In this document: one piece after another, positions 1-64,000 of the stretch
Numbering within the stretch: the first letter of the stretch is position 1
How the letters are laid out: each line of letters opens with the position of its first letter
Source of the DNA: a virus
Taxonomy: Duplodnaviria > Caudoviricetes
Length of the DNA stretch: 64,000 nucleotides
Reading direction: 5' to 3' (one strand)
Virus record (IMG/VR): IMGVR_UViG_3300042564_004954
Location: 4,169-68,168 of that record
Notes under the pieces: generated by a model
Seen by the model: only the letters and a program-made list of their open reading frames with translations
Databases searched by the model: none
What the model was told of the DNA's origin: nothing
Program-made: the position numbers and the translations under genes

Positions 1-116
1 TATGTGGATAGCAATAATAGTTTTAGCATCTCTGGCAACATTTGCAGTATGTTATGTCATTTATAAAGCTAGTGATGACGATCTTTGGGATTAAAGAATA
101 ATAATAGAATAAAATT

Positions 117-551
117 ATGAGTGATACACCAGAATCCGATAAAGCAAAAATCGCGTTTACTTCGCTGTTTGCTAATGACGATGCCTATTGGGTTCCTTTC
201 AAAGTTTCCTGCAAACTAGAACGCGAGCGCGACGAGGTACTATCCGACTTGGAATTTAGGCGCGATCTTTTCAAACTTCAAGAGCAACAGCTCAATGATG
301 TGAGGGCTGAACGCGATGAAGCAAGAGAGACTGCTGAAAGGTATCGTTTAGAGGCGAATGCTATGATGATGCAACGCGACATGCTGGCGGAGGCCGCACG
401 AACACTGCCAGATTACGATGCTGGACTTCTAAATGACTTCGGCGGCGGTGACGCAGGATGGTGGCAAGACTACATCCGCGCTGAAATTGGACGAGCGAAC
501 GACTACTGGCGTGCTGCCCTCGCCGCAGTGAAAGGAGAAAACAATGAGTGA
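117..551 (+). CDS. hypothetical coiled-coil phage protein
   Basis: 144-aa ORF with ERERDE/ERDEARE repeats; overlaps the next start. Confidence 0.7.
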   Translation: MSDTPESDKAKIAFTSLFANDDAYWVPFKVSCKLERERDEVLSDLEFRRDLFKLQEQQLNDVRAERDEARETAERYRLEANAMMMQRDMLAEAARTLPDYDAGLLNDFGGGDAGWWQDYIRAEIGRANDYWRAALAAVKGENNE

Positions 552-741
552 TACTAAAAAAACTGAAAAGAGAATCAAGTACCTCGAAAAGAAACTTGCT
601 TCTTATAAAGAACTTTTTGAAGAAAGCAAAGTAATAATTAATAAACAAAGAATGGATGTTATTCGTGAACGAGCTTGGCGAATAAGTTTTCGGAAACTGA
701 TGCAGGAGGCAGTTGAAGATGATGATTTTCAACATCTTTAA
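544..741 (+). CDS. hypothetical protein
   Basis: 65-aa ORF coupled to the upstream gene. Confidence 0.65.
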   Translation: MSDTKKTEKRIKYLEKKLASYKELFEESKVIINKQRMDVIRERAWRISFRKLMQEAVEDDDFQHL

Positions 742-762
742 AAATATTAATATAACAAAATT

Positions 763-1023
763 ATGCCAAACTTTAGAATTGTAAAAGAATATCGCAATAG
801 AAACTCTAAATTAAGTAAATATAAATTTTACATTCAAAAAAAATGGCTTTTTGGGTGGAATGATGTTGTTCCTTATGATATTGATTCTGAGTTTTATGGC
901 AGGGGATTGAGTTGGGATACTTTTGAAGAGGCACTTGAAATTTATCGTGAAATTGAAGAAGTTCTCAAAATCCAAAGAAAAAAAACAGAAGTTGTTTGGC
1001 CTTCACCTCGCCGCGAATTTTAA
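763..1023 (+). CDS. hypothetical protein
   Basis: 86-aa ORF with FYIQKKWLFGW, A-rich upstream. Confidence 0.7.
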   Translation: MPNFRIVKEYRNRNSKLSKYKFYIQKKWLFGWNDVVPYDIDSEFYGRGLSWDTFEEALEIYREIEEVLKIQRKKTEVVWPSPRREF

Positions 1024-1040
1024 ATTAATTTAATACTAGA

Positions 1041-1217
1041 ATGACTAAAGAAGAATTCCTTTTTCAGCTTTATGAAATTGCCGATTATCCAGAAAATTGG
1101 CTTGACAAACCTAATGTTGTATTCAATAATCAGTACCCGCGAGACATGATGGAAACAGAAGAAGGTCTTGCTAAACTTAAAGAAATGATTGAATTCCTAA
1201 AAAAAGAAACATTTTAA
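1041..1217 (+). CDS. stand-alone MbcA/ParS/Xre antitoxin C-terminal-like protein
   Basis: 58-aa ORF absent from the track: MTKEEFLFQLYEIADYPENWLDKPNVVFNNQYPRDMMETEEGLAKLKEMIEFLKKETF; WLxxPN...P.D..T.EG pattern typical of DUF2384. Confidence 0.65.
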   Translation: MTKEEFLFQLYEIADYPENWLDKPNVVFNNQYPRDMMETEEGLAKLKEMIEFLKKETF

Positions 1218-1219
1218 TT

Positions 1220-1675
1220 ATGAATAGACAATTCTACGCAGTAAGAGAAACAACCCGCAATATTGAAGAGGGTGATTTTACTTTGCGCCTTGCAATGGCA
1301 AAGAAAGTTTTGGATGATAACACCGCTATTCTTGTAGCACATGGTTATGAAGGTGGTGGTTGTTGGTCAGATTACTATGCCGTTTATAAACTGGACGAAT
1401 ATGGGGAGTCTGTAGAAGAAACAATAGAAAGTTTTGTTGGTTTTCCAGATGAAGATACTGAATATTTGCATTATTATGACCAATTAAATGAATATATTAA
1501 TAAATTCTGTGATTTTGATGAAGAATGCGCTCCTTTCTTGAAGAAAGAATGCAGAAAAGATGCCGAATTTGATGAAGAAACAGGAGAATTTGATCATGAA
1601 TGGGATTGGGATGATCAAGTTCACTTTACTGCTAGTGATGAATGGCAGATACTTTATTCTTGGAAAAAAGATTGA
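1220..1675 (+). CDS. acidic hypothetical protein
   Basis: 151-aa D/E-rich ORF. Confidence 0.75.
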   Translation: MNRQFYAVRETTRNIEEGDFTLRLAMAKKVLDDNTAILVAHGYEGGGCWSDYYAVYKLDEYGESVEETIESFVGFPDEDTEYLHYYDQLNEYINKFCDFDEECAPFLKKECRKDAEFDEETGEFDHEWDWDDQVHFTASDEWQILYSWKKD

Positions 1676-1705
1676 CACTAATTCAATCTATGATATGCTT
1701 CAATC
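1672..1705 (+). promoter_or_regulatory. sigma70-type promoter, leaderless
   Basis: TTGACA-16-TATGCT-6 nt-ATG(1706). Confidence 0.7.
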
Positions 1706-1864
1706 ATGAAAGAAAAAGACCCACTCTTGACGCTAATTGAAGAATGGACTGGTAGGGAAGAAACTTCAGCTAAGGTTTTACTTGGTTTTATTAGTTTTTT
1801 CTGTATTTTAGTCTTGGTTTTTGGTTTTTATTTGATTTCTGAGTTGTTTAAATTGATTTTTTAA
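1706..1864 (+). CDS. small membrane protein
   Basis: MKEKDPLL... with hydrophobic VLLGFISFFCILVLVFGFYLI; follows the promoter. Confidence 0.6.
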   Translation: MKEKDPLLTLIEEWTGREETSAKVLLGFISFFCILVLVFGFYLISELFKLIF

Positions 1865-1865
1865 T

Positions 1866-2135
1866 ATGAAAGAGTTTCCCAATGGATTTGCTTCGTGGCA
1901 AGAGACTCACTATGAAGTCGTTGCCGCTATTACTACTGAACTAATGGCGGATTACGAATATAATGAATTTCGTGATGATCTTATTCGTATCACCCTTAGA
2001 GAAAAAGGTCATGGTGGTCTTTATGAATTGGCAAATGATTTAACCGATGAATTTGAATTGCTCAATAAAGATCGTGAGTGGGATGGTGAATTTTTTGAAG
2101 AGATAGAAAGGTTTTTGGATGAAAAGTTCAAATGA
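1866..2135 (+). CDS. hypothetical protein
   Basis: 89-aa ORF starting MKEFPNGFASWQETHYEVV. Confidence 0.75.
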   Translation: MKEFPNGFASWQETHYEVVAAITTELMADYEYNEFRDDLIRITLREKGHGGLYELANDLTDEFELLNKDREWDGEFFEEIERFLDEKFK

Positions 2136-2269
2136 AGATTTAATTAATGCTTTAAAAGAAGCTTCAGATAGAATTAAAGAACTTGAAAAAGAAAAACAAG
2201 AACTATACTGCAAGGTTCGTGAGCTTGAAATGTCTTTAGATGATTTAAGAGCGGCAATTATTAGATGAT

Positions 2270-2479
2270 ATGAAAATGAAACCTAATAAATTTGTTTGTA
2301 TTATTAGTTCACCATTTGAACATACTATAAAGACCGCTGATAGTTTTGCAAGTTTTCCTAAATGGGTCAAAGACTACATTAAAAAACAACATAATAAAGG
2401 AGAATGGATTCTATTTAAGGCGGGTGATGATGGTAAAATTCATCGTTGCTATTCAAATGGAAGAAAAATATTGACTTAG
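2270..2479 (+). CDS. hypothetical protein
   Basis: 69-aa ORF co-oriented with neighbours. Confidence 0.55.
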   Translation: MKMKPNKFVCIISSPFEHTIKTADSFASFPKWVKDYIKKQHNKGEWILFKAGDDGKIHRCYSNGRKILT

Positions 2480-2560
2480 AACCTAAGGGTGATATACTTA
2501 CACTAAATGAAGCACACGCTTTCGACATTTTTAATAAATTAAAATCCAACCAATAATATT

Positions 2561-3037
2561 ATGGGCCTCGACATGTACTTGCTTAAAACTAAAAAGACTA
2601 AACATTCCGTTAAAGAAATCCTCAAACTTGATAGATATGATCTTAAACCAGAGGATGAAGATGTTAAAGACTTTTTGCCGCTTTATAAGTCCAATTTTAT
2701 TGAAGGAAACTATTCTATCTTTGAGGAAGTAGCTTACTGGCGCAAATTTAATGCCCTTCATAGTTGGTTTGTGACTAATGTTCAAATCGGGGTAGATGAT
2801 TGTGGCTCATATGAAGTGTCGCAAGATCATATTGATGATTTACTTTTAACCCTTGAAAATACTTTGGCATATAGAGACCCAACTGATATGATGCCTGTTA
2901 GCGGATTCTTTTTTGGTAGTACAATAGTTGATGAGTATTATTGGCAAAATATGGAAGATACCTACGATAAGATTTATAATATCTCAACAACCTTTGATTG
3001 GGAGAAAGAGAGATTGTTTTATATGTCTAGTTGGTAA
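2561..3037 (+). CDS. conserved phage protein (MGLDMYL / YWRK / GFFFG / YxSSW family)
   Basis: MGLDMYL, AYWRKFNALHSWF, SGFFFGS and terminal YMSSW motifs. Confidence 0.85.
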   Translation: MGLDMYLLKTKKTKHSVKEILKLDRYDLKPEDEDVKDFLPLYKSNFIEGNYSIFEEVAYWRKFNALHSWFVTNVQIGVDDCGSYEVSQDHIDDLLLTLENTLAYRDPTDMMPVSGFFFGSTIVDEYYWQNMEDTYDKIYNISTTFDWEKERLFYMSSW

Positions 3038-3063
3038 AACAAGATTATTCTTTATAATAAAGA

Positions 3064-3723
3064 GTGGATAATAATATTTTATCTCAGTTAATTGGCGGTG
3101 GCGGGTGGATATTTCATCTTGTTTTTTATAGAATACCCAAGAATGCAAGCACATCAATGATGGATCATCTTGGATCATTTAATTTAATTAAAAAACATCA
3201 AGAGAAATTCCATGAAATAGCAGATAAAAAAGTATATCGTAATTTTTTTGATCCAACACACGCTAAACCAGATGAGGCGTATAAAGTATTTAAGCACGAA
3301 TTAAGAAACTATTTTTCTTTTTGTGTCGTTAGAAATCCGTGGGATAGAGCAGTTTCAATGCATTCTTTCGCTTTAAAAGAAAAAATCATGCCTTTATATG
3401 GCTTAAAGGCAGATTTAACTTTTGAAGAATTTTGCCAACATCTTAATGACAGAAAAGACGATTATTCATTTATAGCTACGCATAAACAAGTAGAATGGAC
3501 TAAGGGATATTGCCCACCAAAAGTTATTTTGCGGTTTGAGAACTTGCAGGAAGAGTTTCGCGGCATGTTAGAAGAGTACAATATCCAACATATAAAACCA
3601 GATATTCCTCATAAGAATAGCACTAAACATTCCCATTATAAAGATTACTATACCCCAGAGACAAAAAAGATAATTGCTAATGTTTTTGAAGAGGATATAG
3701 ATACTTTTAAATATACCTATTAA
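3064..3723 (+). CDS. sulfotransferase family 2 protein
   Basis: RIPKNASTS (5'-PSB-like), VRNPWDRAVS (3'-PB-like), RFENL, DIDTFKY. Confidence 0.85.
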   Translation: MDNNILSQLIGGGGWIFHLVFYRIPKNASTSMMDHLGSFNLIKKHQEKFHEIADKKVYRNFFDPTHAKPDEAYKVFKHELRNYFSFCVVRNPWDRAVSMHSFALKEKIMPLYGLKADLTFEEFCQHLNDRKDDYSFIATHKQVEWTKGYCPPKVILRFENLQEEFRGMLEEYNIQHIKPDIPHKNSTKHSHYKDYYTPETKKIIANVFEEDIDTFKYTY

Positions 3724-4025
3724 GATTTCGCGGCAAGTAAATGTTGATGCTTCAACACCCAAGGAATAACTAATGCTTCAACACATCTCACATATGCTTC
3801 CTCATCATTGTTTTCCATAAAGGCAATACCAGATAGTCTGAATATCATGTGAGTGACCTCATGAACGAGGGTTTGGTAAAAGAATTCGGGGGTTTTAGTT
3901 GTTGCTTCAGTTCTGATTTTAATTGTTAATAAATCGGAATCGCATTCGCCCCATGCCTCAAGATCTTCCTCATAGATAATCTCAACCTGCCTCCCAAGAA
4001 TATCTAAAGACTTTGGTAGTTGCAT
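3720..4025 (-). CDS. HExxH zinc metallopeptidase-like protein
   Basis: LVHEVTH plus downstream EE; likely start MQLPK at 4025, 10 nt after GTGTAA. Confidence 0.75.
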   Translation of the reverse strand: MQLPKSLDILGRQVEIIYEEDLEAWGECDSDLLTIKIRTEATTKTPEFFYQTLVHEVTHMIFRLSGIAFMENNDEEAYVRCVEALVIPWVLKHQHLLAAKS

Positions 4026-4079
4026 ATACCTTATATTACACCCCAAAAGTATAGTTACAAACGAATTTAAGAAAAAATA

Positions 4080-4490
4080 ACGCTTTGTGAGTTATTTCAA
4101 ACGCATTTGATACATACAAATACCTTGTTTAAGAGAATACAAAGCAACCTGTTAGCACATACAGAAACAGGGTAGGAAAAACACACAAATTCTATTAATA
4201 AATACACCCAAAAACACCCTAGTACACACCAGTTTTTTTGACTATTTTTTAGGTGGTTTTTAGACCCCCAAAATACCCGAAAAACCCTTATTTTATAAGG
4301 GTTTCTCCCACTTCCCCCAATACCCCTTATATACATACTATATAGACAATAACAACAACAAAAACAAAAGCTTTGATTTAACAGAATAGGTTATGAGGAG
4401 AATTGAGAGGTGAAGTACCCGATTTAAAAATATTTTTAATTCAAATTTCCACTTTTTTCAAAAAACCCCTTGTTTTATAGGGTATTTGTG
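4080..4490. other. non-coding region with A-tract/CCC repeats and palindromes; candidate replication origin
   Basis: Repeated AAATAC(A)CC/AAAAAC(A)CC units; palindrome AAACCCTTAT-TTT-ATAAGGGTTT near 4282-4304 and a related one near 4461-4487; lies between divergent genes. Confidence 0.35.
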
Positions 4491-4503
4491 TTATACTACT
4501 ACT

Positions 4504-4737
4504 ATGAAATTCGCTATTATGTGGCTTTTGACGACGATTTTGGGGGCGATTCTCGCCCCCATCGTGGCACTTTTAATCGCTTTAGTTACCTTTTTTACAT
4601 CGTGGATTGCGTTTATGGCGGGTGTCCAGAAGGGGTTAATGAGACTAAAATACCCAAACAATACCCCACTAGCAGAGGAAGAAGATGTGTGGGATCGCCA
4701 TGTAAGAAAACTGCAAGAAAAAGAACAACAAAAATAA
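4504..4737 (+). CDS. small membrane protein
   Basis: MKFAIMWLL... long hydrophobic N-half; TGTTATACT extended -10 just upstream. Confidence 0.7.
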   Translation: MKFAIMWLLTTILGAILAPIVALLIALVTFFTSWIAFMAGVQKGLMRLKYPNNTPLAEEEDVWDRHVRKLQEKEQQK

Positions 4738-4950
4738 CGCTGAATAAATCGAGCGTATTACGAATGAAAACAAACTAAATATATTTATTTTTTATAGTAC
4801 ATTGCTAATGAAGCGCGACCTAATGAATCTTTATCCATCTAGCCTATTTATTCAGGGTTTACACCTGTTCTAACTAGCAACTACAAACTATAACGTCCTA
4901 AATAATCAGTTATATTAAGCGTTGATTATTGTGGCGCAACCCACTCACAG
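4737..4950 (-). ncRNA. candidate non-coding RNA behind a GTGTAA motif
   Basis: No ORF; GTGTAA on minus strand at 4957-4962; inverted repeat CTGAATAAAT(4740-49)/ATTTATTCAG(4846-55). Confidence 0.3.
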
Positions 4951-5001
4951 TATATATTACACCTAAACTACAAATTTTTCCAATCTAAATAAACAAAAAT
5001 A

Positions 5002-5379
5002 ATGCAAAAATTAAACGAAAATTCAATTCAAACACTTATGCCATATACTTTTGCTGGCACATGGGTATTCGATGATAAAATAACTAATCTTGTGCGCGAG
5101 CCTTTTGTTGGTGGTATGAATAACATCATCACGGAGATGGTTAATAATGCGGGAATTAAAGATGCTGATACTGGATTCAGACTTACATTTTCAGCAAATG
5201 CTTTTCCAGATTATACTCATTCGTTTGAATGGTTACGTTTTGAGTTTGGAGGTAATACATATCACTGCCCAGAAAATCAAATGACTGGATGGTTATGCCC
5301 AGCTTTATTGAAATATTTTGAACAAGCACCTAAGAAAATATATGCCAAAGCAGATCCTATAAATAAAAATTATGAATGA
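5002..5379 (+). CDS. DUF6717-like protein
   Basis: WVFDD..LVREPFV.G, FSA..FP and GWLCPALLKYF..AP motifs. Confidence 0.8.
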   Translation: MQKLNENSIQTLMPYTFAGTWVFDDKITNLVREPFVGGMNNIITEMVNNAGIKDADTGFRLTFSANAFPDYTHSFEWLRFEFGGNTYHCPENQMTGWLCPALLKYFEQAPKKIYAKADPINKNYE

Positions 5380-5569
5380 CGAAGTTACAAATAAAGAAGT
5401 TACAAATAATACTGACCCAAATAATGCCGCCGAAGTAGTACCAGAACTTAGCCCCGAAGAAATTAAAAGACAAATAAAAATCTTTCGGCAAATGATTCGT
5501 GGTAATCGCGGCAAGCATAGTAGACAGCGCCAAAATAATGGTGGGTTTGGAAAGTCAAAACGCAAATGA
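5372..5569 (+). CDS. hypothetical protein, basic C-terminus
   Basis: 65-aa coupled ORF. Confidence 0.6.
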   Translation: MNDEVTNKEVTNNTDPNNAAEVVPELSPEEIKRQIKIFRQMIRGNRGKHSRQRQNNGGFGKSKRK

Positions 5570-5877
5570 GTTAGTTACAAATAAATACCTCCTAAATAAA
5601 TGCGCGGACTATTAATCATTCTCTTATATATTTTATCGTTCTTTTTGTTTTCTCAAACCATGGATATCGTCATGGCTCCAGAGAAAATGCATTGGATACA
5701 AAAACTAATTTCTTTTTATGGGTTCTATTTAATTGGTAAACTCAGCAATTTTAAATGATTTTTAATTCCTTTCATTGATTCTCATTTAATCTCACGATTT
5801 TATTTCTTTTTTCAGCTCCGAATTTTTTTTTGATAAAAAAGTGTTGACTCATGTTCTGATTGCTGTATACTACCCCC

Positions 5878-6120
5878 ATGCAAGAGCAAACAAAACAAAG
5901 AGGTCGTCCCAAGGGTAGCAACTCATTCGTTAAGCTGAAGCTTAGTGATTTGATTTCTATCGTTGGAGTCGATGGTGTCGTGCCTGTATCTAAAGTATGG
6001 TTGCGCGAAAAAAATATTGACATCGTGGAGAATGTATCTAAAATCAGACTCGCCGCCGCAGAAGAACCTGTAGCACCAGAAGAGAAGATTGAATTCGCAA
6101 TCACCTCGTTTGAAGACTAA
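5878..6120 (+). CDS. small protein with AT-hook-like RGRPKGS
   Basis: TTGACT-16-TATACT-6-ATG places the start at 5878. Confidence 0.75.
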   Translation: MQEQTKQRGRPKGSNSFVKLKLSDLISIVGVDGVVPVSKVWLREKNIDIVENVSKIRLAAAEEPVAPEEKIEFAITSFED

Positions 6121-6141
6121 CCCCCAACTAAACTAAACAAA

Positions 6142-7041
6142 ATGTTTGACTCCCTCATTGGTCAAGACCACATTAAAAAACAACTTCAGTTCTATGCCGA
6201 GTCCCACAAGGCAACTGGAGTCAGTCCATTCCTTATGTTCAATGGAGCAAAGGGTTTGGGTAAGACAGAATTCGCAAAGCAGTATGCCAAGCAACTGAAG
6301 AAACCATTGCTTGAGATTAACTGCTCTACGATTAAGAACAATGCCCAATTCTTTGAGCAGATCTTCATGCCTGTTATCATGGATAACGAATTGACGATTT
6401 TGTTTGATGAGGCTCACGCATTGCCCAAGGATCTTGTCATGGCATTCCTTACGGTATTCAATGTGGAGAGTGCAAAATCCAAACGCTTTGAATGGCGCGA
6501 GAATACATTTGAATTCAACTTCGAAAAGCAAACTTATATCTTTGCGACTACTGAGTTGGACAAACTATTCCCTCCGTTTAAGGATCGTCTTACCATCATT
6601 GACTTCAAACCATATGAAGCAAATGAGTTGGGTAGTATTCTTGAAGGTCGTCTGGATTGGGTGAACTTCCAAGACAACATCGTAGATGACATTTCCAGGA
6701 CTCTCCGTGGCAATGCTCGCAGTGCAGTTAAACGCGCAAAAGAAATTGAGATGTACTGCGAGAGCAGGAACACCAAGAACTTCGGCGCAAAACAATGGAA
6801 AGAATTGTGCGATCTAGTTGGTATCAAGGCTTATGGTCTTACCAATACCGAGATTGAGATTCTTCATACTCTCAAGAGTCGCGGCGACTGCACATTGGGA
6901 ATGTTGAGTGCGGCAACTGGTTTGTCAAGGACTGCTATTCAGCGAGACGCAGAAACTTATTTGCTTCGTAAAGCCTTGATCAAAATCGAGGGAACAAGAA
7001 AGATCACGCCAGAGGGGACAAAAATACTGGCGAGTGTGTGA
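6142..7041 (+). CDS. ruvB: RuvB-like AAA+ ATPase
   Basis: FDSLIGQ, Walker A GAKGLGKT, Walker B LFDEAH, FATT, PFKDR, C-terminal winged-helix-like E.YLLR...R.IT. Confidence 0.8.
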   Translation: MFDSLIGQDHIKKQLQFYAESHKATGVSPFLMFNGAKGLGKTEFAKQYAKQLKKPLLEINCSTIKNNAQFFEQIFMPVIMDNELTILFDEAHALPKDLVMAFLTVFNVESAKSKRFEWRENTFEFNFEKQTYIFATTELDKLFPPFKDRLTIIDFKPYEANELGSILEGRLDWVNFQDNIVDDISRTLRGNARSAVKRAKEIEMYCESRNTKNFGAKQWKELCDLVGIKAYGLTNTEIEILHTLKSRGDCTLGMLSAATGLSRTAIQRDAETYLLRKALIKIEGTRKITPEGTKILASV

Positions 7042-7123
7042 TGAGGGAAGGGGAGGGGGAATTTTTCCTCCTCCCCAACTTTCCCGTTGACAATATCGGT
7101 TCACACTCATACTCTTTCCCCAC

Positions 7124-7723
7124 ATGATTACTCCAACCTCAATCACAAACTACAACCGCACTGAAGCAGAGTTAGAAGAATTCCTTCTATTCTCTATTAT
7201 GGTGGCAGGTAAGAACTCACAGCAAACCGCAAAGAAGTTAGACTCCTTTCTTTTTGCAACAATGGGTCTTATCTCTCCTCTAGACTGGATTGCTAATTTG
7301 GTCAAGATAAAAGAAAATAAGATTTGCTCGACAGATCCTTTGATGACCTGTATGAAGAACCATAAGCTGGGGCAATATAATAGATTGTTTTCTGCTTTTA
7401 CTGGTATTCTTCAATTCAAGGATAGACTGAGTTCTGTGACAGTGCAAGAACTTGAATCCGTCAAGGGTATTGGGCCTAAGACCGCACGATTCTTTTTGTT
7501 GCACTCTAGACCAAATCAAGAGATTGCAGTACTCGATACTCACATCCTTCATTGGATGCGTGACAATGGTATCAAAGCACCAAAGACTACACCGTCTGGT
7601 GAAAAATATTTGAAGTTTGAGAAAATGTTCATTGACATTGCCAAGAAAAATGATATCTCTATTGCAGATCTCGACCTTCGAATCTGGACAGCATACTCCT
7701 CCAAGAAAAAAACATTAGCATGA
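7124..7723 (+). CDS. HhH-GPD superfamily DNA glycosylase/lyase (OGG-like)
   Basis: LESVKGIGPKTARFFL HhH motif and AVLDTHILHWM. Confidence 0.85.
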   Translation: MITPTSITNYNRTEAELEEFLLFSIMVAGKNSQQTAKKLDSFLFATMGLISPLDWIANLVKIKENKICSTDPLMTCMKNHKLGQYNRLFSAFTGILQFKDRLSSVTVQELESVKGIGPKTARFFLLHSRPNQEIAVLDTHILHWMRDNGIKAPKTTPSGEKYLKFEKMFIDIAKKNDISIADLDLRIWTAYSSKKKTLA

Positions 7724-8130
7724 ATCCCCTACAATACATCGTATCAACAAACGGTCTTGGCATCGCAATCGGCATCTGCGGTAACAAGAAACTCGCACTT
7801 CAAGATGCCACACTTGCTGAAAATATCTATGGATCAAATCATAATGACTCTTTGTTTAACCATTTGCTTTACATGCCTAGCCTTGAGGCATTCAAGAAAT
7901 TTCTAATCGTTAAAGAATATTTCTGTGTTTGGGATGAACACTTTGCCCGAAACAAGGGTACAGGTAGTCGCACCAAGGGTAATGTAATGCAATTCACCCG
8001 CCGCGCAATCAAACGCGCAAGACTTATTATGGATTCTCAAGTTACCTATGAGAACTTCATGCAAAAAATCAGTAACCGCAACCAAGAGTACATGCTTGGC
8101 GCACATCAAGATGAACAAGAAGAAGAATAA
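7720..8130 (+). CDS. hypothetical protein
   Basis: 136-aa ORF with ATGA overlap. Confidence 0.75.
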   Translation: MNPLQYIVSTNGLGIAIGICGNKKLALQDATLAENIYGSNHNDSLFNHLLYMPSLEAFKKFLIVKEYFCVWDEHFARNKGTGSRTKGNVMQFTRRAIKRARLIMDSQVTYENFMQKISNRNQEYMLGAHQDEQEEE

Positions 8131-8143
8131 TATAAAAGAATAT

Positions 8144-8350
8144 ATGAAAATACTTGCACCAAACTTTGAAGACATGGAATCTGTTCTTGATTCCTGTGGT
8201 CACGAACTAATCAATGAAGTTAATATTGCTTATGAAAAACTTGGCAAAGATAATCTTTGGGAGTTGACAGATAAGTTCCTAGAGTTTCAACGCCTCCTTC
8301 GTCAACAAATTAAAGAGATCTGTCCAGACTACAACTTTCAAAACTTCTAA
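8144..8350 (+). CDS. hypothetical protein
   Basis: Likely start MKILAPNF within track ORF 8048..8350. Confidence 0.6.
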   Translation: MKILAPNFEDMESVLDSCGHELINEVNIAYEKLGKDNLWELTDKFLEFQRLLRQQIKEICPDYNFQNF

Positions 8351-8357
8351 TAATTTT

Positions 8358-8435
8358 GGGGAGGTATCGGAACGCACTTCTAATGCGTAGCACCGTAAAG
8401 GATCAATGCAGGTTCGAATCCTGTCCTCCTCACCA
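8358..8435 (+). tRNA. tRNA-like gene, anticodon UCU (Arg), lacking the D arm
   Basis: Acceptor GGGGAGG/CCTCCTC-A-CCA; anticodon arm ACGCA-CTTCTAA-TGCGT; T arm GCAGG-TTCGAAT-CCTGT; only 7 nt where the D arm should be. Confidence 0.85.
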
Positions 8436-8456
8436 ATCTAATAATAAATAAATAAT

Positions 8457-8708
8457 ATGTTTACATTCCTTCAACCAAAAAGACAAGTAGTCATTGAGCA
8501 TAATATCACCTCAAATATTGATGGTGAGAAATTCGCGCCAGTAGTAATTGATGGAAGTTTTTGGGGCAGTGATTTTGATATCTTCAATGGCGACACTCTT
8601 ATCCATGACGATGGTGAGTACGGCAACATCCCTGTCACTTTCCACCAGACATTCTTAACTACCCGCTTGACAGACGAACAACTTCTCCGTAAATACAAGA
8701 ACCAATGA
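8457..8708 (+). CDS. hypothetical protein
   Basis: 83-aa ORF. Confidence 0.65.
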   Translation: MFTFLQPKRQVVIEHNITSNIDGEKFAPVVIDGSFWGSDFDIFNGDTLIHDDGEYGNIPVTFHQTFLTTRLTDEQLLRKYKNQ

Positions 8709-8932
8709 AACTCATTGTAACAAAAGAAGATCTTATCCTTGATACCGAACAAGGAACTTACACAATAAAACGCGCCCATGAAGAAGATGAGTGGCATTCA
8801 ATTACTGAATTTGTTGATTTAAATTTTTTCTACGATTCATATGATGATAAATACCATGCCGCAATCTATCTTGTTTTAGAAGGACAAACCCAAACAGATA
8901 CAGGGTGTGAGATCGAAGTAGAATTTAAATAA
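8705..8932 (+). CDS. hypothetical acidic protein
   Basis: 75-aa ORF, last rightward gene before the strand switch. Confidence 0.7.
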   Translation: MKLIVTKEDLILDTEQGTYTIKRAHEEDEWHSITEFVDLNFFYDSYDDKYHAAIYLVLEGQTQTDTGCEIEVEFK

Positions 8933-9010
8933 TGTGAAATAATAAACTGCCAAATAACAAAATAGCAAATAATAATAAGCTTAATAAACCCGTGGAAATC
9001 GACGGGATTG

Positions 9011-9085
9011 TAAGTGATTGAGGATGAGGGAGTTACGGGGCGAGGGCGGGGCGCAACCCGTAACTCATTGAAACTTAACATGTTA
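9011..9085 (+). repeat. tripartite repeat copy 1 (divergent)
   Basis: TAAGTGATTG..GAGTTAC-[23 bp GGGGCGAGGGCGGGGCGCAACCC]-GTAACTCATTG..ATGTTA. Confidence 0.85.
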
Positions 9086-9109
9086 TAAGGTCGCAAATTG
9101 CGACCTTAT
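9085..9109. terminator. hairpin / probable terminator
   Basis: ATAAGGTCGCA-AAT-TGCGACCTTAT at the end of the leftward block. Confidence 0.6.
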
Positions 9110-9300
9110 TTGATTTCGTAGCGATCAACAACCTCAAGCGTTTCCGCATCGAGATGGACAACGAAACCCTCTCTCCCTTTTTCAAGAGCACGTTCTTCTG
9201 TCTCTCTGTCGAGGTTTGTTTCTTTCCAACCTGGAGGTAAGCCCTTTGAGTGGACAATGATGCGGGATTGGTGAGCGATGTCTAGTTGGTATGCTCTCAT
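9106..9300 (-). CDS. hypothetical protein
   Basis: 64-aa ORF. Confidence 0.65.
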   Translation of the reverse strand: MRAYQLDIAHQSRIIVHSKGLPPGWKETNLDRETEERALEKGREGFVVHLDAETLEVVDRYEIK

Positions 9301-9427
9301 ATTTCTTTTTTTATTTCTTTTTTGCCATCGCTGCGCACTCGTTTATTCTGAACGCGCTTCCAGTATTTGCGTAAGTGTTTCCACCACTGAACGGTTGGAA
9401 CACTTCCTTTGCTTTTTGCTGAACTAC

Positions 9428-9820
9428 TCATACTGGTTCTCCTTTGTATTGGGTGTAAAGTGCGCGGACTCTGCCGTCAACAATACCAACATACTTGGCT
9501 TTGTCAATGGGTTTGTTGTAGTAATTTGAAACCGTGAAGGTTGGATTCTTGTATGGGTTGTAAGAAACAACGCTCTCGTATGTGAAAGAGCTAGGGATGA
9601 AAGGGAGTCGTTCGCCTTCAATGAAAGCATGAACATTCTTTTTCTTTTCGCGCAGCACCCTTTGCCTTCCTGCTTCACTCACCTTGAATGAAACATTGTG
9701 TAGATAGATTGTGTTTGTGTGATTAACAACCTTCCACCTGCCGTCAACCTTTTCCTGGACAGAGAAGAGTTTCTTGTGGAGGTTAAAGTAAACGCGAACT
9801 TTTTTGTTGGTAGTTTTCAT
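9428..9820 (-). CDS. conserved phage protein (VYFNLHK...GRQRVLREKKKNVHA...YNPY family)
   Basis: Recognisable widespread phage motif set. Confidence 0.85.
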   Translation of the reverse strand: MKTTNKKVRVYFNLHKKLFSVQEKVDGRWKVVNHTNTIYLHNVSFKVSEAGRQRVLREKKKNVHAFIEGERLPFIPSSFTYESVVSYNPYKNPTFTVSNYYNKPIDKAKYVGIVDGRVRALYTQYKGEPV

Positions 9821-9930
9821 GGGGATAGAGTTGCCGCTCTTATCGGGCGAGCGGCGAGCCGTCTGTCGATATTCTTTGTGCTTTTACTTGGGAGAAGTCT
9901 AGCGGGGAGAGCAGATATGTCAACTATTTT

Positions 9931-10104
9931 TTAACGATATTCGCTATCATCTTCTGGATGCCTTTGATCTGGCCCAGAGTAGTGAGGATTCTTTTCCCAT
10001 GAGTCCCAGCTTGTCAAGATCCATTGCTTATGAGGATTCTCCATGCCGAAGATTTGTTTCTGTTCTTCTATAGCTTCACGAATGATGTGTTGTCGTGCGT
10101 CCAT
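9931..10104 (-). CDS. small phage protein, leaderless
   Basis: 57-aa MDARQHII...WILTSWDSWEKNPHYSGPDQRHPE; TTGACA-16-TAGCTT-6-ATG. Confidence 0.75.
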   Translation of the reverse strand: MDARQHIIREAIEEQKQIFGMENPHKQWILTSWDSWEKNPHYSGPDQRHPEDDSEYR

Positions 10105-10166
10105 GTAAGAAAGCTAACAGAAAGATTAAGACTGTCAACTATTTTTTATTCTTTTTTATTTGGTTG

Positions 10167-10242
10167 CAACTCATTGGTTTTGAGAGAGTTACGGCTGAGG
10201 GTGGGGCCGCGCCCCGTAACCCCTTGATTTTCAAAGAGTTAC
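10167..10242 (+). repeat. tripartite repeat copy 2
   Basis: CAACTCATTG..GAGTTAC-[GGCTGAGGGTGGGGCCGCGCCCC]-GTAACCCCTTGATTTTCAAAGAGTTAC. Confidence 0.9.
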
Positions 10243-10258
10243 GAAACGAGACTTGATG

Positions 10259-10453
10259 TCACTCTGTCAAGACTTTTTCGATTTTTTGTTTAAGTTCTCC
10301 CAACATTTCTTGATGCATTGGAATGCGAACGCCAACCATGCCTTGCGTATCTATTTCATGCACACGCATCACTTGGACTTTGGAGTCCTCATGGATTGCA
10401 TCCACAAGGAACTCCCCAAGCTCGGTGTCGAGTATCGTTCGAAAGATGTTCAT
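10259..10453 (-). CDS. hypothetical protein
   Basis: 64-aa MNIFRTILD...; own promoter TTGACA-16-TAGCTT. Confidence 0.7.
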   Translation of the reverse strand: MNIFRTILDTELGEFLVDAIHEDSKVQVMRVHEIDTQGMVGVRIPMHQEMLGELKQKIEKVLTE

Positions 10454-10511
10454 CGCTTGCGACAAGCTATCACAAAGAAGACGGCTGTCAAGATTAAAAG
10501 AAGTTCGATGT

Positions 10512-11210
10512 TCATGCTGGCTCCAAAACAAAACCCGTTTCGTCTTTTTTGGCAAGACCTTTTTCTTTAAGCCCGACGATTTTTCCCTTGCCATCGAGAA
10601 AGCGGAGGTCGGTTTCGTCGCCGTCAATGACTGCATGACCATAGTATTCATTCGGCAAAGACTTGCGGAAAACCATTGCGACATTGCCACCCGAACGAAG
10701 GAAAGCGAGGGAGATTGCGCCGTTAGTTTCGGAGCGTGAAAAGGTAAGGTGATAGTTTTTCGGCATCTCACCATTGACAAAGCTGGTCATGCGTTCTGCG
10801 CTTTTGGTGTAGTCGTAGAACTGCACACTTGGGAAAGCGGCGAAAACATTTTGGCCGTTGTATTTGATTTTCTCCCATGGCAAGTCGCTTGTGAGGTTCA
10901 AGCGGAAGCAAGGTGTCATGCCTTTTTTTTCGGCAGACTTCATCGACTTTGCAACTTCTTTCCAAAGGTTGGCGAGGAAGGCTTGCTTGTCGTGAAAGAA
11001 CAAAAGAGTTTTTGCGATTCGTGCGCGTTGGACGGAAGACATTGCCCCACGCCCTGCGGTGTTGAGACAAGCGGCGGCGCAACCTTTGCTTGCGTCTTTG
11101 CATACATTAAACCCCGAAAGGTTGGCGGGTGCAAGGTGCAAGCCGTAGGTGATGAAACCCTTCTTCTCTCCCTTGCGTGTCTTGGCGTTTCCTGTGTTGA
11201 GTAGTGACAT
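10512..11210 (-). CDS. GP88-like Cys-containing phage protein
   Basis: CKDASKGCAAACL, RLNLTSD, FYDYTK, NYHLTFS, DGDETDLRFLD; leaderless start at 11210 (TTGCCA-16-TATGCT-6-ATG). Confidence 0.8.
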   Translation of the reverse strand: MSLLNTGNAKTRKGEKKGFITYGLHLAPANLSGFNVCKDASKGCAAACLNTAGRGAMSSVQRARIAKTLLFFHDKQAFLANLWKEVAKSMKSAEKKGMTPCFRLNLTSDLPWEKIKYNGQNVFAAFPSVQFYDYTKSAERMTSFVNGEMPKNYHLTFSRSETNGAISLAFLRSGGNVAMVFRKSLPNEYYGHAVIDGDETDLRFLDGKGKIVGLKEKGLAKKDETGFVLEPA

Positions 11211-11316
11211 GGCCAAAGCATAGCATCGGACGTAGCTATGGCAAGAGATTTTTTGCATATTTTTTTTATTTTTTTTTGCTTGACAAGATGCGTGTGAGTA
11301 TTTTGTCTACCATTCA

Positions 11317-11383
11317 TAAGTCATTGATTTTCAACGAGTTACGGGGCGCGGCCCCCCCGCCGCCCGTAACTGTCAAGAAAAAA
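11317..11383 (-). repeat. tripartite repeat copy 3 (inverted; one arm replaced by GTAACTGTCAAGAAAAAAA)
   Basis: TAAGTCATTGATTTTCAACGAGTTAC-[GGGGCGCGGCCCCCCCGCCGCCC]-GTAACTGTCAAG. Confidence 0.9.
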
Positions 11384-11398
11384 ATTCATTTTTTTTCA

Positions 11399-11430
11399 GA
11401 AAAAACCCCCGCCCTTTCGGGCGAGGGTTC
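11399..11430 (-). terminator. intrinsic terminator
   Basis: GCCC-TTTC-GGGC hairpin with T-run on the minus strand. Confidence 0.7.
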
Positions 11431-11443
11431 GTTTGCTTTACGC

Positions 11444-12238
11444 TTACGCTCCAACGACGACGAGCGTTTCCATTTCCTCCCCCGCATCAGCGGGATCGAT
11501 TTCGGCCTCGATGGTCGGGCGATGCCCAGCGATGCGGTCAAAGACCGATTGAGCAGTCATCGTGCGAAACGGCAACTTGGACAGATCACCGCCCTTGAGG
11601 TTTTCGGTGATGGAGTTGTAAAGCGTCCAGAGTGTGCCACCCTTGAACTCGTCATGGCGAGGGTTGCGAAACTCTTGCACAGCGGCGTAAATGTCACGAG
11701 CGGGGAACGCTTTCACATCCACAAGGTCGATAAGCAAGTCAGCGGCACGATCACGCGAGATTTCGGTTTCCTTGTAAAGCTCGATGCGCTTGCCCATGTC
11801 TGCCCAATGCGAGACAACGCGAGCGACTGCATCGGAGAGAACGCGAGGCAAGTCAGCAAGGATGTTCGTGGTGTGGCGGCGAGCCAACTTGATGTCGGAC
11901 GAGAAGCAAAGATTCTCGCAAACCATCATGCGATTCCCCACGCAAATGCTTGCGGCAAAGGACTTGTCGTGTGCGTTGCGTAGACCAAGCACGATTTGGC
12001 GATCAGAACCAGTGATGTCCGCGCCCTTGAGGGCAAACCCGCCAAAGTAGCGTTGACCACCACGAGCGAGCGAATGTTCTTCCAGCGACACTTCAAGCCC
12101 TGCGCGTCCGATTGCCTCACGAGTCATTTCGACAAGCGAGAAATGCGGGATGGGTTGGAAGCGGTCGGCGGCTTCTGGAGTTTCAACGCCCATGAGTTGT
12201 TCGGCGTTCACTTTGTTTTTTGCGATGATCAGTGACAT
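11444..12238 (-). CDS. DUF932-like phage protein
   Basis: PIPH, LGLRNAHDKS, VCENLCFS, RRHT, TLWTLYNSITE. Confidence 0.85.
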   Translation of the reverse strand: MSLIIAKNKVNAEQLMGVETPEAADRFQPIPHFSLVEMTREAIGRAGLEVSLEEHSLARGGQRYFGGFALKGADITGSDRQIVLGLRNAHDKSFAASICVGNRMMVCENLCFSSDIKLARRHTTNILADLPRVLSDAVARVVSHWADMGKRIELYKETEISRDRAADLLIDLVDVKAFPARDIYAAVQEFRNPRHDEFKGGTLWTLYNSITENLKGGDLSKLPFRTMTAQSVFDRIAGHRPTIEAEIDPADAGEEMETLVVVGA

Positions 12239-12410
12239 ATTGTTTTTTTCTATTAGTTGGAGTTGGATGCGCCATCAGCGGCGACAGGGACAAGATAGCA
12301 AAAACCCCGAACTTGTCCACACATTTTTCATTGTTTTTGTGTTTTTATTTTTTGAGCGAATCGCATTTTTTTTCTTGACAGGCGCGAACTACTATGAGTC
12401 TCGTAGATGC

Positions 12411-12486
12411 GTAACTCGTTTGTTTTCAACGAGTTACGGGCGGCGGCGGGGCCGCGCCCCGTAACTGCCTTATTTCCAACGAGTTA
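12411..12486 (+). repeat. tripartite repeat copy 4
   Basis: GTAACTCGTT-7-AACGAGTTAC-[GGGCGGCGGCGGGGCCGCGCCCC]-GTAACTGCCTTATTTCCAACGAGTTA. Confidence 0.95.
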
Positions 12487-12515
12487 GGAAGGGATCGCAC
12501 TTTGCGACCCCTTCC
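12487..12515. terminator. hairpin / probable terminator abutting repeat 4
   Basis: GGAAGGGATCGCA-CTT-TGCGACCCCTTCC. Confidence 0.55.
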
Positions 12516-12522
12516 CGTTATG

Positions 12523-12801
12523 TCAACCCACCCTTGCGAAACTTCTGATTGGATGATCGCCAACTACCTGTGGCACAAAGTCAATCGTCGGAGAGCCACC
12601 GAATTTGTTTTTGTAAGCTCGGAGAAAGGCTGTCAAGTCGCAATCTTCTTCAAGGTAGAAGTTTGATTTGTCTTGGTAGCTGTAGCGGCTTAACTTTACG
12701 CCAAGAGCTTCGACTTCTTTCTTGGGGACTTCAAGCCATCCATGTCCAGAGTCGGTGTGGAGTTTAAGGGTTAGTCTGTTTGGTGTGATTGTTGCGTTCA
12801 T
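12523..12801 (-). CDS. conserved phage protein (DSGHGWL / YLEEDCD family)
   Basis: HTDSGHGWL, SRYSY, YLEEDCD. Confidence 0.85.
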   Translation of the reverse strand: MNATITPNRLTLKLHTDSGHGWLEVPKKEVEALGVKLSRYSYQDKSNFYLEEDCDLTAFLRAYKNKFGGSPTIDFVPQVVGDHPIRSFARVG

Positions 12802-12952
12802 GCTGTTATTACTTCGTGGGAGATAGGTTGAATGATTTTGATGAGGTAGTCAATTACTTTTTGCGGTTGCTCATTAAAAAGAGGATGAGAACCATGCCGA
12901 TTGTCCATGCGATATGTAATGTGTCCATTATGAATGACAAAAACAAGATGTT

Positions 12953-13264
12953 TCATTGTTTGGAATGTTTGGTGTGAAAACCCACAAAGTCTTCCGCGAG
13001 GTTATTGATTAGTTCTTCTACAAAAGCAAAAGGGCTGGCATCGTCCATCGGGTTCAATTCAAACTTGGAGATTGCTTCCCAAGCTTCGATTTGTTTTTGG
13101 TCTTCTTGTTGATTGTCTACGCTGTATTCATCAGCGAGCAAAGCGAGTTCAAGTCTTTCGGCATTCCAATCTTGCGGCCATTTGGAGAGGAAATGTCCTG
13201 CGGCAATTAGGTATGCTTCGGCGTGGAGGGGATTGCGTGTGTCGATGTGGATGTAGTCTTGCAT
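12953..13264 (-). CDS. acidic hypothetical protein, leaderless
   Basis: 103 aa; TTGACA-17-TAACCT-6-ATG. Confidence 0.8.
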   Translation of the reverse strand: MQDYIHIDTRNPLHAEAYLIAAGHFLSKWPQDWNAERLELALLADEYSVDNQQEDQKQIEAWEAISKFELNPMDDASPFAFVEELINNLAEDFVGFHTKHSKQ

Positions 13265-13305
13265 GGCTGTAGGTTAGTTGTTTTGGGATTGCTTGTCAAC
13301 ATATT

Positions 13306-13434
13306 TTATTGCGCCAGAAAGTCTAAAAGATTTTCTTCTGGAACAAAAGATAAGAGTGCGGCTATTGCAGTTCTATCGCCCCAAGACAAGTCTTCTTCGA
13401 TTTGTTTGATTGCTTTTTCTATTAGATCGTCCAT
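13306..13434 (-). CDS. small phage protein, leaderless
   Basis: 42-aa MDDLIEKAIKQIEEDL...; TTGACA-17-TAACCT-6-ATG, promoter end identical to that of 13264. Confidence 0.7.
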   Translation of the reverse strand: MDDLIEKAIKQIEEDLSWGDRTAIAALLSFVPEENLLDFLAQ

Positions 13435-13619
13435 GGCTGTAGGTTAGTCGTTGGCGTGATGGTTGTCAAGAACGATTTTAAGATTTTCGCGGAGTTCTTC
13501 CTCGACTTCACTTTCGCCGCCAGAATATGCTTCCGCAAGCTCTAATGCTTGTTGGGCAATGTCTTTGAGCTGTTCAATTGTGTTTAGTAGTTCTTCGATT
13601 GTGGTCATGTATTTGGGGG

Positions 13620-13961
13620 TTAGTTTGTTGGGATGAATCTACGGGCAGGAATGCGGAGTGTCAAGCACCATTTTTTCCAATTCTCGCCATGAAAGTCATT
13701 GCGGCCATTTTTCTTGTGTGTGCCAAAGAATTTTGTTCTTTCGGTTATGTCAAGAGCGTGTGCAAGTTCATGCAAGAAGACTTCGGAAAACAAATGGAAA
13801 CTTTGCAGGATTTGATTTGAAAGCTCGATTCTCTTTTTTTCTATGCGATAGCAACCCAATCTTGTTTTTGTGTTTGTCCAAAGGACTGGGATGTGGGTCA
13901 TGTTATGCTGACGCAAGGTCAAGCGGATGTATTGTTCGGCTTCTTGGTGAGTGATTTTCAT
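13620..13961 (-). CDS. SprT-like zinc metalloprotease
   Basis: RLGCY, LHELAHAL, HGENWKKWC. Confidence 0.85.
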   Translation of the reverse strand: MKITHQEAEQYIRLTLRQHNMTHIPVLWTNTKTRLGCYRIEKKRIELSNQILQSFHLFSEVFLHELAHALDITERTKFFGTHKKNGRNDFHGENWKKWCLTLRIPARRFIPTN

Positions 13962-14005
13962 GCGGGGAAAGTTTGGGGGCTTTCGCCCCCTATGTCAATT
14001 ATTTT

Positions 14006-14488
14006 TTAGACATTAGCAGGAATTTCTTCGTCCTCGCCGTATTCGACAAAGTTAAAGTTTTCTTTTGCAAACTCTATGACATCAGCATCATCGACTTGGT
14101 TGTCGTCAATTTCACCTTGGGAGATGATAGCAGTCCCAGCAAACCAGCAACCAGACTCAAAGTAGTCAAGCGTGAATTGGTCATGTGGAAACATTTCAGA
14201 CAAGGCGGCAATCGCTTCGATGGGTGGACTATTAGCAGTCATAAAGGTTGCTTGAAAGTCTGCGCTTTCGGAAATGAGTTGGTCAGCAACTTCGCGTTGT
14301 TCTTGTTCGCTCAAGTCCCATTTGGTTCCCCAGTTTTGAAGTCTCCAATCATACCATCCATTGCCCTCAAGTAATTCTGGTGGTGTGGGTTTGATTTTCT
14401 CAAAAGAAAGACCATTTTCTTTTAGATAGCTTTCCAATTCTGGAGAGCAATCCATGACCGACAATTTATTTTCGTTCCAGTTAGGCAT
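14006..14488 (-). CDS. DUF1281/YubB ferredoxin-like domain protein
   Basis: MPNWNEN, WYDWRLQNWGTKWD, F.TA.SPP, ESG..FAG; TTGACT-17-TACATT-6-ATG. Confidence 0.85.
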   Translation of the reverse strand: MPNWNENKLSVMDCSPELESYLKENGLSFEKIKPTPPELLEGNGWYDWRLQNWGTKWDLSEQEQREVADQLISESADFQATFMTANSPPIEAIAALSEMFPHDQFTLDYFESGCWFAGTAIISQGEIDDNQVDDADVIEFAKENFNFVEYGEDEEIPANV

Positions 14489-14519
14489 GGCGGTAATGTA
14501 GGTTAGTGGTTGGGGTTAG

Positions 14520-14771
14520 TCAATAGGTTTTTGAAAGCAAAACAAGTGGCTTCAATGTGACAGGTCTTGCATTAACATAAAAGAAAAAACCATATTCCAA
14601 AACCTCAATGTCGCCATCGACTTTGGCAAGTGAAACATAGTCATCGCCATGATTGTCGGCAACGAATGGGCCTTCATCATCATGCCCGATAAAGTAAAGC
14701 GTATCGTTTAGATCGACAGCATAAGCGTCACTGAGTGCTTCGTGTAGTTGTTCAAGTGTGGTTGTTTGCAT
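14520..14771 (-). CDS. acidic hypothetical protein
   Basis: 83 aa with own promoter-like site. Confidence 0.75.
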   Translation of the reverse strand: MQTTTLEQLHEALSDAYAVDLNDTLYFIGHDDEGPFVADNHGDDYVSLAKVDGDIEVLEYGFFFYVNARPVTLKPLVLLSKTY

Positions 14772-14797
14772 GGCAGTAGTGTGTATTATTTTTGGGG

Positions 14798-14938
14798 TTA
14801 GTCAACAAGAAACCTGCGCTTCCATTGTGATTCTTGCACTTGCTTATCAAGCCAAGATTGTTGTTGAAAGATACGCGATCCGTAAATTGATTTGCGGTCG
14901 CGTGTGAATAGTGACAGGATGTGGTTGATGAGTTGCAT
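14798..14938 (-). CDS. small hypothetical protein, leaderless
   Basis: 46-aa MQLINHIL...; TTGACA-16-TAAGTT-6-ATG. Confidence 0.6.
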   Translation of the reverse strand: MQLINHILSLFTRDRKSIYGSRIFQQQSWLDKQVQESQWKRRFLVD

Positions 14939-15082
14939 GGGGGAAACTTAACACAAAGACGCGAGGTGTCAAATTTTATTTTCAGAATAAACTACAATTT
15001 TGTTCTTGACAAATCAACACTAGCAAATAGCAAAATAGTAAATAGCAAATCAGTTAATAGTTAATAGACTACATGGGCCGCT

Positions 15083-15158
15083 GTAAGTCATTGGTTTTGA
15101 ATGAGTTACGGGCGGGGGCGGGGCCGCGCCCCGTAACTCGCTTGTTTTCAATGAGTTA
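15083..15158 (+). repeat. tripartite repeat copy 5
   Basis: GTAAGTCATTGGTTTTGAATGAGTTAC-[GGGCGGGGGCGGGGCCGCGCCCC]-GTAACTCGCTTGTTTTCAATGAGTTA. Confidence 0.95.
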
Positions 15159-15176
15159 GAAAGGCGATGGGGCGAC

Positions 15177-15380
15177 TCAGAAGCCGCCATCGTAGCCCAT
15201 CGTGTATTCATTGTAGTCGTCTTCGGGGTAGTAGTTCCAATCCGAATCGTCGGGCTGGCGCTGGGCCTCAAGCTGGTCGAGGTGCGCGTGGTAGTCCGCG
15301 AGCGCAAGCTCGGCGGCTTCCGCAAGAGCGGCGGTGTATTCTTCGGGGGAAACTTCGGTGGCGTGGTAGGTGTTGGACAT
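15177..15380 (-). CDS. very acidic small protein, leaderless
   Basis: 67 aa; TTGCGT-16-TAATCT-6-ATG. Confidence 0.75.
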   Translation of the reverse strand: MSNTYHATEVSPEEYTAALAEAAELALADYHAHLDQLEAQRQPDDSDWNYYPEDDYNEYTMGYDGGF

Positions 15381-15424
15381 GGGAGTAGATTAATGGATTT
15401 TAAAAGAAACGCAAGAAAAACTTT

Positions 15425-15631
15425 TTATTTTCCGTGAAAAATTTTCAGATTTTCAACTCGGCTCGATGCAACCGTGCAGCGGTCGCCGCAGTATGGGTCG
15501 CGGTAAATGATGATGAACGCGCCGTCGAGAGTGTCGCGGTCGGTGACGCTTCCAGTCAGATTCATTCCGCAATAGGTGAATTGAACAAGAGTGTTGATGC
15601 GAGGGCGGGTGGTGGTGGTCGTGTTGGACAT
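15425..15631 (-). CDS. small protein, paralog of 19596..19790
   Basis: MSNTTTTTRPRIN...GSVTDR.TLDG.F.IIYRD; TTGCGT-16-TAACTT-6-ATG. Confidence 0.8.
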   Translation of the reverse strand: MSNTTTTTRPRINTLVQFTYCGMNLTGSVTDRDTLDGAFIIIYRDPYCGDRCTVASSRVENLKIFHGK

Positions 15632-15707
15632 GTAAGAAAGTTATCACAATTCGCTCGAAACGCAACAAAAAAAATCATTTTTTATGAGAAAAAAAGTTTC
15701 ACAAAAC

Positions 15708-15792
15708 TGCATTTTTTTCTTGACAGTTACGGCTGGCGGCGGGGCCGCGCCCCGTAACTCGCTGGGTTTCAACGAGTTAGAGAGTGTCAAGC
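15708..15792 (+). repeat. tripartite repeat copy 6 (85 bp identical to copy 7)
   Basis: TGCATTTTTTTCTTGACAGTTAC-[GGCTGGCGGCGGGGCCGCGCCCC]-GTAACTCGCTGGGTTTCAACGAGTTAGAGAGTGTCAAGC. Confidence 0.95.
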
Positions 15793-15822
15793 CCATAGGT
15801 TGATCGTTGGTAGGTATTTCAT
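15787..15822 (-). pseudogene. truncated mini-ORF MKYLPTINLWA ending inside repeat 6
   Basis: TGA-TATAAT 8 nt upstream of ATG; frame stops at the GCT-TGA supplied by the duplicated block. Confidence 0.45.
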
Positions 15823-15848
15823 ATGTTCTTATTATATCAGAGTTCCTA

Positions 15849-16058
15849 TTACCAGTGAGTATATTCTTTGATGATACCCTCTTCATTCAGATAGCGAGCG
15901 CACACATAAGTCTGAACGCAGCTATCATCACATGTCTCGAAAACATGAAACTTATCTTGCAACTCATACATAGCTTCGAGATACAATCTGCATGCTTCTT
16001 TTGCAGAGTTTAAGTTAGGATGAACATCATTAGGTGGCGTGGTGTTGCTGTCAGTCAT
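15849..16058 (-). CDS. hypothetical protein, leaderless
   Basis: 69 aa; TTGCGA-16-TAACTT-6-ATG. Confidence 0.75.
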   Translation of the reverse strand: MTDSNTTPPNDVHPNLNSAKEACRLYLEAMYELQDKFHVFETCDDSCVQTYVCARYLNEEGIIKEYTHW

Positions 16059-16135
16059 GCAAGAAAGTTATCACATCCCCGCGATATCGCAAGAAAAATT
16101 TTCACTTTCTGCAGAAAAAAAAACTTTCAGAAAAT

Positions 16136-16220
16136 TGCATTTTTTTCTTGACAGTTACGGCTGGCGGCGGGGCCGCGCCCCGTAACTCGCTGGGTTTCAA
16201 CGAGTTAGAGAGTGTCAAGC
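16136..16220 (+). repeat. tripartite repeat copy 7
   Basis: Identical to 15708-15792. Confidence 0.95.
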
Positions 16221-16391
16221 TTTTTCTTCTGGCAATTTCTCCCAGCAGTATTCAGCCACGCCAGCATCGTATCCTAAACGATACAAGTGGCGATCCATGT
16301 CGTCATCAAAAGTATTGTCTTCGACTCCAACAGTAAACCCATCATAGAATCCTAGTTGGTAGGCTTTTTGTAGTTCTAGTTCTTCTTTCAT
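16215..16391 (-). CDS. small acidic protein (YxxGyxxG repeats)
   Basis: 58-aa MKEELELQKAYQLGFYDG...YRLGYDAG...EEKA. Confidence 0.7.
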   Translation of the reverse strand: MKEELELQKAYQLGFYDGFTVGVEDNTFDDDMDRHLYRLGYDAGVAEYCWEKLPEEKA

Positions 16392-16411
16392 TTTTTAGTG
16401 TGTAGTTAAAA

Positions 16412-16627
16412 TCATGCGCGTTGAGTGCGCCTGTCAAGATGATTTTTGAACTTATTTCGCAGAAGATCGGCGCTTTGTTTTCTGTCAACAAAAACGCTAG
16501 CGGCCTCGCGTCCATCGCTGAAAACCAAAAGTGGGCGAGGATGTTTCATGAACTTGTGGATTTTAAGATCAAACAAGGGTGTGCGGTAGGTGGTGACGAA
16601 TGCGTTGCGTGTTATGGTGTATTTCAT
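16412..16627 (-). CDS. basic hypothetical protein
   Basis: 71 aa; TTGATA-17-TACTCT upstream. Confidence 0.7.
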   Translation of the reverse strand: MKYTITRNAFVTTYRTPLFDLKIHKFMKHPRPLLVFSDGREAASVFVDRKQSADLLRNKFKNHLDRRTQRA

Positions 16628-16666
16628 GGCGGGGAAAGAGTAAGATTTTTTTTCGAGATTATCAAC

Positions 16667-16840
16667 TTATTTTTTCATTTCGATGAAAATTCTTTGAGGA
16701 ATGAACCAGAGACTTGGGGCAACCATCATTGCAAGGAAACTATTTTGCAACCAAGCAGGGCATTCAATGAGGAAAAGTCCAGAGCCGCAAAGGATGGAGC
16801 AGGAAAGAAGGAAGAGGCTTTCGAGTATTGCGTTTTTCAT
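16667..16840 (-). CDS. small membrane protein
   Basis: MKNAILESLFLLSCSILCGSGLFLI...; own TTGACA...TATCTT promoter. Confidence 0.55.
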   Translation of the reverse strand: MKNAILESLFLLSCSILCGSGLFLIECPAWLQNSFLAMMVAPSLWFIPQRIFIEMKK

Positions 16841-16993
16841 GGCGGGAGAAAGATAAAGTTTTTGGGGCGGGTTGTCAATTTTTATTTCTGCAAGATTCTT
16901 TGTTTTGTTTTTTCTTTTTGTCTACAAAGCGAATCGTTGCAGGGGCAAAGCGGATGCGAGGCTTTGCGGGTTGGATGGTGATGGTGATGGTTT

Positions 16994-17200
16994 TCATTCT
17001 TCTGTCAAATTCTTTTCTTCAAGTATTTGCTGGCGGTCGCGCTTCTGCCGTTCAAGATCACGGAGATGGCGAATCTTTGAGGGTTGTCTCTTTATCAATT
17101 CGGACACTCGCGCTATTTCTTTGTCAATCCACGCGATTTCGGCATAGACTTGGCTGACTGGATAACTTGAGGAAATCTTTATTTTGCTTGGCGTGGTCAT
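16994..17200 (-). CDS. hypothetical protein
   Basis: 68 aa ending ILEEKNLTEE. Confidence 0.65.
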   Translation of the reverse strand: MTTPSKIKISSSYPVSQVYAEIAWIDKEIARVSELIKRQPSKIRHLRDLERQKRDRQQILEEKNLTEE

Positions 17201-17220
17201 GGTTTTATTTTATTTTGATT

Positions 17221-17376
17221 TTATGCTTCTGTCAAATTCTTTTCTTCCAGTATTGCTTCAAGAGAAGAAATTTCTTCTTCGATTCTTTCGCAACCTTCCC
17301 AGTCTGAAAATTCTTCGCAGAGTTCAAGTTGCTTGCGGAGGTTGTCGATGGCGATGACGAGCGATGTGGTAGACAT
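17221..17376 (-). CDS. small acidic protein, leaderless
   Basis: 51-aa MSTTSLVI...ILEEKNLTEA; TTGCGG-16-TACCTT-6-ATG. Confidence 0.7.
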   Translation of the reverse strand: MSTTSLVIAIDNLRKQLELCEEFSDWEGCERIEEEISSLEAILEEKNLTEA

Positions 17377-17453
17377 GTAAGAAAGGTATCACAAGCCCCC
17401 GATTCCGCAACAAAAAAAATCATTTTTTGCAGAAAAAAAACTTTCACAAAACC

Positions 17454-17524
17454 GCATTTTTTTCTTGACAGTTACGGCTGGCGGCGGGGCCGCGCCCCGT
17501 AACTCGCTCATTTTCAAGCGGTTA
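17454..17524 (+). repeat. tripartite repeat copy 8
   Basis: GCATTTTTTTCTTGACAGTTAC-[GGCTGGCGGCGGGGCCGCGCCCC]-GTAACTCGCTCATTTTCAAGCGGTTA. Confidence 0.95.
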
Positions 17525-17532
17525 TGACTTTT

Positions 17533-17576
17533 GGGTGTAGTCGCGCCCCCTACCACAGAGGCGCGACTTTTCACCC
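17533..17576. terminator. GC-rich hairpin next to repeat 8
   Basis: AGTCGCGCCCCCT-ACCAC-AGAGGCGCGACT. Confidence 0.55.
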
Positions 17577-17588
17577 ATGCCCGAAAAA

Positions 17589-17753
17589 TTATTCTTGCAA
17601 TGCGCTTTTGAAGCACCCTGCCCAAGTCAACGCGAGGCAAAGCCAAAAAACAATAAAGTTTAGATCGTGTGGTATGATGTCATACGCTCGCACAATCGAA
17701 AAAATCGCAATGTGTAAAGAAGAAAAGAAAAGACAAAGAACGGCAGATTTCAT
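17589..17753 (-). CDS. small two-TM membrane protein
   Basis: 54-aa MKSAVLCLFFSSLHIAIFSIV...FIVFWLCLALTWAGCF. Confidence 0.55.
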   Translation of the reverse strand: MKSAVLCLFFSSLHIAIFSIVRAYDIIPHDLNFIVFWLCLALTWAGCFKSALQE

Positions 17754-17818
17754 TTTTTTTTATTTTTTAAGGTTGACAAGGTGGGCCTTTTAGTGTGATG
17801 CCCAGCACGCTTCACCAC

Positions 17819-18073
17819 TCACACGACGAGATCAATTCCCGCGAGGTGAAGGTTGCGATGCTTGCTTTCGCCGCCATCGTCAACATCCTTGGCAAGGATA
17901 GTGACATAACGACGACCTGATTTTTTGCCAATCGAAACATGATCGACTGCCTCGACTTTGAAGACGCGAACGCCATCATTTTTGATTTTGGAATCATTCG
18001 CAAAGTAGCGAACGGTTTTGCCGACGAGTGCGTTTGCGATTTCAAGTGCGGATGCTTGGTAGTTTATGTTCAT
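17819..18073 (-). CDS. hypothetical protein
   Basis: 84-aa MNINYQ... ORF. Confidence 0.75.
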   Translation of the reverse strand: MNINYQASALEIANALVGKTVRYFANDSKIKNDGVRVFKVEAVDHVSIGKKSGRRYVTILAKDVDDGGESKHRNLHLAGIDLVV

Positions 18074-18146
18074 GGTGTGTTTTGTTTTGTTTATTGTTGC
18101 GGGAGAAGTATGGCAGATTTTTCGGATTGTGTCAACTTTATTTTGA

Positions 18147-18296
18147 TTATCCGCGATTTTTTAAGCGGATGAAAACATCCTTATTGTCTTCCATGATTTG
18201 GCTCAATTGTTGAAAGCAGTAGTCAAACCAGACTTGTTGAGTGATTTGGCCAGCTTGAACCTTGGCAAACATTTCTTTGTATTCGGTGGTGTTCAT
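18147..18296 (-). CDS. small phage protein
   Basis: 49-aa MNTTEYKEMF...DVFIRLKNRG; TTGACG-17-TACTCT upstream. Confidence 0.7.
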   Translation of the reverse strand: MNTTEYKEMFAKVQAGQITQQVWFDYCFQQLSQIMEDNKDVFIRLKNRG

Positions 18297-18337
18297 GACA
18301 GGGAGAGAGTAAGATTTTTTTTGTGTTGCGTCAACTT

Positions 18338-18472
18338 TTATTTTTCAAGAAGTGAAGAAAAGTATTCGGCGGCTTGTTCGGCTTGCCACTCATACATGGC
18401 TTGCGTTGCGGCTTCGTGAAATGCGGCGAGCAGTTCGACTGAATCGGTGTGGGTGAGTTGGTCAATGGACAT
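18338..18472 (-). CDS. small acidic protein, leaderless
   Basis: 44-aa MSIDQLTH...; TTGCCA-16-TAACTT-6-ATG. Confidence 0.65.
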   Translation of the reverse strand: MSIDQLTHTDSVELLAAFHEAATQAMYEWQAEQAAEYFSSLLEK

Positions 18473-18515
18473 GAGAGAAAGTTAGTTTATTTTGAGAGAA
18501 TGGCAAGAAAAATTT

Positions 18516-18743
18516 TCAGATTTCTTCGATCAATTCGACTGGCAAGGGCTTTGTCATTTGCGTGGTTTGCTCATTGCTCACACGCTCAACCCAGAAGAAG
18601 AAACCATTCAAGATGCGGAAATTTTCGTTTGGCATGATTGTTTCGCCCTTGGTGATTTTTGTCTTGTGCGTGGAATGCCAGTAGGCAACGGTAAAGTTTT
18701 TAGTAGCGCGGAACATAGTGGCGGTGGTAGTGGTGTTGGTCAT
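18516..18743 (-). CDS. hypothetical protein, leaderless
   Basis: 75-aa MTNTTTTAT...; TTGCTA-16-TAACTT-6-ATG. Confidence 0.75.
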   Translation of the reverse strand: MTNTTTTATMFRATKNFTVAYWHSTHKTKITKGETIMPNENFRILNGFFFWVERVSNEQTTQMTKPLPVELIEEI

Positions 18744-18808
18744 GAGAGAAAGTTAGCAGATTTTCGGAGTGTAGCAAGAAAAATTTTCGTTTTTTTCAGC
18801 TTGGAAAG

Positions 18809-18871
18809 TGGTGAGCAGTTTTAAGAGATGCTCAACTCTCTAGAGTGATTTAGCGAGTACCCGAAGCTCGT
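18809..18871 (-). ncRNA. candidate 63-nt RNA: UUCG hairpin plus H-type pseudoknot followed by CCA
   Basis: Promoter TTGCAT-17-TATTCT-6-A with no ATG; AGAGA-GTTGAGCA-TCTCT-TAAAAC-TGCTCA-CCA. Confidence 0.55.
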
Positions 18872-18988
18872 GCGCAAAGAATAACCTCGGAACCGATAAA
18901 ATGCAACATCTTTTTTCATTTTTTATTTTTTATTTTTCGCACTTTTTTCTTGACGGATTGAGTATTTATGATAAAGAAGCGAAAAACA

Positions 18989-19064
18989 TAACTCATTGAT
19001 TTTCAACGAGTTACGGGGCGCGGCCCCGCCCCCGCCCGTAACTCACTCATTCTCAACGAGTTAC
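18989..19064 (-). repeat. tripartite repeat copy 9 (inverted)
   Basis: TAACTCATTGATTTTCAACGAGTTAC-[GGGGCGCGGCCCCGCCCCCGCCC]-GTAACTCACTCATTCTCAACGAGTTAC. Confidence 0.95.
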
Positions 19065-19167
19065 AGAGGCAGTGGCAATGTAGTTATGCTATGCACAATG
19101 TGCCATACTACTACAAGCGTAGTAGTAAAGCACACGGCGCTTGCAACTATGTCATGCAGTTCTTCAC

Positions 19168-19392
19168 TCATGCCGACATTCCTTCTTCTTCTAGAAATTC
19201 CATTGCGGCTTCTTGTGCGTAGTCGAGAAGCTCACTCATGGGTGTCATGCTATCTGCTTCCTCGATCATATCTTCAAGCGTGTCGATGTGATCGCATAGC
19301 AATGCGGTATCTGGTAGATCATCGAGAGACAAGCCGACAATGGCGTAGACTTGTGCGTTGATCATCTTTCGTGCTTTGTTTCGTGCGCTCAT
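19168..19392 (-). CDS. acidic hypothetical protein
   Basis: 74 aa containing GLSLDDLPD. Confidence 0.75.
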   Translation of the reverse strand: MSARNKARKMINAQVYAIVGLSLDDLPDTALLCDHIDTLEDMIEEADSMTPMSELLDYAQEAAMEFLEEEGMSA

Positions 19393-19395
19393 GTG

Positions 19396-19575
19396 TTAGT
19401 TGTGTTTGATGTATGATTGAAGATGTGCGAGGCAGTAGCAGGTCGCGCCAAAGGTCAAGAAGCATACAGCGTCAAACACTTCGCTTCGTCCTCCGTAGAT
19501 ACAGAAGGCACAAAGGCTAAAGACAGGCGACATGGTGATGATGGCAGAGCCAAGAATTGCTAGTGTGTGTTTCAT
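19396..19575 (-). CDS. small membrane protein
   Basis: MKHTLAILGSAIITMSPVFSLCAFCIY...CFLTFGATCYCLA. Confidence 0.55.
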   Translation of the reverse strand: MKHTLAILGSAIITMSPVFSLCAFCIYGGRSEVFDAVCFLTFGATCYCLAHLQSYIKHN

Positions 19576-19595
19576 TTTTTTTCTATGTGTTATGT

Positions 19596-19790
19596 TTACC
19601 AGACTTTGATGATTTCAATTTGATTTGAGCCAATGAATGCGCGATCTCCTGCAAGGTCACGATAGATGATGACAAAGCCGCCGTCGAGCGTGTTCCTATC
19701 GGTGACGCTACCGCAGAAGCGACGACCTTCATAGCGAAAGTCTACAGTAGAGTTAATGCGTGGGCGGGTGGTAGTAGTTGTGTTGGACAT
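19596..19790 (-). CDS. small protein, paralog of 15425..15631
   Basis: MSNTTTTTRPRIN...; TTGCGT-16-TAACTT-6-ATG. Confidence 0.8.
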   Translation of the reverse strand: MSNTTTTTRPRINSTVDFRYEGRRFCGSVTDRNTLDGGFVIIYRDLAGDRAFIGSNQIEIIKVW

Positions 19791-19833
19791 GTGAGAAAGT
19801 TAGCAGATGAGAGAGGGAACGCAAGAAAAATTT

Positions 19834-19992
19834 TCACTTTTCCCATTTTATTTCGCGGCATTCTTCGATGAATGCTTGGGCGTTTTCACCCGTGCGGATT
19901 GCCAGTTGCTCAAAGCGTTGCGAGACTGCTTCGAGTTCGGCAAGAGCGGCAAGAGTTTCGGCGCTGTAGAGGTTGGTGAGTTCGTTTGACAT
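19834..19992 (-). CDS. small protein, leaderless
   Basis: 52-aa MSNELTNLY...; TTGCTC-16-TAACTT-6-ATG. Confidence 0.7.
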   Translation of the reverse strand: MSNELTNLYSAETLAALAELEAVSQRFEQLAIRTGENAQAFIEECREIKWEK

Positions 19993-20045
19993 GAGAGAAA
20001 GTTAGCAGATTTTGAGGTTAGAGCAAGGAAAAAGATTTTTTATTT

Positions 20046-20216
20046 TCAGAGGTCTTTAAATTGGATTCTCGTATCTTCCCAAGCGTTCCCGTTCCACTTT
20101 ACCAAGACAACCCAAGGCTCATACCATTGTTCTTCTACAATGTCGGCAACCTTGAATTTGCCTTGCTTGGATTCGATTACATCACCGATGCGGAGGAGTT
20201 GGAGTTCGTTTGACAT
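20046..20216 (-). CDS. small protein, leaderless; first gene of the leftward block
   Basis: 56-aa MSNELQLLRIGD...; TTGCGT-16-TAATGT-6-ATG. Confidence 0.7.
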   Translation of the reverse strand: MSNELQLLRIGDVIESKQGKFKVADIVEEQWYEPWVVLVKWNGNAWEDTRIQFKDL

Positions 20217-20299
20217 GTAAGAACATTACCAGATTCCCCCACAAACGCAACAAAAAAAATCGTTTTTTTTCGAAAAGAATTTTGCGAGATTCTAAAGAA

Positions 20300-20470
20300 A
20301 ACACTTGACACCCTCCCCCCATTTCTCAAAAAAACTGCGAGTTGTTCGCGTGGGAAAGGGTGGGGGGACACTTTCCTCAATCTCCCCTCCCCAAACCAAC
20401 GTACCCCTCCCCCATTTGTCGAAAACGTTATCGATCTATCTAAATTCACCAATACCAAACATAAAAAAAA
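20300..20470. other. early/late divergence point with C-tract repeats; candidate genome end or packaging site
   Basis: CCCTCCCCCATTT twice (about 20311 and 20405), CCCCTCCCC and GGGTGGGGGG; strand and composition switch here. Confidence 0.35.
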
Positions 20471-20486
20471 ATCCCAGACTGAAAAA

Positions 20487-20492
20487 GTGTAA
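20487..20492 (+). promoter_or_regulatory. putative phage late promoter motif GTGTAA (representative copy)
   Basis: Also at + 21760, 22499, 28983, 35331, 41009, 53376 and - 4036, 4957, 38918, 61472. Confidence 0.65.
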
Positions 20493-20501
20493 GTAATTTA
20501 T

Positions 20502-21740
20502 ATGGCAGCGGTCTTGTATAATGATATTAGGGTAAAGGTGAGTGAATATGATCTATTGGTAAAATCAATGTCAATCCAAGGATCAAATCAACTTACCCCT
20601 AATAGAGTAATAAATGATTATCAATCAAGTCAATTTGATGGATATGGAATACAGGGATTCGCAAATTATAAAATTAATATCTCATTCTATGCTGAAACAG
20701 CTACTTCTGGAACCAAATATTGTTTAGAAGACTTAACTGGTGATCTTGACACAGAAATAAGAATACTTGGAACTAACCCATTTAAACAATGCTACTTAGA
20801 TAGTTTTAATGTTAACATCCAACCGTTTTTACCAGTCATGGTTGATGCTTCATTTACATGTTATGATCCCCCTAGTGTTTTTGATTTAGATGGAATAAAT
20901 ATAGCAAAAGTCCAGCCAGGGTTTTTCTTAAACGACAGTGAGTTTTATTTAATAAACAAAGAGTCGGGGATAACGTGGACAGGTGCTAATAGAGAGGCTT
21001 CTGGCATGGGTGGTCGTTTAGCAATTTTAGATACAGCGGAGAAAAATAATAGAGTACCCCAGCATAACTACGCAATGTGGATTGGCGCAAATGACACTGG
21101 AACCGAAGGCACTTGGAGATGGATAAATAATACTACATTTTGGACAGGTACGGCAAGTACTGGAGGGTCAGTTGGCGGGGCTTATAATAATTGGGCCGCT
21201 GGACAACCAGATAATGCTTTATTTACCGTTTCTGGAGAAGATTATGCTCAAAGACTTCCAAATGGAACATGGAACGATGCAGTAAATGATCCGTCTTTAT
21301 TTACAACGCCCGAAGCTTTTTGGTTTACACAAGGATATATTTTGGAATATACTGGCGGCTCAATTTATAAAGATAGTCTTATTTATGGACATACAGTACA
21401 AACTGTTAGCGGCGAATTTATTTCAGATGAAAACAAAGAACAAGTATCTTACTCAGTTACATGTGCAAGAACGCCAAGATATATGTTAGGGGAAACTATT
21501 CCAAGTAGAGTATTTTTAGATACAGTAGAAAAAGAATTATCTATTAAATCTACGCAAGTTGATAGTTTTGTTGATTATGATGGATATGAAGATTCTTTTT
21601 ATGTTTATTTAACTGATAAGAATAATAGATTAGCATCAACTATATCATTCCCAACAGCAAGAGTTGTTGCACAGAATTTTTCAGTTCGAGAGGGGGATAA
21701 TTCTATTGTAGAAATTAAAGCAAAAGAAGTTGTTTTATAA
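20502..21740 (+). CDS. virion protein with inserted C-type lectin domain (QPD/WND)
   Basis: GGRLA, WIGAND.GTEGTWRW, YNNWAAGQPDN, WND. Confidence 0.8.
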   Translation: MAAVLYNDIRVKVSEYDLLVKSMSIQGSNQLTPNRVINDYQSSQFDGYGIQGFANYKINISFYAETATSGTKYCLEDLTGDLDTEIRILGTNPFKQCYLDSFNVNIQPFLPVMVDASFTCYDPPSVFDLDGINIAKVQPGFFLNDSEFYLINKESGITWTGANREASGMGGRLAILDTAEKNNRVPQHNYAMWIGANDTGTEGTWRWINNTTFWTGTASTGGSVGGAYNNWAAGQPDNALFTVSGEDYAQRLPNGTWNDAVNDPSLFTTPEAFWFTQGYILEYTGGSIYKDSLIYGHTVQTVSGEFISDENKEQVSYSVTCARTPRYMLGETIPSRVFLDTVEKELSIKSTQVDSFVDYDGYEDSFYVYLTDKNNRLASTISFPTARVVAQNFSVREGDNSIVEIKAKEVVL

Positions 21741-21775
21741 TCAATAAAAATTGTATTTGGTGTAAATATATCTGA

Positions 21776-22504
21776 ATGCCAAAGAAAAAAGCCGACTTGT
21801 CGGGTTCTCTTGAGATTCGTACTCAATTAGAACATAGTATCAAGCTTAAACAGCGCAAATTCAAGTTTACTCCAAAACAGCACATGTTTTTGGAGATGGT
21901 CTTAGACCCCCAAAACCCAATTATTTTTGTATCGGGGCCAGCGGGAAGTTCTAAAACATATATGTCATTATATGCGGCCATTCAAATGATGATTAAAGAT
22001 AAAGAGCGCGAATTACTTTATGTTCGCAGTATTATCGAAAGTGCTGATCAAGGATTAGGTAGTCTACCTGGAGATGTTGCGGAAAAATTTGATCCATTTT
22101 TGATTCCTCTTTACGATAAGCTTGATGAAATCATCGTACCACAAGATGTAGTATGGTTAAAAGGTCAAGGTAAAATTGGCGCTATACCAATTAACTTTCT
22201 TCGTGGCGCAAACTGGACAGATAAGGTAGTTATCGCAGATGAAGCGCAAAACTTCACCTTCAAAGAGCTTACAACTTTAATCACTCGCGTTGGAGAAGGA
22301 ACTAAACTTATTATTTGCGGCGATTTCATGCAAAGCGATATTAATGGCCGCTCTGGATTCTCTCCTATGTTTAGACTCTTTGATGATGATGAAAGTAAGT
22401 CTCGCGGAGTATGCACTTTTTGCTTTAACGAGTCAGATATTGTACGTAGTGAAATTTTGAAATTTTTAATCTCAAGATTACAAAAAGCAGAAAAAAATGT
22501 GTAA
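21776..22504 (+). CDS. phoH: PhoH family ATPase
   Basis: GPAGSSKT, LGSLPG, FLRG, DEAQN, TRVGEG, GDFMQSD, DIVRS. Confidence 0.92.
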   Translation: MPKKKADLSGSLEIRTQLEHSIKLKQRKFKFTPKQHMFLEMVLDPQNPIIFVSGPAGSSKTYMSLYAAIQMMIKDKERELLYVRSIIESADQGLGSLPGDVAEKFDPFLIPLYDKLDEIIVPQDVVWLKGQGKIGAIPINFLRGANWTDKVVIADEAQNFTFKELTTLITRVGEGTKLIICGDFMQSDINGRSGFSPMFRLFDDDESKSRGVCTFCFNESDIVRSEILKFLISRLQKAEKNV

Positions 22505-22604
22505 ATAAAATTAGACAAGACCTGCCAAAGCGCACAGCTAAATGTAATTGCAAAAATAAGGGTGGTTGTATCTTGTCTACTTTTTGTCCCTAGAAGCTTA
22601 AGCC

Positions 22605-22871
22605 ATGACTCAAAAAACCAAAGAAACAATTGCAGAGACAGCATCCGTATTAAAATGGATTGCTCCAATTGTTTTTGGCGTTTTAATTTTGTGGTTAAAT
22701 AGTAGATACTCTACAGTTGAAGCGCATGATGTTTTAGAAAACAAAGTACACTTAATAAGCGCTTCAAGTAAAGAAAACGAAGCTGATTTAAATAAAAAAA
22801 TTGAAATTATTAATACTAAGCTTGAATATATATTAACGGACGTTAAAGAAATCAAAGCAAAAGTAAAATGA
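22605..22871 (+). CDS. single-TM coiled-coil protein (possibly lysis-related)
   Basis: WIAPIVFGVLILWL followed by heptads. Confidence 0.6.
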   Translation: MTQKTKETIAETASVLKWIAPIVFGVLILWLNSRYSTVEAHDVLENKVHLISASSKENEADLNKKIEIINTKLEYILTDVKEIKAKVK

Positions 22872-23227
22872 GTCAAATATTCTGTTCAAGCTGCGGGGTC
22901 AAACATCAATACACATATTCTCAACCAAAATTTTGTTCATCATGTGGGCAATCTTTTGGTTCTTCTTTCTTGCCACCAAAAAAGCAAGTAGCAAGTGCGG
23001 AGTATGATATTAATGAAGAGGATGAAGAAGACGATGGTGAAAACACCAACGTTCAACACGTTCCTAATATTCGAAATCTACAAGTAGACATTGAACGTGA
23101 AGATGGTGTCAATCAATTTACTCTTGGTTCATTATTTGGGCAAGGTAATGCGGGTGTTTCAAGGAGGAGTCGCCGTTCTAAAACGGTAGATGATTTTATT
23201 AGCGAGAAATCTACCAGTGGGGAATAA
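22868..23227 (+). CDS. double zinc-ribbon protein
   Basis: FCSSCG twice, acidic linker. Confidence 0.8.
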   Translation: MSQIFCSSCGVKHQYTYSQPKFCSSCGQSFGSSFLPPKKQVASAEYDINEEDEEDDGENTNVQHVPNIRNLQVDIEREDGVNQFTLGSLFGQGNAGVSRRSRRSKTVDDFISEKSTSGE

Positions 23228-23909
23228 AAAACATAAATATGAAGACTTCTCCGATATCATTGATGCTACTATAAGAAAGTTTAGATCTAAGTGGCAATTA
23301 AATGCGATCAATTGGTTTGATTTCTCTGATGTAGAGCAAGTGGTTAAAATACACATCCACAAAAAGTGGGATATGTGGGATCAATCTCTTCCACTTGAAC
23401 CATGGATAGCGAGAATAGCCTCCAATCAAATTAAAAACATAATTAGAAACAATTATACTAATTATGTCAAGCCTTGTATGCAATGCAAGTTCAATATGGG
23501 CGACAATCTTTGTTCTTGGACTAGAAGTGGTAGTCAAAATTTGACTTGCGGCATGTATGCTAAATGGTCAAAGCAAAAGAAAGCGGGGTATGGAATTAAA
23601 TTACCTCTTGCTTTAGAAAATCATATAAAAGAAATAGATTCAAGACCAGACACGACTATTCATTTTGATTCAGCAATAGAAAGATTAAATGAGATACTTA
23701 AGATTCAACTAAGCTCAGAACATTATACTGTTTACATGATGTTATTTTTCGAAGAAAAATCTGAAGAAGAAGTTGCTAAATTCATGGGTTACAAAACAAA
23801 TGAAAAAAACAGAAAAGCTGGATACAAGCAAATAAAAAATCTTAAAAAAATGCTAAGGGAAAAAGCGGAGGAAATAATCCGCGAAAATGATATTATAATA
23901 GACGAATGA
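23190..23909 (+). CDS. sigma-factor-like protein
   Basis: Region-2-like D..Q...W..RIASNQIKN; Cys insert; C-terminal HTH SEEEVAKFMGY. Confidence 0.65.
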   Translation: MILLARNLPVGNKKHKYEDFSDIIDATIRKFRSKWQLNAINWFDFSDVEQVVKIHIHKKWDMWDQSLPLEPWIARIASNQIKNIIRNNYTNYVKPCMQCKFNMGDNLCSWTRSGSQNLTCGMYAKWSKQKKAGYGIKLPLALENHIKEIDSRPDTTIHFDSAIERLNEILKIQLSSEHYTVYMMLFFEEKSEEEVAKFMGYKTNEKNRKAGYKQIKNLKKMLREKAEEIIRENDIIIDE

Positions 23910-24958
23910 CACTAACAGATTTACAAAAACAATTAGTTATTGATACATATAAATCTACATCAGATTTAAATGAGATCACTCGTCGCGTTTTTGATAACAA
24001 TAGTATCGACGGCAGAAGTAAGGAAGGGCGATTAATTCGTCAGTTCATGATTGAAAATAAATTAAAATTCAAAACTGCACGTCGAGTAAAGAAAGACGGT
24101 ATTGAATTCACCGAAGAACAAATTGATTTTATCATTAAACAGGGTAATGATGGATTATCTTCTTTAAAGATTGCCGAAATCGTCTTTCCAAAGAAAGAGG
24201 TGAAGCCTCTTTCTCTTGAGCAACGAGCCGTTCTTGAAATTCTCAGAGAAGCTAACCCAGACTATACTCCATCCCAAGATGTTGATGCCTCTTTAAGCAG
24301 TTATGTAGCACCTAAGTCTACTGGGCGCATCGTAAAAAAGATCAACGATGCTACTGGATTGTCTTTGGAGGAAGAAAAATTAAATAGGCAACATAAGAAT
24401 TGTGTGGATAGATTAGGTATAAATCTTAATAATTCCAGATTTGTTAAAATTGTTAATAATTACACATCTAAAGATGATCGTGAGTTATTTGAGCAGGAAT
24501 TTATTCGTTTAACATGGGATAAGCCAGACCTTACTGCGGATGAACTTAATTTATATATGAACGTCTGTAAGGAAGTTATTAATTTAGAAGTAGTTAGTAA
24601 ACACTTAAACAAACTTAATGATCTTTTTGATATAGCTAATGATCAAGAAGAAATGAGCATTAGACTTGCTGAAATTATTAAAGCAAAAAGTTCTGAATAC
24701 CATCAGTGCGAAGGTAGAATTGAAAATTTAACAAAAAAACTACAAGGAGATCGCTCTGAGCGAATGAAGAGCAAGCATAAAGAAAATGCATCTATTCTTT
24801 CATTGGTTCAATTCTTTCAAGATGAAGAAGAGCGTAAAAATATGGTAAGAATGGCTGAAATGCAAAAAGAAGTCATTCAACAAGAAGCTCACAGACTTGA
24901 AGGTATGTCCGAATGGAAGGCCAGAGTATTAGGAATTTCTCAAGATGATGTCATTTAA
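23906..24958 (+). CDS. hypothetical coiled-coil protein (terminase small subunit candidate)
   Basis: 350 aa in the operon leading to the terminase. Confidence 0.55.
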   Translation: MTLTDLQKQLVIDTYKSTSDLNEITRRVFDNNSIDGRSKEGRLIRQFMIENKLKFKTARRVKKDGIEFTEEQIDFIIKQGNDGLSSLKIAEIVFPKKEVKPLSLEQRAVLEILREANPDYTPSQDVDASLSSYVAPKSTGRIVKKINDATGLSLEEEKLNRQHKNCVDRLGINLNNSRFVKIVNNYTSKDDRELFEQEFIRLTWDKPDLTADELNLYMNVCKEVINLEVVSKHLNKLNDLFDIANDQEEMSIRLAEIIKAKSSEYHQCEGRIENLTKKLQGDRSERMKSKHKENASILSLVQFFQDEEERKNMVRMAEMQKEVIQQEAHRLEGMSEWKARVLGISQDDVI

Positions 24959-25886
24959 GTGCAAAGAGTGCGGACAGGACTTCCCCGCCCTAAAAAGCCT
25001 TCATACGCATATCAAAAAACATGATATGTTACTAGGCGAGTATTATGTAAAAAATTATCAGCGCAAAAATAAATTAACTGGTGATTTAATGCAGTTTAAA
25101 AACTATGATGAGTATTTTGAAAAAGATTTCAGTAATCGTAGTCAATTGCTTAAATGGTGTGACTCAGCTCCATTCTCAGAAGTTTCTGATTATATCATAA
25201 AGATCTTAAAAGATCGTATAGAAAAAAAAGAATTAAAATACGCTCCAAGTTCCATAGAGTTATATACAAATCAACTGCCACCAATAGATGTTTATAAAAA
25301 ATTCTATGGCAGTTATACTGATGCATGTAAAAAATGTTTAGTGGAGCCTATGTTTGGTGGTAAATTTCCCAAAGAGTTTCATGACGACTGCTCAAAAATT
25401 AAAATTTTTATAGACACAAGAGAACAAAAACCATTGCCTTTTAAGAATTTTGAAAAACTAAAATTAGATGTTGGAGATTATGCAGTAGCTGGAGAACATT
25501 ATAGTTATACTTATGTTGATAGAAAATCATACGATGATTTTTGCAATACAATGAGCAGTGGCTATGAAAGATTTCGCAGAGAGTTAGAAAGATGCAGGAG
25601 TCTTGGTTCTTATTTATTTATTGTTATCGAAACAGACTTATATCAGATGGAAAAGAAAAATGTTTTCTCTCCACAAAAAGTTAATTTAAAATATGTCTTT
25701 CATAATATGAGAGTGCTTCAACATGATTTTAAAGATTGTTGTCAATTTGTATTTAGTGGCAATAGAAGCAATAGTACCCTGCTTATACCGAAGCTTTTAG
25801 TTTTAGGTAGAAAAGTATGGAATACAGATATCCAGTATTTTTTAGATTCTGGAGTTATGAATTATTTTGAAGGGAAAAAATCATGA
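24945..25886 (+). CDS. C2H2 zinc finger + ERCC4-type nuclease
   Basis: CKEC..LHTHIKKH; IDTREQ, LDVGDY, VDRKS..D, RFRRELER. Confidence 0.85.
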   Translation: MMSFKCKECGQDFPALKSLHTHIKKHDMLLGEYYVKNYQRKNKLTGDLMQFKNYDEYFEKDFSNRSQLLKWCDSAPFSEVSDYIIKILKDRIEKKELKYAPSSIELYTNQLPPIDVYKKFYGSYTDACKKCLVEPMFGGKFPKEFHDDCSKIKIFIDTREQKPLPFKNFEKLKLDVGDYAVAGEHYSYTYVDRKSYDDFCNTMSSGYERFRRELERCRSLGSYLFIVIETDLYQMEKKNVFSPQKVNLKYVFHNMRVLQHDFKDCCQFVFSGNRSNSTLLIPKLLVLGRKVWNTDIQYFLDSGVMNYFEGKKS

Positions 25887-28800
25887 GTTGGGAAACTGGC
25901 AATCAAAAATTACATAAAAAATTTAAAAACATTAATCAAGAAATACTTGATACAAGTGGTTTTATTGACGAGAAGAAAGCTAAAATTTTATTATATAAAT
26001 TCTTAAAAGAAAACCCATCTTTTTCTTCAGAACTAATTACAGGTGTTTCATTGTTCCCATTCCAGCATATGGCAATTAAAGCAATGATGGAAACTGATTA
26101 TTTTTTGGGGATATGGTGTCTAGAAGAAAATGAATATGTCTTATCGAAAAATGGATTTAAAAAAATTAAAGATATCCAAATTGGAGATTATGTCAGATCA
26201 AGAAATGAAATTAATCTTGTTTCAGATAAAAAAGAAAATCCAGAAGAACAGGGTTTAGATATAAACCTACAATCTGGCGATAGTTTTAAAGCAAAAATCG
26301 GTCATAAAGTTTTAGTTTATGATGGTGGCGAGTTCGTTTTTAAAGAAATTGAAAATTTAAAAATTGGAGATTCCATTCCAATTAAAATAGCTACTGAAGT
26401 ATGGGGCGATAAAGATGTAACTGAAGGATCTAAAGTAAACCGCTCTTCATATTTATTTTATTTACTTGGCTATGTTTTAGGAGATGGATGGGTTAATCAA
26501 GATGGAATTCATTATTGTTCTGAACATTTTGAAGTACAAGAAACTTGTTTAAAGTTTTTGAGAGATAATGATTTAAAAAGTTACGCAAGACAAAGAACAA
26601 AAAATTTAAGTTTTTATGAATATTCGATATTTAATAGGGAGATTGTTTCTTGGTTGGAAAGTATAGGTTGGGATAAATCTTTAAAATCAAAAGATAAAGT
26701 TATTTGTGATTCTATTTTACAATGTTCTAGAAATGAATTATGCGCACTAATTGGAGGGTTGTTTGATGCTGATGGCTATGCTTCATATTTATCTACTAGC
26801 AGTAAAGTTGGTTTGAAAAATACTTCATTACAACTTCTTAGACAGATTAAAATGATTTTAAATAATCTTGGAATAGTATCTAATTTAAGAAAATCGGGTG
26901 AGAATAAAGGAGTCTCATATTATGATTTAGTTATATCAAATGATGTTAATTCTTTGAGAGAGTTTCAAAATTCAATAGACTTTCAAGTTTTTCACAAGAA
27001 AAGCAATTTGGAAAAAATTATTAATAGATCAAAAAATAAAAATTATCAAAACAACTTAATACCAAATTTTTGTGAAATTATTAAAAAAGACGGCTCAAAA
27101 GAAAAAGTAACTGGTAAAAGAGGATCTTGGGGTAAAAACTTTTCTCAAAATAACTTCGATTCACTTATAAATATTTCTGATGAAACTTGCCAAATTATTA
27201 ATAATATTAAAAATGAAAATGTTGTATTTTCACCAATTAAATCAATAGATAATTGTCCTGTTAAATCTATAGATATTACTGTAGAAAATGAGGAGTGTTA
27301 TGTTGGTAATGGTTTTGTTCATCATAATTCTCGTGGTATGAGTAAATCTTTCTCTACAGCTATCTTTGCAATCTTGGATGCTATTTTAAATCAAGGTGTC
27401 CACATTGGTATTATTAGTAAATCATTCAGACAGTCTAAAATGATTTTCCGTAAAATTGAAGAAATATCTCGCAGTCCTAAAGCGGGATTTTTATCTCAAT
27501 GTATAAATAGAATATCAAAAACTAATGATGAATGGGTTATTGAAATCGGCAGAAGTAAGATAACGGCATTACCACTTGGTGATGGTGAAAAGCTTCGTGG
27601 TTTCCGTTTCCAAAGGATGATTATCGATGAGCTTCTTTTGATGCCAGAGAAAATTTTAAATGAAGTTATTCTGCCATTCCTTTCTGTTGTAGAAAATCCA
27701 ACTGAAAGACAAAAATTATATGATTTGGAAAGTACATTAATTAAACAAGGTAAAATGTCTGAAGAAGATCGTTATCGTTGGCCAAATAATAAAATTATTG
27801 GTCTGTCTTCAGCAAGTTATAAATTTGAATATCTTTATAAATTATATCAACAATATGAGTCATTGATTTTAAATAACGCCGAAAAAGATAATGCTCATAG
27901 AGTAATTATGCATTTTAGTTATGATTGCGCACCAGATCAGCTTTATGACCAGAACTTAATTAATCAAGCAAAAGCTACAATGAGTCAATCTCAATTTGAT
28001 CGTGAGTTTGGCGCTGTATTTACTGACGATAGCTCTGGATACTTCAAGGTAAGTAAGATGGCGCTTTGTACTATACCAGATGGAGAAGGGCAAGCTGTTG
28101 AGGTTATAGGAGATCCTACAGCGCAATATATATTAGCATTTGACCCTTCTTGGTCAGAGAGTGATGGTTCCGACGACTTCTCTATGCAACTAATTAAAAT
28201 TAATCCAGAAAAAAGAAATGGTGTAGTTGTCCACAGCTATGCACTTTCTGGAACAAATTTAAAAAAGCATATAGAATATATTCATTACTTAATTGCTCAT
28301 TTTAATATTGTTTCAATTGTTGGAGACTATAACGGAGGTGTTCAATTCATTAATTCATGCAATGAAAGTGAAATATTTAAAAAGGCTGGTATTAAATTAG
28401 ATATGTTTGATGCGGATTTTGATAATCCACAAGAATACGATAAAGCTCTTAGAGACGCAAGAAATCAATACAATATATCCACAAGAAAAATAGTTCACTT
28501 GAGGAAACCAAGTTCAGCTTGGATTAGATATGCTAACGAGTCATTACAGGCCGCATTCGACCATAAAAGAATATGGTTCGCTGGCGCAGCAATGGATGAA
28601 GCTTATAATAAACAAAGGTTAGCTAATATCCCAATTCAAACATTAAAATTTTCTAGACATGATGATGAAAAAGAATCTGGCGCTAGACAAATTGATTTTA
28701 TTGAACAATTAAAAGACAATGTTGAACTTATTAAAGTACAATGCGCACTTATTCAAGTGAACACGTCAGCTCAAGGAACTCAGAGTTTCGATCTCCCATT

Positions 28801-28954
28801 AAATTTGAAAAAACAAAGAGGGGCAGATAAAGCTCGAAAAGACTCGTATTCCACATTAGTTTTAGGAAACTGGATGATGCAAACATATTTTGACATGATT
28901 AATCTTCAAGAGCAAAATGTCCAAGCCACATTCACACCAATGTTTATTAATTGA
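25883..28954 (+). CDS. terL: terminase large subunit, intein-containing
   Basis: LFPFQ, Walker A (W|SRGMSKS) split by the intein, LRGFR, IIDE, SSA, AFDP, RKDSYS. Confidence 0.92.
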   Translation: MSWETGNQKLHKKFKNINQEILDTSGFIDEKKAKILLYKFLKENPSFSSELITGVSLFPFQHMAIKAMMETDYFLGIWCLEENEYVLSKNGFKKIKDIQIGDYVRSRNEINLVSDKKENPEEQGLDINLQSGDSFKAKIGHKVLVYDGGEFVFKEIENLKIGDSIPIKIATEVWGDKDVTEGSKVNRSSYLFYLLGYVLGDGWVNQDGIHYCSEHFEVQETCLKFLRDNDLKSYARQRTKNLSFYEYSIFNREIVSWLESIGWDKSLKSKDKVICDSILQCSRNELCALIGGLFDADGYASYLSTSSKVGLKNTSLQLLRQIKMILNNLGIVSNLRKSGENKGVSYYDLVISNDVNSLREFQNSIDFQVFHKKSNLEKIINRSKNKNYQNNLIPNFCEIIKKDGSKEKVTGKRGSWGKNFSQNNFDSLINISDETCQIINNIKNENVVFSPIKSIDNCPVKSIDITVENEECYVGNGFVHHNSRGMSKSFSTAIFAILDAILNQGVHIGIISKSFRQSKMIFRKIEEISRSPKAGFLSQCINRISKTNDEWVIEIGRSKITALPLGDGEKLRGFRFQRMIIDELLLMPEKILNEVILPFLSVVENPTERQKLYDLESTLIKQGKMSEEDRYRWPNNKIIGLSSASYKFEYLYKLYQQYESLILNNAEKDNAHRVIMHFSYDCAPDQLYDQNLINQAKATMSQSQFDREFGAVFTDDSSGYFKVSKMALCTIPDGEGQAVEVIGDPTAQYILAFDPSWSESDGSDDFSMQLIKINPEKRNGVVVHSYALSGTNLKKHIEYIHYLIAHFNIVSIVGDYNGGVQFINSCNESEIFKKAGIKLDMFDADFDNPQEYDKALRDARNQYNISTRKIVHLRKPSSAWIRYANESLQAAFDHKRIWFAGAAMDEAYNKQRLANIPIQTLKFSRHDDEKESGARQIDFIEQLKDNVELIKVQCALIQVNTSAQGTQSFDLPLNLKKQRGADKARKDSYSTLVLGNWMMQTYFDMINLQEQNVQATFTPMFIN
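26117..27328 (+). mobile_element. 404-aa intein with LAGLIDADG endonuclease
   Basis: Starts CLEENEYV, ends FVHHN before Ser; LLGYVLGDG and IGGLFDADG. Confidence 0.92.
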
Positions 28955-29000
28955 CTTTTAAAGTTAACTTTTTAACATTTCTGTGTAAAATAGTAAAAGT

Positions 29001-31007
29001 ATGAGCGGCTCAAAAAGACATTATAATAAAAAGTCAGATTATTGGACAAAATTTAATAAAGTACAAGATCCAATAAGTCAACAACAAATAGAAGGTTATG
29101 AGCCGCAATTATGTGGAGAGCCATTTTATGTATCTAATGCCACATCAAGCACTAAAGAATTAATTTTCAGCAAAGCTTCATATTCTCGCAGGAATGGAGA
29201 AAGTCCTACTGGGTCTAGGAAAAATGTAGCCGCGATGACTTCAACCACAGATAGGTTTGGAAGCATTAGAAATGGGTTGCTTCCATATAACTACGCCATG
29301 GATGGTGTTAACGTTCGTGAAGCTATTGAGCTTTGCCAAAAAGCCTATGCTAATGTTTCAGTATTCAGGAATGCTATAGACATTATGTCTGAATTTGCCA
29401 ATACAGAAATTTATCTTGAAGGTGGTACTCAAAAAAGTAGAGATTTTTTTACAGAATGGTTTAAAAAGATTAAATTATGGAATCTTAGAGATCAATATTT
29501 TAGAGAATATTATAGAAGTGGTAATGTATTTTTATATAGAGTAGATGGCAAGTTTAAAGCAGATGATTTTGCTAAATTAGTTAGCCAAATAGGAGTTTTG
29601 GGAGATAATAAAATACCTCTTAAGTATATTGTTCTTAATCCATTTGATATTGTGGCAAAAAGAAGTTCTACTTTTGCTACAGGAGCATATGAGAAAATTT
29701 TATCTGAATATGAGTTAGCAAGACTTCAAAATCCAATCACAGAAGAGGATAAAGAAATTTTAGATGCGATGCCATCTGCCGTCAAAAAAGATATTAAAAA
29801 GGGTGCGTACTATACAGATGGATTAAAAATAGAGCTTGATCCTAAAAAGTTAACTTACTCATTTTATAAAAAACAAGACTACGAACCATTTGCTGTTCCT
29901 TTTGGATATCCAGTTCTTGAGGATATCAATGCTAAAATGGAATTGAAGAAAATGGATCAAGCCATTACCCGTACAGTAGAAAATGTTATTTTATTGATAA
30001 CAATGGGAGCTGAACCAGAAAAAGGCGGTATTAATGCTCAAAATTTATCTGCCATGCAAAGTTTGTTTAAAAACGAAAGTGTTGGTAGAGTTTTAGTTTC
30101 TGATTATACAACAAAAGCAGAATTTGTTATTCCAGATTTAGGAAAGGTTTTAGGGTCTGAAAAATATCAAGTTTTAAATGAAGATATTAAACAAGGTCTT
30201 CAAAATATAGTTATTGGTGAAGAGAAATATAGCGCAACAGAGGTTAAAGCTCAAATATTTGTTGACAGATTAAAAGAATCAAGAAACGCATTTTTAAATG
30301 ATTTTCTTCAAGTTGAGATTAATAGAATTGCTAAGGAATTAGGATTTAGATCTTTCCCTACTGCAAAATTCCGTGATGTTGATATGAGAGACCAAACTCA
30401 ACTCATGCGCATAACAACAAGACTTATGGAACTTGGAGTTCTTACTCCACAGCAAGGTATGGATATGTTCCACACAGGTCAATTTCCACAAGCAAAAGAA
30501 ATATCCCCAGCGCAAAATACTTTCAATGAAGAAAGAAAAGAAGGTTATTATAATCCACTGGTTGGAGGAGTTCCTTTGATTGCGCCAGGTGGAGATGGAC
30601 AAGAACAAGTTCAAAAAAATACCACTAATAAAGTTGCTGGTAGACCAGAAGGAACTACAGGAATTCCACTTGTTAAAGGAAACTATTCAGTTAAAGGAAT
30701 TCAATCTGTTGTTAAGAAAATAGAAAAAACTCGCGCTTCAATATCGGGTAATTTAAAGAAAAAACTTAATATTAAAAAGTTTAATGAACAACAAGAGGCT
30801 ATGCTTAATAAATTATGTGAAGCTGTAGTTGTTTCCAATGAAATAGAAACTTGGGAATCGGTAGCGAATTCTTGTGTAAATAATTTTGATAATATAGCTT
30901 CGTTAAATACTATGCCAGATATTTTATCTATATTGGCAGAGCATCAATTAGAAGATGATTATTCAGCAGCAATTTTATATCACTCTAAAAAAATAAATGA
31001 AAATTAA
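29001..31007 (+). CDS. portal protein
   Basis: 668 aa directly after the terminase; REYYRSGNVF, KKQDYEPFAVP. Confidence 0.82.
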   Translation: MSGSKRHYNKKSDYWTKFNKVQDPISQQQIEGYEPQLCGEPFYVSNATSSTKELIFSKASYSRRNGESPTGSRKNVAAMTSTTDRFGSIRNGLLPYNYAMDGVNVREAIELCQKAYANVSVFRNAIDIMSEFANTEIYLEGGTQKSRDFFTEWFKKIKLWNLRDQYFREYYRSGNVFLYRVDGKFKADDFAKLVSQIGVLGDNKIPLKYIVLNPFDIVAKRSSTFATGAYEKILSEYELARLQNPITEEDKEILDAMPSAVKKDIKKGAYYTDGLKIELDPKKLTYSFYKKQDYEPFAVPFGYPVLEDINAKMELKKMDQAITRTVENVILLITMGAEPEKGGINAQNLSAMQSLFKNESVGRVLVSDYTTKAEFVIPDLGKVLGSEKYQVLNEDIKQGLQNIVIGEEKYSATEVKAQIFVDRLKESRNAFLNDFLQVEINRIAKELGFRSFPTAKFRDVDMRDQTQLMRITTRLMELGVLTPQQGMDMFHTGQFPQAKEISPAQNTFNEERKEGYYNPLVGGVPLIAPGGDGQEQVQKNTTNKVAGRPEGTTGIPLVKGNYSVKGIQSVVKKIEKTRASISGNLKKKLNIKKFNEQQEAMLNKLCEAVVVSNEIETWESVANSCVNNFDNIASLNTMPDILSILAEHQLEDDYSAAILYHSKKINEN

Positions 31008-31392
31008 TCCAGAAGACATTAAAGTGCCACTTGAAAAAACAGTGGAAGTTAAAAACGGAGAAATGCAAATCTCTCTTTCAAAAATGGCAGATAAAAAAGC
31101 TGTTATGTATAAATCATTTATGAGTGCTTGCGCTTCGGATGATAAGGCTCTTGTTGATACAACCGATATGGACGATGAATCAACAATGAAAGCTTGTATG
31201 GTTCAATTTGATAAAATGCAAGCTATGCTCATGGAAGAAAGTGATTCTGGAGAATTAACACCAGAGCAAAAGAAACTTCCACCAGCGCTTCAGAAAAAAA
31301 TCCTTGAAAAAATGGATAAATCTTCAGATCCAGCTTCTCATGAAAATGAAGAAACTGAAGAAGAGGAGGAAATGGAAGAAGGAGAAGATTAA
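30997..31392 (+). CDS. hypothetical acidic protein
   Basis: 131 aa with LTPEQKKLPPALQKKIL. Confidence 0.75.
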   Translation: MKINPEDIKVPLEKTVEVKNGEMQISLSKMADKKAVMYKSFMSACASDDKALVDTTDMDDESTMKACMVQFDKMQAMLMEESDSGELTPEQKKLPPALQKKILEKMDKSSDPASHENEETEEEEEMEEGED

Positions 31393-31401
31393 TTTTTAAA
31401 T

Positions 31402-32976
31402 ATGAAATATAAGTACACCACAAAATTTGAAGCCCCAATATATTCTTGCGTAATTGGTGATGAAACATTTATTTCTAAAGCGTCTTTAGAGAATTTAAAA
31501 CCATTAATTCCACAAGATATAGATTTTTCAGAAAACATTGATTTGCTTGGAGTTGCTTTTAATGCAGCCGTAGTAAATAAATTTAATAAAAATGATGACG
31601 GCATGGATTCTGAAACAGCCGCTAGAGTTGTTAAAAACTTTATCCATAAACCAACAAATATTGAACACGAAAAAAGTAAAATCGTGGGTCATATTGTATC
31701 TGCTGGTTTCAGTGAATATGGAAATGATAATAAAATGCTTTCAGTAGAAGAAATTAAAGATCGTGTAGATCCATTTAATATTTCACTTGGTGCAGTTGTT
31801 TATAAGTACGCTAATAAAGATTTTGCAAAATTAATAGAAAGATCTGTTGATTCTGGCGACTCATTATATCAACACATATCTACAAGTTGGGAAGTTGGAT
31901 TTAGTGATTATGTTATCGCTGTTGGTGGTAATGATCTTAAAGACACTGAGATTATAAAAAATCCAAAACACTTTGAAGAAATGAGAGCTAAACTTAGAGC
32001 TTATGGTGGCTCTGGAAAATTAGACGATGGTTCAAAAGTGTATAGATTATTAAGAGGAGATATTTATCCTCTTGGTATTGGATTTACAACTACTCCAGCT
32101 GCAGATGTTAAAGGTCTTTATTCTTCTCAAGATGAATCTTCAAATGTAGAAATAAAAGATAAAAGAGATAAAAAAACATATTTTCAGATTAAAAAACCAG
32201 AATTAACTGAAAAAGTTGAGTCAAAAATTTCACAATATAAAAATATTAATGTAAAAAACAAAAAAGAAATCATTATGGATATTGAACAAGTACTTTCCGA
32301 ATTGAAGGATCTTCTCGTTGAAAAGAAATTTTCTGAAGAAGCTGTTGCTAATATGACCAGCACATTTGCTGACGCTATTAAGCAAAAAGATACAGAATAC
32401 CGCGAATCTCTTACTAAGGCTGATGAAGAAAAAGAAGCTTTAGCAAAAGAAAGAGAAGAACTCAAGGCTTCCATGGAAGAAATTCGTAAGCAACTTGCTG
32501 ACGCAAGTGAAAAGCTTACTGAGTTTGAAGCTTCCAAAAAAGCTGATGAAGCACTTGCTCGTTTCAACGCTCGCATGGAATCTGTTGACCAATCATACGA
32601 TCTTGATGATGAAGATCGTCAACTTTTAGCTCAAGAGCTAAAAGAGCTTAGTGAAACAGAAGAAGCATTTGCTTCATTCCAAAACAAACTTTCCATCATG
32701 TGGAAACACAAGAATAAAGAAGCTAAAGCAGCTATCGAAAAATCAATCCAAGATAAGATTGATGAAGAAGTTGCTAAGAAGCTTGCTAAAATGCAAGAAT
32801 CAAAAGCTTCTGTAGAACCTGAATCAGAAGAAGAAGTAATCAAAGAGGCTATCGAAAACTCAGAAGTTTCAGAAGCTGGTATTTCCAGTTCAAATGAAGA
32901 GTCTTCGCGCCAACCTGCTTCTTTGCGCGATAAGTTTGCAGCAGCTTTCAATCGTGAAAATATCATCATTTCCTAA
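31402..32976 (+). CDS. prohead protease / scaffold fusion
   Basis: NKNDDG, KPTNIEH..IVGHI, STSWE, PAA; C-terminal coiled coil with possible internal start at 32275. Confidence 0.78.
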   Translation: MKYKYTTKFEAPIYSCVIGDETFISKASLENLKPLIPQDIDFSENIDLLGVAFNAAVVNKFNKNDDGMDSETAARVVKNFIHKPTNIEHEKSKIVGHIVSAGFSEYGNDNKMLSVEEIKDRVDPFNISLGAVVYKYANKDFAKLIERSVDSGDSLYQHISTSWEVGFSDYVIAVGGNDLKDTEIIKNPKHFEEMRAKLRAYGGSGKLDDGSKVYRLLRGDIYPLGIGFTTTPAADVKGLYSSQDESSNVEIKDKRDKKTYFQIKKPELTEKVESKISQYKNINVKNKKEIIMDIEQVLSELKDLLVEKKFSEEAVANMTSTFADAIKQKDTEYRESLTKADEEKEALAKEREELKASMEEIRKQLADASEKLTEFEASKKADEALARFNARMESVDQSYDLDDEDRQLLAQELKELSETEEAFASFQNKLSIMWKHKNKEAKAAIEKSIQDKIDEEVAKKLAKMQESKASVEPESEEEVIKEAIENSEVSEAGISSSNEESSRQPASLRDKFAAAFNRENIIIS

Positions 32977-33008
32977 TAAAAAAAACAATCTAACAAAGAA
33001 AAAAATAT

Positions 33009-33644
33009 ATGGCACTTAGAACATTACCATTCAGACAATATGACGAAAACGATGTCATCAACATGTTCGCTCTTGGCGATACCTATGTTAATGAGAACGT
33101 AACTGGTTCAAGTTTTGGAGATGCTGGCGTTTTCGTTACCGTTGACGCTGGAAATCTTAATCTTGACGCAATTACCTATGATAGCACATACGATTCCTAT
33201 CTCGGTAAAACCAATTATCCATTCGTTGGAGTCAATCAATATCCAAAGGTCAGCCTTACAGTTAAGCCAGCCGCTTCAGGCAGTGCTTGCTTTGGTATGA
33301 CACTTCGTCAAACCGCAAAATTCGATGAAAACGGCGAAAAACTCCTCTATTACCCACAAAAGGCTGAAGAGCTTATGTGCGTACTTCCAGGTCAGTCCGT
33401 TCCAGTTGCTACTCGCGGAGTATTTACCTTAACAAGTTCAGCTTATGATGGCGCACTTGCAGTTGGCAGCGGTGTAAGACTTTCTATAACAAGTGGTAAG
33501 CTTACAGGCTGTGCAGTCACTGATGCTTCAAGAGTTGGTCTCGTTATTGCTACTGGCTCACGTGTTGCAGCTACAGCAATCGATCAATTCGCAGGTGCTG
33601 CTGGATCAACAGGAAGCTATGCAATCGTTGGTCTTGGATTATAA
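33009..33644 (+). CDS. head decoration / cement protein
   Basis: 211 aa, small-residue rich, between scaffold and capsid. Confidence 0.65.
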   Translation: MALRTLPFRQYDENDVINMFALGDTYVNENVTGSSFGDAGVFVTVDAGNLNLDAITYDSTYDSYLGKTNYPFVGVNQYPKVSLTVKPAASGSACFGMTLRQTAKFDENGEKLLYYPQKAEELMCVLPGQSVPVATRGVFTLTSSAYDGALAVGSGVRLSITSGKLTGCAVTDASRVGLVIATGSRVAATAIDQFAGAAGSTGSYAIVGLGL

Positions 33645-33671
33645 TTTAACCCCTTAATAACAGAAAAAAAT

Positions 33672-34793
33672 ATGAAAATTACTTTAAAAAGAACTCCAGA
33701 ACAAGTTGAGTTAATTAAGGCTATGGCTTCAAAGAACCGTGCGGTTGCAGTTGAAGCACAAGTTGCACTTGCTGAATTCATCGGACCAGTATTGGCTGAA
33801 GTTATCAACAACGCCCCAACCCTTAGTAACTTATTCACAAGTCTTCAGTTTAATGCTGATGACAATCCAAGTATTCCACTTGATCTCTATTATGATATCA
33901 CAGCTGAAGATTATATCACCGTTTACAGCCAAAGCGTAGCTGGCGGTCTTCCACAGAACCAAGTTCTTCCAACTGTTTCTGAAATGAAGATTGCTACATA
34001 TACCCTTGACTCAGCACTCAGCTTTGACAAGCGTTATGCTGCTAAGAGTCGCATGGATGTAGTTAGCAAGACCTTTACTCGTATGGCTCAAGAAATCCTT
34101 CTTAAGCAAGAGAAGACTTCTGCTAACCTTATCCTTAGCGCACTTGCCGCTGCTCAAACAAATGGTAAGCAACACGTACAACGTGCTAATACAAATGGCC
34201 GTTTCCTTCTTGCAGACCTTAATGAACTCTTCACTCTTTCCAAGAGAATTAATACATCATTCCTTAAGGGAACTCCTGAAGCGCGTGGTGGCCGTGGTAT
34301 CACTGATATCATTGTTTCTCCAGAAGTTGTTCAAGAGCTTCGTGCAATGGCTTATAACCCAATCAACACTGTTGGAACAAAGACTGATATCCCAGCTACT
34401 GACGAAATGAGAACAGCTGTCTATAACAACGCAGGTATCCCTGAGTTTTATGGAGTTGCTATCATGGAAATCAATGAGCTTGGCCGTGGTCAACGCTTCA
34501 ACACAATCTTTGATAACGTTTCTTCACAAAGCTATACAACCGCCGCTGGTGGCAGCTCCGCTGCATTCAATGGCGCTAATGAAGAAATCATCATTGGTCT
34601 TGATCGTGGACGCGAGTCACTTATCCGTGCAGTTGCCGTTGATTCTGAGAATGGTTCTGAATTCAGCCTCACAGCTGATGATCAGTACAGCATCCGTCAG
34701 AACAAGATCGGTTACTTTGGTTCACTTGAAGAAGGACGTATGGTTCTTGACAATCGCGCCCTCGTTGGCAAGATTGTTTCTGGCCTCGCCTAA
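33672..34793 (+). CDS. major capsid protein
   Basis: 373 aa, position, strong codon bias, DIIVSPE and FYGV.I, followed by a terminator. Confidence 0.85.
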   Translation: MKITLKRTPEQVELIKAMASKNRAVAVEAQVALAEFIGPVLAEVINNAPTLSNLFTSLQFNADDNPSIPLDLYYDITAEDYITVYSQSVAGGLPQNQVLPTVSEMKIATYTLDSALSFDKRYAAKSRMDVVSKTFTRMAQEILLKQEKTSANLILSALAAAQTNGKQHVQRANTNGRFLLADLNELFTLSKRINTSFLKGTPEARGGRGITDIIVSPEVVQELRAMAYNPINTVGTKTDIPATDEMRTAVYNNAGIPEFYGVAIMEINELGRGQRFNTIFDNVSSQSYTTAAGGSSAAFNGANEEIIIGLDRGRESLIRAVAVDSENGSEFSLTADDQYSIRQNKIGYFGSLEEGRMVLDNRALVGKIVSGLA

Positions 34794-34809
34794 TTCGATC
34801 TATAAATTT

Positions 34810-34842
34810 AAGAGTCACCCCGAAAGGGGTGGCTCTTTTTTT
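34810..34842 (+). terminator. intrinsic terminator
   Basis: AAGAGTCACCCC-GAAA-GGGGTGGCTCTT plus T run. Confidence 0.9.
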
Positions 34843-34877
34843 TGTTTAAATTTCAGTTATTATAAGTATAATGTAAT

Positions 34878-35330
34878 ATGGCTAGAAAAAAGAAAATTGA
34901 AATTACTAATGGTTTAGAGCAAGTTAATAATGTTGCTATTGGTTCAACACAAAAGAAAACCTTAGTGCAGGAAATTGATGAAATGAGAGCTTCTGGTCAA
35001 GTAGGAACTCCAGAATTTGTTACTAAAATGAGAGAACTTGAAGTTTTACTTGGCGTATCTGAAATCAGTCCATTTGGAACAAATGAATTAGAGGTTTTTG
35101 AAGAGAATTTAAAGCAAATGTCTCTATCTGAGATGCAAAAAGTTGCCCAGAAAGTTGGTCTTAATCCATTTCATGACCAAGTAACATTAAAGAATATTCT
35201 TATAAAAGAATTTAAAGCATCAACACGTAATAGCCGTAGAAATATTATGCCCACTATGATGGAAAGCTTTAAAATTGATCCAAATAATCCAAAACACAAA
35301 GAATTACTTAAAATACTTAATGATATTTAA
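34878..35330 (+). CDS. hypothetical protein
   Basis: 150-aa ORF. Confidence 0.75.
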   Translation: MARKKKIEITNGLEQVNNVAIGSTQKKTLVQEIDEMRASGQVGTPEFVTKMRELEVLLGVSEISPFGTNELEVFEENLKQMSLSEMQKVAQKVGLNPFHDQVTLKNILIKEFKASTRNSRRNIMPTMMESFKIDPNNPKHKELLKILNDI

Positions 35331-35344
35331 GTGTAATATATAGT

Positions 35345-35806
35345 ATGAGTGTAATTGCGGATTTATCTTTAAAAATATTTCAGACAGAATTTGATAGTGA
35401 TACTGGCATCATGCCACGCTCTCATATTTCAGGATGGTTAGATGCTAACCTTGGACAGTTAAATACTTTATTAAATACTTCTTATAGTGGTTCAAATGCT
35501 GAACTTGATCTAGAGTCGCAAGCTATCTATAAGGAGTTATATTTGGCTAGTTACTACAGAAAGCAGTCTAGAAATGCATTAAGAGGGTTAGTCGAGTCTA
35601 ATGGCGGTGGAGGTGATATATTAAGCCTTAGAGATGGCAATAGCGCCGTGACATTCACTAATAAGAATGAAGTGGCGAAGGTCTACAAGAGTATGGCTGA
35701 CGATTCAGAGTTGCGTTTAAACCAACTTGTGGCTAAATATAATATATATCAAGCGCAACCACTACAATTAGGTGGTATTGAAACTAACTTAGATATTTAT
35801 TATTGA
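35345..35806 (+). CDS. putative head-tail adaptor
   Basis: 153 aa after the capsid; GTGTAA upstream. Confidence 0.55.
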   Translation: MSVIADLSLKIFQTEFDSDTGIMPRSHISGWLDANLGQLNTLLNTSYSGSNAELDLESQAIYKELYLASYYRKQSRNALRGLVESNGGGGDILSLRDGNSAVTFTNKNEVAKVYKSMADDSELRLNQLVAKYNIYQAQPLQLGGIETNLDIYY

Positions 35807-35831
35807 TTTTTAAAAAAAAAAAAAAATAAAT

Positions 35832-35869
35832 AAAAAAACGGGATACTATTTCTAGTACCCCGTTTTTTT
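35832..35869. terminator. bidirectional terminator
   Basis: AAAAAAACGGG.TACTA-TTTC-TAGTACCCGTTTTTT between convergent genes. Confidence 0.8.
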
Positions 35870-35884
35870 ATTAACATCTATTAT

Positions 35885-36973
35885 TTAGAATGCAGCAGTA
35901 GTATTTGAACCACTTACAAGAACACCATTTGTTGTATCATTTGGACCGCCAATTGATGTTTTGAACTGTAAATCAACTGTCTTATTCGAACCAATACTTG
36001 AGGAGAATGATTCACTAACAAGTGAGCAACCTTTAAGTTGATATACCATACGATTACTTCCTGTAGGGTTTCTTAATGTTATTGTAATGTCTTTTTCAGT
36101 TTCATCTGCAAGGATAACTGATAAAGATCTATCTGTCACATCGTTAACAATTGCGCTAACTGATAATGTAGCCTCAATTGGGAAATCTGTACTTCTAGCA
36201 TATGCATTCTTACTTCCAAGTCTTTGTAATGAAGTTCTTGACATTGGAATGGACAATGAAGCATTTTGAATATGTATTCCAGCGTTACCAGTTGTAAGAT
36301 TTGAAAGAGTTGTTCCACTAAAGGTTGAAATATCAACACTAATATCACCAGGTCTAATTGCCGAAATGGAAGCAGTACCACTACTTGCAGCAGGTAATGA
36401 GATAGCAGTAGTAAGTCTATCACCGTTAACTGGATTAATAGCTGCGCCACTAATTGTTGAAGCATCTGCATCTGTTATAATATTTAATGCTTCATAAGAA
36501 AGACTCACTGTTGGTACTGAACCAACAGCCATTTCAAGAGAATAATCAGTTAAATAAGCGTTACCGATACCGATTACTGAATTATTAGCACTTGCGACAG
36601 TAGTTCCATTTGCATCAGTACCTTCTGATGTAGTTAAAATATAAAAATTTCTACCAGATCCGTCAGCTAAGTGACCAGAAATAAAGCCTCCTTGCCCAGC
36701 ACTTCCTGTTTGAACATAAAATCCGAGCGCCCTTTCATTAAACCCTTCAGTTAAATAGTAAGAACAGTCGAAATTAACTGTTGGCGGTTCAAGTTGAAGG
36801 GTGTCTATCTTTCCTAATTGGCCGTATTGATTGATGTCAGTCCTATTAAAGGAAAAACTATAGTTTGCACTCTGAACTCTTTCAAGTTGCTTATGATCGC
36901 TTGATGAAGTAGAACTTGCATCTTTACTTACATAAAGAGCTTCCGATTGATAAATTACTCTGTTTCTAGGCAT
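35885..36973 (-). CDS. major tail tube protein (putative)
   Basis: 362 aa S/T/G-rich; RVQSANYSF, SRTSLQRLGS. Confidence 0.7.
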   Translation of the reverse strand: MPRNRVIYQSEALYVSKDASSTSSSDHKQLERVQSANYSFSFNRTDINQYGQLGKIDTLQLEPPTVNFDCSYYLTEGFNERALGFYVQTGSAGQGGFISGHLADGSGRNFYILTTSEGTDANGTTVASANNSVIGIGNAYLTDYSLEMAVGSVPTVSLSYEALNIITDADASTISGAAINPVNGDRLTTAISLPAASSGTASISAIRPGDISVDISTFSGTTLSNLTTGNAGIHIQNASLSIPMSRTSLQRLGSKNAYARSTDFPIEATLSVSAIVNDVTDRSLSVILADETEKDITITLRNPTGSNRMVYQLKGCSLVSESFSSSIGSNKTVDLQFKTSIGGPNDTTNGVLVSGSNTTAAF

Positions 36974-37025
36974 AATGGTTAGTTTATTAGTTTTACATTT
37001 TAAAAATTAAAATGAGAAATTATTT

Positions 37026-37874
37026 TTAAGATCTAGGGTGTCTCTGTTGATGTATTTCAAAATCAATAAATCCAATATATAAGTCATTAGCTAAACTTTT
37101 ACGAGCCTTATCTGTAAGTTTAGATGTAATAACCTCTTCTATAAAGAAAAGTGGATTATTTTGATTTTCTATTTTTAATGTCTCATATGAATACGACCCA
37201 TTTTTGAGATCTCCATATTCATTTAATGGATGTCCAGTAAATGGAATGTTTGAAATTACTTCATTTTGAGAATCTGCGAATATTGATAATGCCCCATCTA
37301 ATTGGTACGCATTTTCAGCCATAACAACAGCTTTCATGGATATTTTAGTAGTATCTTCACCACCAAAAGCAAATGGCTCATTATTCATAGATTCACTAGA
37401 TAAGAATATAGCTGGAACTACTTGGTCATAAGGTTGAACATAATTTTGAGCAGAACTAAAGATTCTTGGATTTGAGTTATATTTTTTGTCAACCAAAAGA
37501 TCTTCTTCGCCTTCATTGGTAAAGTATATGTTAAAATCTTTTACTGCAAAAGCGCCAGTTATATTGGCGGTATCAGCTACTCCACTAACTAAAGTTCTGC
37601 CATTTTCAAAATCAAATATTAAATTATTACTGCGAGAAGTGAATGTATTATTAATCCAAACTCCACTTGGAACATCTGCCCCAGCAATAGAACTATCAGT
37701 TACCCATTGTTTATATGGACTGCCAAAAGCTTTATACCTACTATCAAGACGATCATCAGAGTAGTTATAAAATTTGCCAGTTTTATTTGAATAAGCTTGC
37801 CCCTTCTTTAGTAAGTAATTATCAAACCAAAGAAAAAATGAAGTAGTTGCCCTATGTTGGAATTGTTCAATCAT
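37026..37874 (-). CDS. putative tail completion protein
   Basis: 282 aa upstream of the tail tube. Confidence 0.55.
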   Translation of the reverse strand: MIEQFQHRATTSFFLWFDNYLLKKGQAYSNKTGKFYNYSDDRLDSRYKAFGSPYKQWVTDSSIAGADVPSGVWINNTFTSRSNNLIFDFENGRTLVSGVADTANITGAFAVKDFNIYFTNEGEEDLLVDKKYNSNPRIFSSAQNYVQPYDQVVPAIFLSSESMNNEPFAFGGEDTTKISMKAVVMAENAYQLDGALSIFADSQNEVISNIPFTGHPLNEYGDLKNGSYSYETLKIENQNNPLFFIEEVITSKLTDKARKSLANDLYIGFIDFEIHQQRHPRS

Positions 37875-38451
37875 TTAAAAGTAGAAATTGTTTTTTATAT
37901 TTTGCCAGCAATGAAGATATATAAGCGGTATTTTTAAATCTAACGCTATTGATACTTACACTTGTTTGGATAGCTTCGCCAGATCTACTTTGAGAAGTTT
38001 TTTTAAATAAATAGTATCCTAAGCCAGAAATTCCAGACTCCACCCCTCTTGCCCAACTTCTTCCAGATGCCCAAGGCATTGGTGTAATAGAAAATATGTC
38101 TTTTGGTTCGGGAAAATTAATAGAAAATTGATTTCCAGATTGTATATCTGCCACAAATCTTACTTCAATAGATTCTAATATATTTAATATATCTTGAATT
38201 GGATCGTCTCCTTCATAAAAACCAATAAATGAAAATAAGTTACCTTTCCCATTTAAAGTACCACTAATATTTGATGCATTTGGTCCAGCTTTAATTTCTT
38301 GTGTGACTGGGTGATTTAAAAATTCTTGAATTAATTCGTTTTTAATTTTATTGAATCTATCTTGAACTATATCATTAAAATCTTTTCTCAATAATTTTGG
38401 AGATTGAGAATCAATTATTTTTTGAACATCTGCTGGAAGTCGCCTAGCCAT
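37867..38451 (-). CDS. putative neck protein
   Basis: 194 aa in neck/tail operon. Confidence 0.55.
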   Translation of the reverse strand: MARRLPADVQKIIDSQSPKLLRKDFNDIVQDRFNKIKNELIQEFLNHPVTQEIKAGPNASNISGTLNGKGNLFSFIGFYEGDDPIQDILNILESIEVRFVADIQSGNQFSINFPEPKDIFSITPMPWASGRSWARGVESGISGLGYYLFKKTSQSRSGEAIQTSVSINSVRFKNTAYISSLLAKYKKQFLLLND

Positions 38452-38909
38452 TATTCATCAATTGGTGTTAAAAAGAATTCGTAATATTGATTTGAAAACA
38501 ATCCCATTGGATTACCATCGCTTCTAATTGAAAAAGTTATGCCATCAAATTCTACCTTTCTAGCTTCTTTAATATAGTGATAACCTTCTGGATCTACAAC
38601 GATTTTGACAGAACCTTGTGGCATTATAATTTTATTTTGAGAACCTTTATTAGAGGAACTATCAGCAAAATATTCTTCTTCTAATTTTAAATAATAAATT
38701 CTTGCCATAAATGTAGAGGATACTGTTTCATAGTCTATACTTGTGGCGGCTCCAGCATTTCCATAAATTGAGTTGTATTGAGGAGAACTGGATATAGCTA
38801 TTTTTTTAGCATTCTTATATACTGTTATTTCTCTAGAGAATGTATCATGTAAATCAGCAAGGGCTGAGATCACTTTGTTTTGTCTAGATAAATTAATTAA
38901 ACTTGGCAT
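38451..38909 (-). CDS. putative head-closure protein
   Basis: 152 aa; GTGTAA 8 nt upstream. Confidence 0.55.
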   Translation of the reverse strand: MPSLINLSRQNKVISALADLHDTFSREITVYKNAKKIAISSSPQYNSIYGNAGAATSIDYETVSSTFMARIYYLKLEEEYFADSSSNKGSQNKIIMPQGSVKIVVDPEGYHYIKEARKVEFDGITFSIRSDGNPMGLFSNQYYEFFLTPIDE

Positions 38910-38954
38910 ATTGAAATTTACACTTTTTTATTTATTATTTATTAAGGTATAAGG

Positions 38955-39242
38955 ATGAATGCTAAAAATTCTTTAGAAAAAAAGTCAAAACAGTCAATTA
39001 CAGCCATTTTTAAACAAATGTTAATGATGGTTGAGGACATGAAACAGGATCACGATTATCATTATAAAAAATTATATGATAATATTCCAGAAGAATATCA
39101 TGCCGTAATTTCAACTGCAAATCATTTTGATGAATCAAAATTAGCTTATATTCGTAAAAGAATATTAGATCAGGGAAATGAATGTTTGAGAACTTTTTCT
39201 GATGAAATGAATAATTATACTGTAAGTTTTGTTTTTAAATAA
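38955..39242 (+). CDS. hypothetical protein
   Basis: 95 aa, IRKRILDQGN. Confidence 0.75.
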   Translation: MNAKNSLEKKSKQSITAIFKQMLMMVEDMKQDHDYHYKKLYDNIPEEYHAVISTANHFDESKLAYIRKRILDQGNECLRTFSDEMNNYTVSFVFK

Positions 39243-39259
39243 TATAATAGAAAAATAAT

Positions 39260-40015
39260 ATGGAATTCAAGGAATTATATAGTTTCACAGTCGATAAGGA
39301 AGTAGAGAAAACAATTGAATCTACTAAAAAGGATAAAAAAACAGGTGAAGAAATCATTACCAAGAAAAAGGTAAAAGAAAAAACACCCGTTTCAATTCGT
39401 TTAAAAAGACCATCTCGCAGAGAATTAGAAGAAGCTGAATTAGAATTCAGTGTCGAAATGAGCCGCTGTGTCAAGAAGGGAATTTTAACAAAAGCCATGC
39501 TTGCTAAGAAATATAGTGATACTGGCGGTTTGATGAGTGAAGATGATGCTGGTTCATTGGTCGATTCTTATAAAAAGATTTTTGATCTTCAAAATGAATA
39601 TTCTCGCCTTGAGATTATTCAAGAAAAATCTGATAAACAAAAAGAAAGAGTAGAAGAAATCACTAAGGAGCTTGCTTCAACCCGCCGTCAAATTGTTGAA
39701 TTTGAATCTAACTATCAATCACTTTTTGATCACACCGCTGATGTAAAGGCTCAAAATCGTCTTATTTTGTGGTATGTAATTATGCTCACTTATATTCAAG
39801 AAGAAGAAGATGAGAATCCAAAACCATTTTTCGGAGCTGGAGATTTTGATGAAAGAATTGAAGAATATTATAAAAGAGAAGAATCTGATGATAGCCTTTA
39901 CTTTTTAATCACTAAAAAAGCTGCAACTATTTTAGCTTTCTGGTTCTTCAACCAAGCTTCCGACAAGGAATCATTTGATGGCTTGATGGAAAGAATTGAG
40001 AAGAATGAAGTGTGA
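39260..40015 (+). CDS. putative tail assembly chaperone
   Basis: 251 aa upstream of the tape measure. Confidence 0.55.
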   Translation: MEFKELYSFTVDKEVEKTIESTKKDKKTGEEIITKKKVKEKTPVSIRLKRPSRRELEEAELEFSVEMSRCVKKGILTKAMLAKKYSDTGGLMSEDDAGSLVDSYKKIFDLQNEYSRLEIIQEKSDKQKERVEEITKELASTRRQIVEFESNYQSLFDHTADVKAQNRLILWYVIMLTYIQEEEDENPKPFFGAGDFDERIEEYYKREESDDSLYFLITKKAATILAFWFFNQASDKESFDGLMERIEKNEV

Positions 40016-40998
40016 GTGAAGAAGAATATATAGCCATTGTTGGTGAAATATTTGATGGGTATACTGAGTTTTACTTTAAAGGTGAACCAGTATACCTAAA
40101 ACACTTTTCTATTAGAGATCAAAGATATATTCATAAATATTATAATAGATATAAAAATCTTGCAATAAATAAGGGCATTTCTACTGAAGAACAAGCTTTA
40201 AATAATTTAAAAAAAGATGGTCTTTGGTCTAATGATGATGATGATAAAATATCGTTTTGTGAGCTTGAGCTTGATAGTTTAAGAGATAATTTATTAAACG
40301 CATATTTACCATCGCAAAAAAAATCTCTTCAAGAAACATTAGATGAAAAACAAAAAGAGTTAAATATTTTAAAAATTAAAAGGAAAGAAGTTATTGGCAC
40401 AACTGCTGAAGATTTTGCAAGCTCTAGATCTAATGAAGAATTTATTAGATATATTCTATTTAAGGATCAAGATTTAAAAAAACATTTATTCACTGAGGAG
40501 GAGTTTGGTGAATTAGATGATAAAGATATTGCATATTTAGTAAAACAAAATTCAAATTGTTCTAGTAGATTAAGTGAGGAGTTTATCCAAGAAAGTGTTT
40601 TAAGAGATTTCTTTAATATGTATCTATCTCAAACAGAAGATGTTTCATCATTTTATGGCAAACCAATTATTCATCTTTCTGTTTATCAATTAAAATTGGC
40701 TTTATATGCTAGGGTCTTTTATAACATATTCCAATACAATGATGATATTCCAAATGGAATTAAAAAAGATCCATCTGCTTTATTAAGATTTGCAGAAAGT
40801 AAACGCAATGGACAAGGTAACAAAACATTATCAAAAATAAGAAATCAAGATTCTGGTGCAACGGCTGTTTTTGGCGCAACAAAGGAAGATCTTAGTTATG
40901 TAGATTCGCAAGCTAAACAAATTAACTTAAACGATGAAGTTAAGAAAAAAGGTGGCAGATTGAATATGGATGATATGATTAAATTAATGGGAGAATAG
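40012..40998 (+). CDS. putative tail assembly protein
   Basis: 328 aa immediately before the tape measure. Confidence 0.55.
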   Translation: MSEEEYIAIVGEIFDGYTEFYFKGEPVYLKHFSIRDQRYIHKYYNRYKNLAINKGISTEEQALNNLKKDGLWSNDDDDKISFCELELDSLRDNLLNAYLPSQKKSLQETLDEKQKELNILKIKRKEVIGTTAEDFASSRSNEEFIRYILFKDQDLKKHLFTEEEFGELDDKDIAYLVKQNSNCSSRLSEEFIQESVLRDFFNMYLSQTEDVSSFYGKPIIHLSVYQLKLALYARVFYNIFQYNDDIPNGIKKDPSALLRFAESKRNGQGNKTLSKIRNQDSGATAVFGATKEDLSYVDSQAKQINLNDEVKKKGGRLNMDDMIKLMGE

Positions 40999-41035
40999 TA
41001 TTTTTTATGTGTAAATATTCCTAAAGGAATAAGGA

Positions 41036-44000
41036 ATGCCACTACAGATACCAGTAACCCAAACAGGATTAGAAGCGAGTATTCAACAGGCCATGAGAAA
41101 TGCTGGGCGTAATACTCAGATTAATCTTGGAACGAATAGTCGCCAAATTAATGCTTTAGCGCAGCCACTTGGTAGAATTACTGGTCAAGCCGACGAGTTT
41201 ACAAAATCAATGGAAGCTGCAAATGCTCGTGTGTTTGCTTTCGGCGCTTCGGTTGGTATTATTAATGGCGTAAGTAAAGCTTTTGGCGCTTTAGTCAGAA
41301 ATACAATTGAGGTTGAGAAATCTCTTGTAGAAATTAATACAGTTTTAAATAGAAGCGGAGATGCGTTACAAGACTTTGGTAATAAACTTTTTGATGTAGC
41401 TAAAACTACTGGTCAAACTTTTGATACTGTTGCTAAAGGTGCGTTAGAACTTGCTAGACAAGGTTTAAACACAGAAGACACTTTAAAAAGAATTAATGAC
41501 GCACTTATTCTTTCAAGACTTTCTGGTTTAGATGCTCAACAATCTGTTGAAGGTTTAACGGCGGCATTCAACTCGTTTAAAGAAACAGGAATTACCACAT
41601 CTCAAATTTTAAATAAGCTAGTTGTTGTTTCTCAACAATATTCAGTTTCAGAAAGAGACTTAATTGAAGGTCTTAAAAGATCTGCATCTGTCGCTGATCA
41701 GGCTGGTGTTTCATTTGATGAGTTAGTTGGTATTATTACAACAGTTCAAGAAAGAACTGCTCGCGGTGGTGCTGTTATTGGTAACGCATTTAAAACAATT
41801 TTCGCTCGTATACAAGATACTGGAGCTTTACAAGACTTATCAAATTTAGGTATTAAAGTTGATGATTTAGAAGGTAAGATTTTACCCGCTACAAAAATTT
41901 TACAAAATTTAGGTGCGGAGTTTAATAATTTAAGCCAATTAGAACAAGCAGATATCGCTAAAAAACTTGGTGGCGTTTATCAATTATCAAATTTATTAGC
42001 CGCTGTTAAAGATTTATCAAGTGAACAATCTAAATATAATGATATAGTTAAATTATCAGCTGGCGCAACAAATGAGGCATATCAAAAAAATGCAGCATTA
42101 AATGAAACACTAGCTTCTTTAATTAATAAAGTCAATTTAAGCGCACAACAACTTGGGGCAACTCTTGGGGCTATTGGTATTACAGATAGTTTAAAAGGTT
42201 TATTAAGTTTCTTTAATAATGTTTTAGAGGATATACAAAAAATTCTTGGAGAGGAAAGCGCGTTAGGTACTTTTGTTCAAGGGTTAGCAAAAGGAATTGG
42301 AAGTGTTCTAGCTGGTCCTGGTTTAGCATTATTTGGAGCAATTATTGCAAAACTTTCCAAAGATTTAATTGGTTTTGGTGTTGAGAGTTTAAAAAGTTTC
42401 TTTAAAATTGGTCAATCTGCAAAAGAAATTGCAAGTGTTGAAAAAGCAATTGCTGCTGCTTTAGGTAGTAATTTAACTTTACAAAGACAACTTTTCGCTT
42501 TAGAAGGAAATCGCGCCGCCCAACTCAAGTTAATGACTGACGCTATTGTCCAGCAAGAAGCTGTAATGCGTAGAATGTCTGCTACAGCTGGATCATTAGC
42601 TGGATCGTTATATCAACAAGGAGTCAGATCAACTGGTGGTCAAGGATTGAGGGTTCCTCAGGCGGCTGGTGGTTATATGCCAGCAGTTTCTCAAGAATCT
42701 CGTGATATTAACCGTGGCGTTGGTGGAGCAAAAGCTGGAGATAAACCAGTAGTAATTCCAAATTTTGCATTTGGTGGTGGCAAAAAAGGAACGATGGTCG
42801 CTCATACTGGTGAATATATTATTCCTAATTTTGCAGGAGGTGGTTCAGCTATCTTTAATAGAGATATGGTTAGATCAATGGGTCTTCCAGCTGGTGCTAA
42901 AAAGATTGGTGCTGCTGGAGGATTTATTCCTAATTTTGCAAAATTAAAAGAATTGCCGCAACAAGGGTATAGAGATTTTAACTGGGGCAGTTTTGAAGAA
43001 GCGTCAAAAGCGGCGAAAGATGGATTTGTTACTTACAATAATGCACAATATAGAATTAGTAAATCTCAATTTGATCGTGCTTTAGTAGTTACTGACAAAC
43101 AAAAAAAAGTTATTGATGTTGCTTCTATATTAGGCGATGATTTACCAACTATTTTAACACCAAATCAAAGCGGTTTAAGTGCAATATATACTAAAAAGAA
43201 TATATTTGGCAGCGGAAAAAATGCTGAATTTAAATTTGAATCATTTGGATTACAAGCTAATGGAAAACAGTCGATTAGAAATGATTTTGAAAGAAAATTT
43301 AATGAAGATACAATTAAAAATCTCGCCAATAAAACAGCCTTATCTTATGCAAGAAAAATAGTTTCTTCTTTAGATAGTAAAAATCCTATAGAGCCAGAAA
43401 CATTAGAAGAGGTTGATAAAGTTAAAGGTTTTATTGGTTCTGTGATGGGTGCTTTTGGTGGTATTTTTGACGCAGCTGTTACTACTGGCATAAGAGCCGC
43501 ATCAATAGATAATGATAAAAATATTGAAAATATTGGTGGGGATTTTGATGTTAACGCTAGGGGGGATGCGCGAGATAATATTATTAAATTATTTGGTCCA
43601 AATTCGATTCCAAATAATGGATTAGCAGATTTTAAAATTAATAAAGGTAAATATGCTGTTAAAAGCATGTCTGAGAAAATTTTAAATTCTCCACTTTTTG
43701 CTAATAAATTATCAAAAAGTATAGGTGTGGCTGAAGCGATTAATAAAGCTACTATAAAAGCAAGTAGAGGTTATATTCCTAACTTTGCAAAATACATTTA
43801 TGATTCCGATAGGATTGCTCCAGACAAAGGGGCTACCTTAAAAGCAGTTCTTGCTTCTCAAATTAAAAAGAATCTTATTATTGGTCCAGCAGGATCGGGC
43901 AAATCGACATTAGCTGGAAAAATGGGTAAATTTCTTTCTGGTGTCGGAGATGTAGCTAATGCATCGGAAATTGATATTCTTTCTGGAGCTGCTCGCGCAA

Positions 44001-47000
44001 AAGGAGGCGGCATATCTAAAAATTTAGAAGCTATAATTTCAGCAGTAAATAATTCTGGCGGTAAAGTATCTTATCTTTATGCAAAAAATCTTGATATCTT
44101 ATCTAGAAGAGCTGGAAGAACGGTCGCAGAAGAAGGGGATTTAAGAAGTAAAAAACAATTAAAAGGAACAACTTATGCACCATTAAATCAGTTTGATTTT
44201 ATGGGTTATGTTAAATCAAAATCTCGTAATTTTAATTTGGTTAATGGCGCTAAAGGCTTTATTCCTAACTTTGCAGATCCACTTAAAGAAGCGATAGACC
44301 GCGAAATGTCCGCTGGTGTTCCAGCTTCGCAAATTTATGTAGATCAAAATTCATCATTAAAGAACTCCATGAATCCAATGGGATTAATGGTTGCTAATCG
44401 CCGTGATGAACCAGCTGGTGGTATGCAGGGAATTAGTCGTGCCAGAAAAGAAGGCGCTAATCCAATGTTGTATGGTGCAGCTGGAGGTTTTGTTCCTAAT
44501 TTTCAAAGAAGAGTTGGCACGGGAGCTATACCACCACAATCATTAGGTGGACAAGGGTCAAGTTCAAATAATTTAGAGGGACCAAAAAGAGATTTATTAG
44601 GTGTTATTTTTGCAATTCAAACTGGGTTGACTTTTTTAAATGGGGCCACTTCTGATGCAACAAGTGGATTGGGCAAATTTACTAATGCAATTGGTTCTAT
44701 TGCATCATCTGCTTCAACAGCTTTATTGGTTGGTCAAGGTCTATCTGGATTAGCTAAAGAAGGGAGTAGAGCTGCTGGTATATTAGGAAGGCTTGGGGTC
44801 GCTGGGGCTGTTTTAGCTGGTGGTTTTGAATTATATAAACAACTTTTTATTCAACCAACTAAAGAAGGAGGACAGGCCATTGCTAAATTTTCTGATGCTG
44901 TTAATCAAGCTGGTGTTAGTATTGATAATTTATCAAAAAGCGCTCAACAACAATCACTTCAGGGTGCTGAAGGCTATCTTAAAAGAATGGGTTTTGGTGC
45001 AAGTACTGGTGATGATATTGTAGGTAGGGTATATAAAGATCCAGAAACACAAAAAATGTTTGCAAATGCTTTTCGTATTTCTGGCATAAGTGAAAAAGAC
45101 TTAACTGAAAAATTAGTAGCAGGTGGAGCTTTGCAAAAAAGAGAATTAACTGGAGAAAATGGAAAATCAATACCAGTTTTTGGACAAGGGGAGAAAATGG
45201 GTACTGCTTATGAATATTATGGCGAAGACTTAGATAAAACAAGAAAAGTTCTTTCTGAGATAACTGCAATGCCAGAAAAAATGGTAGATGGTAAGATAAA
45301 TCCAGAATATGAAAAAAGAATAAAAAGAATCCTTGAATTAAAAGGAGAACAAGCTCAAATTGAAAAAGATATAAATGAACCAACAGAAAATGCTATTAGA
45401 TTAAATACGGCAAATATTTCATTGCTTAAACAACAATTAGAAAATAGAATAGCTTATAAAAACGCTTTATTTGAAGCTTCAGGTGCTGAAGAATATTCTT
45501 TAGAACTTCAGAAAGAAATGTTGTCAGTTGGAGAAAAAGAAAGAACTGCTGCTGGTTATAAATTACAAGCCTTACAAGATGCTAAAAAACTAACACTAGA
45601 ACAAGAAAAAGCAACAATAGATGTTTTAAAAAATTCTGAACTTATTAATAAAAAGTTAGAAGGTGCTGGTCTTGGAGGTGCAATTGATGAAACAAAATTT
45701 AAAGAAATTGCTGGTATTTCCGAAGAAATTAGCGATTTAATTAAACAACAAGGTGGATATACTCAAGAAGTTGAAAATAAAGCGCAAAGTTTACTCGCAC
45801 CTATAGTAAAAAATAAAGAACAACAAGACTTAATTCTTTCACTACTTAAAGAAAGTAATAGTGAAGTTGAAAAAAGATTAACTTTAGAATCAAAATTAAA
45901 TGCTTTATCTAATTTGCAAAAGGCAACTATAGAAGCTGCAAATTTTGCTACTGAAAAAAGATCAGCAGCAATTACTAATGAATATGATCAACAATTAAAA
46001 CTAAATGAATTAAGGAAAACAGATCTTGATATAGCATTAGAAAAATTTAAAGTTGGTAAAGAACGCCAAAAAATTGGTGGTGAAGCTGGTGGAAATCTTT
46101 CAGTTGATAGACAAATTTTTGAGCAAGAAAAATTAACAATTAATGCAAAATTAAAAATAGATCAAGAAGATTTATTGATTCAAGTTAGAAAAACGCTCTC
46201 AGAGGCAGCTATGCAAGTTGGTTATAAACCAGAAGAATTATCGCCAATTTCCAAAGCCACATCACAAAAAGAATTTGAAACAATTGTTACCGCAATTGAA
46301 GATGCCGAAAAACAAGCTCAAAAAACAAAAATTCAACAAGCTTTAGATGAAGTAAAGCTGAAAAATAATTCAGCAATATTACAAGCAACAACAGTACAAA
46401 CTTCTGCTAATTATTTCTTACAAACAGTAAAAACAGCAGCAGATTACTTTAGAAACAATCCTTTAGTTCGGTTTTTAGGTGGGGCGGCTGAGGGTGCGGA
46501 AGGAGCGCCTATTAGTTCAGAACAACAAAAAGCTAATCAAGATTTTGAAGCTGCGCAAGCTTCACTTCGATCATCAACTGATACCGCCATAAAATTAGCT
46601 GAGGATGGCATGAGAGCAGTTGACGCTTTACCCAAAAACTTTAGTGGTTTATTTGATGTGTATCCAAATGCAATGAGGGAGAGTGGACAAGCTGCCGAAG
46701 AAGCTGGAATTTCTATTGGTAATTTAGAAAACGCTTTACTTTCAGCTGGTGGATCTCTTACAACATTTGCTAATTTAGTAAGAGGTGTGTTTACAAGTTT
46801 ACCAGAGACTATTGCTCAAAACAAATTTGCAATGCTAACTGCAACAGACACGCAGTCTATCATTGGAAACGCTGTAGAAGCAAGAAGGAATGATATATTA
46901 TCACAAGGACCAGCAAGTGCAGGAACTATTGCTCAAGCCGCTGACGCTACAGCAATTTATGAAAAAGAACTGGAAATAAAAAGAGCAATAACAGCCGAAG

Positions 47001-48991
47001 ATAAAATAAATGGCGAATTTGAATTACAAAAATTAAAAGAAATCCTTCCGCTTAGAATGCAGCTTTTGGAAGCTGAAACAAATGAAGAAAGAGAAGCTAT
47101 AATAGATAGAATCATAGCAAAGGAAAAACAAAGACTGCCAGTTCTTCAAAGAATAAAAGCGGAATTTTCTTCTACTACAGAACAAAGAACAGCAGAACTT
47201 GAAGACTCTTTAGTAAATGCTTCTGTTCAGTTTAGAGATAACTTAATTGATGGAATATCACAAGCTATTGAAGGCGGTGGAAGTTTAAAAGATATATTAT
47301 TAAATACCGCTCTTGAGTTTACTAGAGAAATAACAAAAGCATCTCTTAAGAATGCCATTGGTTCAATAGGGAATTTATTCAATTTTGGAGGTGGTGGTGG
47401 AGTCACAACAGCAGCTACTGGTGGTATGATCACTGGTGGATCTGGAACAAAAGATGATGTTCCAGCAATGTTAATGGGTGGAGAATATGTTGTAAATAAA
47501 AAATCTGTACAAAAATACGGACCAGAATTTTTAAGTGCAATTAATAATGGCACTTTAGGTGGATATGCTAAAGGTGGTAGTGTTAAAAAACCAACTCAAA
47601 CTGGAGAAGGTGGATATTTCTTACCTGGTTTATATGGTAATGAATCAATTTCTGGAACTGATGCATTAATGAGTTTTGCAACACAAAATTATACATCTGG
47701 AGCGAGAGATGTTATTTCTTCTGGAAGTAATTTTGCATCAATAGATTTAGAGCAAGAGAGTGTGAGATTAACTCAAAGAGGAAGGGAAAATAGTCCATTA
47801 TTTGCTGCAACCCAATCTGCAAAAGAGCAAGCGTTAGGAATGGTTTTTGAACAAGTTCGCAGGGAAGAAGAGTATCGCAAAGCAATTGAAGAAGCAAAAA
47901 AACAAGAAAAAGCAAGACAAAAAGCTATCCGAAAACAATTATTAATTTCTTCAGCAATGGCTATTGGAAGCGCTGTAGCTGGACCACTTCTTGGAGCTGC
48001 TGGAGCTGGAGCGAAAGCTGCTTTTGGAGCTTCTAAAGCAGCTGGGGGAACTTTATTTACTAACATAGGAGCTGCAGCTAAGGGGGTATTTACTGGTGGT
48101 CAAGTTGGCGGTCAAATGGTTGGTGGACTTGGTAATTTATTTACTGGAGTTGGTAAAACTTTAACTGGTAATTTTGCAGAGGCTGGTAATTTTTTCAAAT
48201 TATCACAAATAGGAGACGCGCAGGGATTAGCAAAAGCTTATAATGCTGGACTTGGTCTTGATGGTAAAACTTCTAATTTTACTAAGTTTTTAGATAAAAG
48301 TGGATACGTTCCTAGAGCTATTGTTGATGAAGTTGGAACAAACGGTGTTGGTGGTAATTGGTTCAGCAGATTAATTGGAGGATTCCGCAATCCATTTGGT
48401 ACGGGATCAAATAAAGATAGTCAAGGATTTGAATCAACAGCTCAAGATATACAACCATCTTTATGGGAAAGAATAACTGGCAAAAGAAATACTATTGATC
48501 CATATTCATTAATAAGTGAAGACGAAATGGCGGAATTAAGAAAAGATCCAGTGCTTGGTTATGGCGTTCAAGATCCAAGATCATGGAAAAGACGAGCAAC
48601 TGGTGGAACAATACCAGAAACTTCTGGAATCGATACCATACCAACCATGCTTTCTGGTGGTGAGTTTATAATGAATCGTGCTGCATCTCAAAATATCGGT
48701 GCTGGTAACTTGCAAGCATTAAATGCTGGAGCAAGCGCTCTTCCAACAGAAGAAAAAACAGAAGAACTTAATGATAAACTTATTTCTAAATTAGATGAAC
48801 TAATACAAGCAAATTCATCAAAAAGTTCAGTTGGCGCAATTAATATAAATGTTGATGGTTCTGGTAAGTCTAACGAATCAAGTTCAGCGGGTCAGTCTGG
48901 AACTGCTAATCAACAACTCGCAAGAAACATTAGAGACATGGTTGTAAAGGTAATTCAAGACGAACAAAGATTAGGAGGATTATTAAGATAA
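41036..48991 (+). CDS. tape measure protein with inserted domains
   Basis: 2651 aa; TP901-like N-terminal region; D.VPAML..GEYVV twice; internal G(F/Y)IPNFA repeats and GPAGSGKST. Confidence 0.88.
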   Translation: MPLQIPVTQTGLEASIQQAMRNAGRNTQINLGTNSRQINALAQPLGRITGQADEFTKSMEAANARVFAFGASVGIINGVSKAFGALVRNTIEVEKSLVEINTVLNRSGDALQDFGNKLFDVAKTTGQTFDTVAKGALELARQGLNTEDTLKRINDALILSRLSGLDAQQSVEGLTAAFNSFKETGITTSQILNKLVVVSQQYSVSERDLIEGLKRSASVADQAGVSFDELVGIITTVQERTARGGAVIGNAFKTIFARIQDTGALQDLSNLGIKVDDLEGKILPATKILQNLGAEFNNLSQLEQADIAKKLGGVYQLSNLLAAVKDLSSEQSKYNDIVKLSAGATNEAYQKNAALNETLASLINKVNLSAQQLGATLGAIGITDSLKGLLSFFNNVLEDIQKILGEESALGTFVQGLAKGIGSVLAGPGLALFGAIIAKLSKDLIGFGVESLKSFFKIGQSAKEIASVEKAIAAALGSNLTLQRQLFALEGNRAAQLKLMTDAIVQQEAVMRRMSATAGSLAGSLYQQGVRSTGGQGLRVPQAAGGYMPAVSQESRDINRGVGGAKAGDKPVVIPNFAFGGGKKGTMVAHTGEYIIPNFAGGGSAIFNRDMVRSMGLPAGAKKIGAAGGFIPNFAKLKELPQQGYRDFNWGSFEEASKAAKDGFVTYNNAQYRISKSQFDRALVVTDKQKKVIDVASILGDDLPTILTPNQSGLSAIYTKKNIFGSGKNAEFKFESFGLQANGKQSIRNDFERKFNEDTIKNLANKTALSYARKIVSSLDSKNPIEPETLEEVDKVKGFIGSVMGAFGGIFDAAVTTGIRAASIDNDKNIENIGGDFDVNARGDARDNIIKLFGPNSIPNNGLADFKINKGKYAVKSMSEKILNSPLFANKLSKSIGVAEAINKATIKASRGYIPNFAKYIYDSDRIAPDKGATLKAVLASQIKKNLIIGPAGSGKSTLAGKMGKFLSGVGDVANASEIDILSGAARAKGGGISKNLEAIISAVNNSGGKVSYLYAKNLDILSRRAGRTVAEEGDLRSKKQLKGTTYAPLNQFDFMGYVKSKSRNFNLVNGAKGFIPNFADPLKEAIDREMSAGVPASQIYVDQNSSLKNSMNPMGLMVANRRDEPAGGMQGISRARKEGANPMLYGAAGGFVPNFQRRVGTGAIPPQSLGGQGSSSNNLEGPKRDLLGVIFAIQTGLTFLNGATSDATSGLGKFTNAIGSIASSASTALLVGQGLSGLAKEGSRAAGILGRLGVAGAVLAGGFELYKQLFIQPTKEGGQAIAKFSDAVNQAGVSIDNLSKSAQQQSLQGAEGYLKRMGFGASTGDDIVGRVYKDPETQKMFANAFRISGISEKDLTEKLVAGGALQKRELTGENGKSIPVFGQGEKMGTAYEYYGEDLDKTRKVLSEITAMPEKMVDGKINPEYEKRIKRILELKGEQAQIEKDINEPTENAIRLNTANISLLKQQLENRIAYKNALFEASGAEEYSLELQKEMLSVGEKERTAAGYKLQALQDAKKLTLEQEKATIDVLKNSELINKKLEGAGLGGAIDETKFKEIAGISEEISDLIKQQGGYTQEVENKAQSLLAPIVKNKEQQDLILSLLKESNSEVEKRLTLESKLNALSNLQKATIEAANFATEKRSAAITNEYDQQLKLNELRKTDLDIALEKFKVGKERQKIGGEAGGNLSVDRQIFEQEKLTINAKLKIDQEDLLIQVRKTLSEAAMQVGYKPEELSPISKATSQKEFETIVTAIEDAEKQAQKTKIQQALDEVKLKNNSAILQATTVQTSANYFLQTVKTAADYFRNNPLVRFLGGAAEGAEGAPISSEQQKANQDFEAAQASLRSSTDTAIKLAEDGMRAVDALPKNFSGLFDVYPNAMRESGQAAEEAGISIGNLENALLSAGGSLTTFANLVRGVFTSLPETIAQNKFAMLTATDTQSIIGNAVEARRNDILSQGPASAGTIAQAADATAIYEKELEIKRAITAEDKINGEFELQKLKEILPLRMQLLEAETNEEREAIIDRIIAKEKQRLPVLQRIKAEFSSTTEQRTAELEDSLVNASVQFRDNLIDGISQAIEGGGSLKDILLNTALEFTREITKASLKNAIGSIGNLFNFGGGGGVTTAATGGMITGGSGTKDDVPAMLMGGEYVVNKKSVQKYGPEFLSAINNGTLGGYAKGGSVKKPTQTGEGGYFLPGLYGNESISGTDALMSFATQNYTSGARDVISSGSNFASIDLEQESVRLTQRGRENSPLFAATQSAKEQALGMVFEQVRREEEYRKAIEEAKKQEKARQKAIRKQLLISSAMAIGSAVAGPLLGAAGAGAKAAFGASKAAGGTLFTNIGAAAKGVFTGGQVGGQMVGGLGNLFTGVGKTLTGNFAEAGNFFKLSQIGDAQGLAKAYNAGLGLDGKTSNFTKFLDKSGYVPRAIVDEVGTNGVGGNWFSRLIGGFRNPFGTGSNKDSQGFESTAQDIQPSLWERITGKRNTIDPYSLISEDEMAELRKDPVLGYGVQDPRSWKRRATGGTIPETSGIDTIPTMLSGGEFIMNRAASQNIGAGNLQALNAGASALPTEEKTEELNDKLISKLDELIQANSSKSSVGAININVDGSGKSNESSSAGQSGTANQQLARNIRDMVVKVIQDEQRLGGLLR

Positions 48992-48992
48992 T

Positions 48993-49781
48993 ATGTTTGG
49001 ATCAATTGAAAATTATGAAAATGAATTTTTCGTAAATGGCCAAAAAGTTTTGGGCATAGAGTCAATTGATTTAAATTATTCAAATAATTTTAATGTAGAA
49101 AAATTTCTAGGAACAAGAAAAAATATAACATCAATTAGCGGCCCGACATCGCAAAAAATATCTATAAATAGAAATTTAATTTATAGCGATCCATTATTAT
49201 CTTTTACTGGATCAACTCCATTCAGTGGAAGTATGAATTTTGAAACAAAATCATATGGATTCAATAGCGGATACTTAGATGAATATTCAATAAACTGTGC
49301 GGTTGGTAGCGTACCAAAAATAAATTTAAATGCAACAATATACGACGAATTAACTACTGGAAAAAGTAGTAAAGGGTCTATTGCTAGTCCATCTATTTAT
49401 ATACCAAATCAAGGTTCAATATCTATTGCTTGTGATGGCTCATCTACAAATCGAGTTGTAGGATTTGATTATTCTATAAAAGTATTTAGAAAACCAATTT
49501 ATAGTATTGGCTCAAAATTTGTTAGTCAAGTTTTATCGATGCCAAATATTGAATTTGCAGCTTCTGTTCAAATTGATTTAGATGATTTATTTTTAAGAAG
49601 TGGTTTTGATTTTATTTCTGATAGACAAAATAAAAATCTTTCTTTTTCCATTAAATCTAGAGATTTAACTCAAACATTACAATCTTTAACTATGCCAAAT
49701 GCTTCTCTTGTGGGAGAGTCATTATCAAATAATGCAGATGGTGGAATAAAATTAACACTTAACTATATTGGACATTTATGA
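48993..49781 (+). CDS. tail protein (tube/distal-tail-like)
   Basis: 262 aa; CAVGSVP and RKPIYSIGS resemble the tail tube. Confidence 0.6.
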   Translation: MFGSIENYENEFFVNGQKVLGIESIDLNYSNNFNVEKFLGTRKNITSISGPTSQKISINRNLIYSDPLLSFTGSTPFSGSMNFETKSYGFNSGYLDEYSINCAVGSVPKINLNATIYDELTTGKSSKGSIASPSIYIPNQGSISIACDGSSTNRVVGFDYSIKVFRKPIYSIGSKFVSQVLSMPNIEFAASVQIDLDDLFLRSGFDFISDRQNKNLSFSIKSRDLTQTLQSLTMPNASLVGESLSNNADGGIKLTLNYIGHL

Positions 49782-51346
49782 ATTTTGTAAAAAATAGTAT
49801 AAATTTTACTGCGGGTGGTAAATCTGTAAAAATAGAAAATGATGCAATTGCACCAAATGGAGTTAAAGAAGCAACTAGGTTTTTTTCTCCAGCTAGTGTT
49901 GGTAGTACTACATTTAATACCCCATTAAATCCAATTACTTTTGTTACAGATAAAATATACTGTAGATCTATTTTTGTAAAACCAGTAAGCGATAACCCAG
50001 AGCCTAGATTACTTCCATTTATAATTGGTGGCGAGAATACTCAACATAGATTGGGGATTTTTAATCTTAAAACAAAAATTTTTACGTGGCAATATGCTCA
50101 AGCTGGTGAAGTTGGAACTATATTTCAAGCTAATTATAAAGAATACGATAATGGTTGGATGAGGGTTTGGTGGAATACTAAAAAAACATCAACAAATACT
50201 TTAGATTTAAATAATTACCATATGGGGGGATATGGTGGTGGTAATAATGGATCAATGTGGGTTTGGGGCGCTCAAGTTGAAGAAGTTGCTAATTTATCTA
50301 GTGAGCCAGGTGATTATGAGCCAGTTGGAGTAAAATCTTTATCTACTTTTTATAATCGAGATAGTAATATAAAGTTAAGCCTGGAAGATAAAATTGATCA
50401 ATCAGATTCTTTAGGTGCTTATTACACACCAGTTTATGGGTCAAGAGTAACATTTGAATCTAGATTGAGTTCATATGAAACATCAGATGGGTATTTTAAC
50501 ACAATACCACTTTCTATAAATAATTTAAAAGCAAAGTTTGATTTAAGGTTTGATTTAAATGAATTTGAATCGCAAAGGTTAATTGATTTTATAGAAATGA
50601 AACAAGGAATCAGGGCTTTTGAAATTGATGACCCGACCGATCTTTATAGACCATTGGCTGGTTTTTGTAATGAATATTCAGTTAATCATATTAATAAAAA
50701 TCATTATGAGGTTGCTATAAGTTTTGAGGTAGATCAAGCGCCAAGTTTGTTAAATTGGAAAAATTCATCATTTGTAAATTATGAAATTGGCAATTGGATA
50801 GAAAATACAGATTACAAAAAATATGATATAATTTTTTATGATTTAAAAGATTTTGATACATCTAGCGATGTTATTGGTGTTAATGAAGATGGAATTAATA
50901 AATTAAATAAATTCTACTACGCTTCAAGAGATTTTAATTCATTAATTGGAACAGACACTCAACCAACAGACGTTCTTTCCCCATGGAGACAGGATTTCTT
51001 TTTTGAACCAGATATTGGTTTGCAAAATGATGTAACTATGGCAATTCAAAAAAATGAATTTAAAAATTCTTTTATACAAAGAGTTAAAACCAAAAAAAAT
51101 ATTGGAGCACTTAAATTAAATTATAAATTTACTAATATAACAACTCAAAAAGCAAGGGCAATTTTGCATTTTCTTGAAAATAAAGGAGGCTATAGAAGAT
51201 TTAGATTAGATATGAAATCTATTTATAATAAACCGAAAGTTTTTTATTCGCCATCATGGACTCATACTTGGAAATCTGCAAATTCTCATGATATTGAGGT
51301 TGTATTAATAGAAGATCCATTAGGAATAATATCAAAGAAAAATTAA
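49778..51346 (+). CDS. minor tail protein with carbohydrate-binding-like N-terminal domain
   Basis: NGWMRVW..WGAQVE domain; duplicated FIE.K.G/FLE.KGG motifs. Confidence 0.65.
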   Translation: MNFVKNSINFTAGGKSVKIENDAIAPNGVKEATRFFSPASVGSTTFNTPLNPITFVTDKIYCRSIFVKPVSDNPEPRLLPFIIGGENTQHRLGIFNLKTKIFTWQYAQAGEVGTIFQANYKEYDNGWMRVWWNTKKTSTNTLDLNNYHMGGYGGGNNGSMWVWGAQVEEVANLSSEPGDYEPVGVKSLSTFYNRDSNIKLSLEDKIDQSDSLGAYYTPVYGSRVTFESRLSSYETSDGYFNTIPLSINNLKAKFDLRFDLNEFESQRLIDFIEMKQGIRAFEIDDPTDLYRPLAGFCNEYSVNHINKNHYEVAISFEVDQAPSLLNWKNSSFVNYEIGNWIENTDYKKYDIIFYDLKDFDTSSDVIGVNEDGINKLNKFYYASRDFNSLIGTDTQPTDVLSPWRQDFFFEPDIGLQNDVTMAIQKNEFKNSFIQRVKTKKNIGALKLNYKFTNITTQKARAILHFLENKGGYRRFRLDMKSIYNKPKVFYSPSWTHTWKSANSHDIEVVLIEDPLGIISKKN

Positions 51347-51350
51347 TACT

Positions 51351-53369
51351 ATGCCAAAATCAATATTAAAAAGCAATTCAGCATTCGTTGGTATTGGAAG
51401 TTCACTATCAACTCCAAAAACTAGACAGAGAACTAATATTTTAACTTATAGTGAAGATTTTACTCAATCAATTTGGTCAAAAGGTTCAGTCACGCCAACT
51501 CCTGGCGAGTTGTCTCCAGATGGCAAATCTAACGCCACTTTGCTTTCAGCAACAACCTCAAATTCAAATATTTCTCAACAATTTGCTGGTCTTGCAAATA
51601 CTACTTATACATTTAGCGTATGGGTTAAAGCAGCAGCATCCCCAGCAACATTAACAATTAATTTATATAATAACGGCGGCTCTAATTCAATTGGTCATAC
51701 TACTTTTACAACAACAAATACATGGCAAAGAGTTTCTGTTACTGCAACATATCCATCGAGTGTATCTGAAACAAGAGTGTATATTGGTGCAAATGCGACA
51801 TTTGCCACACCAGAGTCTCTTTATGTATATGGAGCACAACTAGAAGCAGGTTCTTACTCAACAAACTATATAAAAACAACAACTGCCGCAGTTACGGTAA
51901 CTGAAAATATTGATGAATTAAGATTATTTTCACTCACTCAAAATTGTAATTTTGGAGTAGCAAATGATCATTTAAAATTAAAACAAATTGGGTCTGATGA
52001 TTATGCTGTAAATGAGGTTTTTCAAGCGCCAAAAGTTAATTTAACTTTAGATTATTTACATTCTCCATATTTAAATAACGAACTATTGTTGGGTTTTAAT
52101 GGAAGTGGTGATATTTATGAAAATGCTCTTTCTAATTTTAACTTAAAAAGAAATAATTTTTATTTAGTGGTTGATAATAGAGATTTAAAAGAAGGTTTTG
52201 ATGAAGTAAAAAGAATTGATCCATTAAATATTAACTTTAGTGGTTTTAGTATTTTTTCTTTTGGAGATTCTTATCTAACAAATTATTCGCTTAATTTTCA
52301 AATAGGTCAAATCCCATCAGTTAGCACAACTTTTGCTTGTTCTAATATGAAAATAGATACTATCGTTGATTCTGAAAAATTTGAAATAGTCGCTGGGAGT
52401 TTTACATGGAGCGGGGCTAAAACAGACGCAGAGTCAAGGGGTGGAAGATTGGCAATATTAAATACAGAAGAAAAAAATAATAAAGTGCCAACTCAAACTC
52501 AATCGTCACTATGGATTGGAGCAACAGATACTGGAGTAGAGGGAACTTGGAGGTGGATAGATGGAACACTTCTTAATGATGGATATACAAATTGGAGCGC
52601 GTTTGAACCAAATAATGCTGGCGGAGCAGAAAATTATGCTAATAGATATCCAAATGGAAAATGGAATGATTTAGCAAATACATATCCTACGGATGGTTAT
52701 ATAATTGAATATGGAATAACAGAAACTAAAAATCAAATAACCACTCCATCAGTAAAACAGCCTGGTATTTTAAATTTAGCTGATACTTATTTTACTCTTG
52801 CATCTGGGTTTGTTACAGATAATCCAGAGGGAAAAACTGAATTCAATGTTCCAGTAACTTCCCCGATGCATAGTGAATTTATTCTTGATGATTTACAGGT
52901 TGGCGGCATTAAATTAGAGCCTTATAATAAACCACTATTACAATCTCTATCAATAGACATAGATTTATCTAGAAACGATTTATATGGATTAGGCAGTGAT
53001 TATGTATATGATCGAAAATTAAATTATCCAATTAATGCAAAAATCGATATGTCTGTGTTGGTTTCTGGGGTAGATGACGGGTTTATTAGTGGAATTCTAC
53101 AAAATCAACAAGTCTATGGATTTACAATAAATTGTATAAATACTAAAAATTATATAACTGGTTCTTATAAATTTAACAATTGTAGGTTAAGTAATTTTAA
53201 TTATTCAATGCCATTGAATGATGTAATGACTTTTAATGCTTCGTTTGATTGTGCAATTAGAAGCGATGCTGGATTTTTAATGAGGCGGGTAATTGATACT
53301 TTGGGTAATTATTATCAAGATTTTGACGACATTTGGAATAACTTATTTATAAATTGGGAATCCATTTAA
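51351..53369 (+). CDS. tail protein with CBM-like and C-type lectin (EPN/WND) insertions
   Basis: RTNILTYSEDF..YGAQLE; WIGATD.GVEGTWRW, FEPNN, WND. Confidence 0.75.
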   Translation: MPKSILKSNSAFVGIGSSLSTPKTRQRTNILTYSEDFTQSIWSKGSVTPTPGELSPDGKSNATLLSATTSNSNISQQFAGLANTTYTFSVWVKAAASPATLTINLYNNGGSNSIGHTTFTTTNTWQRVSVTATYPSSVSETRVYIGANATFATPESLYVYGAQLEAGSYSTNYIKTTTAAVTVTENIDELRLFSLTQNCNFGVANDHLKLKQIGSDDYAVNEVFQAPKVNLTLDYLHSPYLNNELLLGFNGSGDIYENALSNFNLKRNNFYLVVDNRDLKEGFDEVKRIDPLNINFSGFSIFSFGDSYLTNYSLNFQIGQIPSVSTTFACSNMKIDTIVDSEKFEIVAGSFTWSGAKTDAESRGGRLAILNTEEKNNKVPTQTQSSLWIGATDTGVEGTWRWIDGTLLNDGYTNWSAFEPNNAGGAENYANRYPNGKWNDLANTYPTDGYIIEYGITETKNQITTPSVKQPGILNLADTYFTLASGFVTDNPEGKTEFNVPVTSPMHSEFILDDLQVGGIKLEPYNKPLLQSLSIDIDLSRNDLYGLGSDYVYDRKLNYPINAKIDMSVLVSGVDDGFISGILQNQQVYGFTINCINTKNYITGSYKFNNCRLSNFNYSMPLNDVMTFNASFDCAIRSDAGFLMRRVIDTLGNYYQDFDDIWNNLFINWESI

Positions 53370-53395
53370 AATAAAGTGTAAAAAATAATGAAAAT

Positions 53396-56300
53396 ATGGA
53401 TTTACAGGGGAAAAAGTTAAGTGCGACTTATAAAAATTTATTGTGTAATGGGCCAGATGCGACTCAAACAATAACACTTGGTAATAATGGGGCGGTTCCT
53501 TGGCAAGCAAATGGAATTGTTGTAATTAATGGTACAGCGCAAACAGTGACCACGCCAACAACATTTAACACTTTAACTGTACCTTCTACTGTTAGTTTTA
53601 CTTCAAATGGTTCAATTGTTAAAACTGGGAATCATGCTGTTACATTGACAACTTCTTCAAATTCTAATATAACATTTTCAAGTGCTACAGCTTTTACTTA
53701 TACAGTTCCAAATCCAGGAACAAACGCTTCTTTTGTAATGACAGAAGGAGCGCAAACAATTAATGGAAACAAAACATTTAATGGAGAAATAAAAATATTT
53801 GGAGATACTGAAATAGGATTAACTGGAACAGCAACAAATTTATTTGGAACGGGAGCTAGTACAAATAGATTTGGAGACAATGTTATAACTTCAAATTCAT
53901 TTGGAAATAATGTAACTGGACTTAGTGCAACTAATAGTTTTGGAAATTCGTCTAGATATAATGCTTTTGGTGAAACTTCCAATATAAATCGATTTGGCGT
54001 TCTTGTAACTGGTAGTAATCAATTTGGCTCAGGAGTTAGTGGATCTACTGCATCTAATGGATTTGGCATTGATTTAAGATCTGGTGCTATCAATAATTTT
54101 GGTAAAAATTCTAAAAACTTTTTTGGAGAAAATGGTGAAAATTACTTTTACTCTGGATCATTTGCTGGACCACTTACTTTGCCAGCAACAGTCTCATACA
54201 CTAGTGCTGGACAAATAGTTAAAGCTGGTAATCATACATTAGGCTTAACTACAACAGCTGGGACAACAGGTACATTGCCAACTGGAAATATTACAATTGC
54301 GGCTTTAGAAGGAACTCAAACTTTTGCTGGAGAAAAAACATTCTCAAGCGGAATAAATATTCTTAAAACAACAGATCAATTAGTTTTGGGCAATACAACT
54401 AAATTGACAATTAGTTCAACAGCGCCAGCAAGTAATAGAAGATATATAATTCCAGATGCTGGTAAAGATGTTAATTTCATATTAAGCAGTGGCGCTCAAA
54501 CAATTGAAGGCACTACAACATTTACTTCAACAGTAAATGCTAGTATTACAGGAAATGCTGGTTCGACTACTAATGCTGTATATACGACTGGTGGTCAAAC
54601 AATTAATGGTGTTAAAAACTTTTCGTCTCGTCCAACAGTAAATGGATCTGGTGTATTTTTAAGTGGAGAGGCAGTTCCAGGTGCTTATACAGCATTTAGA
54701 TTATTTTTTGGAAGTGGATTAAGATTGACCAATGGGTCAGCTCCATTTACATGGAATGGAAATCAAGAAAAAACAGTAGAAATTGATACATCTATAATTA
54801 CATCCTTAACTGGAAATCAAACATTAAATGGAATAAAGTCATTCAATGATCCTGTTGTAATTAATACAGGCTCAAACCAACTTCAATTAGGAACAACCAA
54901 TAGATTAACAATTACTACCAGTCAAGCTGCAGCAAGAACCTATACAATTCCAGATGTTGGTGGAAATGCAGATTTTGTAATGACGAGTGGTTCTCAGAAT
55001 ATTACTGGAACTAAAACTTTTGCTAGTCAGCTAATAGTTGCAACAGGTTCAAACCACTTAGTTTTGCGCACTGGAAACGCTGGTAGTAATAGCTTTACAA
55101 TCTCTGCGCCAATTATTTCTGGAAGTAGAATTTATACACTTCCAGATGTTAATGGAAATGCATCTTTTATCATGAGCACTGGCGCTCAAACAATCAATGG
55201 TGGTTTAAATTTTACAACCAGACCAACCGTTAATGGCGTTAATATGTTGTTAAGTGGTGATACTTCAATTTTCACTAGAGTTGAGGCTACAAACTTAGTT
55301 TACAATACAGGTGATCAAATAATTTCTGGAAGAAAAAGATTTAGAAATGCGTCTGTTGTTCCATATGGTCCATTTGAAAATGATATTGATGCTGATTTTA
55401 ATGGATTGCTATCTTCTAGAGAAGTCTATTTTACAAATGATGGTAATACTAGATCAGCAATTGAAATTCCGACATTAGATATGGTATACGAAACTGGCGC
55501 GACAACATTAACGCCAAGAATAGGACCAACTCCATCATTCTCAAGAACACAAATTAATACGAGCGGTAGTTATTTGGCAAGCGATGGATATATTAAATAT
55601 GTAGCGGCAAATCAACCAAGATTTGATCACACATTGAGTAAAAATTTATTTTATGGTCCAGAAAATCTTTCTCAGTGGTGGAGATATCCAGAATATAGCT
55701 CTGGATTTACTGAAAAAATGATGGATTTTAACGTTGAGATAAATCCATTTAAATCAGTAAGAAATGCTACAAAAATTATTGAAATTACTGGTAGTGGTGT
55801 TCCAGCTGGGTATCTTCTTAGAAGAGACATCTCTTTCAATTCTGGTTTTAATTATACAATGTCAGTTTTTGCTAAACCAATAAATAATAATTTTATTGTT
55901 TTAACATTAGCTGGTGGAACTAGGGCTTTTTATAATTTATCTAATGGTTCTATATCTGGAATGGGTGGAAGAACTATAATTTCGTCTGGTATTGATAGTA
56001 GTTATGGTAATGGGTGGTCTCGTTTGTGGCTATCAATTGCATATGATTCGCAAGCAGCTCGTTATGAAAACTTAATAACATCATCAAACTCAACTGGAGC
56101 ATTAAATAAGACAGTCACAACAAGAAGCGATGCATTTTATGTATGGGGTGCGCAGTTAGAAGAAAGTCCAACAGTCACAACATATGATCCTGCATATGGT
56201 AATTGGTTTGAGGATCAAGGGACTTTAGCTGGAACTTATAAATCATTTAGAGCGCCAAAAGGCTTGTTATTAGAAAAAGATTCTAATAATTATATTTTAA

Positions 56301-57529
56301 ATTCAAATACTTTTACTGGATCTAATGCTGGTGAACCAGTTAATGGATCAATACAATTAACTGGTGGAGTTTGGCCAGATACTAGTACATCTGGATCTGT
56401 TTATGTTGAAGACGGTGCAACAAGTCAACATTATGTTTATAGACGGCCAATAGATAATATTCAATCTGGAATAAATTATGTATCATCAATTTTCTTAAAA
56501 CAGCCATATTATGGACAATACTCTTATGTTTTGACTGGTGTTGGTGGATCTATAACTGGTACTGGTTATTATCCATTTACTAATGGGGTTATTTATCCGC
56601 CAGGTCAAGGTGGTGTTCCAACTAGCGCAAACTTATCTACTTATAGCGGCCAACTAAATACTGGTAGAAGATATGTTCTTGGAAGGTTAGTAACTGCTGG
56701 GTCTATTCCTGATACAAGAGTTGTTATCGATTTACATAGTGGAATTAGCGGTGGAAGAACGGTATCAGTTTCTGGTTTTACAAATCCAACATTTTTTACA
56801 GGAATAAAATATCCTAATAATTGGTATAGGCTCGTAATAGGTCAAACAGCAACTGGTGCGGCTCTTGTTGGTGCTAATTGTGAATTTTGGTCAACAACTG
56901 GATTTGGCGTTAACGCTAATTCATACTCTGGTCTTAATGGACCAGGTTTTCAAATATTTGGCCACCAACTTGAAACTGCATTTAGTGGAGATGGGGCTAC
57001 AAGTTATAAGCCAACAACTGGTTCAGTTGGAACACTTACGCGAGACGTATTCGCAATTGGTGGAAATGATTTTAGTGGTTTTTATAATCAAAATCAAGGA
57101 ACGTATTTTATTGAAGCAGAGTTATTGCAATATAATACATGGCAAACAATGGGAATGATGGGTATAGAAGGTAGTGATAGGCAATCTGGATCATATGCTT
57201 TGACTAGAGTTGGTGCTAATTTTGCAACAAATTTTTCTTCAGGTCCACCAAGTCATCAATCACAAGCTAATTTTTCAAAAACAACTGGTTCGCGTGGTGT
57301 ATTAGTTATGGCATCTTATAAAGAAAACAGCTTTAAGACATCATTTTATAATGAAACAACACGAACAGATACGAGCGGAAGACTTGGATCATTGCCGATG
57401 AATAAGCTCGTTTTTGGGGCAAATGGAGAAACTGCTGGGCCGCAATTTAGTAACATGTATCTTCAAAGATTTTCTTATTGGCCGCTTCAGTTTCAAGATA
57501 GTAAATTAACAGGAATATATAGATATTAA
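53396..57529 (+). CDS. tail fibre / receptor-binding protein
   Basis: 1377 aa; repeated G.QTI.G.KTF, N.FG repeats, PRFDH, GLLLE, GAQLE. Confidence 0.8.
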   Translation: MDLQGKKLSATYKNLLCNGPDATQTITLGNNGAVPWQANGIVVINGTAQTVTTPTTFNTLTVPSTVSFTSNGSIVKTGNHAVTLTTSSNSNITFSSATAFTYTVPNPGTNASFVMTEGAQTINGNKTFNGEIKIFGDTEIGLTGTATNLFGTGASTNRFGDNVITSNSFGNNVTGLSATNSFGNSSRYNAFGETSNINRFGVLVTGSNQFGSGVSGSTASNGFGIDLRSGAINNFGKNSKNFFGENGENYFYSGSFAGPLTLPATVSYTSAGQIVKAGNHTLGLTTTAGTTGTLPTGNITIAALEGTQTFAGEKTFSSGINILKTTDQLVLGNTTKLTISSTAPASNRRYIIPDAGKDVNFILSSGAQTIEGTTTFTSTVNASITGNAGSTTNAVYTTGGQTINGVKNFSSRPTVNGSGVFLSGEAVPGAYTAFRLFFGSGLRLTNGSAPFTWNGNQEKTVEIDTSIITSLTGNQTLNGIKSFNDPVVINTGSNQLQLGTTNRLTITTSQAAARTYTIPDVGGNADFVMTSGSQNITGTKTFASQLIVATGSNHLVLRTGNAGSNSFTISAPIISGSRIYTLPDVNGNASFIMSTGAQTINGGLNFTTRPTVNGVNMLLSGDTSIFTRVEATNLVYNTGDQIISGRKRFRNASVVPYGPFENDIDADFNGLLSSREVYFTNDGNTRSAIEIPTLDMVYETGATTLTPRIGPTPSFSRTQINTSGSYLASDGYIKYVAANQPRFDHTLSKNLFYGPENLSQWWRYPEYSSGFTEKMMDFNVEINPFKSVRNATKIIEITGSGVPAGYLLRRDISFNSGFNYTMSVFAKPINNNFIVLTLAGGTRAFYNLSNGSISGMGGRTIISSGIDSSYGNGWSRLWLSIAYDSQAARYENLITSSNSTGALNKTVTTRSDAFYVWGAQLEESPTVTTYDPAYGNWFEDQGTLAGTYKSFRAPKGLLLEKDSNNYILNSNTFTGSNAGEPVNGSIQLTGGVWPDTSTSGSVYVEDGATSQHYVYRRPIDNIQSGINYVSSIFLKQPYYGQYSYVLTGVGGSITGTGYYPFTNGVIYPPGQGGVPTSANLSTYSGQLNTGRRYVLGRLVTAGSIPDTRVVIDLHSGISGGRTVSVSGFTNPTFFTGIKYPNNWYRLVIGQTATGAALVGANCEFWSTTGFGVNANSYSGLNGPGFQIFGHQLETAFSGDGATSYKPTTGSVGTLTRDVFAIGGNDFSGFYNQNQGTYFIEAELLQYNTWQTMGMMGIEGSDRQSGSYALTRVGANFATNFSSGPPSHQSQANFSKTTGSRGVLVMASYKENSFKTSFYNETTRTDTSGRLGSLPMNKLVFGANGETAGPQFSNMYLQRFSYWPLQFQDSKLTGIYRY

Positions 57530-57531
57530 TT

Positions 57532-59712
57532 ATGGCAGACGGAGATCAAAATGTAGTATATGTTTTAAACGCAGAAAACCGCTTTGCGCTTTTCCCAGGT
57601 ATTGGATTAACATCAAGCGGAGGAGCTTATGACGGTTCTGTAGAAAGATATTTTGATGTTGATACATCTTTATTTCTTTCATTAAGTGGCGAGCAAATAA
57701 TAGATGGCCAAAAAACATTTGCGCTGAATCCAATTATAGGCACTGCAGAACCAGTCTTAACGACTGGAGATCAAACAGTCGCTGGTATAAAAACATTTAC
57801 AGATCGTCCTTTTGTTAATGGTATTGGAGTTGTTTTAAGTGGTGATGCTGCTGGTATAGCAACACCAAATGATTTGACTTTTGGATTTGGCATTGAATCA
57901 AGCGGAGATTTTTTTAATGGAAGTGCTGCTAAAACAATAGCAATCAATTCAAATGAAATTGTATCTATTACTGGAGTAGAAGAAATTAGTGGGCAAAAAA
58001 CATTTACACTTACGCCAAAAGTTGGTAGTGGAACTGTTATATTAAACACTGGTGAACAAACATTAAGTGGAAAACTTATTATTAATAATGAATTTATTCA
58101 ATCTGGTTCGTTGAATATAGGTGGAACTGGAAGTGGAAACTTTTTTGGTACTTCAGCTATTTTAAATAGTTTTGGAAATTCTGGTCAGGCGAATAATTTT
58201 GGAGATTTTTCTATATTAAATTCATTTGGGGCAAATACACCAACAAACGAATTTGGAAAACTTTCTGTTAATAAATTTGGAGAAAGCGGTATCAATACTT
58301 TTTACTCTGGAATATTTACTGGACAAACCATTTTTGAAAATAATATTATGGTTGGTGGTGGCAAACCAGTAATGAATACTGGCGTAGAAATAATAGGTGG
58401 TTTAAAAACATTTTCAAATGATTTGGTGGTTGAGGGAGATTTAATTTTAGGACATGGTAATACTATTATATATTCAGATGTAGATACTATAATTGGTGGT
58501 TCTGGAAATAGTTTAAGTGGAGATGCTTCAGTAATTTTAGGTGGAGTCAATAATCGTTTAAGCGGAGATGGTTCGTTTATTGGAGTTGGAACTGAAAATA
58601 AAGTATCAGGAGTTTATTCTTTTCTGGGTGGTGGAAGTTTAAATGAATTATTTGGGGATCATAATTTTATAGGAGCTGGTATTAAAAATAAAATAACTGG
58701 TTCTAGTGTTGCATCTACTATTGTAAATGGAGAAAATAATATAATTAGTAATAGTTCAGGCTGTGCAATTTTAGGTGGTATCGGTAATTATGTGAAATCT
58801 GATTATTCTTTTGATTATTCTTCTTCTGCTGGCAGCGGATCTCTTTGGAACAATATTGGCGGTGGTTATGAAAATGGAATTATACTATCTTCTAATGCTA
58901 ATTTCTCTGCTGCTAATTTAATTAATGGTGGAGCGTATCATAGGATTCATGACTCAATTGTTTGTGCAATTGCTGGTGGATTGAGTAATATAATAAGTGG
59001 TAACTCGCGGACTTGTTTTATTGGAGCTGGTAGTGAAAATAAAATTATAAGTACAGAAGATAGTAGTGTTGGTGGTGGTTTGCAAAATTTTATAAGTGGA
59101 GGAGCAGGTAATTCAATATTTGGTGGTGTAAATAATAGAATTATTAGTGATTCAATAATAATTTACAACTCGTTTATTGGTGGCGGTTCTTCAAATACAA
59201 TTTATGATGGAGGAAGTTCAGTTGTTGTAGGTGGTTATTCTAACTTATGTATAGGTGAAGGTTCTTTTATTGGCGGCGGTGGATCAAACCGTGTTAGTGG
59301 TGATAATGGTGTAGTTGTATGTGGAAATAATAACCAAGCAGTTGGAGTTAGATCAACAGTTTTGAATGGATTTTCAAATATAGCATCTGGGCAATATTCC
59401 ACCGTATTAGCAGGAGATGGTAATCAAGCTTTAGCAAGTTATTCAACAGTCATTGGAAGAAGAGCCATAACTCGCACAGGAGATTTAGGTGCAACAGTTA
59501 TTTCTGATGGACAAGAAAGAGATCATTACTCAAGAGGAGCGCATACTTTAAGCTTAGACTTCTTCGATGGTGTTTATTTAAGATTACCGCAATTTACTGG
59601 ATTATCATCTCAAACAGGAAATCGTGGTGAAATGGCAGTCAGTGGAGACTTTTTATATGTATGTACTGGAAGCGTTTCTGGATGGGGAAGAATTCAATTA
59701 AGTTCTTTTTAA
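57532..59712 (+). CDS. tail fibre protein with GG.N beta-solenoid repeats
   Basis: 726 aa; repeated IGGG..N.I. Confidence 0.8.
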   Translation: MADGDQNVVYVLNAENRFALFPGIGLTSSGGAYDGSVERYFDVDTSLFLSLSGEQIIDGQKTFALNPIIGTAEPVLTTGDQTVAGIKTFTDRPFVNGIGVVLSGDAAGIATPNDLTFGFGIESSGDFFNGSAAKTIAINSNEIVSITGVEEISGQKTFTLTPKVGSGTVILNTGEQTLSGKLIINNEFIQSGSLNIGGTGSGNFFGTSAILNSFGNSGQANNFGDFSILNSFGANTPTNEFGKLSVNKFGESGINTFYSGIFTGQTIFENNIMVGGGKPVMNTGVEIIGGLKTFSNDLVVEGDLILGHGNTIIYSDVDTIIGGSGNSLSGDASVILGGVNNRLSGDGSFIGVGTENKVSGVYSFLGGGSLNELFGDHNFIGAGIKNKITGSSVASTIVNGENNIISNSSGCAILGGIGNYVKSDYSFDYSSSAGSGSLWNNIGGGYENGIILSSNANFSAANLINGGAYHRIHDSIVCAIAGGLSNIISGNSRTCFIGAGSENKIISTEDSSVGGGLQNFISGGAGNSIFGGVNNRIISDSIIIYNSFIGGGSSNTIYDGGSSVVVGGYSNLCIGEGSFIGGGGSNRVSGDNGVVVCGNNNQAVGVRSTVLNGFSNIASGQYSTVLAGDGNQALASYSTVIGRRAITRTGDLGATVISDGQERDHYSRGAHTLSLDFFDGVYLRLPQFTGLSSQTGNRGEMAVSGDFLYVCTGSVSGWGRIQLSSF

Positions 59713-60098
59713 TTATAATCAACCTTGACAGTTTTACTTTCAAAAGATTTCATCTGTTCTGGGTGTTTAGCACCCTTACGTTCTTTTGAGTAATTTTCAA
59801 AGTACTTTTCTTTAACAGGATCTTTGCCGCCAGCTAGTTCTGCACGTTTATTACTCATTTCGGCGCTTCTGTCCAATAAATCACCATACGTCCCCTTTTT
59901 AGTTCCAGTCTTTTCCGCAAATTGTTTTGAGCTAAATGGATCTATTTGAGAATCAATAGAGGCGCATGGAGAATAAAACACTCTGATCCAATCATCTTCA
60001 TCTCCATTTTCACCAAAGTATTCATGTTTATCATTCATTGATTGAAAAACATCACGATGTTCATCGGTTGATTTTCTTTTGTAAGTATAGACTGGCAT
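59709..60098 (-). CDS. FmdB-like protein lacking Cys ligands
   Basis: MPVYTY..QSMND.H..W.RVF. Confidence 0.65.
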   Translation of the reverse strand: MPVYTYKRKSTDEHRDVFQSMNDKHEYFGENGDEDDWIRVFYSPCASIDSQIDPFSSKQFAEKTGTKKGTYGDLLDRSAEMSNKRAELAGGKDPVKEKYFENYSKERKGAKHPEQMKSFESKTVKVDYN

Positions 60099-60109
60099 AT
60101 ATTACTATA

Positions 60110-60143
60110 AAAAAAACAGGTGGAAATTCAATTCCACCTGTTT
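60110..60143 (-). terminator. intrinsic terminator
   Basis: AAACAGGTGGAA-ATTCAA-TTCCACCTGTTT. Confidence 0.8.
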
Positions 60144-60161
60144 AATTTGGGTTTAACTATA

Positions 60162-60503
60162 TTATGCTATTTTGATTTCCACTTTATCAGTTACTGATTT
60201 CTTTGGAAGTGTTAATTTAAGCAATCCGTTTTTATATTCTGATTTAATATGATTAATTGAAACAGCGTTATTAAGATTAATAACTAAATCTTTAGATCTC
60301 TCTTCATTTTTAGCTTTAATTTTAAGAACTTCATCTGTCGCTGTGATTTTAATTTCAGATTTATCATATCCAGCAAGTTCAACTTCTGCCGTATAAACAT
60401 CTCCGATATCTTTAATAGAAGATTTTTGAGAGTTTTTTTTGCAGCAAGAGTCTGATGCTGAAAATAATTCGTCGAATAGTGTATTAGTAAATAATGTACT
60501 CAT
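60162..60503 (-). CDS. small heat-shock protein (Hsp20)
   Basis: ELAGYDKSEI, YKNGLLKLTLPK. Confidence 0.9.
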   Translation of the reverse strand: MSTLFTNTLFDELFSASDSCCKKNSQKSSIKDIGDVYTAEVELAGYDKSEIKITATDEVLKIKAKNEERSKDLVINLNNAVSINHIKSEYKNGLLKLTLPKKSVTDKVEIKIA

Positions 60504-60515
60504 AGGCTTTTTCTA

Positions 60516-60631
60516 TATCATATATCGTGCCAAGTGTCAACCCCCGAAAATACTAGACAAAATGGCGCTCGCAATATGTTCATATGTCATATTGACCGAC
60601 AACTTTTGTCCCTCTGCGTTATTTTGTCCTA
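60516..60631 (-). promoter_or_regulatory. possible sigma54 promoter with upstream activator-like repeats
   Basis: TTGGCACG-ATAT-ATGAT; upstream GACAAAATGGC, TGTCATATTGAC, GACAAAATAAC. Confidence 0.4.
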
Positions 60632-61450
60632 CTTTGATGAGTTGTGTGGATTTTTTTTAGGTCCATTAGGTATAGATAAAAATTTATTATATTTTCTAGA
60701 AAGTTTTAAATCGCTTTCACTATTATAAATCCAATTTAAAAAATTTAATACGTTATTTCTACCAGAAATAATTAAATCACATGATTTAGGGTTTTGTTTA
60801 TAAATTTTTAAAGAAGGTTTGTAATTAATATGTTTTTCTAAAAATCTTTGACAAGATTTGCAAAATATAGTAGAAGATGTAATTTTTACTGAAAAATGAG
60901 TAAATTTAGGTGATATATATAAAGAACCATCTCCATCAAAAACGCCTCTAAAAAAATCATTTATAAAGTTTAACGGGAGCTTTTCTTCATAAAAATCTAA
61001 CACTAAACTTTTATTTTGAACAACTCCTAAATTTAATAAATCGTTACACATTTTTTTGCTACATAATTCTAACCTTGATCTTAACTTTCCGTTTTCACAA
61101 GATGGTTTAAGGGTTTTAATAGAACCACCGTAGTCTAAAATTTTAGATATCTCATATAATATATATTCATCATCTTTAGTTAATTGAATTCCCCATCTAT
61201 TACCAGAGACGTTATTCCACCCATCTGCATATATTAATCCAAGTATATAACATTTATCATTAGTATTTATGTTTTCAAAAAAAGACTCATTTAAAGAGAG
61301 TTTTCTCCTTCCTTTTTTAATACCACTCTTTTTAAGAAATTTTTCTACAGTAGTTTCTGATACATTTATTAATTGAGATATTTTTTTATTAGATAAATTT
61401 AAATTATTTAATATAATATTTGATTTTTCTACATTTATTTTTAAATTCAT
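60629..61450 (-). CDS. free-standing LAGLIDADG homing endonuclease
   Basis: YILGLIYADG, FFRGVFDGDG, LSRK. Confidence 0.9.
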   Translation of the reverse strand: MNLKINVEKSNIILNNLNLSNKKISQLINVSETTVEKFLKKSGIKKGRRKLSLNESFFENINTNDKCYILGLIYADGWNNVSGNRWGIQLTKDDEYILYEISKILDYGGSIKTLKPSCENGKLRSRLELCSKKMCNDLLNLGVVQNKSLVLDFYEEKLPLNFINDFFRGVFDGDGSLYISPKFTHFSVKITSSTIFCKSCQRFLEKHINYKPSLKIYKQNPKSCDLIISGRNNVLNFLNWIYNSESDLKLSRKYNKFLSIPNGPKKNPHNSSK

Positions 61451-61490
61451 ATTATGGAAGATGTAATATATTTACACCATTAATCTGAAT

Positions 61491-62570
61491 TTATTCAAAT
61501 ATTTTTTTAAGCAATAAATCAGCTGTATTGGAGTAGGTAAATTTTTCAGATAATTTAATGCCTTCAAAATTTAATTGTCCAGATTTTTTTTCTGCCATTT
61601 CCATAGCAGAAATCATTGATTCGTCAGAGTAAATTGGCCATTTTCCTTGATTAAAGTCAGAACCCTTTTGAAAGAAAACTTGATCATAACATTCTATTTC
61701 AGATTCAGATTCAACTAAAATACTATTTTCATTATTTGCCCAATCTTTATGAGCTGTAGCATTATGAACTATAGACCATTTACCAAGGCATGTAGCATTA
61801 AATGCTGGCAAATTCCAACCCTCCGATAAACTTAAACCAGTCAAGTCGATATCAATTGCATTTAAGAATTCATTAACTTCTTTGTTTGTCTTGAGATACG
61901 GAAGAAAATTAATGTTAGTATATCTTTTTCCCTCTAAAACATTTTCAATAATCCCCTGCATTTGCTCTGGTTTAAAGAATGGATTTGTAACGCAGCAAGT
62001 CAACTGATATTTATTGTCATTACCATATTTCTTAAGCCAAGACTTAATGATTTTGCCAGTATGCTTTCTGTTTTCAAACTTACCCATCAAACCAAAATGG
62101 ATCACACCTTCAAGATATTTCTTATTAGTGCGGGTAAAGTCTTTATCAAACCCCATAGGTACATAAGTTGCATTTTCACAACCGTTAGATAAAAACTTAT
62201 CTCTTGAGTAGGTTGAGCTAAAGAATACTTTATCCTGAGCTTTGCAAAGTGTTTTTTCAAGTTCTGTTGGTTCACTGCATTCATAAAACGTTAGTAGATT
62301 TTGAGTTGAGTTTTTTCTATTTTCACTTCCGTTAAGATGCCATAATTTAAAACCAGGAATATCTTTTGATAAGTAATCAAATCGAGTATCAATAGATTTT
62401 TGCAACCATTGCCCAAAATCTTGGGAAATTTCAAAAGTAGAAATGTCAAGATTCCCAATTGGGAAAATTCCAACATCAACATTTTTCTTATAAAATTCTC
62501 TGAGAATGTTCAATGAGACATTCCCAAAGCTAAGTGAATTAAGTGGAGCTTCTACTAAAAGTTTCATCAA
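61491..62570 (-). CDS. GT-B glycosyltransferase
   Basis: GKFENRK, SEGWNLP, HKDW. Confidence 0.85.
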   Translation of the reverse strand: MMKLLVEAPLNSLSFGNVSLNILREFYKKNVDVGIFPIGNLDISTFEISQDFGQWLQKSIDTRFDYLSKDIPGFKLWHLNGSENRKNSTQNLLTFYECSEPTELEKTLCKAQDKVFFSSTYSRDKFLSNGCENATYVPMGFDKDFTRTNKKYLEGVIHFGLMGKFENRKHTGKIIKSWLKKYGNDNKYQLTCCVTNPFFKPEQMQGIIENVLEGKRYTNINFLPYLKTNKEVNEFLNAIDIDLTGLSLSEGWNLPAFNATCLGKWSIVHNATAHKDWANNENSILVESESEIECYDQVFFQKGSDFNQGKWPIYSDESMISAMEMAEKKSGQLNFEGIKLSEKFTYSNTADLLLKKIFE

Positions 62571-62989
62571 AATGGAATATCTTCAGTGTTGTCTCCAGCA
62601 CCTTCTGAGATTGGAGTATTTGCATTTTTATTAGTTCTATATGTCGCTTCACTTTCTGCAGGTCCAGAACCATCGTCCTTCTTCAAGGCTGAATTCATAA
62701 ACTTAACCTTATTGGCACGGATAAAATGTCGGCTTTGCGTTACACCTTCTTTATTGGTCCACGAAGACATACAAAGCTCTCCCTCAACCATAATCTCTCT
62801 ACCCTTCTTCATGAATTTAGCGCAAGCTTCTGCTGTCTTATCCCAAGCCTCACAATCAATAAAGCACTTTGTCTTTGCTTGATTTTCTGAAACGCAGATT
62901 CGCATTGAGCATACTGACTTACCACTTTGGGTTTGTTTGATTTCTGGATCTTTTACTAGGTGTGCTAGTGTAATAATTGTATTAAACAT
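62567..62989 (-). CDS. ssb: single-stranded DNA-binding protein
   Basis: LVKDPE, FIDCEAW.KTAE, VEGEL, C-terminal EDIPF. Confidence 0.93.
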   Translation of the reverse strand: MFNTIITLAHLVKDPEIKQTQSGKSVCSMRICVSENQAKTKCFIDCEAWDKTAEACAKFMKKGREIMVEGELCMSSWTNKEGVTQSRHFIRANKVKFMNSALKKDDGSGPAESEATYRTNKNANTPISEGAGDNTEDIPF

Positions 62990-63551
62990 TTTCTAATTCT
63001 TTCTTTGTTTGTTCTATAAACTTATTATGAATATTGATGCATCCTTGTATGCTCATCCTAAGTTTTTTCGCAATATTTTTCCAAGGTGTGAGTTTATTAT
63101 AGTCCGAACCATATCTCATGTCAATGATTTTTTTGATTCTTTTGTCTTCATGTGTTTCAGCTAATTTATAAATCTTATTAAGTATTTCATAATTTTGTAA
63201 ATCTGAAACAAAATCACCAGAAACCTCTTTATCATTTTCATGATACTCAAGAGGTTCTTCTTTTCTTTTTTTATTCTTATTATATAAATTTAAACATTTC
63301 CAACGGGTTTCATTCGCTAGATACGTAGGAAATTTAGTATTTAAATCTGGATTATATTTTAATGCGGCATTATATATGGTATAATCCTTATCTGCTATAA
63401 CGTCAGTTTTATTAACAAAATCACAAGAATCAGATATAATCTTATTTACAATAGTCATATAAATACCAGAGTGTCTATCAATTAACTCTTTAAGACACCA
63501 GTTGTCATTGTGATTTTTAATTTCATTTATAAGGAATAAGTCTGTCTCCAT
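62982..63551 (-). CDS. sigma-factor-like protein
   Basis: YNPDLNTKFPTYL region-2-like; WKNIAKKLRMS HTH. Confidence 0.7.
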   Translation of the reverse strand: METDLFLINEIKNHNDNWCLKELIDRHSGIYMTIVNKIISDSCDFVNKTDVIADKDYTIYNAALKYNPDLNTKFPTYLANETRWKCLNLYNKNKKRKEEPLEYHENDKEVSGDFVSDLQNYEILNKIYKLAETHEDKRIKKIIDMRYGSDYNKLTPWKNIAKKLRMSIQGCINIHNKFIEQTKKELENV

Positions 63552-64000
63552 AAAGAAAGCTGTTGATCACTTATTGTATTGGATATAATTTCAAAAGCAA
63601 CAGAAATTAATATTTTTTTATCTTCTGTTGTACACCATACAAACGAATGATCAGAGCTTTCTCTTAAAAACGTATTATTTTCAGCCTCATCTTGATTTGC
63701 ATCTGGGACCAGTTCTCCATTTTCATTAATCCTATCGACAAAAAACATATAGCCATTGTTATTTTTAACCCAATCAAATTCATTTTTAAATCTTATATCA
63801 GGTACAATTAGGATTGAGTTTTCTTCAATTGAGTCTTGGATTTTTTTAATCCAAATATCTGGATCAAGTTTTCTTCTGACGTGCGTACCCCATGTGACTA
63901 AAAATGGTCTAATAATATTCTTTTCTTCGGTTTTTTCTGTAAAGACATCAATACCCAAAGTATTGAAAATAAAGTCTTTAGACTCTAGTTTTAATTGATC
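63527..64000 (-). CDS. deoxynucleoside monophosphate kinase (5' part outside window)
   Basis: RPFLVTWG, DIWIKK, VPDIRFKNE. Confidence 0.8.
   Translation of the reverse strand, partial: DQLKLESKDFIFNTLGIDVFTEKTEEKNIIRPFLVTWGTHVRRKLDPDIWIKKIQDSIEENSILIVPDIRFKNEFDWVKNNNGYMFFVDRINENGELVPDANQDEAENNTFLRESSDHSFVWCTTEDKKILISVAFEIISNTISDQQLSLWRQTYSL

Follow-up and report, generated by a model that had tools for sequence, protein, structure and literature searches.

Paired palindromic sites around a G+C-rich spacer as possible boundary elements between early transcription units of a lake phage

Results and discussion

The early region in the window, by which we mean the whole 64,000-nt stretch of DNA that was analysed, is punctuated by a repeat made of palindromic arms and a G+C-rich core. 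With about even confidence, we read these repeats as boundary elements between early transcription units, in which paired, conserved palindromic sites flank a G+C-rich spacer and are presumably bound by a host protein. They would be PeSL/BIME-like elements built on predicted sites for a protein that is presumably host-derived, and the phage probably borrows this DNA-binding protein at the borders of its early blocks.

Nine copies divide the early region

The motif GTTAC-N23-GTAAC has 9 matches in the window, against 0.04 expected (mean of shuffles; none of 100 shuffles reached 9), which bears out the nine copies of the original prediction. Their pentamers start at 9032, 10188, 11338, 12433, 15105, 15726, 16154, 17471, and 19010 (Table 1). 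No tenth copy was found in a search of the whole 68,168-bp record, so the repeat is confined to the early region of its own record, as had been claimed for the window. The predicted 23-bp spacing holds for the nine copies and for 41 of 41 copies in close relatives, where 20-26 bp was allowed, while the wider family adds spacings of 24, 25, and 31 bp. The claim that every copy has two arms stands only for copies 2, 4, 5, and 9. Copy 1 has degenerate arms (4-5 mismatches to the family consensus, as in several other arms of the window), and four of the nine copies (3, 6, 7, and 8) have a single arm, with a T-run and then CTTGACA on the opposite side. The arm singled out as best, that of copy 4, is indeed a perfect 10-N7-10 palindrome, and the inversion of copies 3 and 9 is confirmed when copies are oriented by the G-rich side of the core.

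Table 1. Positions of the early region and of the repeat copies in the window
Feature	Positions	Strand	Description
Early region holding the repeats	9106..20458	-	~40 small ORFs
Copy 1	9010..9086	.	degenerate left arm 9010-9036, core 9037-9059, degenerate right arm 9060-9086
Copy 2	10166..10242	.	arms 10166-10192 and 10216-10242, core 10193-10215
Copy 3	11316..11384	.	core inverted; arm 11316-11342, core 11343-11365
Copy 4	12411..12487	.	left arm 12411-12437 (best), core 12438-12460, weak right arm 12461-12487
Copy 5	15083..15159	.	arms 15083-15109 and 15133-15159, core 15110-15132
Copy 6	15711..15780	.	one-armed; core 15731-15753, right arm 15754-15780
Copy 7	16139..16208	.	one-armed; core 16159-16181, right arm 16182-16208
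Copy 8	17456..17525	.	one-armed; core 17476-17498, right arm 17499-17525 (5 mismatches to consensus)
Copy 9	18988..19064	.	core inverted; arms 18988-19014 and 19038-19064, core 19015-19037

All early genes are on the - strand, and the G+C content of the early region is 44-49%, compared with 27-42% elsewhere in the window. For most of its ORFs, the ATG is preceded at 6-10 nt by a TTGACA-N16-18-TAnnnT promoter-like site; 34 promoter-like sites were counted, versus 14.5 expected. The gene families include L5 gp82, GP88, DUF932, SprT-like, and DUF1281_C, and 16 of 20 small early ORFs scanned match no Pfam family (E<=0.001). The phage is of a long-tailed type with a tape measure protein of 2651 aa.

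As predicted, copies 2-9 lie between the 3' end of one gene block and the promoter of the next, 6-100 bp past a stop codon and upstream of a promoter-like site; the next unit's promoter and the A/T-rich stretch upstream of it come after the arms. Copy 1 is located at the convergence of + strand genes, ending at 8932, and the - strand early genes, ending at 9106, and a + strand terminator-like hairpin (9085-9109) comes after it. Copy 2 begins 16 bp past the stop of the - strand gene 10259-10456, with the - strand TTGACA promoter-like site of gene 9931-10104 just beyond it. Copy 3, in which TGTCAAG and an A-run (11371-11384) replace the second arm, is flanked by the canonical - strand terminator of the DUF932 gene (~11400-11425) on one side and by the GP88-family gene promoter on the other. 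Copy 5 begins 17 bp past the stop of gene 15177-15380 and has the nine-gene block 12523-14938 downstream of it. In copy 6, the T-run and CTTGACA adjoin GTTAC, and the ATG of gene 15425-15631 follows ~94 bp downstream; the near-identical copy 7 begins 6 bp past the stop of gene 16215-16391. Read by eye, roughly 40 to more than 200 bp separate an arm from the next promoter-like site, a spread that fits classical activator geometry poorly.

The arms are conserved as sequence

The repeat is common to a large family of lake-phage contigs. Across 479 arms (331 unique, 61 sources), the consensus is GTAASTCGTTGA-N3-TCAACGASTTAC, a 27-bp palindrome. The arms are the best-conserved part of the repeat across deep divergence, with DUF932 protein identity down to 44%. 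With up to 3 mismatches, arms match 29, 15, and 20 times in the related records G010, G011, and G012, confined to 10.5, 10.4, and 9.7 kb of their 112, 140, and 134 kb, respectively; the reversed control pattern gave 0 matches in all three.

The arm regex fixed 8 of the 27 positions, and covariation was judged at the remaining positions only. At 8 variable arm positions, 4.598 Watson-Crick pairs were observed, compared with 4.665 +/- 0.054 after shuffling of partner halves. Position 5/23 is C-G in 94 arms, G-G in 88, C-C in 84, and G-C in 65; position 9/19 is T-A in 204, T-G in 61, C-A in 59, and C-G in 3. No compensatory changes occur within the 331 unique arms, where double changes are avoided, and when the two arms were compared, neither their inner nor their outer halves covaried. 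The two half-site orientations are conserved to the same degree. Conservation in the arms thus concerns the sequence and not the base pairs, and we interpret them as half-sites in double-stranded DNA that a dimeric protein would bind, rather than as RNA or DNA stems.

These counts make it quite improbable that the repeat acts as RNA, with transcribed arms and core folding into hairpins that are processed in an RNase III-like manner or protect upstream mRNA 3' ends. RNase III processing does occur between phage T7 early genes, 10-12 bp can pair within each arm, and the core with its pentamers has a folding energy of about -14 kcal/mol, whichever strand is taken. The location past stop codons would suit a 3' stabiliser, and one RNA-library contig, which may derive from DNA in the library, spans gene 10259-10456 into copy 2. 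The equal conservation of both half-site orientations argues against such a role, as does the core itself, which on the sense strand is C-rich in 92 cases, G-rich in 51, and equal in 8, and flips at matching sites. No Rfam family matched the repeat.

Arms are A/T-centred, and 46% carry an exact IHF-consensus match; the strings predicted in copies 3 and 9 were confirmed, and another is found in copy 2. We keep IHF as a candidate only.

The core is constrained in length

The 154 unique two-arm elements have cores of 23 bp (118 elements), 24 bp (20), 25 bp (13), or another length (3). Looser arm criteria give 209 unique neighbouring pairs, of which 169 are spaced 50-52 bp from arm to arm and 16 are spaced 58 bp. 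Core length is thus constrained while core sequence drifts; cores are similar within a genome and differ between lineages. Because the two distance classes are out of helical phase, they do not imply one fixed arrangement in three dimensions. Of the 16 pairs spaced 58 bp apart, 15 have a core with a 6-bp G+C stem, a 3-nt loop, and then a T-run of 3-4, and these stems are on the sense strand in 14 of 14 from loci L034, L035, and L038. By their sequence, they look like sense-oriented intrinsic terminators. The cores of the window have no U-tract, and core self-complementarity is 4.67 bp, compared with 4.48 bp in shuffled cores (6 of 138 cores exceed the 95th percentile of shuffles).

The terminator-like class raises the question of whether the repeat is a plain PeSL-type cassette. 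The core would then be an attenuator or terminator stem-loop followed by an early promoter, the copies would be homology patches for ORFan shuffling, and the arms would have no separate function. As far as the PeSL modules of T4-type phages are described in the parts of Arbiol et al. 2010 (PMC2839356) and Comeau et al. 2014 (PMC4122927) considered here, they combine a sigma-70-like early promoter, an A/T-rich stretch upstream of the -35, and a stem-loop, often poly-G then poly-C, in hyperplastic regions rich in ORFans. The layout in the window matches this description. In both systems, intergenic modules recur across a hyperplastic early region crowded with small ORFans and show the same order of a G+C-rich stem-loop-capable segment, an A/T-rich stretch, a strong sigma-70-like promoter, and a start codon. 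In both, recombination between copies proceeds with no dedicated recombinase, and close relatives differ in the cassettes they carry. The excess of promoter-like sites and the many ORFs without a Pfam family also favour this reading, which we nevertheless consider unlikely. The phage here is of another long-tailed type, and its G+C segment is flanked at a constrained distance by two 27-bp palindromes whose conservation exceeds that of the segment and which are also found repeatedly in bacterial chromosomes. Moreover, the cores of the window lack a U-tract and do not exceed shuffled cores in self-complementarity, and breakpoints are not enriched at the repeat (see below).

The same palindrome recurs in bacterial chromosomes

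An exact 25-mer arm was found in 26 stretches of species-representative genomes, 23 of them from Fibrobacter, Verrucomicrobiota/Lentisphaerae, or Bacteroidota by record title. With up to 3 mismatches, one Akkermansia, one Fibrobacter, and one Verrucomicrobiales genome contain 17, 15, and 16 sites, respectively, and the reversed control gave 0 matches in each. These sites are intergenic and mostly upstream of gene starts, including those of dnaA, argS, glutamine synthetase III, and a glycosyltransferase. Complementary bases occupy the two S positions in 20 of the 26 exact matches (manual count), and bacterial sites may form a stem. Of 41 sampled genomes from the Akkermansia phylum, 2 contain the motif (<=1 mismatch), the Akkermansia genome itself being one of them; this patchiness makes a universal host factor unlikely. 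Chromosomal copies keep their gene neighbourhood in several species within a genus (in Akkermansia upstream of argS, in Fibrobacter next to an M23 peptidase gene), a pattern that fits a retained regulatory site better than a mobile one.

The kept neighbourhoods bear on whether the repeat is a selfish MITE/REPIN-like element that colonised intergenic gaps, its arms serving as terminal inverted repeats for a transposase provided in trans. L022 has none of the arms that L023 carries at the corresponding intergenic sites (genes 90-95% identical), and at one such site AACAG stands on both sides of the element in L023 and once in L022 (one case, by eye). One metagenome contig lacks 11279-11384, weakly (side 21, depth 3.6), and the likeness of cores within a genome would also suit such an element. 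We judge it improbable, however, given the kept chromosomal neighbourhoods, the restriction of copies to one 10-kb region, and the searches of phage records, two complete relatives among them, in which no Y1 transposase or tyrosine or serine recombinase was found.

Homology breakpoints do not centre on the repeats

The original prediction offered two interpretations, a protein-bound site or an integron-like recombination site. The former is supported by inference from the conserved arms, their independently varying halves, and the repeated intergenic palindrome in bacterial chromosomes; the latter is not supported. The observation that the window lacks a recombinase extends beyond it: none of three families (tyrosine recombinase, serine recombinase, Y1 transposase) was found in 7 phage records, 2 of them relatives rated 100% complete. 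In the same records, no Bac_DNA_binding (HU/IHF) protein exceeded the family cut-off. Homology breakpoints against relatives were also not enriched at repeats, contrary to the expectation that gene gains and losses would break there: 7 of 53 distinct breakpoints fall within 30 bp of a repeat, where 9.7% of the region lies that close, and 46 lie farther away. Cassette content varies between close relatives and within lake metagenome contigs, and the variant joints in these contigs are mostly at gene starts or promoter repeats.

The 27-bp palindromes do have the geometry of core sites at which cassettes might be excised, inserted, or inverted, with two 12-bp inverted half-sites around a short spacer. 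Between close relatives, the 23-bp core is found inverted within flanks identical at 59 of 60 positions; the core is flipped at the site of copy 4 in a close relative and occurs in either orientation at the sites matching copy 9. Homology between L022 and L023 stops mid-arm in one case. In Bacteroidota, the palindrome lies ~50-180 bp from tyrosine-integrase genes in 3 loci (L079, L093, L097), and it adjoins a tRNA 3' end in 5 loci (ARAGORN). Against this, the 50 bp between sites would be too short for synapsis by known invertases, and the suggested likeness to attC fails, since GTTACGG departs at its fifth base from the signature RYYYAAC...GTTRRRY. Together with the missing recombinases and the position of breakpoints and joints, this leaves site-specific recombination very improbable and close to refuted. 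Copies do exchange sequence and their cores flip, and ordinary homologous or hairpin-mediated events explain both.

A model for a proposed boundary element

In the boundary element that we favour, two 27-bp palindromic DNA sites would be held at a set distance by the G+C-rich spacer, which may serve as a rigid linker or be a terminator remnant, and in some lineages would form a sense-oriented terminator hairpin. A dimeric, sequence-specific DNA-binding protein would occupy both arms. It is probably of host origin, because no obvious candidate was found in the complete phage relatives and the site is present in host chromosomes; a member of the HU/IHF family is one candidate. Once bound, the protein and the DNA together could insulate, attenuate, or tune transcription across cassette borders. 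The likeness of the copies, together with the inverted-repeat form of each, would also make them patches for homologous exchange, with core flips between relatives.

Multi-copy operators are known from other early regions. The C1 operators of P1 and the 'stoperators' of mycobacteriophage L5 are short, asymmetric, single sites bound by the phage's own repressor. They share with the present repeat one protein-binding site (putative here) in many copies in short intergenic gaps of early operons, and two early genes here fall in families named after L5 gp82 and gp88. The sites described here differ in being palindromic, paired around a spacer, and common to bacterial chromosomes, and no phage repressor was identified for them.

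As reviewed in PMC3333891, BIME-1, an IHF-binding REP element of enterobacteria, is likewise a tripartite intergenic repeat that lies at the ends of transcription units and combines G+C-rich palindromic DNA with an architectural-protein site (predicted here). The proposed roles (terminator, mRNA stabiliser, topological insulator, protein binding) are also alike. BIME-1 places two G+C-rich REPs around an IHF-site linker, whereas the phage repeat has the reverse layout, A/T-centred palindromes around a G+C-rich spacer. It also differs in its location in a phage and in lacking the GTAG tetranucleotide, stem covariation, and a RAYT, which was not found.

The injection-stop region of T5, in the part of its description consulted (Davison, bioRxiv 10.1101/866236), has repeats clustered in untranslated blocks, in contrast to one per cassette border here, and its sequences and architecture are unrelated. 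Nevertheless, each system consists of conserved non-coding repeats and palindromes in the pre-early part, the first to enter, of a large siphovirus genome, and host-protein binding has been proposed for both, by DnaA in T5.

The three-part element separates blocks of small early genes

From about 9.1 to 20.5 kb of the window, every plausible gene lies on the - strand and most genes are tiny; 16 of the 20 small early ORFs scanned have no Pfam family at E ≤ 0.001. The G+C content is 44-49% in this early region versus 27-42% in the remaining window. Many early genes are preceded by TTGACA-N16-18-TAnnnT, which ends just 6-10 nt before the ATG. Promoter-like sites number 34, compared with 14.5 ± 4.0 in shuffled sequences, and 27 of them are on the - strand. 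Early genes seem to have almost no leader (window 9100-20460, - strand; e.g. 10104-10146, 15631-15665, and 18296-18335): the second hexamer often reads TAnCTTTC and ends 6-10 nt from the ATG, with no visible Shine-Dalgarno sequence. This extended hexamer resembles the Bacteroidota -7 motif, TAnnTTTG, a likeness that may be a clue to the host.

The window has nine matches to GTTAC-N23-GTAAC, versus a mean of 0.04 in dinucleotide-preserving shuffles, which bears out the nine copies and exact 23-bp spacing described in the original prediction. Their confinement to the early region also holds, since the whole 68,168-bp IMG/VR record (rated about 55% complete), of which the window covers bases 4169-68168, contains no further copy. 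Copies 3 and 9 are indeed inverted once all are aligned on the G-rich side of the core. As had been proposed, copies 2-9 lie between the 3' end of one gene block and the next promoter, beginning 6-100 bp past a stop codon and upstream of the next promoter-like site; copy 1 occupies the convergent end of the early region. An A/T-rich stretch separates copies 6-8 from the next promoter-like site. The description of palindromic arms on both sides stood in part. The best arm of the window (12411-12437) is a perfect 10-N7-10 palindrome, but copies 3, 6, 7, and 8 have a single arm, the pentamer on the opposite side abutting a T-run followed by CTTGACA, and the arms of copy 1 are weak, with 4-5 mismatches to the family consensus.

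Positions and content of the features described in the text
Feature	Position or content	Strand	Source
GTTAC-N23-GTAAC, pentamer starts	9032, 10188, 11338, 12433, 15105, 15726, 16154, 17471, 19010		Window pattern scan
Named families of the early region	L5 gp82, GP88, DUF932, DUF1281_C domain, SprT-like	-	
Structural genes right of the early region	Large terminase, 2651-aa tape measure protein, tail proteins	+	
Example variant joints	16394 to 16624 or 16837; 16652 to 17240; 18126 to 18326		Lake metagenome contigs
Exact 25-mer arm, 26 stretches	7 Fibrobacter; 7 Verrucomicrobiota/Lentisphaerae; 9 Bacteroidota; 2 on one Enterobacterales-labelled MAG contig; 1 unlabelled		Species-representative genomes, taxa per record titles
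TGCATT-N4-AATGC beside arm-type sites	L105, L107, L108, L110, L111, L113-L116		Akkermansia genome G005

The window copies do not have the features of intrinsic terminators (hairpin plus U-tract), as a T-run after the core is absent in all nine. A terminator scan of the nine copies picked up only the arm of copy 9 (18987-19015), and a canonical hairpin-plus-T-run terminator at about 11400-11425 precedes copy 3. The T-run and CTTGACA beside copies 3-8 were considered as an antisense promoter and rejected, there being no acceptable -10 element at 16-18 bp. Readings of the core as a sigma-54 site or G-quadruplex were set aside on sequence grounds, the relevant bases varying among copies. A megablast search of INPHARED with window 9000-19100 gave no match, and Rfam at E ≤ 1 over window 8500-20600 gave 3 sub-threshold, chance-level matches, none on the repeats. 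Short repeats of the AATAGCAAA type lie at 8961-8975 and 15026-15055, beside copies 1 and 5 only, and these are all 3 exact matches in 64 kb.

The element marks a large phage clade

Seven stretches, from six contigs, came up in an IMG/VR pattern scan. The copies are confined in two longer relatives as well, to the final 6.3 kb of one record (85 kb) and to 8.6-18.3 kb of another (36.8 kb). Scanning relatives for arms, as had been suggested, gave the same picture in three long records: all matches fall within about 10 kb, 15 and 20 in the 140- and 134-kb records (rated 100% complete) and 29 in the 112-kb record (rated 87%), and a reversed control pattern gave no match in any of the three. When the protein of the DUF932 gene between copies 3 and 4 was used as a query, 60 further loci were recovered at 100% down to 27% identity, and many of these have the three-part design with lineage-specific cores. 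The regular expression TAAST...ASTTA collected 479 arms (331 unique) in 738 kb, and the unique arms give the consensus GTAASTCGTTGA-N3-TCAACGASTTAC. Because the exact 25-mer arm is present in at least 120 IMG/VR stretches, the three-part element marks a large phage clade. Of 20 listed lake-water metagenome runs, 18 contain half or more of the sampled words of the window, and two were flagged as possible sources.

The spacing was expected to persist in homologues if the element is a protein-bound site. It does so among close relatives, where the core is exactly 23 bp in 41 of 41 copies at 8 loci, a set partly overlapping in origin because loci L012-L014 re-fetch the records behind L006-L011 (≤1 mismatch per pentamer, 20-26-bp cores allowed). 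The wider family is less strict: of the 154 unique two-arm elements, 118 have a 23-bp core, 20 a 24-bp core, and 13 a 25-bp core, with other lengths in 3. With looser arms, 209 unique neighbouring pairs have start distances of 50-52 bp in 169 cases and of 58 bp in 16; a few pairs have 34-47 or 66-68 bp between starts. Both the 58-bp and the 34-38-bp class weaken helical phasing as the sole cause of the fixed spacing.

Gene content between the elements varies, both between the window and close relatives and among lake-water metagenome contigs. A clustering of 4649 ORFs from 61 loci, covering only ±6 kb around one gene, was searched for a phage gene that tracks the arms; within this span the best ORF family was present at 28 of 44 arm-bearing and 2 of 15 arm-poor loci. 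Two loci that are close relatives of each other offer a side view. Locus L022 (1700-9820) is without GTAAC-type arms and has inverted-repeat arrays, ATCTAACAG ... CTGTTAGAT, surrounding a short G+C-rich centre at equivalent intergenic places; this other repeat type (CTAACAG ... CTGTTAG around a small core) stands where L023 has elements. In L023 the arm element and the L022-type repeat are both present and nested; at one site AACAG lies on both sides of the L023 element and is single in L022. Homology blocks between the two loci end at elements, and their order is shuffled.

The arms are conserved as sequence and not as stems

A palindromic arm might be conserved as a hairpin stem or as a pair of double-stranded half-sites. 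Eight of the 27 arm positions are fixed by the regular expression and are uninformative on covariation, so the following applies to the remaining positions. Watson-Crick pairs at the eight variable arm positions average 4.598, compared with 4.665 ± 0.054 when partner halves are shuffled. At positions 5/23 the four C/G combinations occur at similar frequency (94, 88, 84, and 65), and at positions 9/19 single changes occur 61 and 59 times and the compensated double change only 3 times. Between the two arms of an element no covariation was found for the inner or the outer halves. Both orientations of the half-site are equally conserved. Since the halves change without matching each other, our conclusion is that conservation acts on the arms as double-stranded half-sites, the signature of a dimeric DNA-binding protein. 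This is the reverse of an attC site: the sequence of the arm is conserved and its pairing is not.

Site-specific recombination at the repeats is unlikely

The original prediction weighed an integron-like site for swapping cassettes and, with it, a co-occurring recombinase. Phage_integrase (PF00589) had no match in the own record (G000), the fragmentary phage relatives G002, G003, and G004, or the long relatives G010, G011, and G012, the last two of which are rated 100% complete; its positive control matched in 14 of 14 genomes. Resolvase likewise had no match in these seven records, nor Y1_Tnp (PF01797) in five of them (own, G003, and the three long relatives, two complete), with positive controls detected in both searches. 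Tyrosine and serine recombinases were therefore not found in these records. It had also been suggested to test whether breaks between relatives fall at the repeats. The 9 relatives that could be aligned to the window yield 53 distinct homology breakpoints. Of these, 7 are no more than 30 bp from a repeat, a zone that makes up 9.7% of the region, and there is thus no enrichment. Most variant joints in metagenomes coincide with gene starts or promoter repeats (examples in the table). One joint going back 1152 bp (16997 to 15846), on contigs of two DNA runs and away from repeats, could represent a circle, a duplication, or another gene order. As for the TAAC...GTTA-like ends, GTTACGG does not fit the GTTRRRY of the attC pair RYYYAAC/GTTRRRY. 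With no recombinase in the seven records and no breakpoint enrichment, the integron-like model fails the test proposed for it and a recombination site is unlikely, which removes the tempting but unsupported idea of a phage integron.

The core is G+C-rich, mostly unstructured beyond composition, and can be flipped

Mean core G+C is 89%. The longest inverted repeat in a core averages 4.67 bp versus 4.48 bp in shuffled cores, and only 6 of 138 cores exceed the 95th percentile of their own shuffles (mean folding-energy z-score -0.56). Although 33-mers fold at about -14 kcal/mol, their cores are no more self-complementary than shuffled ones; because of this match, the small G+C hairpin of the window cores is largely a by-product of composition. 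The 58-bp class differs, with a 6-bp G+C stem, a 3-nt loop, and a T-run of 3-4 in 15 of 16 cores. All 14 terminator-like cores of this class from the loci L034, L035, and L038 are on the sense strand, and for that reason these cores are plausible candidate intrinsic terminators. Stems that are otherwise the same carry loops that are complements of each other (GAA/TTC and GTA/TAC), which points to small inversions of the hairpin loop as a frequent event, one similar in kind to the flip of the 23-bp core.

Such flipping is visible at two matching sites of close relatives. The flanks, arms included, are identical at 59 or 60 of 60 positions, and the 23-bp cores agree better as reverse complements (19/23 and 18/23) than directly (13/23 and 12/23). 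One flipped core bears the variable half found in a different copy of another relative, so copies exchange sequence. Across the family, the core is C-rich on the sense strand in 92 cases, G-rich in 51, and equal in 8.

The arm palindrome recurs in some bacterial chromosomes, mostly upstream of genes

The exact 25-mer arm was also found in a collection of species-representative genomes, in which we estimate, assuming equal base frequencies, that fewer than one match is expected by chance. The Verrucomicrobiota/Lentisphaerae stretches belong to Akkermansia, Verrucomicrobiales, and Victivallales. Four of the 26 stretches have the three-part form known from the phages; they come from three short contigs (two in addition to the Enterobacterales-labelled one) that may be phage DNA binned into MAGs; the remaining stretches are single sites on large chromosomal contigs. 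With ≤3 mismatches, five genomes have 17, 15, 16, 5, and 3 sites, compared with 0, 0, 0, 2, and 0 for the reversed control. The motif is patchy: of 41 genomes sampled from the Akkermansia phylum, 2 have it at ≤1 mismatch, and the Akkermansia genome itself is one of these.

All 17 sites of the Akkermansia genome are intergenic, and about 14-15 are upstream of at least one gene start in ORF maps read by eye. Neighbouring genes include dnaA, argS, and those for glutamine synthetase III, a glycosyltransferase, and an acyltransferase. The argS-proximal site recurs with its flanks in three Akkermansia-like species genomes, and four Fibrobacter species genomes share a site near a small gene and a gene for an M23 peptidase. 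In the Verrucomicrobiales genome, pairs of sites are 58 bp apart at two loci and two sites are 33 nt apart at locus L119; one pair is upstream of a gene for a 37-kD nucleoid-associated protein. In Bacteroidota and Lentisphaerae, the site is often a few bases past the 3' end of a tRNA gene (confirmed by ARAGORN at 5 loci), and at three Bacteroidota loci a tyrosine integrase gene is found within about 50-180 bp of it. Bacteria and phage share one spectrum of half-site variants (e.g. the ...TCAATCACTTA form). Literature searches with half-site strings gave only unrelated papers among the matches listed, one occurrence being in an unrelated terminator table, and a search on Akkermansia promoter motifs gave nothing relevant among the matches listed.

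A second palindrome, TGCATT-N4-AATGC, followed by a TAnnnT hexamer, adjoins 9 of the 17 arm-type sites in the Akkermansia genome; the argS and dnaA sites have ATGTTCCACA(TGGAACAT) instead. These second palindromes point to a composite promoter architecture.

A host protein is the probable binder

The conservation of arm sequence without pairing, together with the same palindrome in bacterial chromosomes, makes the predicted protein-bound site likely, and we infer that the two palindromes would be occupied by a dimeric protein. Taken as a whole, the original observation was confirmed and extended, with this reading likely and a recombination site unlikely. A search for a co-occurring IHF/HU-like gene had been suggested; no Bac_DNA_binding (PF00216) match in the phage records exceeded the family cut-off, the best being a single 13.5-bit match. 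The binder is probably the host's, because some bacterial chromosomes carry the same site at promoters, bacteria and phage have the half-site variants in common, and the complete phage relatives are without an obvious binder.

The motif WATCAANNNNTTR, the E. coli IHF consensus, matches exactly in at least one half of 153 of the 331 unique arms, although this consensus may not hold for the host. The exact matches reported for copies 3 and 9 are present and copy 2 has one too, so that 3 of the 7 matches in 64 kb fall in arms. The TT and AA steps of TTGA-N3-TCAA are 9 bp apart, which is the spacing of the two IHF kinks. Arm sites also occur in contexts that recall those of classical IHF sites: beside integrase and tRNA genes, near dnaA, upstream of promoters, and at operon ends. 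These matches and contexts, and an IHF/HU-family host factor described for a Bacteroides integrative element (PMC6606824), make an HU/IHF-type protein a candidate binder, one that we consider rather unlikely and that leans on E. coli rules.

Possible, and offered tentatively, is a fuller account in which the 27-bp arm would be the recognition site of an uncharacterised, sequence-specific DNA-binding protein found in part of the Fibrobacterota, Bacteroidota, and Verrucomicrobiota, maybe homodimeric and of HU/IHF type, and a large clade of lake phages would pack about 15-30 copies, paired around stiff G+C spacers, into the first-expressed 10 kb as insulator/enhancer or sponge. The arms would recruit the host protein as an architectural insulator or enhancer of early transcription; alternatively, they would soak it up as a DNA sponge and disturb dependent host promoters (of dnaA and argS, for instance). 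Should a host protein bind the arms, they would lead to an unstudied regulon in tool-poor groups (Akkermansia, Fibrobacter, freshwater Verrucomicrobiales, and Chitinophagales), and a 27-bp site with 15-17 occurrences per genome is a ready bait for such a regulator. The element would then also serve as a tag for a large clade of uncultured lake phages of roughly 130-140 kb, and it may give a clue to the bacteria they infect.

The element is best read as punctuation between early transcription units

Protein bound at the arms could act as a roadblock, supercoil barrier, upstream enhancer, or sponge. Insulation or attenuation at cassette borders is favoured because the repeats sit past stop codons, one lineage has terminator-like cores, and the distance to the next promoter varies. 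The best reading of the element is thus punctuation between early transcription units.

Known systems resemble it in logic. PeSL cassettes of T4-type phages (PMC2839356) join a promoter to an A/T-rich stretch and a G/C stem-loop and shuffle ORFans without a dedicated recombinase. The repeats here likewise adjoin predicted strong sigma-70-like early promoters with an A/T-rich upstream stretch. The stem-loop of PeSL terminates or attenuates upstream transcription; the 58-bp class of relatives looks like a terminator, and the window cores have no U-tract and only shuffle-level self-complementarity. Breaks between relatives occur at the motif in PeSL and are not concentrated at it here. Cassettes of PeSL also give DNA circles between motifs; a circle is one of the three possible origins of the joint from 16997 back to 15846. 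A similar logic is seen in BIME-1 of enterobacteria (PMC3333891), in which palindromes and an IHF site at operon ends have roles as terminator, stabiliser, and topological insulator. REP/BIME elements (REPIN) go with RAYT (a Y1 transposase), stem covariation in G+C-rich palindromes, and GTAG, whereas we found no PF01797 match in 5 records, no covariation, and no GTAG foot in the copies. Integron attC sites conserve structure, that of a folded bottom strand, and have a cognate integrase; here sequence is conserved and no integrase was found in 7 records. The injection-stop repeats of T5 were ruled out as a match by their different architecture. The literature search found no paper on palindromic GC-rich early-region phage repeats. 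The pair of sequence-conserved palindromes is new relative to PeSL and BIME-1. The element is a variant within a known kind of phage regulatory cassette, unexpectedly tied to a DNA motif of bacteria that has yet to be characterised. If the arms bind a host protein, modules of promoter and stem-loop would carry protein-binding sites too, a point that bears on how strongly promoted early units are kept apart.

Two RNA-library runs contained 0.06-0.07 of the sampled words and covered 13-14 of 30 bins, as contigs uninformative on 3' ends, strand, and termination. Summed contig depth in the two freshwater libraries is high only at window 10924-11327 and 12136-12539, which take in the 5' ends of the GP88-family and DUF932 genes and the DNA upstream of them, with other organisms a possible source. 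Some contigs link about 11275 to about 17748 with other letters between; the depth and the joined contigs may reflect related phages or low-complexity matches.

Other features of the phages

A 147,748-bp IMG/VR contig has two different DUF932 loci (L041 and L043) about 124 kb apart, both 70% identical to the query and differing in G+C and arm counts; these could be diverged copies in a long terminal region or a chimeric assembly. The window shows a sharp compositional split within one phage genome, with 44-49% G+C at 9000-20000 and 27-38% in the structural part. The large terminase ORF (25883-28954, + strand) encodes 1023 aa, in which a helicase PHROG match (residues 76-405) is followed by a terminase match (479-854). 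The tail-region protein encoded at 51351-53369 (+ strand) combines a C-type lectin domain with a carbohydrate-binding module; C-type lectin folds are common targets of diversity-generating retroelements.
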